A stretch of 32,000 nt of DNA from Sinorhizobium meliloti. GTDB lineage: Bacteria; Pseudomonadota; Alphaproteobacteria; Rhizobiales; Rhizobiaceae. Below, piece after piece: positions 1 through 32,000 of this stretch (positions within the stretch are counted from its first letter, which is position 1; each line of letters begins with the position of its first letter). The DNA is taken from the NCBI RefSeq assembly GCF_017876815.1, contig NZ_JAGIOS010000003.1, positions 990,001 through 1,022,000 on the forward strand. The letters run 5' to 3'. The position numbers and the translations under genes were made by a program. The notes under the pieces were generated by a model that saw only the letters and a list, made by a program, of their open reading frames with translations, did no database searches and was not told the origin of the DNA.

Positions 1-557
1 CCGCTAAACGCGCCATCGTCGGCGAGAGCCTGCACGAGTTCCTTCTTCTGTGCGCGCGACAGGTCGGAAATATTGAGCCCGCGTGACGTCGTCCAATGCC
101 GAATATAGCTGTTAATGCGCTCAAACCAGTCATCGCGAAAAAGGCTGTCCAGCTTACCGGCCGTGGCAGGAAGAGAGACGAAGGTCTGCAGCGTAAGAAG
201 GATGTTTTCGAAGACGGAGACGTCGACGTTTATACACAACACACCCACTTCCTTGCCCGAGGCGGTTCTCAGCACCGAGCTGATCGACTTGATCCGCCGA
301 CCATCCCAGTTTGTCTTTTCGTATGGCCCGATTAACACATCGGCGGGTTTGAAGTCGATCTCCTCGAGATTTGAGGGGTCGCCGAATTCCCGCTTTGAGA
401 AATTCCCGGCAATGTAGACCACGGATGCACTCGCCATGTCATGCAGCACCACCTCCGCGAATGGGGCGAATAGGTTCGCAATGGCGTCGCAGACGGGGAC
501 GAACGGCGAAAGCTCCGGACCTATGCCTTTTCCCAATTCCTGGTCTTTCTTCTTCAA
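1..557 (-). CDS. YheO/DauR-like transcriptional regulator (PAS-like sensor domain plus start of C-terminal HTH); 3' end cut by the window edge
   Basis: Absent from the ORF track because it runs off the window. The reverse strand read from TTG at 557-555 (AGGAGA 7 nt upstream) gives (M)KKKDQELGKGIGPELSPFVPVCDAIANLFAPFAEVVLHDMASASVVYIAGNFSKREFGDP...GKEVGVLCINVDVSVFENIL...GLNISDLSRAQKKELVQALADDGAF with no stops to position 1. The pattern matches the YheO-like PAS domain followed by an HTH_22-type domain. Confidence 0.65.
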   Translation of the reverse strand, partial: MKKKDQELGKGIGPELSPFVPVCDAIANLFAPFAEVVLHDMASASVVYIAGNFSKREFGDPSNLEEIDFKPADVLIGPYEKTNWDGRRIKSISSVLRTASGKEVGVLCINVDVSVFENILLTLQTFVSLPATAGKLDSLFRDDWFERINSYIRHWTTSRGLNISDLSRAQKKELVQALADDGAFS

Positions 558-627
558 CGAACGGTCTCCTTCAGAGGCTGGCGCAGGCGAAATGTAGCTC
601 AAGTGCCATGCGATCGGCATTCACAAT

Positions 628-668
628 ATACAGACTGGACAGTCTATTTTGGATGATCTAGTCTATTT
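628..668. promoter_or_regulatory. Candidate operator repeats in the divergent regulator/ABC-operon intergenic region
   Basis: AGTCTATTT occurs twice as a direct repeat (641-649 and 660-668, 19 bp apart). An inverted AGACT at 632-636 creates the imperfect palindrome ATAcAGACT-ggac-AGTCTAT (628-647). The region lies between the divergent starts at 557 and 760. Confidence 0.3.
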
Positions 669-759
669 CCTATGGTGCTTCCGTGCAAGCAGCTAGAGAG
701 ACAACCCGCTGCAACGAGGTTGTGCCGGTACCAGAAAAAACGAGAGGGGAATGAACGCA

Positions 760-1569
760 ATGAAAAACTGGCAAACGTCCCTCACCGGACTAATCACAGC
801 AGTGCTCCTCAGTGCTGCGCCGGCGAACGCGGACACGCTTCGCGTCGGCATGGAATGCACCTATGCGCCGTTTAATTATCGAACCTCCGATGGAAAGCTT
901 GAAGGCTACGATGTCGATGTTGCCAAAGGCATTTCTGAAATCATCGGCGTCGATTTCGAGTATGTCTGCCAGGAATGGGACGGCATGATCCCGGCCTTGC
1001 TGGCCAACAAGTTCGACCTGATCATTGCCTCGATGTCGATTACCGACAAGCGCAAGGAACAGATTGATTTCTCTTCGCCCTATCGCAACTCGGTCGGCCG
1101 CATCGTGGGCCCGGTCGGCAAGGATTTGAAGCTTTTCGACGACAAGGGCCAACCGGTCGTAGAAAATTTCGATGGACTTCGGATCGGGGTAGAGCGCGCC
1201 TCGACCTACTTCGAATGGTTCTCGGCCAAGCTGCCGAAAGCCGACCTGGTGTTGTACGATAGCAATGAGGCGATGTATCTCGACCTCAAGAACGGCCGGG
1301 TCGATGTGATCATGACCAACCCGATGAAAGCGCATTTGAGCTTCCTCAGCGGCGAGGGAAAGGGAAAGTACGAATTCATCGGTCCCGAGGTCAATGAGCC
1401 GAAATTCTTCGGGCCCGGCGTCGGCGTGGGCCTGCGCAAGGGCAACGACGAACTGCGTGATAAGATCAGCGCAGCGATCCGCAAACTCATCCGCGAAGGC
1501 AAGCTTAAGGAATACGCGCTGAAAATCTTCCCGTTCCAGATCCACGATGACGCCTGGGCCGAAGAGTAA
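760..1569 (+). CDS. Polar amino acid (His/Lys/Arg/ornithine/opine-type) ABC transporter substrate-binding protein
   Basis: ORF 751..1569. It has a signal peptide (MKNWQTSLTGLITAVLLSAAPANA) followed by DTLRVGMECTYAPFNY...GYDVDVAKG...WDGMIPALLANKFDLIIASMSIT, typical of family-3 SBPs. The ATG at 760 is preferred because GAGAGGGGA (742-750) sits 9 nt upstream; the ATG at 751 is too close to it. Confidence 0.9.
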   Translation: MKNWQTSLTGLITAVLLSAAPANADTLRVGMECTYAPFNYRTSDGKLEGYDVDVAKGISEIIGVDFEYVCQEWDGMIPALLANKFDLIIASMSITDKRKEQIDFSSPYRNSVGRIVGPVGKDLKLFDDKGQPVVENFDGLRIGVERASTYFEWFSAKLPKADLVLYDSNEAMYLDLKNGRVDVIMTNPMKAHLSFLSGEGKGKYEFIGPEVNEPKFFGPGVGVGLRKGNDELRDKISAAIRKLIREGKLKEYALKIFPFQIHDDAWAEE

Positions 1570-1608
1570 TCATCGGTGGGATGACATCCAAGAACACGGA
1601 GTAGGGCA

Positions 1609-2307
1609 TTGGAAGCACTGAACGGCTGGTGGGATGATTATCTGTTGGCGTCGGTAACCGTCGCAAAGGTTTTCGTCTGTTCGCTGATCCTGATGGTGAT
1701 CTTCGGGCTGCTTGGCGCGTCTGCCAAGCTCTCTTCCAACCGCCTGGCCAACGCTGTCGGCAACGCCTACACCGTGTTCTTCCGCGGGACCCCCGAAATA
1801 CTCGTCATCCTGCTGTTGTATTTCGGCTCGGCGGTTTCGCTGACGACCATCGCCCGAGTTTTCGACCCGTCCGTTGCTTTTGTCGATATCCCGCCCTTCT
1901 GGGCGGGATCGATAGCGATTGCATTGGTGGTCGGGTCCTACGCCACCGAGACATTCCGCGGCGCGTTCAATGGCGTGAAGAGCGGGAGCATCGAGGCCGC
2001 ACGGGCGCTCGGAATGAATGGACTGCAAACGTTTTTCTACATCCGCATCCCGGAAATGTGGCGAATTGCCCTCCCGCCCTTCGGCAATCACATGCTGTCG
2101 CTCATCAAGGACACCGCCTTGATCTCCATCATCGGACTGAACGAGACGCTCTTCGTCGCAAAGCAGGCTGCCAGCACGACGGGAAAACCATTCACGATGT
2201 ATATCGTCGTCGGGCTTATATACCTGGGCTTCTCAACCGCCATTACGATCTCGGTCCTGCTTCTTGAGACCCTTGCGAACAGACATATTCAGCGGAGGCC
2301 GTCTTGA
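1609..2307 (+). CDS. Amino acid ABC transporter permease (HisQ/OccQ-like)
   Basis: TTG start with GGAG 7 nt upstream. It is a multi-span hydrophobic protein with the His/Glu/Gln/Arg/opine permease signature region (FFRGTPEILVILLLYFG ... EAARALGMNGLQTFFYIRIPEM). Confidence 0.9.
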   Translation: MEALNGWWDDYLLASVTVAKVFVCSLILMVIFGLLGASAKLSSNRLANAVGNAYTVFFRGTPEILVILLLYFGSAVSLTTIARVFDPSVAFVDIPPFWAGSIAIALVVGSYATETFRGAFNGVKSGSIEAARALGMNGLQTFFYIRIPEMWRIALPPFGNHMLSLIKDTALISIIGLNETLFVAKQAASTTGKPFTMYIVVGLIYLGFSTAITISVLLLETLANRHIQRRPS

Positions 2308-2987
2308 ATATCGGCATCGTATTCGACGCGATACCTCGGATGCTAAGCGGCATCGTGATGACATTCCAGCTATTGCTGCTCTCCCTGGCGATCGGGACAA
2401 TGATTGCCGTCTTGCTGCTCCTGATGCGGATCAGCGGCCGCTGGTGGCTGTCGTGGCCTGCCCAGTTCTATACCTATGTCTTTAGGGGCACGCCGATCCT
2501 GGTGCAGATTTTCATCGTCTACTACGGGTTGCCCCAGTTCGAATGGATCCGCGAAAGCATATTCTGGCCGATACTGCGAGACCCGTTCGGCTGCGCGATT
2601 CTGGCGCTTTCGCTGAACACCGGCGCTTACCTCTCGGAAATCTTCCGCGGCGGCGTGCTCGCCGTCGAGCGCGGCCTTCTCGAGGCGGGCGCGGCCCTCG
2701 GGATGAGCGCGACGCACCGCTTCATTTATATAACGACGCCGCTTGCCATCCGCATTGCCCTTCCGGCCTATGGCAACGAAGTCATCAGCCTGATGAAATC
2801 GACCGCTCTCGCCAGTACCATCACGCTCGTCGACATGACCGGCATCGGGCGGACGATCGTCGCCGAGACCTTTGCCCCCTACCAAGTATTTCTCTCACTG
2901 GCGATCGTCTACGTGGCCATAACGTGGATCATCCAACGATCGGTGAAGCGCCTGGAGGTTTACCTCGGCCGGTCCACCGCACGCTGA
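2304..2987 (+). CDS. Amino acid ABC transporter permease (HisM/OccM-like)
   Basis: TTG start overlaps the previous stop (TTGA, 2304-2307), with GGAGG upstream. Contains VFRGTPILVQIFIVYYG ... EAGAALGMSATHRFIYITTPLA (EAA loop). Confidence 0.9.
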   Translation: MNIGIVFDAIPRMLSGIVMTFQLLLLSLAIGTMIAVLLLLMRISGRWWLSWPAQFYTYVFRGTPILVQIFIVYYGLPQFEWIRESIFWPILRDPFGCAILALSLNTGAYLSEIFRGGVLAVERGLLEAGAALGMSATHRFIYITTPLAIRIALPAYGNEVISLMKSTALASTITLVDMTGIGRTIVAETFAPYQVFLSLAIVYVAITWIIQRSVKRLEVYLGRSTAR

Positions 2988-3016
2988 CGTGAATAAGGAT
3001 GATTGAGGCGACATTC

Positions 3017-3766
3017 ATGAATAAACCCAATGACACGATGATTCAGCTGATTGGCGTGGGAAAGCGCTTTGGTCAGTTCGAAGCGCTCAAGCAAGTTAGT
3101 CTCGAGGTACGTCGAGGCGAGAAGATCGTCCTGTGCGGCCCCTCCGGTTCCGGAAAGTCAACGCTCATCCGGTGTATCAACCGTATGGAGGAACACACGA
3201 GCGGACGAATCATAATCGACGGCCGGGAGCTCACCGACAGGACGAAGAACATCAACGCCGTGCGGCGCGAAGTTGGCATGGTGTTCCAGAGTTTCAATCT
3301 CTTCCCTCACATGACCATCCTGAAAAATCTGACCATTGCGCAGCGCCTTGTCCGCAAAACCCCCGAGAAGGAGGCAAAGGAGGTCGCGATGCATTATTTG
3401 AAGCGAGTGAAGATCCCGGAACAGGCCAGCAAATACCCGGTACAGCTTTCCGGCGGTCAGCAGCAGCGCGTTGCAATCGCGCGAGCACTTTGCATGAAGC
3501 CGCAGATCATGTTGTTCGACGAACCCACCTCGGCCTTGGACCCGGAAATGATCTCGGAGGTTCTGGACGTCATGGTCGATCTGGCACGGGATGGGATGAC
3601 GATGATTTGCGTCACCCATGAGATGGGCTTCGCCCGGTCCGTTGCGGATCGGGTAATGTTCATGGATGGCGGCCAGCTGATCGAGGAAGGCGACCCGGAA
3701 ACGTTCTTCGCTAATCCGCGCAACGAGCGAACCGCGCTTTTCCTCCGCCAGATTCTAAGACATTGA
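3017..3766 (+). CDS. Amino acid ABC transporter ATP-binding protein (HisP/OccP-like)
   Basis: Walker [10 protein letters not shown], signature [15 protein letters not shown], Walker [12 protein letters not shown] and H-loop VTHEM. The ATG at 3017 has GAGG 8 nt upstream; the track start at 2999 lacks usable spacing. Confidence 0.9.
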
Positions 3767-3913
3767 GCGTTTAGGCACCCGCCGAGACGGGTGGCCCCAC
3801 CGGTGCCAAGAGCGGCGCCGCAACGCAAAAAGACCTGAAACAGCCACGGATGAGCCATGCACGGCGCATTCGGACGAAGCCCTGCGGGCTCATGAAATGA
3901 CATGAGGCACTAG

Positions 3914-4864
3914 ATGACCAAGGTTTTTGGAATTGAAGAAATACGCGCTGCCACGGCGTCGATGGATCTGACGTCGGAGATGGAAGCCGGATTCGTCGCC
4001 TACTCCGACGGCAAGGTGGTCGTTCCCCCGGTAGGCGAGCTGCTGTTCGAAGAACCGCCTGGCGACACGCATATCAAATACGGGTACATCCGGGACGACC
4101 GGGTCTTCGTGATAAAAATCGCGTCCGGCTTTTACGGCAATGCGGCCTTGGGCCTGCCTTCGAGCTCCGGGTTGATGCTGGTGTTCTCGCAGAAGACGGG
4201 CTTCCTTGAATCGGTGCTGCTCGACGAGGGCTATCTCACCAACGTTCGCACGGCGCTTGCCGGCCGGATAGCCGCGCGTTACCTGGCCCCGAAAGAGGTA
4301 AAGGCGATCGGCGTGTTCGGCACCGGTACCATGGCCCGGATGCAGGTCACCTATCTTTCCACCGAGACGGACTGCCAAAATATTGTCGCATGGGGTCGGT
4401 CGGATGACAGCCTCCGGCGCTATTGCGATGACATGGCGGCGCTCGGCTATCACGTCACCACTACTCGTGACCCGCGCGAAGTGGCCGAGGCGTGCAACCT
4501 CATCATCATGACCACCCCCTCGACCAAACCCCTGCTTATGGCGAGCCAGCTGCAGCCGGGCACCCACATCACGGCGATGGGGTCGGACACCCCGGAAAAA
4601 CAGGAACTCGATAGCCTGATCCTGGCACGCGCCGACATCGTCGTCGCAGACAGCCTCGAGCAGTGCCTGTCGCGCGGAGAGATATTTCACGCGGTCCGCG
4701 CAGGCCATATCGCGGCCGCGCAGGTACGTGAGCTCGGCGGCCTGATACGCGCCGGTACGCGGGTGCGCACTTCACAGGACCAAATTACGGTCGCCGACCT
4801 GACCGGCGTCGCAGTCCAGGATATTCAAATCGCAAAAGCGGTATGCGAGCGGCTGTCATCGTGA
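3914..4864 (+). CDS. Ornithine cyclodeaminase / mu-crystallin family NAD-dependent enzyme
   Basis: 316 aa. Contains ...DTHIKYGYIRDDRVFVIKIASGFYGN...LLDEGYLTNVRTALAGRIAARYLAP...IGVFGTGTMARMQ (Rossmann GxGxxA), typical of the OCD/mu-crystallin family. GAGG lies 6 nt upstream. Confidence 0.85.
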   Translation: MTKVFGIEEIRAATASMDLTSEMEAGFVAYSDGKVVVPPVGELLFEEPPGDTHIKYGYIRDDRVFVIKIASGFYGNAALGLPSSSGLMLVFSQKTGFLESVLLDEGYLTNVRTALAGRIAARYLAPKEVKAIGVFGTGTMARMQVTYLSTETDCQNIVAWGRSDDSLRRYCDDMAALGYHVTTTRDPREVAEACNLIIMTTPSTKPLLMASQLQPGTHITAMGSDTPEKQELDSLILARADIVVADSLEQCLSRGEIFHAVRAGHIAAAQVRELGGLIRAGTRVRTSQDQITVADLTGVAVQDIQIAKAVCERLSS

Positions 4865-4928
4865 CGTCGACATACCTGCGTTCCAACACACACATTTGCC
4901 GTCCATTTTCACTTCAGGAGGAAAGCCA

Positions 4929-6383
4929 ATGATCAAGTATGTTAGCACGACCGGGGGAATAGAGCCGGTAGGCTTCGACGAAGCCGTGCTGCAGGGCTTT
5001 GCAGCCGATGGGGGCCTGTTCGTACCCGATCGAATTCCGGTGATCGACCAGGAGCAGCTGCAGGCATTTTCAACCCTTAGCTTTCAAGACCTCGCCTTCG
5101 AACTGGTATCGCTCTACATCGATGCATCGATCATTCCGCGGCAGGATCTCAGACGTTTGATCGACAACAGCTACCGCGAATTCCAGCGCCCCGACATCGT
5201 CAATCTCGTGCCTATCCGCGGCAATCGCGACACATACGTACTAGAGCTTTTCCATGGTCCGACCCAGTCCTTCAAGGACATGGCAATGGGCTTCCTGATG
5301 CAGGTGGTCGACTATCTTCTCGGGCAGCGTCGGGAAAGACTGAACATCGTGCTTGCGACAACCGGTGATACAGGCCCCGCCGCCGCATGGGCGGCCGCAG
5401 GCAAACAGCGCATCGATTGCTGGCCGCTTTACCCGAGAGGAATGATTTCCCGGGAGCAGGAGCGCCAGATGACCACATTGAGGGCGGATAATGTGCATCC
5501 CGTCGGGGTCGAGAACTGCCCGGACGGCGGGGACGACCTCGACCTCGTGGTCGCAGAGTTGTTCTCCGACGAAAAACTCAAGCGCACCTTGGCGCTCTCC
5601 AGCGTCAATTCCATCAACTGGTGCCGCGTCATGACGCAGACGGTGCACTATTTCTACTCCTACTACCGGGCAGTCGAGCGCGTCGGCGATCCCGTCGTCT
5701 TTTCCGTACCGTCCGGTGCGTTCGGTAATTTGTTCGCCGGCTACCTCGCGCGCTCCATGGGCTTGCCGGTCGCCCGTTTCGTCTGCGCCAACAATGTCAA
5801 CAACGCGCTGCATACCGCGTTTTCGCGGGGGGTGCTGCCCCGTCACGATCTCGTTCAAACGCCTTCGTCCGCCATTGATATCGTGGCCCCTTACAACTTC
5901 TGGCGGCTCCTATATTTCGCGACGAACAGAGACACCGCCCGTATCCGCCAGTGGATGAAGGACTTCGCCGCGCGTCGGGAGGTGGTGCTCGACGTCGAAA
6001 CGACGAAGACCATCCAAGGGGGCTTCATTTCCGCTTCGATATCTGATGAGGAGACACTGGCCACCGTCCGCAGTGTCTACGAAGCGGAAGGCCATTACCT
6101 CATTGACCCGCACACGGCTGTTGCCGTTGCGGCGGTTGAAGCGGTCAGGGACAGCCTGCCCGCGGCTGCCGCGATCGTTTGCTTTGCAACGGCGCATCCG
6201 GCCAAGTTCCCCGATGTCATCAAACGCGCCCTTGACGTGGAGGAACTGCCGGCAGCAGGGCACCATCCGGTAATCGACGAGGCTCGCGATGCCTGTGAGC
6301 ACCTGCGTATATGCCAGTTGGAGAACCTCAGATCGAATCTGATTGGTGAGATGACGCGGCACGTCGCACGCAGAAGAGGTTGA
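4929..6383 (+). CDS. Threonine synthase paralogue (PLP fold-type II, long yeast/alpha-proteobacterial type)
   Basis: MIKYVSTTGG...AVLQGFAADGGLFVP...LSFQDLAFELVS...VLELFHGPTQSFKDMAMGF contains the PLP-lysine motif. AGGAGG lies 7 nt upstream of the ATG at 4929; the track start at 4896 is an upstream TTG. Confidence 0.85.
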   Translation: MIKYVSTTGGIEPVGFDEAVLQGFAADGGLFVPDRIPVIDQEQLQAFSTLSFQDLAFELVSLYIDASIIPRQDLRRLIDNSYREFQRPDIVNLVPIRGNRDTYVLELFHGPTQSFKDMAMGFLMQVVDYLLGQRRERLNIVLATTGDTGPAAAWAAAGKQRIDCWPLYPRGMISREQERQMTTLRADNVHPVGVENCPDGGDDLDLVVAELFSDEKLKRTLALSSVNSINWCRVMTQTVHYFYSYYRAVERVGDPVVFSVPSGAFGNLFAGYLARSMGLPVARFVCANNVNNALHTAFSRGVLPRHDLVQTPSSAIDIVAPYNFWRLLYFATNRDTARIRQWMKDFAARREVVLDVETTKTIQGGFISASISDEETLATVRSVYEAEGHYLIDPHTAVAVAAVEAVRDSLPAAAAIVCFATAHPAKFPDVIKRALDVEELPAAGHHPVIDEARDACEHLRICQLENLRSNLIGEMTRHVARRRG

Positions 6384-6585
6384 TCCTCTCGCCGCGCGAT
6401 GGCCAAGCAAAGATCGGTCACCGCACAGAAGGGTGATGCCACCCATGCAATTTCTTCGCGCGCGGAGGTCTCCCGCCGACAACCGTCTGTCCATCGGGAT
6501 CGCCATTCCGACATGCCGACGCTGGACCTGCTCGCCTGCTGGCGGGACGGTGCCCCCAACGACAATCAAAGGAGTGCAGAACTCG

Positions 6586-7362
6586 ATGTTTGATCCGCCG
6601 CTCGGAGAATTTGCCAGTTTCGCTCACGACATCGCCGACCTTGCGCGACAAACGATCAGCAGCGCGGCGGGGGTAAGGCGCGAACCTATCGCGAAGTCGG
6701 ACGCCAGTCCGGTGACGGAGACCGACCGAGCCGTGGAGAAATGCCTGCGCGAGCGCATAGCCGACCACTTTCCCGATCATGGGGTGCTTGGGGAGGAATT
6801 CGGCGCCGAAGGATTGGGCAATGAATTCGTCTGGGTTATCGATCCAATCGACGGCACGAAAGCCTTCGTTGCTGGTCTTCCGGTATACGGCACGTTGATT
6901 TCACTGACGCGCGGAGGAACGCCCATCCTTGGCCTGATAGACAATCCCATGACAGGCGACCGCTGGCTCGGCGTATCTGGCCAACCGACCACTCTCAACA
7001 ACGTTCCGATTAGAACGGCCTCCACAACCGCTCTCGCAACAGCTTTCATAGCGAATGGCAACCCGGACGCGTTCAGCCCCGCTGACAAAAGCAGGGTTGA
7101 ATCTCTCAGAAGGATCACACGCTGGTGCGTCTACGGCGGAAGCTGCATAGCCTACGGCCGTGTAGCCGACGGCAGCGTGGACATCAGCATAGATGGAGGC
7201 TTAGACCCCTATGACTATTGCGCGCTTGTTCCCGTAATCACAGGCGCTGGCGGCTGCATAACCGACTGGCAAGGGCGGCCGCTTACGCTCAACTCAGGAG
7301 GTTTGTGCGTAGCCACAGCTACCGACCTACTGCACCGACACGTGCTCGAGATATTGGCTTAA
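6586..7362 (+). CDS. Inositol-monophosphatase family phosphatase (HisN/histidinol-phosphatase-like)
   Basis: Contains ETDRAVE...HGVLGEEFG...WVIDPIDGTKAFVAGLPVYGTLISL, the IMPase metal-binding motifs. The ATG at 6586 is preceded by AAAGGAG. The upstream part of the track ORF (6433-6585) is Arg/Pro-rich and unlike this family. Confidence 0.8.
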   Translation: MFDPPLGEFASFAHDIADLARQTISSAAGVRREPIAKSDASPVTETDRAVEKCLRERIADHFPDHGVLGEEFGAEGLGNEFVWVIDPIDGTKAFVAGLPVYGTLISLTRGGTPILGLIDNPMTGDRWLGVSGQPTTLNNVPIRTASTTALATAFIANGNPDAFSPADKSRVESLRRITRWCVYGGSCIAYGRVADGSVDISIDGGLDPYDYCALVPVITGAGGCITDWQGRPLTLNSGGLCVATATDLLHRHVLEILA

Positions 7363-7658
7363 GAAGGGGCGCTGTGCGTAAGCGGCACGATAAAGCTTTC
7401 AGGATGCGTGCGCCCTCCCCCTGCAGGAGGTGTTCATCGGCACGAACAAGGGAGCAATCGTACGCGCCTTGTCTCAGGTGGCATAGATGGTTCGCAGGGT
7501 GAGTGCAGGCGTGGGCTTCTGCGTTTAAAGGCCCTCGTGGGACCCAGGCTGCGGCTGCCGACATAGAAAGCCTCTGCCAAGCCCTGACTTCATTGGACAC
7601 CGCACTGATAGTGCGTTGCACACTCAAGGCCTCATGCATCCGGAGTAAGGTTCCGGTG

Positions 7659-7674
7659 GATACATTATGCGATC
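7659..7674 (+). repeat. 16-bp recurring motif GATACATTATGCGATC, copy A
   Basis: Exact copy of 11057-11072 and 15/16 identical to 22922-22937. Flanking similarity to copy B extends to about 60 bp with gaps. Confidence 0.7.
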
Positions 7675-7685
7675 CTGGACGAACA

Positions 7686-7694
7686 AGCCGGGAA
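7686..7694. repeat. Target site duplication (left copy)
   Basis: AGCCGGGAA lies immediately outside the left IR and is identical to 8993-9001. Confidence 0.9.
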
Positions 7695-7724
7695 GGGACT
7701 GTCAGGAATTCTGTGCGGTGGGCC
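7695..7724. repeat. IS left terminal inverted repeat
   Basis: GGGACTGTCAGGAATTCTGTGCGGTGGGCC is identical (30/30) to the reverse complement of 8963-8992. Confidence 0.95.
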
Positions 7725-7752
7725 ATGATGATGAAAAGGAGAGAATCATCAC

Positions 7753-8955
7753 ATGGCTATCGAGAAAGAACTTCTGGACCAGCTCCTGGCTGGACGTGAT
7801 CCATCCGAGGTTTTCGGCAAGGACGGTTTGCTGGACGATCTGAAGAAGGCGCTTTCAGAGCGCATCCTCAATGCGGAGCTTGACGACCATCTCGACGTCG
7901 AGCGCCTGGAGGGCGGCCCCGCCAACAGGCGCAACGGTTCCTCCAAGAAGACGGTTTTGACTGGCACATCGAAGATGACGCTGACCATCCCGCGCGATCG
8001 GGCGGGTACCTTCGACCCAAAGCTGATCGCCAGATATCAGCGCCGGTTTCCCGATTTCGACGATAAGATCATTTCGATGTACGCCCGTGGTATGACAGTG
8101 CGCGAGATCCAGGGGCATCTTGAAGAGCTCTACGGCATCGATGTGTCGCCGGATCTGATCTCGGCGGTGACCGATACGGTTCTGGAGGCCGTTGGAGAGT
8201 GGCAAAACCGGCCGCTCGAGCTTTGCTACCCCCTCGTGTTTTTCGACGCCATCCGGGTCAAGATCAGAGACGAGGGCTTCGTACGCAACAAAGCCGTCTA
8301 TGTCGCCCTGGCCGTGCTCGCTGACGGCAGCAAGGAGATCCTCGGGCTCTGGATCGAGCAGACGGAAGGGGCAAAGTTCTGGCTGCGGGTCATGAACGAG
8401 CTGAAGAACCGCGGTTGCCAGGATATCCTAATCGCCGTGGTCGACGGCTTGAAGGGCTTCCCCGAGGCCATCACCGCCGTCTTTCCCCAAACAATCGTCC
8501 AGACCTGCATCGTCCACCTGATCCGGCACTCGTTGGAGTTCGTATCCTACAAGGATAGAAGGACCGTTGTGCCGGCGTTGAGAGCCATCTACCGCGCCCG
8601 AGATGCCGAGGCGGGCCTGAAGGCGCTGGAGGCCTTCGAGGAAGGGTACTGGGGCCAGAAATATCCCGCTATCGCTCAAAGCTGGCGGCGCAACTGGGAA
8701 CACGTCGTTCCCTTCTTCGCCTTCCCCGAAGGGGTCCGCCGCATCATCTACACGACGAACGCAATAGAGGCCCTCAACTCGAAGCTTCGGCGAGCTGTGC
8801 GTTCCCGCGGGCATTTCCCTGGTGACGAAGCCGCGATGAAGCTGTTATATCTCGTTCTTAACAACGCGGCCGAGCAATGGAAACGGGCGCCGCGGGAATG
8901 GGTCGAGGCAAAGACACAGTTCGCCGTCATCTTTGGCGAGCGGTTCTTCAACTGA
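7753..8955 (+). CDS. IS256-family transposase
   Basis: 400 aa. MAIEKELLDQLLAGRDPSEVFGKDGLLDDLKKALSERILNAELDDHL...MYARGMTVREIQGHLEELYG...ILIAVVDGLKGFPEAI...IVHLIRHS...TTNAIEALNSKLRR are classic IS256/mutator-type motifs. Confidence 0.95.
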   Translation: MAIEKELLDQLLAGRDPSEVFGKDGLLDDLKKALSERILNAELDDHLDVERLEGGPANRRNGSSKKTVLTGTSKMTLTIPRDRAGTFDPKLIARYQRRFPDFDDKIISMYARGMTVREIQGHLEELYGIDVSPDLISAVTDTVLEAVGEWQNRPLELCYPLVFFDAIRVKIRDEGFVRNKAVYVALAVLADGSKEILGLWIEQTEGAKFWLRVMNELKNRGCQDILIAVVDGLKGFPEAITAVFPQTIVQTCIVHLIRHSLEFVSYKDRRTVVPALRAIYRARDAEAGLKALEAFEEGYWGQKYPAIAQSWRRNWEHVVPFFAFPEGVRRIIYTTNAIEALNSKLRRAVRSRGHFPGDEAAMKLLYLVLNNAAEQWKRAPREWVEAKTQFAVIFGERFFN

Positions 8956-8962
8956 TGAAACC

Positions 8963-8992
8963 GGCCCACCGCACAGAATTCCTGACAGTCCC
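8963..8992. repeat. IS right terminal inverted repeat
   Basis: GGCCCACCGCACAGAATTCCTGACAGTCCC is the exact reverse complement of 7695-7724. Confidence 0.95.
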
Positions 8993-9001
8993 AGCCGGGA
9001 A
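8993..9001. repeat. Target site duplication (right copy)
   Basis: AGCCGGGAA lies immediately outside the right IR. Confidence 0.9.
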
Positions 9002-9046
9002 CATTTCGCAATTCCGGTGGGCCACGTCTCTGCCCCATAAGGAACT

Positions 9047-9972
9047 TTACGCGTCCAGGGCCTCCGGCTGAGGATCGATCTCAGCGATTTTCTGAAACTC
9101 CCCAAGATATTCTTGGCGGTGATACGAAAGCCACCGGGTGATGCGAGTGTTGGCGAGCAGCTTGGCAACGTATCCGCGTGCGACGGTAAGATGCAGATTG
9201 TCGATGCCGTAAGTTTCCTCGACGCTTTTCACTTGAGTCTGAAGTGATGCAGTTCCCTTTCCATCCGGGCAATCTGCTGGCCTGTCGGCGTGGATGCAGC
9301 AGCGCCTGTCATCTTTTTGGCTGCGACCAACTGGCTGTCAGGCGTGGCAGCGCGTATCGCTCGCGCGAACATAAGCGTAAAATTGTGCTGACCGATCATC
9401 AAATCTGCCGCTTCGATTTGCCGAACGGCGTTCATCTGCCGCAGGACATCGAACACCTTCATCGAGCAGGGCGTGTCTTTCAGCATCTCGGCTACCTCGG
9501 GCTGATGCCTTCCAACAGACGGAACCGGCGAATGACGGACTCTGAAGCCCCAATGCATCGGCTATATCGGCCGAAGAAACGCCCCGCTCGATGGCACGAG
9601 CAATCATCCTGTGCTCCTGGATCGGGGCCAGCCGGTTGACCCGCTTGTTGTAGTGTAGGTGTCGTCGTCAATCGCAACCAAACACTCGACCTCCGCGAAG
9701 CCAAGTTCCTTCAGTGCTTCCAGCCGCAGGTGTCCATCGAGCAGGTACCAGGTTCCCGCGCTCCTTGTATCTGCAATGACCACCGGTGCCTCGACGAGTC
9801 CAATTGCCTTGATCGAGCTCAGGATCTGCGCAAACTTTCGGCTCTCGCGAGCGCCCTCCGGGAGTGACTTCAGGGGAACGATCGCAGAAATTGCGATGGT
9901 TTGTATGTCGCGGTCAAAAGCGAAGTGGATTCGCCCGTCCCCACCGTCGTCGCCTTTGCACTCTTCATTCAT
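9047..9972 (-). pseudogene. ParB N-terminal (ParB/Srx) domain protein with RepB-like C-terminal region, inactivated by at least 4 frameshifts
   Basis: Homology continues through four frame changes. The segments are:
- MNEECKG...LDGHLRLEALKELGFAEVECLVAIDDDTYT (frame of 9972);
- YNKRVNRLAPIQEHRMIARAIERGVSSADIADALG;
- SESVIRRFRLLEGISP;
- EVAEMLKDTPCSMKVFDVLRQMNAVRQIEAADLMIGQHNF...MERELHHF;
- VKSVEETYGIDNLHLTVARGYVAKLL...FQKIAEI.
The switches lie near 9652, 9550, 9500 and 9240. The shifts near 9652 and 9500 read as 1-nt deletions. Confidence 0.75.
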
Positions 9973-10150
9973 CGCATCTCCCGGAAATCCGTGTAGCGAG
10001 GGCTCTTGGCATAGTCTCAAGCCCCTCGGCTCGCAGCAAGTTGAGAAACCCTTCGTCAGCGAGCAGGTCCTTCAGGGCCTCGACGATGAACAGAAGGCGC
10101 GTCTGCGCACGTCCGCGATGTCCTTGCCACTCATATCCTAAAGCAAACCG
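9965..10150 (-). pseudogene. Probable C-terminal remnant of an upstream ParB-like paralogue (5'-truncated)
   Basis: Only the tail ...LLFIVEALKDLLADEGFLNLLRAEGLETMPRALATRI remains. It ends 8 nt inside the next gene, as in intact two-gene ParB-like modules. No N-terminal domain is present upstream. The family assignment is from memory and is weak. Confidence 0.3.
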
Positions 10151-10307
10151 GATCCTACGACAGCCAAGGTACGCTATCCAGGGCACGCCGGAGATGATTG
10201 CCATCCCTGCGGGTCCCTTCTCGCCACAAGACAAAGCGGCGCTTGCTGCGACGATTCTGAATCAGGTATGGAAGCGGCGTAGTTCCTGCAACTTTTTTCC
10301 CGGAAAC

Positions 10308-10336
10308 TTGATAGGTGTAGCACGGAGTGCTATATG
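10308..10336 (+). promoter_or_regulatory. Candidate sigma70-type promoter with embedded operator palindrome for the TA operon
   Basis: TTGATA (10308-10313), a 17-nt spacer, then TATATG (10331-10336). A perfect inverted repeat TAGCAC-gga-GTGCTA (10318-10332) sits in the spacer. The -10 element ends 5 nt before the toxin ATG. Confidence 0.3.
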
Positions 10337-10341
10337 AAGAG

Positions 10342-10701
10342 ATGTCAGGACGGACTTTCAAAACGGCGTGGTTTTCCAAAGCAGCGAAGAAAGCGCGGAT
10401 CTCCGACAAGGCCCTTTGCAAGGCGATTGAGCAAGTCGCACGCGGACAGGCTGATGACCTCGGTGGCGGCGTGTTCAAGAAGCGGCTCAACGACAACATG
10501 CATCGTTCGATCGTTCTGGCGAAGGCCGGTGAGTACTGGGTGTTCGCCTATCTGTTCGCGAAGAAGGACCGCGCAAACATCGATGACGACGAGCTCCTGG
10601 CTTTCCGGAAGCTTGCCGAACTCTATCGGCGCAAGACACAGGCCGAGCTTGATGCGGACATCGGGACCGGCGCCCTATTGGAGATTTGCAATGGCGACTA
10701 A
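10342..10701 (+). CDS. Type II toxin, RelE/ParE superfamily (PF06296/COG4737-like)
   Basis: MSGRTFKTAWFSKAAKKARISDKALCKAIEQVARGQADDLGGGVFKKRL...WVFAYLFAKKDRANIDDDELLAFRKLA matches the toxin family that pairs with COG2944 HTH antitoxins. It overlaps the downstream gene by 11 nt. Confidence 0.8.
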   Translation: MSGRTFKTAWFSKAAKKARISDKALCKAIEQVARGQADDLGGGVFKKRLNDNMHRSIVLAKAGEYWVFAYLFAKKDRANIDDDELLAFRKLAELYRRKTQAELDADIGTGALLEICNGD

Positions 10702-11014
10702 GCGCAAGTTCAAGAGCGATGCCTTTGAGGCGATCCATAGCGCCGTCGAAGACATGTATTCGGCAGGTACCATCGACAAGGAAACCATGAAGACCTTCGA
10801 TGAGACTTGCCTTTCCATCCCGCAGGAGCTGACGCCAAGCGAGATCAAGGCGCTGCGCGAGAACAATCATGTCAGCCAACCAGTCTTCGCGCGCTACCTG
10901 AACACCAGTGCATCAACAGTGCAAAAGTGGGAAACCGGCGCGAAGCGGCCGAGCGGCCCCGCCTTGAAGCTGCTCTCGATCGTCCGGAAACACGGTCTCG
11001 AGATGTTGTCCTAG
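10691..11014 (+). CDS. HTH (Xre/COG2944, NadS/MqsA-like) antitoxin / DNA-binding regulator
   Basis: ATG at 10691 with GGAGA 6 nt upstream. Contains ...TPSEIKALRENNHVSQPVFARYLNTSASTVQKWETGAKRPSGPALKLLSIVRKHGLEML, an HTH plus the conserved C-terminal tail. The longer track ORF (10334..) is an out-of-context N-terminal extension through the toxin gene. Confidence 0.8.
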   Translation: MATKRKFKSDAFEAIHSAVEDMYSAGTIDKETMKTFDETCLSIPQELTPSEIKALRENNHVSQPVFARYLNTSASTVQKWETGAKRPSGPALKLLSIVRKHGLEMLS

Positions 11015-11056
11015 AAGGACACTGCCGCAGAAGGATAAGCGCGCGCAGTTCCAGCC

Positions 11057-11072
11057 GATACATTATGCGATC
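11057..11072 (+). repeat. 16-bp recurring motif GATACATTATGCGATC, copy B
   Basis: Exact copy of 7659-7674, in the convergent intergenic region between the antitoxin and the amidohydrolase. Confidence 0.7.
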
Positions 11073-11204
11073 TATTTAGCCCAGAACGTGAAGATCCTTG
11101 CAACAAGCCGTGCCCGGGCTCGTGATGCACGGCTTCCTTCGACCAAGAACGAAGCCGCTCGCGCGACGGTGGCGCTCGTGGTGACGGTACAGCAGTGATG
11201 TGAA

Positions 11205-12731
11205 TTATGTTCTACGGCCGACATCAGGCGGCGTCCCGTGGTAGCGGTTCAGGCCGATATCCATCAGAGCCGCCCTATGATGGATCTCCGCCATGACAGG
11301 TTCGAAAATTCTGTTGCGGCGCTCGAGGTCAGCATGTTCGGCAAGATACGCCGGCACCAGCTCGGCAATCTCGTCGAAGATGGCCGGCTCATCCAACGCG
11401 GTCAACCGCCTGTCATGCATCACGATCCGACCGGCGACGATCACGGTCTCGATAGAGGAACCGTTCTCCGAATAGACCAAATGCTTAGCTAGATCGTTCA
11501 GTGGCATGAAGGGGTAGGTGCGCAAATCGAGAATCAGAAGATCTGCCGCCTTGCCGGCCTCAAGCGAGCCGGTCACCTGTTCCAGCAAGGCCGTCCTCGC
11601 ACCGCCGATCGTGGCCATCGCGAGAATCTCGTCCGCCGCAACCCATTTCGCATAGTCGGGCCCGGAAACGCTATGGATGAGGCCGGCAACACGCATAACA
11701 TCGAAGATGCGCGAGGTGTCGTTTGAAGAGACGCCGTCGGTGCCGAGGCCAATCGTCACTCCTGCATCGAGCAGGCGGCGGATCGGGGCGATGCCAGCGC
11801 CTAGCTTCATGTTCGATACGGCATTGTGGGCGACGGAGACACCCGCCTCCCCCATCAGGCACATGTCCTCATCGCTTACCCAGACTGAATGCGCGATGGT
11901 TGTGTTGCGCTTCAAAAGGCCAAGGTCGGCCATGTAAGCGATCAGCGACTTGCCGTGGAGCAAGTGGCCCGTCACGGCCTGGGTTTTGGTTTCCAAAATA
12001 TGCGTGTGGAACGGCACGTGATTTTCGATTGCAAGATCCATGCAAGCGGCCATGAGATCAGGCGAGCAACGCTGCGGCGCCGAGGGCGCAATCATGAAAT
12101 TCAGGCGGCCGGACTTGCCATGCAGGCTGGAGAAGGCCGACTTGCAGTAGTCCAGATACGCGGCGGCAGTCATGGGCGGGCCGAAATCGAGAAGGTCCTG
12201 CAATTGAGTGGGCATTACCTCGCGCGCGAAGGGCAGCGCTTCGAGCGTGTGGACGTTCATCACGGCACTCGACACATTGGCGCGGATGCCCGCATCGTCG
12301 TAGGCGCGGAACACCGTCGCCAGTCTGTCGAGATCGTGACGGGGCGGATCGAAGAAATCGTCACACAAGGTGGTGACGCCGTTACGCAACGACTCCATCG
12401 CCAGCAGCAGGCTGCGCAGGTAGAGCAGGCGTTCGCCGATCGGGTCGTTCATCAGCAGCGGATAGGCATAGAGCAGCCAGACTTCAAGCGGCATGCGATC
12501 ATAGCGGCCGCGAAGGAAGGTCTCGCTGGAATGGGTGTGGGCGTTCACGAGTCCAGGCATGACCAGCTTGCGGTGCCCCTCGATGATGCTCGCATCCGGC
12601 TTGGCGGCAAGCGCCGCGCCCATCGCCTTGATCTTTCCTCCATCAATCAGAATATCACCGGTAAACGGCGCTGTACCATGGGTAGCGTCCATAGCGACGA
12701 TCGTCGCATTGCGGATCAGGATTTCACTCAT
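11205..12731 (-). CDS. Amidohydrolase-superfamily deaminase/chlorohydrolase-type enzyme (COG0402-like: cytosine/guanine/MTA-deaminase, TrzA/SsnA relatives)
   Basis: Starts MSEILIRNATIVAMD...; metal motifs are PGLVNAHTHS, PFHTHILET, AHSVW and GLGTDG. The ATG at 12731 overlaps the upstream stop (ATGA). The 78-aa N-terminal extension in the track ORF overlaps the upstream gene and is spurious. Confidence 0.9.
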   Translation of the reverse strand: MSEILIRNATIVAMDATHGTAPFTGDILIDGGKIKAMGAALAAKPDASIIEGHRKLVMPGLVNAHTHSSETFLRGRYDRMPLEVWLLYAYPLLMNDPIGERLLYLRSLLLAMESLRNGVTTLCDDFFDPPRHDLDRLATVFRAYDDAGIRANVSSAVMNVHTLEALPFAREVMPTQLQDLLDFGPPMTAAAYLDYCKSAFSSLHGKSGRLNFMIAPSAPQRCSPDLMAACMDLAIENHVPFHTHILETKTQAVTGHLLHGKSLIAYMADLGLLKRNTTIAHSVWVSDEDMCLMGEAGVSVAHNAVSNMKLGAGIAPIRRLLDAGVTIGLGTDGVSSNDTSRIFDVMRVAGLIHSVSGPDYAKWVAADEILAMATIGGARTALLEQVTGSLEAGKAADLLILDLRTYPFMPLNDLAKHLVYSENGSSIETVIVAGRIVMHDRRLTALDEPAIFDEIAELVPAYLAEHADLERRNRIFEPVMAEIHHRAALMDIGLNRYHGTPPDVGRRT

Positions 12732-13666
12732 GGCAGGTTCCCCAAAGATTGAATGAGAAGGTCGTAGTAGGCGACGGGGTCGCCATCCCTGACATAGAAG
12801 ACATTCTTCGGACGGTCGGTGGTCTGCCACCAGTCGGCGACCGTCATCCCCGCTGTCAGCGTGCCGTTGAGCTCCACCGAGACATTGATCTGCCGGCCTG
12901 AAAACATGTCCGGCGCCAGCATGAAGGCGGGCACGCATGGCCCATGCAGCGGTGCGCCCTCCCAACCGTATTTGTTGAGGTCGAAGGCTTGGGAATATTC
13001 CAGCATTTCGGCGGTCGCCACGCCGCAGCGGTTTGCCAGAGCCCGCATTGCGCTGAGCCGCTCCGGCGTCGAGCGCATTCGGTGTGTCACGTCGAGTGGC
13101 AGGAGCGTGGTCTTGATGCCGGCCTTCAGCACGACGTCCGCGGCTTCGGGGTCAACATAGCAGTTGAATTCCGCCGCCGGCGTGATGTTGCCGACCTCGA
13201 AATAAGCTCCGAGCATCGCGACAACCTCATGAATCTTGCCGGCAATGTCGGGCGCCTTGCGTAAAGCCATGGCCAAATTGGTCACGGGGGACAGCGAGCA
13301 TATGGTGACCTCGCCGGGATGCGCGCAGACGGTGTCGATTATGAAATCGATGCCGTGCTTTTCCTGCGGCTTGATCGACGGCGGCGGCAGGTCCGGACCG
13401 TCGAGACCCGTCGGACCATGCACATGCTCGGCCGTGACCAGCGGACGGATGATCGGATGCGAGCAACCGGCGAAGACGGGAATATCCGGCCGGCCGGCCA
13501 GTTCCATCAGTTTCAGGCAGTTGGCGATGGTGTGATCGAGGTTGATGTTGCCGGCGGTGGCGACCAGTCCGAGAACCTCGAACGCTTGCTTCTGCCCGAG
13601 GATCGTCAGGATGGCAGCCGCCTGGTCCTGACCCGGATCGGTTAGGATGATCAGCTTGCGTGTCAT
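12728..13666 (-). CDS. Inosine-uridine-preferring-type nucleoside hydrolase family protein (atypical N-terminal Asp motif)
   Basis: MTRKLIILTDPGQDQAAAILTILG...GPTGLDG...ICSLSPVTNLAMAL...EFNCYVDPEAADVV shows the IUNH fold signature. The canonical DxDxxxDD reads LTDPGQDQ here. Confidence 0.85.
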   Translation of the reverse strand: MTRKLIILTDPGQDQAAAILTILGQKQAFEVLGLVATAGNINLDHTIANCLKLMELAGRPDIPVFAGCSHPIIRPLVTAEHVHGPTGLDGPDLPPPSIKPQEKHGIDFIIDTVCAHPGEVTICSLSPVTNLAMALRKAPDIAGKIHEVVAMLGAYFEVGNITPAAEFNCYVDPEAADVVLKAGIKTTLLPLDVTHRMRSTPERLSAMRALANRCGVATAEMLEYSQAFDLNKYGWEGAPLHGPCVPAFMLAPDMFSGRQINVSVELNGTLTAGMTVADWWQTTDRPKNVFYVRDGDPVAYYDLLIQSLGNLP

Positions 13667-14088
13667 GCGGCCACCCTGCCAGGAGCGCCGCCATCAAGCC
13701 ACGCGTAAAGCTCCCAGGTCTCGCCGTCAGGTCCGCGGAAATAGAGGCACCGGGCGTTCCACGGGTAGTCGGCCGGGGGATTGACGAAGGTCACGCCATC
13801 TTTTTCGAGGTCCGCATAGAGGACATCTATATCAGCGGGACTGTCGACTCGCACCGCCACGAGCACGGCCGATGCCGACCCTACGGGCACGCGCACATCA
13901 GTGTGGCTTTCGATATGCGACCGCTCCCACAGCGCGAGCGTCAGCCCCGCGCCGATGAAATCGGCAAAGCCTGGTGCGCGGTGCTTGAGTTCGAAGCCGA
14001 GCTTCTGCGTATAAAAGCGGATCGACGCCTCAACGTCGGTGACCAGGATGCAGACATCCTGGATCGGATGGAGTTGCGCGAACTTCAT
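13663..14088 (-). CDS. VOC (glyoxalase/bleomycin-resistance/dioxygenase) family protein
   Basis: 141 aa. Contains ...VCILVTDVEASIRFYTQKLGFEL...FRGPDGETWELY. There is an ATGA overlap with the nucleoside hydrolase gene. Confidence 0.8.
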   Translation of the reverse strand: MKFAQLHPIQDVCILVTDVEASIRFYTQKLGFELKHRAPGFADFIGAGLTLALWERSHIESHTDVRVPVGSASAVLVAVRVDSPADIDVLYADLEKDGVTFVNPPADYPWNARCLYFRGPDGETWELYAWLDGGAPGRVAA

Positions 14089-14097
14089 GGTGCCTCC

Positions 14098-14991
14098 CTA
14101 TTGATCCTTGAGTTCGGCGAACGAGCTGGCGGCCTTCGCGCCGCCGCGCAGCTTGCCGGAAAGCCAGACGCCGAAGACAGTCGCGAGATAGGGCAAAGCC
14201 TGCAGAAGGTCGTGCGGGATCTTGTCGCCGAACATCAATTGCGCCCGGATACCGAGCGCGCCAACGACGGCGAAGAACAGCGCAGCGAAAGTGGCCCCCA
14301 CCGGATGGGAAGCGCCGAAGATGACCGCAGCAAAGGCCATGAAGCCGCGACCCGCCGTCATGCCCTGGGCGAAGAACTGCAGGCTGCCGGCGGCAAGTTC
14401 CGCCCCGCCGATGGCACACAGCACCCCGCCGATCGCCAGCGCCACGAGGCGCATCCGCGAGGGATTGGCCCCGACGCTGCGGGCAGCGAAGGGATGCTCG
14501 CCACAGGCGGCGAGGCGGAGACCGAAGCGTGTGCGGCGGAGCATTACCCACATGCCGAAGACGACGAAAGGCATGGCGGCGACCGCGATCGACAGCACGC
14601 CATAGGCGCCGAAGGCCGGCCCGAGCTTCGGAATGCCGAACGGTGCGGTCACGCTCGCCTGGCTTCCGAAGATCGACTGAACGGCGAGCGCCGTGCCACC
14701 GAGGCCAAGGCCCGTCAGGCCGAGGCCGGCGATGATCGGATTGGCCTTGAGCCTGTCGATGACGAACCAGAGGAGGACGGAGGCAAGCACACAGATGAGG
14801 ATGGCGATGAGGATGGCCGCAACGATGGAGTTGGTCAGCATGATGCCGACGATCGTGGCGCAGGCACCCATGATCATCAGGCCCTCGAGACCGAGGTTCC
14901 ACACCCCTGCCCGCTGCGCAATGACGCCAGCGAGGGTGACGTAGATCAGCGGCGTCCCGGAACGCAGGATGGCGATGATGATCTCGTTCAT
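14098..14991 (-). CDS. BMP-family/nucleoside-type ABC transporter permease (YufQ/NupQ-like)
   Basis: Starts MNEIIIAILRSGTPLIYVTLAGVIAQRAGVWNLGLEGLMIMGA...; multi-span. The ATG at 14991 overlaps the upstream stop (ATGA). The track's 143-aa N-terminal extension is spurious. Confidence 0.9.
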   Translation of the reverse strand: MNEIIIAILRSGTPLIYVTLAGVIAQRAGVWNLGLEGLMIMGACATIVGIMLTNSIVAAILIAILICVLASVLLWFVIDRLKANPIIAGLGLTGLGLGGTALAVQSIFGSQASVTAPFGIPKLGPAFGAYGVLSIAVAAMPFVVFGMWVMLRRTRFGLRLAACGEHPFAARSVGANPSRMRLVALAIGGVLCAIGGAELAAGSLQFFAQGMTAGRGFMAFAAVIFGASHPVGATFAALFFAVVGALGIRAQLMFGDKIPHDLLQALPYLATVFGVWLSGKLRGGAKAASSFAELKDQ

Positions 14992-16025
14992 GACGGGCGT
15001 CCTCCGAGACGCAGCACTTGGTCGACGAGTTTCGACCTTGCTGTGATGAACAGCGCGATCGCCGCATTGATGATGTCGATCGCGGCGGCCGGCAGCCCGG
15101 CCATGATCGGCAGATAGAGCGCCGCCGAGGCAAGGCCGCCGAAAAACACCGCCGCCGCCGCAGTGCCGACCACGGAGAGATTGGCGACGAGTGCGATCAG
15201 GATTGCCGTGAAGCCGTGGGCCGGCAGGAACCCGGACGCAATGCGGCCGTTCGGCCCCATGAACTCGATAGTTCCGGCAAGACCCGCCAGTGCGCCCGAG
15301 ATGATGAAGCTCGACAGGCCGAGCTTCCACAGCCGCGCGCCCTGCCACTCCACCATCGTGCCGTTGCGGCCGGCAAGGCTTGCAAGAACCCCGAATGCCG
15401 TGCGGTTGACAAGGAGCCACATCAAAATGCCGACGGCGGCCCCGATGGCGATGGTGGTCGGGGATATGCCAAGCGAGTCCGAGATGCGGTAGGCCGCGTC
15501 GAGGGGGCGGCTCGATGCCTGCTGACCGGACCCCGAAGGATCCTTGAGCGGTCCCGAGGTCACATAGACCAGAAGCAGGCCGGCCATGAAGTTGCCCATC
15601 AGCGTGGTGATCACCTCGTCAGTGCCGGACCGTAGCCTTAGAAGTCCCGGCCAGAGAGCCCAGAGGGCGCCGCCCAGCGTACCGGCAATGATGAGTGCCG
15701 GGATGACGAGGAAAGCCGGCCCGCCCTTGAATGCCTCGGCGGCGAAGGCAGCGCAGATTGCGCCGACATAGAACTGGCCCTGTGCGCCGATGTTAAAGAA
15801 ACCCGCCCGGAAGGAAATCCCGACGCCTACGGCCGTGATGAACAGTGGCAATGCCCATCTGAGGCTCTGTTCAATCGCACCGCTGCGCAGGAAGGCGCCG
15901 TCGGCCACCGCCCAGAGCATGACCGGCGCATTGTAGCCGGCAAACTGGAACACCAGCGCGCACAGGATGAGCGCAAAGGCGACAAAGATCAGGCTGCGGG
16001 CAACCGTGACGAGACTGTCTTTCAT
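14988..16025 (-). CDS. BMP-family/nucleoside-type ABC transporter permease (YufP/NupP-like)
   Basis: 345 aa, multi-span. Contains ...GFFNIGAQGQFYVGAICAA.... There is an ATGA overlap with the ATPase gene stop at 16022-16025. Confidence 0.9.
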   Translation of the reverse strand: MKDSLVTVARSLIFVAFALILCALVFQFAGYNAPVMLWAVADGAFLRSGAIEQSLRWALPLFITAVGVGISFRAGFFNIGAQGQFYVGAICAAFAAEAFKGGPAFLVIPALIIAGTLGGALWALWPGLLRLRSGTDEVITTLMGNFMAGLLLVYVTSGPLKDPSGSGQQASSRPLDAAYRISDSLGISPTTIAIGAAVGILMWLLVNRTAFGVLASLAGRNGTMVEWQGARLWKLGLSSFIISGALAGLAGTIEFMGPNGRIASGFLPAHGFTAILIALVANLSVVGTAAAAVFFGGLASAALYLPIMAGLPAAAIDIINAAIALFITARSKLVDQVLRLGGRPS

Positions 16026-17602
16026 GCGCTTACCCTCGCAGCCGCATCGGTCATGGCTGCGCCCACCGACGCGATATCGAAGGGCGCGTGGAATTCACCG
16101 TTCACACGTCCCGACAGCATCACCACCACACGGTCGGAGATGTCGAACAGCTCGTCGAGATCAGACGAAATCAAAAGGATGGCGGCGCCGCGATCGCGTG
16201 CCTGCCGGAGCGCCTGCCACACGAAGGCGGTGGCACCGATGTCGAGACCACGCGTCGGCTGAGCCGCGATGATCAGCCTGGCATCGCGATCGACCTCGCG
16301 CGCAAGGATCACCTTCTGGGCATTACCGCCCGACAAGGACCCCGCCTTCTGAGCTGAATTGTGGTAGTGAACGCTCCATTCCCTAAGCGACCGGTCGCAG
16401 GCTTCGCGCACCGCCGAGGGGCGGATCACCTTGAGCAGGCTCCCCTGCAGCAACTCCCTTGCGCTCCAGTTCTGCCAGAGCGAACTCGTGAGGCTGAGAC
16501 CTTCGACGTTGCGCTCGAAGGGAATGATCCTGAGCCCAATCGCGCGACGGGCGGCGAGCGGTTTGCCGGTCACGTCATGGCCTGCAAGCACGATCGATCC
16601 GCCGGCAAGATCGGCAAGGGCGGAAATGGCGCGCACCAGCGTCTTTTGTCCGTTGCCCTCCACGCCTGCTATACCAACGATCTCGCCTGGGCGAATGTCC
16701 AAATCGACGCCATCGAGTGTGATGCCCTCACTGTCGGGCCGCGTGGAGACGGCCTTCAAGGATAGCACGCTCGGACCTTTTGCATTTTTTGGATGACCTG
16801 CGCCCTCGCCTGAGGGCGGTTTCGTTCCGACCAGCGCGTCGCGCTCATGCCGATCAAGAGTCTTGGCAGCCGCTTCACCGACGATCAGGTTGGCGAGCCT
16901 CTCGGCCGAAACCTCGGCTATCGGAAGCGGCCCCTCGACCTTTCGGCCGCCGCGCAACACCGTTACCGTGTCAGCGATGCCGAGCACCTCACGGATCTTG
17001 TGCAGGATCAGGATGACGGTAACGCCACGTTCCCTGAGGCGGCGGACACGAGCAAACAGCATGTTTATGCCGGAGGGCGAGAGCACCGCGGTCGGCTCGT
17101 CGAGGATGAGCACGCGCGCATCCATCACGAGCGCCCTTGCGATCTCGATGCCCTGTTGGGTCTCGATCGGCAGGTCGCGGATCCGCCGGTTTAGGTCAAC
17201 TTGGACGTCGAGGTCGGCGATATGCCCCCGCCATCTTTTGGCGAGCCCCTTGCGGCTGTAAATACCACCTTTGCCAGTGGCGCCGAACTCCATGATTTCC
17301 GCGACCGTGAAGGATGGCGGCAGGGCGAAACTCTGATGAACCAGCTCCACACCCGCCGTTCGGCTCACGCTGACCTGGCCGGTGCGAATTTCGTGGCCCA
17401 TCACGTCGACGGCACCGGCAGTCGGTTGAACGAGCCCCGCAGCGACGCGGGCGAAGGTTGTCTTGCCGGCGCCGTTCTGGCCCACGACCGCGTGGATCTG
17501 GCCGGGAACAAACGAAACGGCAACGCCCGACAGTGCAGTCACGTCTCCGAATTTCACGGTGACATCCCGGCACTCCAGCGCAGGCTTCAGAAGGTTGCAC
17601 AT
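16022..17602 (-). CDS. ABC transporter ATP-binding protein with two fused nucleotide-binding domains
   Basis: First NBD: GQNGAGKTT ... LILDEPTAVL. Second NBD: GVEGNGQKT ... LSGGNAQKVILARE ... IAAQPTRGLD. The start is uncertain between 17602 (MCNLLKP...) and 17632. Confidence 0.9.
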   Translation of the reverse strand: MCNLLKPALECRDVTVKFGDVTALSGVAVSFVPGQIHAVVGQNGAGKTTFARVAAGLVQPTAGAVDVMGHEIRTGQVSVSRTAGVELVHQSFALPPSFTVAEIMEFGATGKGGIYSRKGLAKRWRGHIADLDVQVDLNRRIRDLPIETQQGIEIARALVMDARVLILDEPTAVLSPSGINMLFARVRRLRERGVTVILILHKIREVLGIADTVTVLRGGRKVEGPLPIAEVSAERLANLIVGEAAAKTLDRHERDALVGTKPPSGEGAGHPKNAKGPSVLSLKAVSTRPDSEGITLDGVDLDIRPGEIVGIAGVEGNGQKTLVRAISALADLAGGSIVLAGHDVTGKPLAARRAIGLRIIPFERNVEGLSLTSSLWQNWSARELLQGSLLKVIRPSAVREACDRSLREWSVHYHNSAQKAGSLSGGNAQKVILAREVDRDARLIIAAQPTRGLDIGATAFVWQALRQARDRGAAILLISSDLDELFDISDRVVVMLSGRVNGEFHAPFDIASVGAAMTDAAARVSA

Positions 17603-17672
17603 CAAAAGTTCCCATCGAGAGCGAAGGCTCACGGACCGTCAACAGGAAGGAAGACGATCCGCGAACGTCCGG

Positions 17673-17697
17673 CGGCCCTCCCCGAAGGCAAAGGCCG
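17673..17697 (-). other. Intercistronic stem-loop between the SBP and ATPase genes
   Basis: On the minus sense, CGGCCTTTGCC-TTCG-GGGAGGGCCG forms a stem of about 10 bp (one mismatch, G-U pairs) closed by a UUCG tetraloop. It lies in the 149-nt gap after the SBP stop. Confidence 0.3.
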
Positions 17698-17751
17698 ATA
17701 CCGGTTTTCCGTCAAGGCTCCGGGGGCCGACCCTGCGGCCGGCGCCGGAGC

Positions 17752-18804
17752 TCAGAGCGTGGTGTTGAACGGAACCTTGATGGAGCCATCAAGAATACCG
17801 GCACGCGCCTTTTCGACCTCGACCAGCGCTTCCTTCGCCCTGGCGTTCAGCTCAGGCGGCCCCTGTTCGGCGAAGACGGGCGAGGGAATGAAGTCGATGA
17901 CGCCGGTCCCAAGGCCCGTATGCTCGTGCGTGCCGCCCTTCCATTCAGGACCGACGGCCTTCGTTGCCTCGTTGTAGAGCGAGACGCCGAAATCGAGGCC
18001 GACGATGGAGATGAGCGACTTCGGACCGAGTGCGTACTGTCCTGGCGCAAGACAGCTCACCATGCGGCCTTCCTTTTCGTTGGCTGCGGCGATAATGCCG
18101 CCGTCGGTGGCGGCTGCGTCCGTCTGAATGTAGTCGATGCCGTCATTGTACATCTGGGCGGCGATTTCCTGGCCCTTTGCAGGATCCTGGAACGAGCCGG
18201 CAAAGGCGGCGATGACGCTGGCGTCCGGCTTGATCGAGTGGACGCCGGCTTTGAATGCGTTGAAATCGGCGTTGAGCGGCGGGATCGAAACACCTCCGAT
18301 GAAGCCGGTCTTGCCCGTCGTTGTCATCTTGGCCGCAAAGACGCCAGAGAGATAGCAGCCGAGATAGTAGTCGTAGGACACCGTCACCACGTTCGGGATC
18401 GCCGGCTCGAAGGGGTCGGCGAACAGCTGGATCCATTTGGTACCGGGATAGGACGGCGCCAGCGCCTTGAAGGGCTCGGCCACTTCGTTGAAGGTGGAGA
18501 TGATGATCGCAGCACCTGCGTCACCGAGCGTGCGGTAGATGGTCTCGTAGGTCGCGGGGTCCTGCGCGTAGATGGCACGGTGCTCAAACCCCTTCTCTTC
18601 CGACAGCTGCTTGAGCTTGGCGATCATCTGATCGACCGGGCCGTTGTCGCCGGCGGCCTGCGTGTGGACCAGTGCGACCAGCCCACCGGACGCCCTGGCA
18701 AATTCGGGCACAATGCTGGCGGCAAGACCGAGCGCAGCGGCGCCCGCGCTCGCCTGTAGGAATGTGCGACGGTGCATTATGTGTTGTGAAGCCTTGTCAG
18801 TCAT
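17752..18804 (-). CDS. BMP-family (PnrA/Med-like, nucleoside-type) ABC transporter substrate-binding protein with Tat signal
   Basis: MTDKASQHIMHRRTFLQASAGAAALGLAASIVPEFARA carries the twin-arginine motif. The BMP-type body follows (...GFIGGVSIPPLNADFNAFKAGV...). AGAGGGA lies 6 nt upstream of the ATG at 18804. Confidence 0.9.
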   Translation of the reverse strand: MTDKASQHIMHRRTFLQASAGAAALGLAASIVPEFARASGGLVALVHTQAAGDNGPVDQMIAKLKQLSEEKGFEHRAIYAQDPATYETIYRTLGDAGAAIIISTFNEVAEPFKALAPSYPGTKWIQLFADPFEPAIPNVVTVSYDYYLGCYLSGVFAAKMTTTGKTGFIGGVSIPPLNADFNAFKAGVHSIKPDASVIAAFAGSFQDPAKGQEIAAQMYNDGIDYIQTDAAATDGGIIAAANEKEGRMVSCLAPGQYALGPKSLISIVGLDFGVSLYNEATKAVGPEWKGGTHEHTGLGTGVIDFIPSPVFAEQGPPELNARAKEALVEVEKARAGILDGSIKVPFNTTL

Positions 18805-18883
18805 GATCGTTCCCTCTTTTGTTAATTGTCTTGTGTCATGCGCATTCCGACACGCGGGCAATGGCGACACGTGCCTGGTCGTC

Positions 18884-19204
18884 TCAAAGCGGCGGCGAAT
18901 AGGATGCAGGGTTCATGATCATCACCTCCTGCTTCTGGATCGCATCGAGCGCCCAGACCTCGGAGATGAATTTTTTCCAATCCGGATCGGCGTACATGGC
19001 CGAGCGGCGCGCCTCGCGATCCGCAAGGCTGTCGTAGGCCCACAGGAGAACGGTGGTGTGAAGCGTGCCGAGCTCCGAAACGTAGAGGCCGACGAATTTG
19101 TTGAGATGACGTTTCTGCACCGGGAGACCGTCAGCCTCGTATTTCTTCATCCACTTGTCGACCGTGCCGGGCTTGAACGTATAGGTGCGGTGTTCGAGGA
19201 TCAT
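18884..19204 (-). CDS. NIPSNAP family protein
   Basis: 106 aa. MILEHRTYTFKPGTVDKWMKKYEADGLPVQKRHL...LHTTVLLWAYDSLADREARRSAMYADPDW is typical of NIPSNAP. An AAGGGAG RBS is present. Confidence 0.8.
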   Translation of the reverse strand: MILEHRTYTFKPGTVDKWMKKYEADGLPVQKRHLNKFVGLYVSELGTLHTTVLLWAYDSLADREARRSAMYADPDWKKFISEVWALDAIQKQEVMIMNPASYSPPL

Positions 19205-19216
19205 CGGATCACTCCC

Positions 19217-20842
19217 TTAGCTGTTCAGGATCAATTCGGCGCATTTCTCGCCGATCATGATGGCGGGCGCGTTGGTGTTGCCGCTCGAGATGATCGGCAT
19301 GATCGAGGCGTCGGCGACACGCAGACCCGCGATGCCATGGACCTTGAGCTGCGCATCCACCACCGCCATGGGATCGTTACCCATCTTGGCGGTGCCAACA
19401 GGGTGGAACGTCGTCATGGCCGTGGCCCGTAGCCAGCGGGTCAACCCAGCGTCGTCGTTTGCTTCCGGCCCGGGCGCCAGCTCCTTGCCGCGATAGCGGT
19501 CGAAAGCCCTCTGGCCGACGATGTCGCGCGTCAGCCGGATGCCGTCAATCATCGTGCGGACGTCAAAATCGGACTGGAGGTAGTTCGCCTGGATCTTCGG
19601 TTTGTCGGTGGGGTTCGCCGACCGTAGCGTGATCTCGCCGCGGCTCGCCGGATTGACGGGTCCGACCCGGATAGTGAAGCCGTGATCTGCCTCGACCGCC
19701 CGCTTCTTGGCGAAGGGATTGGGGAAATGCAGGTTGGCGGTCTTTTCCAGCGCCGGCATGAAATGCAGCTGGATGTCGGGCGAGACGAGGCCGTCGTTCG
19801 AGCGAATGAAGGCACCCGCCTCGTAGGGAAACGTCGTTGTGATACCCTCGCCGAACAGCATCCCTTGCGCGACAGCAGGAATGAGCTTGTCGGCGCGCAG
19901 GTCGCCGAACAGCGTGACCGGCTCGCGGCATTCCCAGCTCATGACGCAGTCGACGTGATCCTGGAGGTTCTTGCCGACACCGGGAAGATCGAGCGTCGGC
20001 TTGATGCCGAGGGCACTCAGTTCGTCTGCCGGCCCGATGCCGGAAAGCAACAGCGCCTTGGGCGAGTTGACCACGCCGGCGGACAGGATGACTTCGCGAC
20101 CTGCACGCGCGAGGCCGGGCCTGCCGTCCTTCAAATATTCGACACCGCAGGCCCGGCCGCCCTCGATGAGGACACGCGTCGTTTCAGCGCCCGTCAGTAC
20201 GGTAAGGTTCTTTCGGCCGAGCGCCGGGCGCAGGAAGGCCCAGGATGTGGACCAGCGCTTGCCCTTGCGGATGGTAAAATCGTATCGGCCAAACCCTTCC
20301 TGGGTCACACCGTTGAAGTCGTCGTTCTGAGGATAGCCGGCCTGCAGTCCTGCCTCGCAGAACACGTCCATCAACGGATTGTGGCCACGGGCACGGCAGA
20401 CAGTGAGCTCGCCGTCCACATTGTGAAATTCCCCATTGCGCTGGATATGCGCTTCCGAGCGGCGAAATGCCGGCAGGACTTCGTCATAGGACCAGCCGGG
20501 CAGGCCGAGCTGCGCCCAGCGGTCGTAGTCGTGGCGATTGCCACGCACGTAGATCATGCCGTTGATCGTGGAGGTTCCGCCCAGCACCTTGCCGCGCGGC
20601 CAGTAGAGGGACCGGCCGTTGAGATAGGGCTCGGGTTCCGTGTGATAGTGCCAGTTGTAGATGCCCGAATGGAAAAGCTTGCCCATTAGCATTGGCAACC
20701 GAAAGAGCGGATTTTGGTCCTTGCAGCCAGCCTCGATGAGCAACACGCGGTTCGCAGGGTCCATCGACAGACGGTTCGCGAGAACGCAGCCGGCCGAACC
20801 CGCGCCGACGATGATGAAATCATATTCCGGGGTAGACGCCAT
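19217..20842 (-). CDS. GMC-family FAD-dependent oxidoreductase (choline-dehydrogenase-like)
   Basis: YDFIIVGAGSAGCVLANRLS...RVLLIEAG is the FAD GxGxxG motif. Contains GKVLGGTSTINGMIYVRG and the C-terminal ...HPVGTAKMG...VVDAQLKVHGIAGLRVADASIMP. Confidence 0.9.
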   Translation of the reverse strand: MASTPEYDFIIVGAGSAGCVLANRLSMDPANRVLLIEAGCKDQNPLFRLPMLMGKLFHSGIYNWHYHTEPEPYLNGRSLYWPRGKVLGGTSTINGMIYVRGNRHDYDRWAQLGLPGWSYDEVLPAFRRSEAHIQRNGEFHNVDGELTVCRARGHNPLMDVFCEAGLQAGYPQNDDFNGVTQEGFGRYDFTIRKGKRWSTSWAFLRPALGRKNLTVLTGAETTRVLIEGGRACGVEYLKDGRPGLARAGREVILSAGVVNSPKALLLSGIGPADELSALGIKPTLDLPGVGKNLQDHVDCVMSWECREPVTLFGDLRADKLIPAVAQGMLFGEGITTTFPYEAGAFIRSNDGLVSPDIQLHFMPALEKTANLHFPNPFAKKRAVEADHGFTIRVGPVNPASRGEITLRSANPTDKPKIQANYLQSDFDVRTMIDGIRLTRDIVGQRAFDRYRGKELAPGPEANDDAGLTRWLRATAMTTFHPVGTAKMGNDPMAVVDAQLKVHGIAGLRVADASIMPIISSGNTNAPAIMIGEKCAELILNS

Positions 20843-20845
20843 GGT

Positions 20846-21697
20846 TCACCATGCGATGGGCCGGCCGCCCATCGCCTCCAGATAGGAATTGCAGAGAAGG
20901 AAAGGATTTTCCCGGCCGAGCACCTTGTCGGCGAAGGCGGGATGCTCGCGCTGGACATAGCCGACATGGCCCGCATGCCCCTCGCGAATGCTTGCTTCCG
21001 CAAGAATGTCCGCAGCCGCCGCGCCGAATCCGAGGAACACGACCGGCTCACCCCGCGCCACCAGCATATCGATCACACGCAGCATCAAGGGTCGCCAGAA
21101 AGGAAGGTGCCCGCGCGACTGATGCGGATCGATATCGACCCGGAAGCGCGAGAGCGTCAGCGACGCGTTGAGCAGCAGCACGCCCTCGCCCACCCAGCGG
21201 CCGGCAATCACTCCGGGTGCCTCGAACGGGCCGGCGGGGTCGCACAAGAGACGTCGCACGTCGGGCCAGCGGTCGAAGCTTTGCGCCAGACTCTCATCGC
21301 CGAGACGCGCGGCCGCAATGAGCTGCATATAGGCACGGATGCTCTTGGAGAACATCTTGTCCAGCTCGTTCCACGCGGCCAGGTTGCCGGCCTCGAAGGC
21401 GCGACCTGTTGCCAGACCCGGTTCCGGATAGGGATCCTGGCCAAGGATCATGCAATGGACGCCGTTCGGCGCGATGCCGTCGAAGGCGGCGAGGACATGG
21501 GCACCCCGGGGCTGGCCGGGAAAGGTCTTGCCGCGGCGTGCGGGAAATATCGGCTCCCAGGCCTCCAGATCGAGCCCGGCATCGATGCGGTCGAAATCCT
21601 CTTCGACGGGTCCGAGCGCATCCCGCCAGGCATGCGGCAGGTCGGCTTGCCAGCCGGCGAGCGTTTCTGCCATCGCCTCTCTCAGTCGTGCCGGCAT
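20846..21697 (-). CDS. Uracil-DNA glycosylase superfamily protein, family-1 (UNG)-like, first gene of the operon
   Basis: 283 aa from the ATG at 21697 (GGGGAG upstream). Contains ...PIFPARR...AFDGIAPNGVHCMILGQDPYPEPGLATGRAFE...GVLLLNASLTL...REHPAFAD. By eye these align with the UNG motifs GQDPYH, HGLxFS, LLLNxxLTV and HPSPLS. The track's 146-aa N-terminal extension crosses the AT-rich intergenic region and is spurious. Confidence 0.75.
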   Translation of the reverse strand: MPARLREAMAETLAGWQADLPHAWRDALGPVEEDFDRIDAGLDLEAWEPIFPARRGKTFPGQPRGAHVLAAFDGIAPNGVHCMILGQDPYPEPGLATGRAFEAGNLAAWNELDKMFSKSIRAYMQLIAAARLGDESLAQSFDRWPDVRRLLCDPAGPFEAPGVIAGRWVGEGVLLLNASLTLSRFRVDIDPHQSRGHLPFWRPLMLRVIDMLVARGEPVVFLGFGAAAADILAEASIREGHAGHVGYVQREHPAFADKVLGRENPFLLCNSYLEAMGGRPIAW

Positions 21698-21740
21698 CAC
21701 GCCGCTCCCCTGCGTTCGTTGAAATGAGACTAGACAAAAG

Positions 21741-21811
21741 CTGACCAAAGTGTCAACTTTTAAAAGGAAAAAAATGACGAATGGGTCAGTTTTTTTTGAC
21801 CAGATCGTCGG
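21741..21811. promoter_or_regulatory. Three RutR-box-like imperfect palindromes in the divergent promoter region
   Basis: CTGACCAAAGTGTCAA (21741-21756), ATGACGAATGGGTCAG (21774-21789) and TTGACCAGATCGTCGG (21796-21811) resemble the E. coli RutR consensus TTGACCAnnTGGTCAA. They lie in the AT-rich 231-bp gap between the divergent starts at 21697 and 21929. Confidence 0.4.
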
Positions 21812-21928
21812 TTTTTTGAATAGTGGCGCGCTTGCATTTCGCCGTAAAACGCGGCAATTGCGGAAACGACCTCGCCGCCACGCATGATTGCCTGGTAGGA
21901 AGCGGCGACGTGAGAGGGACGAGATCGC

Positions 21929-22570
21929 ATGGCAACGGCAGCACGGGATCCAGAGGAGCGCATCCGCGAACGCAACATGCGCCTCATCATCAAAACTGGG
22001 ATCGAGATATTCGCGCGCAAGGGCTTTGATGGTACGCGGATCGCCGAGATCGCCGAGGCCTCGGGCCTGCCCAAGGCCAACGTCTATTACTATTTCTCTT
22101 CTAAGGAGGAGATCTACAGGGCCATCATTGCGCACCTCATTACCAGCTGGGACGAGGCGCTAAAATATATTTCGCCCGAGCGTGAGCCGGCGGAGGCCTT
22201 CCGGCTCTACATCAAGGCAAAGCTCGACTACACGCGCAAGAACATCGCCGAGTCCCGGCTCTTCGCCAGTGAGATCATTCAGGGAGCGCGGTTCCTGAAG
22301 AAGAAGGATCGCGACCATATGCGCCAGGTCACGGATGCGCATGTGGCGGTCGTGGAGGGTTGGATTGCGGCCGGAAAGTTGCTGCCGGTTGATCCGCGCC
22401 ACCTGTTCATCATGCTGTGGGCTTCAACGCAGTTTTACGCGGATTTTGAGCCCATCGCCGCCGACGGGCTAAGGAAGGCGCGTTTGAAAGCGGAGGATTA
22501 TGAAGCAGCCGCAACGACAATTACGGAGACGATCCTGAAAGGCATTCTACCCGGCCCGGTGCACAGTTGA
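21929..22570 (+). CDS. TetR-family transcriptional regulator, RutR-like
   Basis: N-terminal HTH: FARKGFDGTRIAEIAEASGLPKANVYYYFSSKEEIY. C-terminal ...GWIAAGKLLPVDPRHLFIMLWASTQFYADFEP closely resembles the RutR ligand-domain segment, by eye and from memory. Confidence 0.8.
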   Translation: MATAARDPEERIRERNMRLIIKTGIEIFARKGFDGTRIAEIAEASGLPKANVYYYFSSKEEIYRAIIAHLITSWDEALKYISPEREPAEAFRLYIKAKLDYTRKNIAESRLFASEIIQGARFLKKKDRDHMRQVTDAHVAVVEGWIAAGKLLPVDPRHLFIMLWASTQFYADFEPIAADGLRKARLKAEDYEAAATTITETILKGILPGPVHS

Positions 22571-22921
22571 ATCGATGCCGGACAGAGTCGCCTCTTGGGA
22601 CCCTCTGGCCGAACGCGCCTACCGACGTGATGGACTTGATGGACTTGATGCGATTCGATCGGCCCTTCTCTTCATTCACCCCCGTCTTTCGAGAAGCGCG
22701 AATTAGCCTTGAGGAAACGGTGGGACGAAACGTTGTTGGTGGATCGCAAGGGCGGTCGACCGGGACGGGCATCGGGGTGCTTGACGACAAACGGCAAGAG
22801 TCCATCCGCAAGACCATCATCAGATACTACCTAAAGTGTAATCGACCGACACTTTCGCTGTGTTGGTCCGGGATGTGCAAACGAACTGCATGTCGGCCGG
22901 GCTTAACGCCCCCGTCCAATT

Positions 22922-22937
22922 GATACCTTATGCGATC
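22922..22937 (+). repeat. 16-bp recurring motif, copy C (GATACCTTATGCGATC)
   Basis: 15/16 identical to copies A and B. It lies at the outer boundary of the IS110-family remnant's 3' non-coding region. Confidence 0.6.
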
Positions 22938-23556
22938 TTCTGTAACGGGCTTTGCGTCAATCCCTTGTGCGCTTAATCCGTCGCCGAGGGCTTGCTTCTG
23001 TCCGCAGTCGGAGCTTTGCCGCTGCTCTATGGTGTCTGCTGAGGACCGGTTGGCCAATCTTAGAAGCGCAGTCACCGCGTGCTGCTGATCGCATAGCGGC
23101 CTAACCCATCCATCGTCCCGGCGAAGGGACCTTGCTGCGGAGGGCTGATGGCTGTGCCCGTCCGAAAGCCTGTCTCGTCGTCTCCTCCGATCAAGCCGCC
23201 AGGGCTGGCGCTCCCTTATGAGCAATGAAGTTCTATCCCTGAGTATGCAATGCAACACCACCGCCAGCTTGCGGGCCAGCGCCACGCGCGCCTTTTTGGG
23301 GCCGGCACGTCTTGCGACCGCCAACGCCCAACCCTTCAGATCGGAGCCTTTGACCGGTCGCGTCAGGATTGACATTGGCCGCCTCGTAGAGCGCGGTTCG
23401 CACGCTGCCATCGCCGATCTTCGAGATGCGACCGCTATGATCGGTCTCGCCCGACTGACACTTCTTCGGCGTCAATCCGAAGTGCGGCCCCACCGCGCGC
23501 GAGGAGCGGAATCGCTCCGGCGCATCGACGGCCGCCACAAACGTCAGCGCCACCAG
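22938..23556 (-). pseudogene. IS110-family transposase remnant: C-terminal half only, frameshifted, plus about 280 nt of 3' non-coding DNA
   Basis: LVALTFVAAVDAPERFRSSRAVGPHFGLTPKKCQSGETDHSGRISKIGDGSVRTALYEAANV continues after a frameshift near 23375 as ILTRPVKGSDLKGWALAVARRAGPKKARVALARKLAVVLHCIL. This is the conserved IS110 C-terminal domain. The N-terminal DEDD domain is absent. Confidence 0.7.
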
Positions 23557-23557
23557 G

Positions 23558-23698
23558 AGCAACGGCCAGGGGGAAGGCGAAATCAACCGCCTGAAGGCAA
23601 TCAAGCGTGCAATCTATGGCAGAGCTGGCCCGGAGCTGCTCAGGGCACGCGTGCTGCCGCTTGACCAAAATCGCCACCACACAAAGTGAGGAAGACCC
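23558..23698 (+). pseudogene. ISL3-family element 3' end (last ~43 codons of the transposase plus terminal repeat)
   Basis: SNGQGEGEINRLKAIKRAIYGRAGPELLRARVLPLDQNRHHTK* matches the conserved ISL3 C-terminus (SNGxxEGxINRLKxxKRxxYG). It is followed by GAGGAAGACCC, which resembles ISL3 ends (GGxTCTTCC in reverse complement). It abuts the IS110 fragment at about 23557. Confidence 0.5.
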
Positions 23699-23828
23699 CA
23701 TTTATCTGCCAAGCGACAGGTCAGCAGGCAGAGGAGCCGCTTGGTGATGATTAGAAGGGATGGGGGGTGGATGACGATGGGGGGCGGCAGCAGCAGCCCG
23801 GCCCTAAAAAACGGCGCGCGGCGCTCCG

Positions 23829-24974
23829 TCAGAGTGTCGAGACGGCTTCCGCGCCGAGAGCCTTGAGTTGCTCGACCGAGGCAATCCCCATCAACGCAAG
23901 ACTGATCGAAATCTCGCGCTCGAGGATGGCAATCACCTCGGCCACCCCCGCCTGCCCGGCGGCCGAGAGGCCGTAGGCATAAGCCCGGCCAAGCATCACG
24001 CCGTCTGCGCCGAGTGCGATCGCCTTGATGACGTCCGCGCCGCGGCGGATACCGCCGTCAAGCATAAGGCAGAAGTCGGTTCCCACGGTGGCGCGAATGC
24101 TGGGCAGGGCTCGGATCGTGCTCGGGGCACCGTCGAGCTGGCGTCCGCCGTGGTTGGAAACCACCACCCCATCGCAGCCGAGATCGCGAGCGCGCACAGC
24201 ATCAGCGGGCGTGAGAACGCCTTTGATCACGAGCTTGCCCGTCCAGCGTTCGCGCAGCCAGGCGATGTCCTTCCACGACAGCGTCTTGTCGATTCGGCGC
24301 GAGAGATTGGCCGCCTGCTCCAGCGCGCCGCGACCGAATTCCGGCCGGTGCTCGATAGCCCTGACCGACGGCATGCCGGCAAGGACCACCTCTGCAAGCC
24401 AGCGCGGCTTCAGCGCGAGGCGCGCGAAGAGGTCCGGCGTCACCCGCGTCAGCGATCGGAATCCGTTTCGCACGTCCCGTTCGCGAATGCCCGTAATGGC
24501 GGTGTCGACCGTTACGAACAGGGTGTCGACGCCGGCGTATTCTGCCGCTCGCAGGAATTCCTCGCAGAGCGAGCGATCCTCCAGCACATAGAGCTGGAAA
24601 TGCAGCGGCCCGTCCGTGACGATCCGAAGGTCGGCGAGTGAGGCGATGGAAAAGGTTGATAAGCAGAAGGGGATGCCCGCGGCATGCGCCGCCCGCACGG
24701 CCTTGACCTCGCCCTTGCCGGAATAGAGGCCGAGGAAGCCAACCGGCCCGAGCATGAACGGCAGGGGATGACGTTTCCCGAGATAGGCCGTGGCAAGGTC
24801 CTGCGGCTGCGGCTCGACCAGCACGTTCTGGCGCAGGGTTAGGCGGGAGAAGTCCGAGCGATTCGCCCGCATCGTCTCCTCCTCGAAGGAACCGCCGTCG
24901 ATATAGTCGAAAAAGATCTTCGGCAGCCGCCGCCGGGCGAGATCGCGAAAGTCGTCGATGTTGACCAGCGCCAT
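23829..24974 (-). CDS. FMN-dependent alpha-hydroxy-acid dehydrogenase/oxidase (LldD/glycolate-oxidase/mandelate-dehydrogenase family)
   Basis: 381 aa. Contains ...LPKIFFDYIDGGSFEEETMRANRSDF...MLGPVGFLG...VVSNHGGRQLDGAPSTI...DGGIRRGADVIKAIALGADGVMLGR. Confidence 0.9.
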   Translation of the reverse strand: MALVNIDDFRDLARRRLPKIFFDYIDGGSFEEETMRANRSDFSRLTLRQNVLVEPQPQDLATAYLGKRHPLPFMLGPVGFLGLYSGKGEVKAVRAAHAAGIPFCLSTFSIASLADLRIVTDGPLHFQLYVLEDRSLCEEFLRAAEYAGVDTLFVTVDTAITGIRERDVRNGFRSLTRVTPDLFARLALKPRWLAEVVLAGMPSVRAIEHRPEFGRGALEQAANLSRRIDKTLSWKDIAWLRERWTGKLVIKGVLTPADAVRARDLGCDGVVVSNHGGRQLDGAPSTIRALPSIRATVGTDFCLMLDGGIRRGADVIKAIALGADGVMLGRAYAYGLSAAGQAGVAEVIAILEREISISLALMGIASVEQLKALGAEAVSTL

Positions 24975-24975
24975 G

Positions 24976-26268
24976 TCAGCCGTTGTCCGGATCGATTGTG
25001 TCGATGAAGCGGGAAATTAAATCGTCTCCCGCAACCGGCTCGCTTCCGGCCATCACCGCGACGGAGAAGCCTATCAGGGAGGAAATCGCGTTATGGGTCG
25101 TTGCGCCAGCCCGCAGGTTCATCACCAGCGTTGGGCAGAGGAAAAGGCCAAGCCGGATGACCCGGCGCCAGTCGGCCGGAAGCATGCCCCGCGCCTTCAG
25201 TTCGCTAAGCAGCGGACGCCAAAGTGCCTCTGCCTTTACGTCGAGAAGCGCCCGCCTGACAGGACTCGGCGCGAAATCGGTGGTAACGCGGAGCAGAGCG
25301 CCATCAAGCACTGCGCTTGCCTTGTAGCGCCCGGCCGCCATGGCGGGATCGTAGAGCCACAGCGGATGGGCAAGGATGTTGTGGAAGGTCGTCTTCACCT
25401 CGGCGAGCAATGCAGGAATGTTCTCGCCGGCAAAGGCGGGATCGAAGAAGGACAAGTGTGCCCCGCCATCGCGCTCCTCGTACCAGACATTCGCATTGTG
25501 GGCGTCGCCATGCGCGACCACTCCCCCGGCATCCGCCAGCCGCGCGGGGTTCAGCCGCTCATGCGCGGCATCGAACAGGGCGCCGATACTGTCGCTGTAT
25601 TCGATGCCGTTCACCACAAACCGGCAGCGCGAGAGCGTCTCCCAATCGAGTGTCAGGTTGGGAAAGGCAAAGTCCTTGCCGACATAGAAGCTTGCCATGC
25701 GCCCGCCCGGATAGCTTGCTGCCGAAGGGTCTACGAGCCTTTCGTAAAACAGACGGTGGATCGGCTCGGCCGCAACCTCCCTCGCACCCACCGTATGCAG
25801 TGTGGCAAGATAGACCTTCAGCACGGCTTCGCTCAGCCGGCGTTCGGCCTCAACCGCCCTTCCCCTCGCCGCGGCATCGTCATTCAAGTCCAATGCCCTC
25901 AGCACATCTGAAAAACGCGGATCGGTGCGTCGGCGATAGACGAGTATCTGTTCGCCAGGAAGCACCGACATCAGCAATGGCTGGTCCACCGGCAGGCCGG
26001 CGCGCGCCAGGATGTCGGCGCGATAATATTCGCCGCTCATGGCCTCTTCTCCCTCTTCCTGGTGGAACTTGAAGAAGAAGGCGCCGTCCTCCGTCTCGAA
26101 GAAGCCATTGAGCGAATTGAGGCTGTACTGGTCGTGATTGATCGCGACGTTCCTTGCCTCGATCCTGAAGAGATCACGCAGCAGCTCGGCCAGCAACTGT
26201 TCCGCCTTGCCGTCTCCGGTTTTGGCGACCTTTCTTATTTCCGCGGTGCGGCTCGTGGGCTGGCTCAT
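24976..26268 (-). CDS. Aminoglycoside-phosphotransferase-fold small-molecule kinase-like protein (unassigned substrate)
   Basis: 430 aa from the ATG at 26268. It has an N-lobe FFFKFHQEE, the catalytic loop VAHGDAHNANV (HGDxHxxN) and the metal-binding segment SFFDPAFAG. The stop lies 1 nt before the downstream FMN dehydrogenase start. Confidence 0.65.
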   Translation of the reverse strand: MSQPTSRTAEIRKVAKTGDGKAEQLLAELLRDLFRIEARNVAINHDQYSLNSLNGFFETEDGAFFFKFHQEEGEEAMSGEYYRADILARAGLPVDQPLLMSVLPGEQILVYRRRTDPRFSDVLRALDLNDDAAARGRAVEAERRLSEAVLKVYLATLHTVGAREVAAEPIHRLFYERLVDPSAASYPGGRMASFYVGKDFAFPNLTLDWETLSRCRFVVNGIEYSDSIGALFDAAHERLNPARLADAGGVVAHGDAHNANVWYEERDGGAHLSFFDPAFAGENIPALLAEVKTTFHNILAHPLWLYDPAMAAGRYKASAVLDGALLRVTTDFAPSPVRRALLDVKAEALWRPLLSELKARGMLPADWRRVIRLGLFLCPTLVMNLRAGATTHNAISSLIGFSVAVMAGSEPVAGDDLISRFIDTIDPDNG

Positions 26269-26311
26269 GGCGTTCTTTCCGGATGGGTCTTTCTGGGCAT
26301 AGGAACGGCGG

Positions 26312-27043
26312 TCACTTGCCGCCGTGCAGATAGCGGCTGCCGAGCGAGTAGCGGCTGCCGACATAGGTGAAGGTATTGACGGTTGCGACGACCGGCCCTG
26401 ACCAGGTCTTGCGGTGCAGGATCAGGCAGCAGTCACCAGGGCGAACGTTCAGCAGGCGAGCCTGTTCAGCATTGGCCGGCAGAGCGCTGATGAGATGCTC
26501 CACCTCGGTCAGCGGCGTGGCGTTCTGCAGGTAGTCATAGGTGGCGACGGTAGTAAAATCCTGGTCGGCATAGCCGGAAACGAGGTTGGGATTGACGTAA
26601 CGTTCCTCGAGCTGAACCGGCAGGTCGTTCTCGAAATGAATGACGACGGAATGATCGACGGGCTTCACCGTCTCGAACTCGAAGGCGAGCAGAAGCTCCG
26701 GTTCCGGTCGCGCGATCCGCTCGAGCACGACCACCTCGGCCCGGTGCCGGCTACCGCGCGTCTTGATCTCGGTAATGATGTTGCTGATCTCGATCAGCGT
26801 CGACCGGGGCCTGGGCGGCGCAACGAAGGTGCCCACCCCCTGAATGCGGCGCAGATGCCCCTCGGAGGTGAGTTCCCGCAGCGCCCGGTGAACGGTCATG
26901 CGCGAGACACCGAGTGCCGAAACGAGTTCGTTCTCCGAGGGAAGCCGGCTGTTGCGCGCCCATTTGCCGCTGCCGATGTTACCGAGGACGAAGTCCTTTA
27001 CCTTCTCGTAGAGGGGCGATGCGGAATCTGAAAGCGTATTCAT
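26312..27043 (-). CDS. GntR-family transcriptional regulator, HutC/FarR subfamily (UTRA effector domain)
   Basis: PLYEKVKDFVLGNIGSGKWARNSRLPSENELVSALGVSRMTVHRALRELTSEGHLRRIQGVGTFVA is a HutC-type winged HTH. It is followed by a UTRA-like C-terminal domain. Confidence 0.9.
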   Translation of the reverse strand: MNTLSDSASPLYEKVKDFVLGNIGSGKWARNSRLPSENELVSALGVSRMTVHRALRELTSEGHLRRIQGVGTFVAPPRPRSTLIEISNIITEIKTRGSRHRAEVVVLERIARPEPELLLAFEFETVKPVDHSVVIHFENDLPVQLEERYVNPNLVSGYADQDFTTVATYDYLQNATPLTEVEHLISALPANAEQARLLNVRPGDCCLILHRKTWSGPVVATVNTFTYVGSRYSLGSRYLHGGK

Positions 27044-27105
27044 GGTTCACTGCCTCCACCGCCGCCAAATCGGGCCGGCATTCGGAATGACATGACGGAC
27101 CCGGT

Positions 27106-28119
27106 TCAGCCCGCCACCTCGATGATCGTCTTGAGCGCATTGCTCTCGCCTCGCAGCAGCCTTTCATAAGCTTCCGGCACATCGTCGAGCGTCGGCAGCA
27201 CCTCAATGAAACGTTGCAGCGCCGGCGCCAGATCGGCGAGCAATTCGATGGCCTCGGGCAACTCGCCCGCAAAGGCATGACAGCCGACGAGCGATATCTC
27301 CCGCTCCACTATGATGTTCGGATCGAAATCGAGCTTGCCGTGGCCGATGCCGACGAGCGCCAGCGCTCCGCCGCCTGACAGAATGTCGAGAGCTCGGGCG
27401 ATCGCCTGGATGCTGCCGGTGGCATCCAGTGCATAGCGCACCCTTCCGCCGGAAAGCGCGGCCTCGACCACCGCCCTGTCAAGAGCAACGACCGCGCCGC
27501 CAGTCACCTCAGCGACAAGGGCGGCTTTGTCGGCGTTCAGATCGCCGAGCAGCAGCGGACCATCATGCAGCCGGGACAGAAGAAGCGCACTCAACCCACC
27601 GATCGTGCCGCAGCCGATGACGAGGACCGGTTCGCCGGCCGGAATGGCAAGGCGACGTACGGCATGCAAGGCCACTGCCAGCGGCTCGGCCATGGCGGCA
27701 ACATGGGGCGAAAGCTGCGGATCGTGGCGCACGACCAGTCGGGCTGGCAATTGCACTGCCTCGGCAAAGCCGCCGTCACAAATCTCGCCGACGAAGCCCA
27801 AGGTCTCGCAGACATTGCTGCGGCCGCTCGTACAAGCCGGGCAAGTGCCGCACCACATGCGTGAGTCCGCCGAGACGACGTCTCCCCGCACCACGTGACT
27901 GACGCCCTCTCCGATCGCAGTCACGCGACCGCAGAATTCATGGCCTGCCGTCGAGGGCCGGCGCGAGATCCATTGGCCGGTACGGTAGTTGTGAAGGTCG
28001 GAACCGCAGATGCCAGCAGCCCTTACTTCAAGGTTGACGAAGCCCGGCGGCGGAGCCGACGGTTCGGCGACCTCTCCCACCCGCAAATCCATGGCGCCGT
28101 AAAGCCGCACAGCCTTCAT
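27106..28119 (-). CDS. Zn-dependent medium-chain alcohol/polyol dehydrogenase (threonine/sorbitol-dehydrogenase-like)
   Basis: Catalytic Zn ligands in GICGSDLH...GHEFCG; structural Zn cluster CGTCPACTSGRSNVC; Rossmann motif VIGCGTIGG. Confidence 0.9.
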   Translation of the reverse strand: MKAVRLYGAMDLRVGEVAEPSAPPPGFVNLEVRAAGICGSDLHNYRTGQWISRRPSTAGHEFCGRVTAIGEGVSHVVRGDVVSADSRMWCGTCPACTSGRSNVCETLGFVGEICDGGFAEAVQLPARLVVRHDPQLSPHVAAMAEPLAVALHAVRRLAIPAGEPVLVIGCGTIGGLSALLLSRLHDGPLLLGDLNADKAALVAEVTGGAVVALDRAVVEAALSGGRVRYALDATGSIQAIARALDILSGGGALALVGIGHGKLDFDPNIIVEREISLVGCHAFAGELPEAIELLADLAPALQRFIEVLPTLDDVPEAYERLLRGESNALKTIIEVAG

Positions 28120-28122
28120 GGT

Positions 28123-29451
28123 TCAGGCGCCCTTCTTCAGATAACGATCGCGCACGGGCGATACGGCAAGCGCATGCGAGGAGAAGCCCTCGTAGATCGC
28201 CAGATTGTGGGAATGCCTGGCGAATTCCGGATAGGCCGGTGCCGTGACATAGCCGATCGAACTGCGCTTGACGAAATCGGTGACCGACAGCGGGCCGAAG
28301 GTGCGGGCCCAGCGGCTGGTTGGCAATACGGCGTTGGGCCCGAGCGAGAAATTGGCGATGCTGACCGGGGTATGGGTGCCCATCAGGATTTCGGCCGCTT
28401 CCGTGATGTGGCCGAGATGTATGAAGGGCTGCTCCGACAGGAGTTCCAGATGCTCGGGCGCATAGGCGTTGACGAAGGCGTAGCTTTCCTCAATCGAAGA
28501 GGTCAGAACGATGCCGCCCGTCTTCCCCGTCAGCACGGCCTTTGAAAAGGCGACGCGCTGCTCGGTCATTTTCGCCCAATGTTCCGGAAGGGCTGCGAGC
28601 GCCTCCTCGGCGACGCGGCGGCTGTGGGTAACGAGGTAAGCGGAAGAATCCGGGCCATGTTCGGCCTCGATCAGCAGGTCGAGCGCGGCAAGGCCACCAT
28701 GGACCGTGTCGTCGGCGAGGATCATCACCTCGGACGGACCAGCGGGAAGCCCGGTATCGATGACGCCGGAGAGCGAGCGCTTGGCGGCGACCACCCAAGG
28801 GCTGCCGGGACCGACGATCTTCAGCGCCGGCTTGACCGTTTCGGTGCCATAGGCGACAGCAGCAACGGCCTGCGCGCCGCCCGCCTTGTAGACGGTTTCA
28901 ACGCCGGCGAGACGTGCAGCAACCAGCGTCGCGGCATCGACCGAACCGTCCGGCGCCGGCGGCGTGACAATGGCCAGGTTCGGGACGCCTGCAACCACGG
29001 CCGGGACCGATGTCATCATAGTCACCGACGGGAAGGAGCCCTTGCCCCGTGGGACGTAGAGCGCGACCGACTGAATGGGCGTGAAGCGGTCTCCGGCAAA
29101 AGCGCCGGGGCGGATCTCCTTCAGCCACATGGCTTCTGGCTTCTGCTCCTCATGGAATTTGCGGATGTTGTCGATGCCGAATTGAACGGACTCGAGGACA
29201 CTTGCATCAACCAGCTTGAAGGCCGCATCGAACTCTGCCGCCGTAACCTTGAGATTGGCTTCCGTTACATCGGCCTTGTCGAGTTCGCGGCCGAAGCGTG
29301 CCAGTGCCTTGTCGCCCTCGGTGCGGACCGCTTCGAGGATCGGCGCGACCTTTTCGATGAAGCCCGATATGTCGGTTTCCGAACGGCGCAGCAAGGCGGC
29401 CTTCTCTTCGGCGTTCAGCTTCGAATATTCGTAGAAAGACACTGATGTCAT
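28123..29451 (-). CDS. Histidinol-dehydrogenase-family (HisD-like) NAD-dependent 4-electron alcohol dehydrogenase, divergent active site
   Basis: 442 aa from the ATG at 29451. Contains ...AVAYGTETVKPALKIVGPGSPWVVAAK...PAGPSEVMILAD...LLIEAEHGPDS...APEHLEL...GPNAVLPT...; this is the HisD fold signature with substitutions at positions that bind histidinol/Zn in HisD. The upstream 200+ aa of the track ORF are spurious. Confidence 0.85.
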   Translation of the reverse strand: MTSVSFYEYSKLNAEEKAALLRRSETDISGFIEKVAPILEAVRTEGDKALARFGRELDKADVTEANLKVTAAEFDAAFKLVDASVLESVQFGIDNIRKFHEEQKPEAMWLKEIRPGAFAGDRFTPIQSVALYVPRGKGSFPSVTMMTSVPAVVAGVPNLAIVTPPAPDGSVDAATLVAARLAGVETVYKAGGAQAVAAVAYGTETVKPALKIVGPGSPWVVAAKRSLSGVIDTGLPAGPSEVMILADDTVHGGLAALDLLIEAEHGPDSSAYLVTHSRRVAEEALAALPEHWAKMTEQRVAFSKAVLTGKTGGIVLTSSIEESYAFVNAYAPEHLELLSEQPFIHLGHITEAAEILMGTHTPVSIANFSLGPNAVLPTSRWARTFGPLSVTDFVKRSSIGYVTAPAYPEFARHSHNLAIYEGFSSHALAVSPVRDRYLKKGA

Positions 29452-29489
29452 CGTCTTGTCCTTGTATCTGGCCAGTTGGGGCCGGAGGG

Positions 29490-30290
29490 TCATTTCGATT
29501 TCAGGAAGATATCCAGACCGACCAGGCGGTCGAGCAGCGCGATCGCGAGACCGGCGCAGGCGATGAACACGACCGAGATCGCGGCCAGGTCCGGCGTGAT
29601 GATCGAGCGGATGGAATTGTAGATCTGGACCGGCAGCGTCACGCTTCGGGCGTCGACCAGCAGCAGGCTGACCAGAAACTCGTTGAGCGCCAGAATGAAC
29701 ATCAGCAGCGATCCCGTGATCACGCCCGGCAGGACCGCCGGCAGCGTGATGTAGAGGAAGCGTTGCAGCGGCGGGGCTCCGCAATTGGCCGCCGCCAGCT
29801 CCAGATCGGGCGACAGATTGCTGGCACTCGCCGTCACAGCCCAAATCATGAAGGGCAGGTTGATGACAGCGCAGGCGATCCCGACCGGCCACAATTTTCC
29901 CAGAACGCCCATATTGCCGAGTACCAGCATCATGCCGATGCCGGAACCGATCAGCGGAATGGTGAACGGCAACAAGAGATAGATCTGGATCGAACGGGCA
30001 AACCGCACCCGATACTTGGCCAATGCGATGCCGGCGAGCGTGCCGACCGGGATCGAGACCAGGGTGCATATCGTGGCAACGATCAGCGAACGAACAAAAG
30101 CTTGCCTGAGGTCACTTGCCTGGGCGATCGCCCCGTACCATTTCAGCGACAGGCCGTCCGGCGGGAAGGTGATGATGTTGCCGGCGGTGAATGAGGCTCC
30201 GAGCACCACGACCGTGGGCGCGGACAGCATCAAAAGTGCAGTCGTGACGAAGGCCCACAGGACGAAGGATTTGCTTTTGCTGGCCGTCAT
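29490..30290 (-). CDS. ABC transporter permease (PotC/PotI-like)
   Basis: MTASKSKSFVLWAFVTTALLML... is multi-span and contains ...LELAAANCGAPPLQRFLYITLPAVLPG (EAA loop). There is an ATGA overlap with the upstream permease at 30287-30290. Confidence 0.9.
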   Translation of the reverse strand: MTASKSKSFVLWAFVTTALLMLSAPTVVVLGASFTAGNIITFPPDGLSLKWYGAIAQASDLRQAFVRSLIVATICTLVSIPVGTLAGIALAKYRVRFARSIQIYLLLPFTIPLIGSGIGMMLVLGNMGVLGKLWPVGIACAVINLPFMIWAVTASASNLSPDLELAAANCGAPPLQRFLYITLPAVLPGVITGSLLMFILALNEFLVSLLLVDARSVTLPVQIYNSIRSIITPDLAAISVVFIACAGLAIALLDRLVGLDIFLKSK

Positions 30291-31231
30291 TTGCGGTCTC
30301 CCGTCATGGCGAGCGTACCTGCACCGAACAGCATGAAGACGACGCCGACGAGCATGGACCCGACCGCAACGAGCATCAGCGACAGCGTGGCACCCATGCC
30401 CTGGTCGGAGGTGCGGAAGAACTGGTCGTATATCGCGTTGGCGATAAAATCCTGCGTGCCGCCGCCGAGGATGGCGGGAATGGCGAAGTCGGTGAGCGAC
30501 AGCGTCAATACCACCAAGCCGGCACCCACCAGCCCCGGCCGGGAGAGCGGCAGAACGATGTGGCGGAATGTCCGGGTCCAGCCCGCGCCGAGCGAGGCGG
30601 CAGCGGCCTCGAGTTCGCTCGGGATAGCGGTCAGAGCCGGTGCGAGCATCAGCACCGCGAAAGGCAGCATGTACTGGACGAGGCCGAAAAGGACCGCCGG
30701 GTAGTTGTAGAGCAGACGTATCGGCGGCACGCCGACGAGACCGAGCGCCTCGTTGACCATGCCCTGGTTGCCGAGAATGATGAGCCAGCCATAGGCGCGC
30801 ACCACCTGCCCGATGAAGAAGGGCAGGAAAAGCGCAACCAGCAGAAATTTGCGAAGGGCGGACGACGGCGTACGCACCATGAGGTAGGCATATGGAAAAG
30901 CGAGCAGCAGGGTGATCACCGTCACGATCACCGAACCGACAAGGCTGCGGCCGGCAACCGTCGCGAAGAAGCTTTCGGTCAGAACACGCTGATAATTGGC
31001 GAGCGTGTAGCTCTCCGACATCAGGAAGGTATTGGTGTCGAGCGTTCTCAGGCTCGTGTCGCCGATCTGGACGAGACCGAGCACCAAAAGGCCCACAAGC
31101 ACGAGCGCGGGCATCAGCATGAGATAGGGCAGGCCCCGCTGGAAGCTCGATGGCCAGACGATGGCCGCAAGGCGTTCGAGCACATCCATGACGCGCCACG
31201 TCAGGGGATATGCAGCACGGGGAGCGCGCAT
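30287..31231 (-). CDS. ABC transporter permease (PotB/PotH-like)
   Basis: Multi-span, with ...ELEAAAASLGAGWTRTFRHIVLPLSRPG (EAA loop). The start is uncertain (31231 or the internal Met at 31189). Confidence 0.9.
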   Translation of the reverse strand: MRAPRAAYPLTWRVMDVLERLAAIVWPSSFQRGLPYLMLMPALVLVGLLVLGLVQIGDTSLRTLDTNTFLMSESYTLANYQRVLTESFFATVAGRSLVGSVIVTVITLLLAFPYAYLMVRTPSSALRKFLLVALFLPFFIGQVVRAYGWLIILGNQGMVNEALGLVGVPPIRLLYNYPAVLFGLVQYMLPFAVLMLAPALTAIPSELEAAAASLGAGWTRTFRHIVLPLSRPGLVGAGLVVLTLSLTDFAIPAILGGGTQDFIANAIYDQFFRTSDQGMGATLSLMLVAVGSMLVGVVFMLFGAGTLAMTGDRK

Positions 31232-31295
31232 GGCAACGATCCTGTTTCACGAGAGAAGGCTGCCCGCCGCAAGGGTGCGGCGGGCAGATAAGGCA

Positions 31296-32000
31296 TCAGC
31301 CCTGCATGATTTCCTTGAACTTGGCGAACCACTGGCTCTCGTTCTCGACCTGTACCTTGGCCGAGATACGGATCAGCTGCTTGAAGTCCTCCTCCGTTGT
31401 TGGATAGGAGGGGTCGCCCACGAGATCGGCGGGCGGCGTGATGCCGGGGATGACGCCGGGCAAGCCGAGACCGTCCAGCCAGATCTGCTGCGCTTCCTTG
31501 GTCAGGGCGTGGTTGATATATTGCTTGGCCCAGTAAAGCTCGTTCTCGGGCAGACCCTTCGGTATCCAAAGGCCGTCCGTGTCGAACTTGGCGCCTTCCT
31601 CCGGCACGACCCAGGCGATCTCGATGCCGTTCTTCTTGGCTTCGCGCGCATTGGTCGAGATGGTGCAGGCGGCGTCGATCTCGCCCTTCTGGAACCAGGT
31701 GGTAAAATCCGGGTCCTCGCCGAGCAGCGGCTGTTGCTCCTTGATCTTGGAGATGAAATCCCAGGCCGGCTGCATGTTGCCCGGAATGTCCTCGAGCTTG
31801 CCGCCGCCGGCGACTTGTGCGGGGAAGTGGAAGCCGATCCCGTCGTTATACAATGCGATCCGGCCCTTGAGCTTGGGGTCGAGCAGATCCTTCCAGGATT
31901 TTGGCGCGCCGTTCGGGAAGGCCGACGGGCGATAGGCGAGCACGTAGACATAACCGTAGGTGTTGACGATCGGATAGCCGTCGAGGCCGACCGGCTTTGC
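31296..32000 (-). CDS. PotD/PotF-type (family 1) extracellular solute-binding protein; 5' end beyond the window
   Basis: The frame stays open to the window edge. It reads ...GYPIVNTYGYVYVLAYRPSAFPNGAPKSWKDLLDPKLKGRIALYNDG...NAREAKKNGIEIAWVVPEEGAKFDTDGLWIPKG..., typical of spermidine/putrescine-type SBPs. Stop at 31296-31298. Confidence 0.85.
   Translation of the reverse strand, partial: AKPVGLDGYPIVNTYGYVYVLAYRPSAFPNGAPKSWKDLLDPKLKGRIALYNDGIGFHFPAQVAGGGKLEDIPGNMQPAWDFISKIKEQQPLLGEDPDFTTWFQKGEIDAACTISTNAREAKKNGIEIAWVVPEEGAKFDTDGLWIPKGLPENELYWAKQYINHALTKEAQQIWLDGLGLPGVIPGITPPADLVGDPSYPTTEEDFKQLIRISAKVQVENESQWFAKFKEIMQG

Follow-up and report, generated by a model that had tools for sequence, protein, structure and literature searches.

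A RutR-type-regulated operon uniting a uracil-DNA-glycosylase-fold protein, a GMC flavoenzyme and a BMP-family importer: a candidate pyrimidine-nucleoside utilization system

Gene content of the locus

The window, the whole 32,000-nt stretch of Sinorhizobium meliloti DNA that was analyzed, is accessory DNA of the megaplasmid pSymA; it matches strain SM11 at 100% and has no match in pSymA of strain 1021. Ten consecutive minus-strand genes at 11205–21697 form an operon, and a RutR-like TetR gene is transcribed divergently from it across an AT-rich spacer (Table 1). Four gene junctions are ATGA overlaps (TCAT on the plus strand), lying exactly where the initial annotation had placed them (12728–12731, 13663–13666, 14988–14991 and 16022–16025). 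The remaining gaps measure 9, 149, 79, 12 and 3 nt, which bears out its description of mostly 3–12 nt spacing that widens before the SBP gene and again between the SBP and ATPase genes. The gene order and family calls also held in Pfam and NCBIfam profile searches, a check suggested there. The long SBP–ATPase spacer has a minimum free energy of −77.5 kcal/mol (z = −3.25) and no match in Rfam; since it occurs as a single copy per replicon, it is not a dispersed repeat.

Table 1 Features of the operon and its divergent regulator, in window coordinates
Feature	Position	Strand	Details
COG0402-type amidohydrolase	11205..12731	-	508 aa; Amidohydro_1 183 bits
IUNH-fold protein, non-canonical	12728..13666	-	IU_nuc_hydro 296 bits
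VOC (glyoxalase/bleomycin-resistance fold) protein	13663..14088	-	Glyoxalase 68 bits
ABC permease 2	14098..14991	-	BPD_transp_2
ABC permease 1	14988..16025	-	BPD_transp_2
ABC ATPase, two nucleotide-binding domains	16022..17602	-	two ABC_tran stretches
Structured spacer SBP–ATPase	17603..17751	-	149 nt; three G+C-rich hairpins, no T-run
BMP/PnrA-family periplasmic SBP, twin-arginine-like leader	17752..18804	-	Bmp 128 bits
NIPSNAP protein	18884..19204	-	106 aa; PF07978, 102 bits
GMC flavin oxidoreductase	19217..20842	-	541 aa; GMC_oxred_N and _C; choline-dehydrogenase-like subfamily
UNG-like protein	20846..21697	-	283 aa; family-1 uracil-DNA-glycosylase fold; proposed free-nucleoside uracil N-glycosidase
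Divergent promoter/operator region	21698..21928		231 nt between start codons
RutR-type box 1	21741..21756		CTGACCAAAGTGTCAA; TGAC-N6-GTCA palindrome
RutR-type box 2	21774..21789		ATGACGAATGGGTCAG; TGAC-N6-GTCA palindrome
RutR-type box 3	21796..21811		TTGACCAGATCGTCGG; TGAC-N6-GTCA; overlaps −35-like hexamer for TetR gene
RutR-paralog TetR repressor	21929..22570	+	213 aa; TetR_N + TetR_C_3 (YcdC-like), E 4.6e-38

Conservation of the gene set, its operators and its regulator

The genes are conserved together as a single unit with RutR-type regulation. Across 82 loci (80 related genome loci and two plasmid loci), the TetR, UNG-like, GMC, NIPSNAP, SBP, ATPase and two permease genes were each present in 79–82, and the core order of TetR, UNG-like–GMC–NIPSNAP–BMP ABC importer was almost always kept, with gaps of a few nucleotides. 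Roughly 80 bacterial species share this gene set and order; they belong to the Rhizobiaceae, Phyllobacteriaceae, Brucellaceae, Devosia, Labrys, Roseiarcus and Paracoccaceae. No flanking gene family was common to more than 19 loci, and the one that reached this number is a generic ABC ATPase. The initial annotation had raised a lack of co-conservation as a possible objection and had proposed a recurring set of UDG-like protein, GMC enzyme, BMP transporter, IUNH hydrolase and amidohydrolase; the objection falls away, and the first three members of that set do recur together, while the amidohydrolase is frequent rather than universal (67/82) and the IUNH-like gene, like the VOC gene, is accessory (31/82 and 28/82, respectively). 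NIPSNAP, in turn, is part of the invariant core and is the best-conserved protein of the cluster (median identity 80% across loci).

The divergent gene and the three palindromes proposed for the AT-rich region were confirmed, the latter at 21741–21811, within a spacer core (21720–21830) of 38% G+C compared to 63% in the operon. Boxes of the form TGAC-N6-GTCA occurred two to three times per orthologous spacer in 77/77 usable loci, at a density of 10.6/kb relative to 0.46/kb in the rest of the same loci, an about 23-fold difference. With the gene order recurring in some 80 species and boxes in every usable locus, both the gene set and the boxes are beyond chance.

The regulator's best NCBIfam match is RutR (172 bits, under the 368 cut-off), and it is 36% identical to E. 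coli RutR. Taking ligand-residue roles from the uracil contacts of the E. coli protein (PMC4325133), we found that W77, W167, K101 and Q171, which provide two stacking Trp, the Lys to O4 and the Gln to N3/O2, are kept in the regulator and all of its orthologs. Two positions differ from RutR: Leu78, which in E. coli abuts C5 and keeps thymine out (PMC4325133), is Asp in 80/80 readable orthologs, and Gln179, the N1-H/O2 contact, is not conserved. The earlier RutR-like call thus stands as to family and most of the uracil contacts, while these residues indicate a RutR paralog and not RutR itself.

Protein families and genomic contexts

The UNG-like protein had no Pfam match at E ≤ 0.01 and matched the NCBIfam ung models at E = 5e-19 (68.9 bits vs a cut-off of 185.75). 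Its sequence matches in the PDB were exclusively UNG, and its AlphaFold model (pLDDT 83, pTM 0.86) found only family-1 UNG among the Foldseek matches listed (TM 0.43–0.64); the model is weakest at the active-site loops (residues 91–104 and 181–186, pLDDT <50). The motifs GQDPY, F101, S119, LLLN and H252-P253 are conserved, and D88, Y90, F101, N177 and H252, which align with UNG D64, Y66, F77, N123 and H187, are invariant or nearly so across relatives down to 30% identity. Judged from this alignment, both the uracil pocket of family-1 UNG and its catalytic Asp/His are retained. In UNG, a Ser of the Pro-rich loop contacts a phosphate, and because this residue is retained, the substrate may be a nucleotide or oligonucleotide.

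The GMC protein, in which no signal peptide was seen, scored 659 bits against the PRK02106 subfamily (cut-off 605) and 582 against the BetA equivalog (732). Its nearest solved structures are choline dehydrogenase (9lq0) and chloramphenicol oxidase (8b7s), followed by alcohol oxidases, pyridoxine 4-oxidase and HMF oxidase; the nearest of these solved enzymes act on primary alcohols. NIPSNAP proteins are represented in the PDB by structural-genomics entries only. Among three NIPSNAP paralogs viewed, two directly adjoin aldehyde-dehydrogenase genes and the third lies ~6 kb from one.

The SBP belongs with solved Bmp/PnrA-family proteins (BmpA 9q1u, lipoproteins 6y9u/6ya3, TmpC and BmpD), and its TAT_signal match is weak (18.9 bits, under the Pfam cut-off). 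The amidohydrolase carries the motifs NAHTH, HTHILE, AHS and GTD; in NCBIfam it comes closest to chlorohydrolase and deaminase families, with every score far short of its cut-off, and its nearest solved structures are MTA/SAH deaminase, AtzA, TrzN and 8-oxoguanine deaminase. It is probably a ring deaminase. The initial call of an IUNH-type nucleoside hydrolase is right as to family, while the protein is non-canonical: it scores 276 bits against the RihA model (cut-off 433), and because the RihA motifs DCDPGHDDA and HDP are replaced by LTDPGQDQA and HGP in 30/31 loci, it does not qualify as an established ribonucleoside hydrolase.

Relatives of the UNG-like gene in other contexts strengthen the pyrimidine-nucleoside theme of the initial annotation. 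In one locus (L170), the UNG-like gene overlaps the stop of a cytidine deaminase gene; in another (L079), thymidine phosphorylase takes the place of the IUNH-like gene, and a similar, unscanned ORF lies in L070. An Amidohydro_1 gene immediately precedes the UNG-like gene in three more (L174, L083 and L088). A distant version (L084) has a TetR_C_3 gene divergent from UNG-like–GMC–NIPSNAP (45%, 63% and 61% identical, respectively) and no BMP transporter within the stretch read; a TonB receptor, an NCS1 permease and a dihydropyrimidinase (597 bits vs a cut-off of 393) lie ~5 kb off.

A candidate pyrimidine-nucleoside route and its alternatives

From these families and contexts we infer a substrate and every catalytic step of a candidate route. 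Our favored reading, to which we give about an even chance of being right, is that the operon is a horizontally mobile, self-contained and uncharacterized system for pyrimidine-nucleoside utilization in which the UNG-fold enzyme cleaves a free uracil nucleoside. The RutR-paralog repressor would occupy the two to three TGAC-N6-GTCA operators that lie between the divergent promoters and would let go upon binding a uracil-ring compound with a substituent at N1, C5 or both, of which a uracil nucleoside is the simplest. The SBP, with its Tat leader, and the ABC transporter would bring the compound in, the amidohydrolase would turn a cytosine-type (4-amino) version into its uracil counterpart, and the UNG-like protein would cut the N-glycosidic bond to yield uracil. 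The GMC enzyme, always encoded by the next gene, would then oxidize a primary alcohol, giving an aldehyde or an acid on which NIPSNAP, whose role we take from its neighborhood alone, may act. The IUNH-like variant, VOC and, in some species, thymidine phosphorylase would widen or complete the route. More tentatively still, we prefer to place the alcohol on the sugar side, as the 5′-CH2OH of a 2′-deoxy or other non-ribo nucleoside or on the released sugar.

Oxidation might instead take place on the base, the first example offered by the initial annotation; we consider this rather unlikely. Here the substrate would be a 5-hydroxymethyl pyrimidine, such as 5-hydroxymethyl-(deoxy)cytidine/-uridine or the free bases; the amidohydrolase would take the 4-amino group, the GMC enzyme would oxidize the 5-CH2OH to a formyl or carboxyl group, the one-carbon unit would be taken off by NIPSNAP or a different protein, and the UNG-like protein would cleave once plain uracil was restored. 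All three main enzymes would then have their own functional group to act on within one molecule, the invariant Asp at the Leu78 position could hydrogen-bond a polar C5 substituent, and the solved GMC relatives include some with heteroaromatic hydroxymethyl substrates (pyridoxine 4-oxidase 4ha6, HMF oxidase 4udp/6f97). However, the GQDPY Tyr sterically shuts 5-substituted uracils out of UNG, and because this nearly invariant residue is retained, a 5-substituted substrate would fit poorly unless the substituent were removed first. The lost N1-contacting Gln of the regulator suggests an N1 substituent instead of or besides one at C5, profile searches of the operon proteins found no iso-orotate-decarboxylase-type (Amidohydro_2) or other recognizable decarboxylase, and we found no link to this chemistry in the literature.

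Free bases are also among the ligands that BMP binding proteins can take, and in L084 the trio is accompanied by an NCS1 permease of the nucleobase type and by a nearby dihydropyrimidinase; the stretch read there contains no nucleoside enzyme. A base is therefore a conceivable substrate, in which case the UNG-like protein might not be a glycosidase. In such an oxidative route, which we regard as improbable, the UNG-like protein would bind uracil and direct an Asp-activated water onto the ring (e.g., C6 hydration), the GMC enzyme would oxidize the carbinol toward barbiturate, and later steps would be encoded elsewhere. GMC enzymes do oxidize hydrated aldehydes and hemiaminal-like carbinols, and the patchy distribution of the IUNH-fold gene, with its replacement in L079, fits as well. 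Nevertheless, this is pure chemical speculation, profile searches found no barbiturase or ureidomalonase among the operon proteins, the regulator lacks the N1-H contact that a free base would offer, and the associations with cytidine deaminase, thymidine phosphorylase and the IUNH fold suit glycoside cleavage better.

A hydroxymethyl-bearing N-heterocycle of another kind, such as vitamin B6, the thiamine pyrimidine HMP or a triazine-like compound, is a still fainter prospect. In its favor, all four transporter proteins find their best NCBIfam match in 'putative B6 ABC transporter' models, the GMC family includes pyridoxine 4-oxidase, the amidohydrolase is similar to AtzA and TrzN, and the solved SBP relatives include an atrazine-binding protein (6pi5), but the transporter scores fall far under the B6-model cut-offs (ATPase, 372 vs 670 bits; SBP, 42 vs 400), the contacts to uracil O4, N3 and O2 and the uracil-specific Asn, Phe and His are all kept, and the accessory and neighboring genes all encode pyrimidine-nucleoside enzymes.

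The initial annotation knew of no pyrimidine pathway of this composition, and likewise we found in the literature neither a characterized pathway with this gene set nor a paper on this system. Since the set matches no described pyrimidine pathway, the operon is probably an uncharacterized pyrimidine-nucleoside route; we know of no UDG-fold enzyme that acts on a free nucleoside. That the UNG-like protein is an ordinary DNA-repair glycosylase riding before an unrelated operon, where it might for example safeguard DNA as pools of uracil or dUTP increase, is as faint a prospect as the N-heterocycle reading. In support, the protein has the full set of catalytic and uracil-recognition residues known from family-1 UNG, uracil-DNA glycosylase is its database name, and some distant relatives stand alone or near nuclease/integrase genes (L175 and L089, the latter in a non-metabolic context). 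Yet its score lies far below the curated ung cut-off, and its gene sits 3 nt upstream of the GMC gene, similarly tight in ~80 species and first under the RutR-type operator. Unlike family-1 UNG, it conserves neither the SPLS Leu-intercalation loop nor the Gly-Ser serine, two of the three phosphate-pinching serines are absent, and UNG S166, S189, L191 and S192 have no conserved counterpart. Conversely, it carries a conserved N-terminal extension of ~45 residues and an internal insertion of ~27 residues, both absent in UNG.

A conserved gene cassette on pSymA

The window is accessory DNA of the S. meliloti pSymA megaplasmid. Replicon comparison showed the 11.4 kb holding the operon and its regulator to be 100% identical to strain SM11; 31 S. 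meliloti pSymA-type records match this region at 97% identity or more, and three Ensifer replicons at approximately 82–89%. Strains SM11, Rm41 and BL225C carry the operon, and sequence comparison found no match to the region in pSymA of strain 1021. Together with this non-match, the IS30-family, partition and toxin–antitoxin genes of the left flank (Table) mark the region as mobile accessory DNA; the right-hand flank holds unrelated dehydrogenase and ABC genes. No gene is called in the approximately 1.25 kb that separates the TetR gene from an FMN-dependent alpha-hydroxy-acid oxidase gene, and the longest ORF there (194 aa) has no Pfam match. This stretch may contain a pseudogene, a type omitted from the plasmid gene table.

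The ten genes run along the minus strand from 21697 down to 11205. The initial annotation had described tight packing and assigned each protein to a family, and both observations are confirmed in full: the four ATGA start/stop overlaps lie at exactly 12728–12731, 13663–13666, 14988–14991 and 16022–16025, the remaining gaps are 3, 12, 79, 149 and 9 nt, and profile searches returned each assignment. The 149-nt gap, between the genes for the substrate-binding protein (SBP) and the ATPase, is predicted to form three G+C-rich hairpins (−77.5 kcal/mol, z −3.25) and lacks a T-run. Because only one copy is present and Rfam gives no match, a dispersed repeat or a known RNA was rejected; the gap probably serves as an intercistronic stabiliser or attenuator uncoupling SBP from transporter expression.

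We scanned one genome per species across approximately 185,000 species genomes, found relatives of the UNG-like protein in 277, fetched the 80 closest loci, and searched the eleven window proteins against these and two plasmid loci. Gene order is identical throughout the 82 loci, with the TetR gene divergent, and missing core genes are mostly explained by contig ends. The presence counts define a core of TetR regulator, UNG-like protein, GMC protein, NIPSNAP protein and importer. The unit originally proposed joined the UNG-like protein, GMC protein and importer to the IUNH-like protein and the amidohydrolase; the co-conserved set was borne out across the 80 genome loci and two plasmids, but the two salvage parts belong to a variable periphery. 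In one orthologous locus, L079, a thymidine phosphorylase gene (519 bits vs cut-off 269) follows the VOC gene and replaces the IUNH-like gene; a similar-looking ORF occurs in L070. Hosts are chiefly Hyphomicrobiales, plus Paracoccaceae. Clustering of flanking ORFs from the 80 loci found no conserved neighbour beyond the cluster; the operon thus behaves as a self-contained cassette, and downstream steps cannot be read from its context. The finding is real and conserved.

Table. Coordinates of features in the window and in loci fetched from other genomes or plasmids (L-numbers), with the number of the 82 loci in which each gene occurs.
Feature	Position	Strand	Details
UNG-like	20846-21697	-	82/82 loci
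GMC		-	82/82 loci
NIPSNAP		-	81/82 loci
SBP		-	80/82 loci
ATPase		-	81/82 loci
Permease 1		-	81/82 loci
Permease 2		-	80/82 loci
VOC		-	28/82 loci
IUNH-like	12728-13666	-	31/82 loci
Amidohydrolase		-	67/82 loci
TetR, divergent	21929-22570	+	79/82 loci
Operator box in spacer	within 21741-21811		CTGACCAAAGTGTCAA
Operator box in spacer	within 21741-21811		ATGACGAATGGGTCAG
Operator box in spacer	within 21741-21811		TTGACCAGATCGTCGG
SBP–ATPase gap	17603-17751		149 nt
IS30-family transposase	~7945-8946		beyond operon 3' end (left)
Two RepB/ParB partition-protein fragments	~9339-9973		left of operon
RelE/ParE toxin + HTH antitoxin pair	~10342-11014		left of operon
Stretch without called gene	22571-23828		TetR gene to oxidase gene
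Longest ORF in that stretch	22827-23411	-	194 aa
FMN-dependent alpha-hydroxy-acid oxidase gene	23829-24974
L174 (Variovorax sp. RA8 plasmid 2), Amidohydro_1/UNG-like pair	7329-9861		Amidohydro_1 gene directly upstream, 551 aa; UNG-like 38% identity
L083, Amidohydro_1/UNG-like pair	5870-8845		Amidohydro_1 gene directly upstream, 692 aa
L088, Amidohydro_1/UNG-like pair	1-1651		upstream Amidohydro_1 fragment at least 257 aa, contig-truncated
L087, 549-aa protein and UNG-like gene	153-2677		weak UDG-superfamily match (E 0.002)
L084, TetR	3302-3919		NCS1-associated distant version

The UNG-like protein, its relatives and its partner enzymes

The product of the first operon gene is a genuine family-1 uracil-DNA-glycosylase (UNG) homologue. 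Its sequence matches to solved chains are to UNG only, and a fold search with its model (pLDDT 83, pTM 0.86) gave only UNG among the matches listed. The protein scores 68.9 bits against TIGR00628 (cut-off 185.75) and has no Pfam UDG match at E ≤ 0.01. We aligned the active site with E. coli and human UNG and with relatives as distant as 30% identity. GQDPYP, residues 86–91, shows no variation among 42 orthologues and very little among 35 distant relatives, and F101 and N177, which align with E. coli F77 and N123, are invariant. The family as a whole shows full or near-full conservation of the GQDPY Asp (catalytic) and Tyr, the stacking Phe, the LLLN Asn, the catalytic His-Pro and, in the Pro-rich loop, the Ser. 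In UNG, GQDPY is the water-activating loop, with the catalytic Asp and a Tyr that excludes substituents at C5, and the LLLN Asn is uracil-specific. Only the His-Pro of the Leu-intercalation loop HPSPLS is kept: SPLS, the source in UNG of the inserting Leu and of two phosphate-pinching serines, gives way to AFAD here and varies among relatives, and the Gly-Ser serine of UNG is not conserved. Relative to UNG, the protein has approximately 45 additional N-terminal residues and an internal insertion of approximately 27 residues, and its family has new invariant residues (R99, E102, H197 and W201). On this evidence, the residue pattern is that expected if the protein works like a uracil N-glycosidase, and by its score and the altered Leu-intercalation loop it falls outside the family definition of a DNA glycosylase.

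An exhaustive search (E ≤ 1e-10) gathered relatives of this protein into 206 clusters, counted as 50%-identity representatives. In locus L084, a TetR_C_3 regulator accompanies an UNG-like protein (45% identity) with orthologous GMC (63%) and NIPSNAP (61%) proteins; approximately 5 kb from this trio lie a TonB receptor, an NCS1 permease and a dihydropyrimidinase, and the stretch read contains no BMP transporter. Elsewhere, the gene of a 46%-identical relative (L170) overlaps the stop codon of a cytidine deaminase gene, and in L171 the UNG-like gene is followed by a hemerythrin/HAD protein and a Gluconate_2-dh3 plus GMC dehydrogenase pair, with a long amidohydrolase further on. Three loci place an Amidohydro_1 gene immediately before UNG-like genes whose products are 34–39% identical to that of the window (Table), and this pair may be older than the link to GMC and NIPSNAP. 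These contexts establish deaminases or amidohydrolases, GMC dehydrogenases and pyrimidine enzymes as recurring partners; those of L089, L175 and others were uninformative or non-metabolic, and several distant relatives lie on contigs too short for gene context. A metagenome scan with a generic pattern, back-translated from aligned distant UNG-like proteins, recovered mostly ordinary UNG genes, L089 being the sole true relative. As separate observations, a cytochrome-P460-like gene and an S41 peptidase precede the Variovorax pair, and in L087 the gene for a 549-aa protein lies upstream of and overlaps the UNG-like gene, which may represent a tandem pair of UDG-fold proteins.

The GMC protein is full length, with N- and C-terminal GMC domains and a GAGSAG FAD motif (GxGxxG). 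It is choline-dehydrogenase-like (BetA TIGR01810, 581.6 vs 732.1 bits); no betI, betB or betT lies near the operon, which is without betaine/choline gene context. Its strongest solved-structure matches are 9lq0 and 8b7s. The enzymes nearest to it among solved structures, namely choline dehydrogenase, chloramphenicol oxidase and alcohol oxidases, act on primary alcohols, as do the more distant pyridoxine 4-oxidase and HMF oxidase. NIPSNAP exceeds every other protein of the cluster in conservation (median identity 80%), and the solved structures related to it are unannotated ones only. Paralogues 34–45% identical to it reside in other catabolic clusters on other plasmids, directly beside an aldehyde/semialdehyde dehydrogenase gene in L176 (R. 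etli pRetIE4803d) and L178, and approximately 6 kb from the nearest aldehyde dehydrogenase gene in L177. These neighbourhoods weakly hint that NIPSNAP acts on an aldehyde product. The L176 cluster is itself Rut-like, with a luciferase-type monooxygenase, a flavin reductase and an alpha/beta hydrolase.

COG0402 enzymes have HxH, HxxE, H and D motifs for metal binding and catalysis, and the amidohydrolase (Amidohydro_1, 183 bits) contains NAHTH, HTHILE, AHS and GTD. It resembles MTA/SAH deaminase, AtzA, TrzN and 8-oxoguanine deaminase, and it is orthologous to no named deaminase or chlorohydrolase among the NCBIfam equivalogs, with scores far below cut-offs (e.g. 307 vs 609); the contexts of its paralogues offer weak hints.

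Initially annotated as an IUNH-type nucleoside hydrolase, the IUNH-fold protein (PF01156, 296 bits vs cut-off 34) proved to be a fixed, selected variant rather than a standard ribonucleoside hydrolase. It is closest to RihA (equivalog 276 vs 433 bits). In IUNH hydrolases, the DXDXXXDD fingerprint and the Asp of HD(P) form the Ca2+/ribose site. RihA has DCDPGHDDA and HDP, where 30 of the 31 loci, down to 70% identity, have LTDPGQDQA and HGP; two of the Asp thus replaced are Ca2+ ligands at the ribose site. The one canonical sequence is a Roseiarcus copy (L056) located away from the operon. This pattern points to a modified metal/sugar site and to a substrate of non-ribose type. For the importer, a vitamin B6 transporter identity was rejected, its scores being far below the cut-offs.

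Regulator and operators

The regulator combines TetR_N (PF00440) with a YcdC-like TetR_C_3 domain (PF08362, E 4.6e-38), and its best NCBIfam model is RutR (TIGR03613, 172.4 bits vs equivalog cut-off 368; PRK15008, 143.9 vs 230). The 231-nt divergent spacer, with a core of 38% G+C, contains three boxes (Table). Counting TGAC-N6-GTCA sites with at most one mismatch, we found two to three per spacer in all 77 loci with a readable spacer, at conserved spacing and at a density of 10.6 per kb compared to 0.46 per kb elsewhere in the same loci (23-fold).

We read the ligand pocket by pairwise alignment with the published RutR–uracil contacts, made by L74, W77, L78, K101, W167, Q171 and Q179 (PMC4325133). 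In RutR, Trp77 and Trp167 stack the uracil, Lys101 contacts O4 and Gln171 contacts N3/O2, the Leu78 side chain lies against C5 and keeps thymine out, and Gln179, from the partner subunit, reads N1-H and O2 (PMC4325133). The positions of Trp77, Trp167, Lys101 and Gln171 are kept in all orthologues of the regulator, and that of L74 is Ile or Leu. The Leu78 position is Asp in 80 of 80 readable orthologues and Gln179 has no counterpart, such that the regulator lacks the full uracil-contact set. From this pattern, we infer an effector with a 2,4-dioxo pyrimidine ring that departs from uracil at N1, at C5 or at both; uracil nucleosides and 5-substituted uracils are candidates of this kind. Cytosine, whose 4-amino group Asp78 might read, was rejected because the O4-contacting Lys is conserved in all orthologues. 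In the distant TetR of L084, Arg and Val stand in for Leu74 and Leu78 and a Gln-Gln remains at Gln179; members of the ABC-linked clade have Asp78 and lack this Gln. The pocket of the regulator may thus vary with the type of transporter, as seen in this one lineage.

A candidate pathway and its relation to known systems

The gene set is a candidate pyrimidine utilisation operon under RutR-type control, served by a BMP importer, and its invariant enzymes have no precedent in such a role. The model best supported by the observed gene content, synteny, operators and residue patterns has five parts and is conditional in all its chemistry. A pyrimidine nucleoside would be imported and its 4-amino form deaminated. 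The UNG-like enzyme would split the free uracil nucleoside at its N-glycosidic bond, GMC and NIPSNAP would together oxidise a primary alcohol, and the RutR paralogue would sense the uracil nucleoside. 

Which alcohol would be oxidised can be stated only with reserve. A position on the sugar side is preferred, though with low confidence: the UNG-like protein retains the Tyr that excludes C5 substituents, its IUNH-like partner has an altered sugar site, the regulator has lost the N1 contact, and L171 contains a sugar-type dehydrogenase. A C5-hydroxymethyl group is an unlikely target, suggested by the Asp beside C5 in the regulator and by GMC relatives that oxidise heteroaromatic alcohols. A free-base oxidative route, a DNA-repair UNG hitch-hiking in the operon, and a non-pyrimidine substrate are less likely readings of the same gene set.

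Building on the nucleoside-cleavage model, we tentatively propose, at somewhat less than even confidence, that a family-1 UNG fold was recruited from DNA repair into small-molecule catabolism as an N-glycosidase for a free uracil nucleoside, possibly 2'-deoxy or 5'-oxidised, that it forms with the GMC oxidase and NIPSNAP an unrecognised catabolic module, and that the controlling RutR paralogue was retuned from uracil to nucleoside. If true, this would be the first UDG-superfamily enzyme acting on a free metabolite rather than DNA and the first biochemical role for a bacterial NIPSNAP protein. It would also add a further pathway to the few by which pyrimidines are utilised and provide a natural case of RutR specificity retuned at two positions, facing uracil C5 and N1. 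Being compact and varying among S. meliloti strains, the system is experimentally tractable, and it may bear on the harvest of nucleic-acid breakdown products by rhizosphere and marine Alphaproteobacteria.

The view that no known pyrimidine route uses this set held up. Profile searches found no Rut, reductive Pyd, oxidative or URC enzymes among the ten operon proteins (by name, RutA/RutB, dihydropyrimidine dehydrogenase, dihydropyrimidinase, beta-ureidopropionase and barbiturase are absent), the annotation of the corresponding pSymA stretch lists no rut genes, RutA–G are absent from the cluster, and a full-text literature search found no description of the gene set. The likeness to the Rut, Pyd, barbiturate and URC routes is that they consume uracil, the presumed end product of the operon; in L084, moreover, a dihydropyrimidinase is found near the trio.

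Compared with BMP/PnrA importer and RihA/RihB sets, the operon shares the BMP SBP, two-domain ATPase, two permeases and RihA-like IUNH fold, the last without the canonical acidic residues of the RihA/RihB hydrolases. It also resembles such pyrimidine-nucleoside uptake and cleavage sets, which include cytidine deaminase and thymidine phosphorylase, in its deaminase-type amidohydrolase and in the thymidine phosphorylase of L079, but its invariant enzymes are UNG-like, GMC and NIPSNAP. The operon's GMC protein has the two-domain build of BetA, CmO, HMF oxidase and pyridoxine 4-oxidase, but differs from BetA in gene context and in falling below the equivalog cut-off. The UNG-like protein shares with family-1 UNG the fold, GQDPY loop, stacking Phe, LLLN Asn, His-Pro and C-terminal PIxW, and GQDPYP with the solved actinobacterial UNG 9tu4; it differs in its sub-cut-off score and in belonging to a catabolic operon. 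E. coli RutR regulates rutABCDEFG and carAB. The regulator of the operon falls below the RutR equivalog cut-off, with Asp for Leu78 and without Gln179, but has the same TetR_N and TetR_C_3 domains (36% identity), the divergent arrangement, both Trp that stack uracil and the residues contacting O4 and N3/O2, and the E. coli RutR box TTGACCAnnTGGTCAA has the TGAC-N6-GTCA core common to the operon's operators.

Follow-up and report, generated by a model that had tools for sequence, protein, structure and literature searches.

The uracil-DNA glycosylase (UDG) superfamily is regarded as a group of DNA-repair, DNA-binding enzymes, and its family-1 members (UNGs), such as Escherichia coli Ung, human UNG and Mycobacterium tuberculosis Ung, are the closest described relatives of the protein reported here. 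In the human enzyme, Ser169 makes the 5′-phosphate contact and Ser270 the 3′-phosphate contact (PMC8730318). The gene in question lies on the replicon pSymA of Sinorhizobium meliloti, at positions 20846–21697 (minus strand) of the window, by which we mean the whole stretch of 32,000 nucleotides that was analysed and to which all positions below refer. It encodes a 283-aa protein with a predicted family-1 UNG fold, an apparently intact uracil pocket and DNA-binding loops that have degenerated, and it sits in a catalytic operon as its first gene, whereas family-1 UNGs stand alone. The protein resembles these enzymes in the fold (Foldseek E 2e-12, TM to target up to 0.76), the GQDPY motif, the Tyr guarding C5, the stacking Phe, the uracil-reading Asn, the His-Pro of motif B, the 5′-phosphate Ser and a C-terminal PI(D/A)W. 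It differs from them by being 55 aa longer (283 aa as against approximately 225–229 aa, much as the initial annotation of this DNA had estimated), with insertions behind the Phe and ahead of the Asn motif that have no counterpart in the PDB, and by the replacement of the Leu wedge, the equivalents of Ser270 and Ser273 and the Ser of the Gly-Ser loop with Ala, Gly, Asp or Glu.

Fold, uracil pocket and DNA-contact loops

An identical copy of the gene in the record CP130049.1 bears the PGAP label ‘uracil-DNA glycosylase’ (WKL34081.1), and genes of the UNG-like clade carry this name in all genomes examined. The protein is recognized by NCBIfam ung with an E-value of 5.5e-19; its score against the equivalog TIGR00628 is 68.9 bits, short of the cut-off of 185.75, and it likewise falls far under the cut-offs of the remaining four NCBIfam ung models. 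A Pfam search at E ≤ 0.01 returned no match for the protein, and PF03167 is matched weakly or in a borderline manner by some of its homologues. UNG chains in the PDB are matched with E-values of 9e-12 by the single sequence and 4e-26 by the family profile. When the AlphaFold2 model (pLDDT 93.3) was compared with the PDB using Foldseek, all 50 matches listed were family-1 UNGs, with TM to target ranging from 0.62 to 0.76. Despite the Pfam result, the protein is, by its predicted fold, a member of the UDG superfamily, and the sequence comparisons indicate that it is a divergent family-1 UNG homologue, not an orthodox UNG.

Motif A, GQDPYP (residues 86–91; 21425–21442, minus strand, as are all the motifs below), is invariant in 38 of 38 clade members and comprises the water-activating Asp88 as well as Tyr90, whose counterpart in UNG packs against C5 of uracil. 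The stacking Phe101 stands in TGRAFE (21392–21409), between Arg99 and Glu102, both of which are invariant and specific to the family, and Asn177, the reader of the uracil edge, belongs to an invariant LLLN motif (21167–21178). Altogether, Gly86, Gln87, Asp88, Pro89, Tyr90, Pro91, Phe101, Asn177, His252 and Pro253 do not vary among the 38 unique clade sequences, and Asp88 and His252 are nearly invariant also in distant family members associated with other partner genes. The predicted uracil-recognition and water-activation set (Gln-Asp-Pro-Tyr, Phe, Asn and His) is complete and invariant in the clade. The four motif correspondences to UNG that had initially been proposed by eye hold both in the profile-to-PDB alignment and when the protein is aligned to the E. 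coli and human UNGs with MAFFT; the catalytic Asp, His and Asn line up with those of UNG, and the AlphaFold model supports the fold. The family-1 hallmarks found in the protein are motif A (GQDPY), the stacking Phe, the LLLN Asn and the three-dimensional fold.

Two other hallmarks, motif B (HPSPLS) and the loops pinching the DNA backbone, are not preserved. Motif B is degenerate, reading HPAFAD (20927–20944), with His252-Pro253 alone surviving and the other positions substituted. The position of human Ser270 is occupied by Ala in all 38 clade members, that of the intercalating Leu272 by Ala or Gly in 36 of the 38 (the leucine loop had rightly been singled out as altered), and that of Ser273 by Asp or Glu in 32. 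In the Gly-Ser loop the Gly is retained and the Ser is changed to Asp or Glu in 29 of the 38 sequences, and a longer segment takes the place of the Pro-rich loop. The sole contact kept in the backbone-pinching loops is the invariant Ser119, aligned with human Ser169 and forming part of S119-I-R121 (21335–21343), in which Arg121 is a further invariant residue specific to the family. The median pI of the clade is 5.3. Judging from the alignment, the parts with which UNG grips and wedges double-stranded DNA are lost or turned acidic in the clade, the pocket being invariant.

The additional residues, as located with MAFFT, comprise about 20 at the N-terminus, seven after Phe101 and about 24 at approximately positions 128–160, so the extra sequence claimed to lie between the Phe and Asn motifs is real and amounts to some 30 residues. 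The family-specific region (residues 103–165; 21203–21391) combines the SIR motif with two additions, namely the seven-residue insert, in which Gly104 and Trp109 do not vary, and an extra helical stretch some 24 residues long. A PDB search with residues 102–236 yielded an alignment starting only at about residue 148, in the conserved core; the inserted part, residues 102–147, matched nothing, and we thus rejected the idea that the insert is common to the Nitratifractor UNG or to any solved UNG.

Gene neighbourhood, its conservation and its putative control

The UNG-like ATG is preceded, 7 nt upstream, by AGGGGAG. The gap of 3 nt claimed between the UNG-like gene and the next one is exact (TGA-ACC-ATG), and the latter gene (19217–20842; this and the following genes are all on the minus strand) encodes a 541-aa GMC flavin oxidoreductase of the choline-dehydrogenase subfamily. 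The broad subfamily model NF002550 is the only one that the enzyme satisfies (658.9 versus 605); a choline/betaine role was rejected, since its score against the BetA equivalog TIGR01810 (581.6) is under the cut-off of 732.1. Its relatives include pyridoxine 4-oxidase and HMF oxidase. A 106-aa protein of the NIPSNAP family is encoded 12 nt past the GMC stop codon (18884–19204), followed by an ABC system consisting of a BMP/PnrA-family substrate-binding protein (17752–18804 with the PGAP start, the ORF possibly reaching 18870), an ATPase with two ATP-binding cassettes (16022–17602) and two permeases of the BPD_transp_2 type (14988–16025 and 14098–14991). Genes of a variable tail come last, specifying a VOC/glyoxalase-fold protein (13663–14088), a RihA-like pyrimidine ribonucleoside hydrolase (12728–13666) and an amidohydrolase of the TRZ/ATZ-type deaminase group (11205–12731), instead of which the OCS116 loci have a CDA-fold deaminase. 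The initial annotation spoke of a ‘metabolic operon’; the operon context stands, and ‘pyrimidine uptake and utilization operon’ is the better description. An anti-phage defence system was also considered and rejected, as PADLOC gave no match for the UNG-like, GMC or NIPSNAP proteins.

Synteny was analysed in 42 loci defined by UNG-like homologues with at least 44% identity and coming from Alpha-, Beta- and Gammaproteobacteria (Rhizobiales, Paracoccaceae, the OCS116 cluster, Variovorax and gammaproteobacterial MAGs). The GMC gene directly follows the UNG-like gene in 41 of them, the aligned segments of the two being 5–15 nt apart in most loci; a divergent RutR-like TetR gene is present in 40, the NIPSNAP gene in 38 and the BMP-type transporter in 36. 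Identity is higher for the GMC and NIPSNAP proteins (60–87%) than for the UNG-like protein (44–72%). In the gammaproteobacterial loci the UNG-like/GMC/NIPSNAP trio is kept and the ABC system is replaced by an NCS1 permease and a TonB-dependent receptor. The transporters beside the trio are of nucleoside or nucleobase type. The tail genes differ between loci (amidohydrolase-type deaminase, CDA-fold deaminase, Rih hydrolase, VOC protein), and the tail enzymes are classical feeders making forms of uracil, namely a ribonucleoside hydrolase or a deaminase, the latter with either of two unrelated folds. The original argument from context, that the gene heads an operon, is borne out more strongly than could be read from a single locus, with the arrangement kept in the 42 loci from three proteobacterial classes and with operator-like boxes at conserved positions. 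Full-text searches of the literature found no paper on this operon or on the UNG-like clade, nor any biochemical or genetic results on one of its members.

The TetR gene, divergent from the operon (21929–22570, plus strand), encodes a RutR-like regulator that matches the E. coli RutR structures with an E-value of 3e-38 and retains Trp77 and Trp167 of RutR. Its score against the RutR equivalog TIGR03613 is 172, below the cut-off of 368, placing it outside RutR proper, and among the pocket residues Leu74 is changed to Ile and Leu78 to Asp. The Leu78 position, which sets the specificity for uracil versus thymine, is occupied by Asp in nearly all ABC-linked loci and by Val in the gammaproteobacterial ones. 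The label of a ‘uracil-sensing-type regulator’ is thus apt as far as the likeness to RutR goes (the E-value and both Trp residues) and too strong in naming the ligand: because of the Asp at Leu78, we do not assume that uracil is the effector. Between the two divergent genes there are RutR-box-like palindromes, namely TTGACACTTTGGTCAG (minus strand; 21741–21756), which lies about −59 from the UNG-like start at a position conserved in other genomes, another with a 10/14 match (21774–21789) at about −92, and one with an 11/14 match (21796–21811) that partly coincides with the −35-like hexamer of a promoter-like site directed towards the TetR gene. Boxes of the form TTGAC-N6-GTCA(A/G) occur at about −60 and −94 in most loci, and their density is about 5 per kb in the control regions versus 0.54 per kb across the loci overall.

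The UNG-like gene is accessory and resides on a megaplasmid island: it was found in only 34 records of the plasmid collection, none of them labelled strain 1021, and the cluster is flanked by IS and plasmid-maintenance remnants. Its natural carriers include the strains SM11, Rm41 and BL225C. Distant members of the UNG-like family (31–38% identity) have neither the GMC nor the NIPSNAP gene, so the operon link defines the clade and not the whole family. These distant members of the approximately 285-aa family are paired with non-repair partners, either deaminase-type amidohydrolases or a fused uncharacterised domain. The latter, an N-terminal domain of about 240 aa without a Pfam match, occurs in the genuine fusions P0153 and P0165 and corresponds to a separate upstream ORF in the locus L045; hhalign revealed no relation between it and NIPSNAP. 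Two other apparent fusions, P0132 (with MoCoBD_2) and P0122 (with a C-terminal GMC fragment), look like assembly or deletion artefacts and were not used as functional clues.

Possible role of the UNG-like protein

The UNG-like protein has probably been co-opted for the metabolism of small pyrimidine compounds instead of serving chromosomal repair, because its gene always heads a conserved uptake and breakdown operon under RutR-like control. On balance we lean towards regarding it as a family-1 UDG paralogue that acts outside DNA repair as the first enzyme in an inducible operon for the uptake and use of pyrimidines. The conserved pocket would accommodate the uracil ring of some small pyrimidine imported into the cell, and water activated by Asp88 would hydrolyse the bond at N1; the protein would then be a hydrolase of N-glycosides, acting on a substrate of the uracil nucleoside type that the Ca-dependent Rih hydrolases refuse. 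Candidate substrates include a deoxy- or sugar-modified uridine, or a 5′-anionic form such as (d)UMP or a 5′-oxidised uridine made by the GMC enzyme, the idea of a 5′-anionic substrate being suggested by the retention of the 5′-phosphate Ser, the presence of a new invariant Arg two residues further on and the disappearance of all 3′-side contacts. The GMC oxidoreductase and the NIPSNAP protein may then process the product of their partner or prepare its substrate.

Some observations count against this proposal. The full catalytic set of a DNA glycosylase is intact and compatible with uracil removal from ssDNA or oligonucleotides, and Leu-loop changes, as in UNG Leu272 mutants, weaken activity without abolishing it. 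If uracil release were the only reaction, an obvious sugar enzyme (a kinase, aldolase or mutase) would be missing from the operon, and some operons would then hold two N-glycosidases. The convergence of the feeder enzymes on free uracil and the nucleobase-type permease of the gammaproteobacterial loci would be explained no less well by a free base as substrate. A substrate of the 5-hydroxymethyluracil or thymine type, oxidised by the GMC enzyme, also came into consideration, prompted by the pyridoxine 4-oxidase and HMF oxidase among the GMC relatives and by the Asp at the thymine-excluding position of the TetR protein; this idea is weakened by the invariance of the C5-guarding Tyr90.

Were free uracil the substrate, the base would sit in the UNG pocket and the water activated by Asp would add to the ring (by hydration of C6, or by attack at C2 and ring opening) and no glycoside would be hydrolysed; the GMC enzyme would oxidise a carbinol or aldehyde hydrate (e.g. 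uracil hydrate to barbiturate), with NIPSNAP as a tautomerase or helper, in a new short route of uracil breakdown. We consider this unlikely, even if it would explain why the conserved residues are exactly those needed for uracil binding and for water activation near N1/C6, why every variable tail enzyme is a classical uracil producer, whether a Rih hydrolase or either of the two deaminase folds, and why only the trio, a transporter and the RutR-like regulator are constant, several loci holding just the trio and a transporter. The NCS1 permease of the gammaproteobacterial loci, being of nucleobase type, and the lack of a sugar-handling enzyme in the operon point the same way. The idea comes, however, purely from chemical reasoning, and we know of no precedent for ring hydration or opening in the UDG superfamily. 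The invariance of Ser119, Arg121, Arg99 and Glu102 points to the binding of some group in addition to the base, nucleosides are the best-known ligands of the BMP family of binding proteins, and a barbiturase/ureidomalonase-like gene is not consistently nearby in the loci examined. Quite unlikely, too, is the broader notion that the UNG-like, GMC and NIPSNAP proteins make up a previously unknown, cofactor-light route of free-uracil breakdown by ring hydration or opening, which would be the fourth beside the reductive, oxidative and Rut pathways.

The protein might instead be a genuine DNA or oligonucleotide uracil glycosylase, whose expression alongside pyrimidine uptake would protect DNA against rising pools of uracil and dUTP, or which would remove uracil from fragments of DNA that have been imported. 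The fully intact UNG catalytic set, the database annotation and the fact that the closest solved structures, among the matches listed, are all DNA glycosylases speak in its favour, and the Nitratifractor UNG (PDB 5x3g) and the Bradyrhizobium protein BdiUng reportedly act on DNA in spite of an altered motif B. We nevertheless find it rather improbable, given the loss of the wedge Leu and of the 3′-phosphate Ser, the acidic residues in two backbone-pinching loops and the acidic pI. It is difficult to see why a repair gene should be fixed in first position, 3–15 nt from the GMC gene, in 41 of 42 loci from three classes; the UNG-like gene is accessory and located on a megaplasmid island, and the transporter is of nucleoside type and not one for DNA uptake. 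Moreover, an S. meliloti base editor without Ugi gave a changed editing outcome, an indirect hint that the species has a further UDG that is sensitive to Ugi. A non-catalytic uracil-binding subunit, acting as a sensor, or delivering substrate or lending specificity to the GMC flavoenzyme, would suit the close spacing to the GMC gene, with its probable translational coupling, and the higher conservation of the GMC and NIPSNAP proteins, and UNG does bind free uracil as its product. Retained catalysis is, however, argued for by the invariance of Asp88 and His252 in all 38 clade members and its near-persistence in distant members with other partners, and with P0122 looking artefactual no UNG-like/GMC fusion was found; we deem such a role very improbable.

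Should the preferred reading, that of a metabolic enzyme of pyrimidine utilization, be true, the UNG-like clade would represent a repair fold recruited to small-molecule metabolism, and a systematic mis-annotation as ‘uracil-DNA glycosylase’ would be corrected. It would also provide the first functional context for a bacterial NIPSNAP protein together with a choline-dehydrogenase-like GMC enzyme. The operon could reveal an unrecognised use of pyrimidine nucleosides or uracil by soil, rhizosphere and marine Proteobacteria, and the clade offers a natural test case for separating the UNG features that serve base recognition from those that serve DNA handling.

Comparison with other described systems

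The regulons of RutR and PydR (the Rut and the reductive pathway) resemble the present system in having a TetR regulator with a YcdC-type ligand domain, both ligand-stacking Trp residues and RutR-like palindromic operators; the operon described here differs in containing no Rut or Pyd enzyme and in its regulator, with Leu78 changed to Asp and a score under the RutR equivalog cut-off. Another rhizobial UDG with GQDPY is BdiUng (Blr0248) of Bradyrhizobium diazoefficiens, which is said to lack the classical motif B, to be insensitive to Ugi, to prefer ssDNA and to have a family-4-like fold. Since BdiUng is absent from the PDB sequence matches of the UNG-like protein and of its profile, we do not place the two in the same family.

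The UNG of Nitratifractor salsuginis (PDB 5x3g/5x3h) is likewise a longer-than-usual family-1 homologue and the only PDB UNG matched by the family profile in one continuous stretch (profile positions 63–263, E 1.5e-21). It is reportedly a Ugi-insensitive DNA glycosylase with extra secondary-structure elements. Its identity to the UNG-like protein is about 21%, with the insert region giving no significant alignment, and we know of no link between it and a GMC/NIPSNAP operon. With regard to the proposed reaction, the nearest parallel is provided by the Rih/IU-type ribonucleoside hydrolases (RihA, UriH), which also hydrolyse the N-glycosidic bond of a free pyrimidine nucleoside; they differ in having an unrelated, Ca2+-dependent fold and mechanism that requires the 2′,3′-diol of ribose. 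If the Rih protein (12728–13666) and the UNG-like protein are both active in one operon, their substrates must differ.

The UNG-like gene and its uracil pocket

The ORF at 20846-21697 on the minus strand, encoding a UNG-like protein of 283 aa, is a real gene, as the initial annotation had assumed: the motif AGGGGAG lies 7 nt before its ATG, and an identical gene (WKL34081.1 in the record CP130049.1) was annotated by NCBI's pipeline and labelled 'uracil-DNA glycosylase'. The protein has no Pfam match at E<=0.01 and is matched weakly by the NCBIfam ung models (TIGR00628: E 5.5e-19, 68.9 bits against a cut-off of 185.75). In a PDB sequence search all matches at E < 0.1 are family-1 UNGs (best E 9e-12), and a profile built from 31 diverse relatives reached an E-value of 4e-26. 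A confident AlphaFold2 model was obtained from the alignment of these 31 relatives (pLDDT 93.3, pTM 0.91); the 50 PDB matches listed by Foldseek consist entirely of family-1 UNGs, of bacterial, human, cod and herpesvirus origin (E as low as 2e-12, TM to target 0.62-0.76). Taken together, the sequence matches, the model and the structural search show the protein to be a true, divergent homologue of family-1-type UNGs.

The motif correspondences proposed in the initial annotation are all borne out by the alignment with E. coli and human UNG and by profile alignments. GQDPY is kept (with Asp88 and Tyr90), Phe101 aligns with the UNG Phe, LLLN with Asn177 is aligned, and so are His252-Pro253 and the C-terminal Trp; Ser119 aligns with human Ser169. 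GQDPY and the individual residues Phe101, Asn177, His252-Pro253, the C-terminal Trp and Ser119 are invariant among the 38 non-identical members of the operon-sharing clade. In human UNG, Leu272 is the intercalating wedge, Ser273 is a Ser of motif B, and the Ser of the Gly-Ser loop pinches the backbone. The leucine loop is indeed altered, as initially noticed, with Ala or Gly at the Leu272 position in 36 of the 38 clade members; Asp or Glu occupies the Ser273 position in 32 and that of the Gly-Ser loop Ser in 29. The position of human Ser270, a 3'-phosphate contact, is Ala in all 38, and human Ser169, the counterpart of the invariant Ser119, is a 5'-phosphate contact (PMC8730318). The Pro-rich loop has given way to a longer stretch in which Gly104 and Trp109 are invariant, and new invariant charged residues lie around the pocket, with Arg99 and Glu102 flanking the stacking Phe and Arg121 two residues past Ser119. 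The extra sequence recognised earlier between the Phe and Asn motifs includes about 24 mostly helical residues with no counterpart in any solved UNG. Clade members have a median pI of 5.3. The uracil pocket and the activated water are thus strictly selected, unlike the elements with which UNG pinches duplex DNA and wedges into it, two of which have turned acidic.

The operon, its conservation and its regulator

The GMC flavin oxidoreductase gene starts 3 nt past the UNG-like stop codon, as first described (the junction reads TGA-ACC-ATG). It is followed on the same strand by a NIPSNAP gene 12 nt further on, a BMP/PnrA-family ABC transporter (binding protein, double ATPase and two permeases) and a tail encoding a VOC-fold protein, a RihA-like pyrimidine ribonucleoside hydrolase and, last, an amidohydrolase of the TRZ/ATZ-type deaminase group. 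A simple consensus scan found no stem-loops in the gaps between the operon genes; the few weak ones that it did find fall within coding sequences, and their number (12, with 7.9 expected) is close to chance. The nearest relatives of the GMC enzyme, which scores below the BetA equivalog cut-off, are choline dehydrogenase, a chloramphenicol-oxidising enzyme and alcohol oxidases, which act on primary alcohols.

A genome-collection scan, look-ups of encoding contigs and a tblastn census yielded 42 loci with a UNG-like protein at least 44% identical to that in the window. The GMC gene lies directly downstream in 41 of them, a RutR-like TetR gene is upstream and divergent in 40, and NIPSNAP and the BMP ABC transporter are present in 38 and 36, respectively; the gap between the aligned UNG-like and GMC segments is 5-15 nt in most loci. 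Exceptions are a locus without the GMC gene (L029), one without NIPSNAP (L024) and two with truncated NIPSNAP genes (L017 and L040), all on MAG contigs. The hosts include Rhizobiales (Rhizobium, Mesorhizobium, Brucella/Ochrobactrum, Kaistia, Labrys, Bauldia), Paracoccaceae, the marine OCS116 cluster, the betaproteobacterium Variovorax and gammaproteobacterial MAGs. The gammaproteobacterial loci keep the UNG-like, GMC and NIPSNAP trio and the regulator, with an NCS1 nucleobase-type permease, a TonB-dependent receptor and an MFS protein instead of the ABC system. A luciferase-like oxidoreductase (TIGR03842, F420/FMN-type) adjoins the TetR gene in these loci (L036 4437-6863, L005 2133-3134), as does a class-III aminotransferase in L036; both may belong to the same pathway in these hosts.

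The operon tail is variable, with an amidohydrolase-type deaminase in 13 loci, a VOC protein in eight, a Rih hydrolase in six and no tail gene in several. The slot held by the amidohydrolase-type deaminase in Brucella, Mesorhizobium and Variovorax is occupied in OCS116 (L094 13926-14396; L095 11229-11699) by a 156-aa CDA-fold deaminase (dCMP_cyt_deam_1), a non-orthologous replacement. The swap between two unrelated deaminase folds in a single slot argues for a tail that deaminates a cytosine form, yielding a uracil form.

The uracil-sensing type of regulator initially suspected is upheld as to family: the divergent gene at 21929-22570 encodes a RutR-like TetR protein matched over its full length by E. 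coli RutR structures (E 3e-38). The 231-bp control region contains three 16-bp sites (21741-21756, 21774-21789 and 21796-21811), each agreeing with the RutR box TTGACCAnnTGGTCAA in 10-11 of 14 positions. Most other loci have TTGAC-N6-GTCA(A/G) palindromes about 60 and 94 nt ahead of the start codon of the UNG-like gene, where their density is about 5 per kb compared with 0.54 per kb across the loci overall. RutR binds uracil through Leu74, Trp77, Leu78 and Trp167 (PMC4325133); both Trp residues are kept in the TetR regulator and Leu74 is conservatively replaced, whereas the thymine-excluding Leu78 is Asp in nearly all ABC-linked loci (residue 75 of the window's protein) and Val in the gammaproteobacterial NCS1-linked ones. 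The effector is thus probably a planar pyrimidine, not necessarily plain uracil, and the substitutions suggest that it differs from plain uracil and between the ABC-linked and NCS1-linked operon types.

Accessory setting and possible function

Sinorhizobium meliloti megaplasmids of the pSymA type, e.g. that of SM11 (NC_017327), match the window at 100% identity. For the UNG-like gene, only 34 plasmid records gave a match, 31 from Sinorhizobium and three from Ensifer, and no record among these is labelled as strain 1021. Just past the last operon gene (~7945-11015) lie an IS30-family transposase, RepB/ParB partition-gene fragments and a RelE/ParE toxin with an antitoxin-like regulator, placing the operon in a mosaic, mobile-looking stretch of pSymA. 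At its other edge, beyond the TetR gene, ORFs at 22830-23700 (minus strand; no annotated CDS in CP130049.1) resemble by eye IS110-type transposase fragments, e.g. '...GLTPKKCQSGETDHSGRISKIGDGSVRTALYEAANV...', and are probably a decayed insertion sequence. A separate small cluster follows at 23829-27043 (minus strand), comprising genes for an LldD-like FMN-dependent alpha-hydroxy-acid oxidase, a 406-462-aa protein that matches kinases (APH) only faintly and lacks NCBIfam hits, and a regulator of the GntR/UTRA type. In a base-editing paper on S. meliloti, an editor without the Ugi inhibitor gave an altered editing outcome, an indirect hint that the species has another, Ugi-sensitive UDG.

The best-supported reading is that the clade was recruited from DNA repair to a pathway of pyrimidine uptake and utilisation. 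The intact catalytic set would suit a genuine DNA or oligonucleotide glycosylase, but the missing wedge, the acidic loops, the accessory setting and the strict placement in the operon make this a poor fit. In the favoured model the protein is a hydrolase that would bind the uracil part of a small compound taken up by the cell and use the Asp88-activated water at N1, acting as an N-glycosidase on a substrate of uracil nucleoside type outside the range of Rih hydrolases. We speculate that this substrate is 5'-anionic, e.g. (d)UMP or 5'-oxidised uridine, which would fit the retention of only the 5'-phosphate Ser, the new invariant Arg beside Ser119 and the oxidation of primary alcohols by the GMC kin. 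The main rival within metabolism is free uracil as the substrate, which would require the UNG-like fold to perform new chemistry on the ring; it is favoured by the tail enzymes all being uracil producers, by the lack of a sugar-handling enzyme in the operon and by the nucleobase-type permease in some loci.

The wider family and known UNGs

An exhaustive search for relatives returned 1,015 cluster representatives, those of ~280-295 aa forming a continuum down to ~30% identity. The same invariant residues and a degraded motif B occur in 31 aligned sequences, 25 of them from this continuum. Members below ~40% identity lack the GMC and NIPSNAP genes, but several still have non-repair partners. A large, guanine deaminase/TRZ-ATZ-like amidohydrolase of deaminase type lies directly upstream of the UNG-like gene in L041 (4995-7982) and L043 (6297-7949), and another follows one of two UDG-like genes 4 kb apart in L089 (12077-14861). 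Two proteins (P0153 and P0165) carry an N-terminally fused domain (residues 1-~240) with no Pfam match and no relation to NIPSNAP by hhalign; it recurs as a separate ORF just upstream in L045 (7215-7985; 35% identity, E 2e-42) and is a second, independent 'partner' of the UNG-like fold in a distant clade.

Full-text literature searches found no papers on this UNG-like/GMC/NIPSNAP system, whose predicted function is of real interest for research on both DNA repair and nucleotide metabolism. A nearest characterised 'odd' relative, the Nitratifractor UNG, matches the family profile (E 1.5e-21) and is reportedly a DNA enzyme; the same is said of another, Bradyrhizobium BdiUng, which was not among the PDB matches of the protein or the profile. 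To our knowledge, neither resides in such an operon. Judged by its sequence, the protein in the window resembles family-1 UNGs at the level of base recognition, but departs from them in three defining features, namely motif B (including the intercalating Leu), the loops that pinch the backbone, and the equivalog score.
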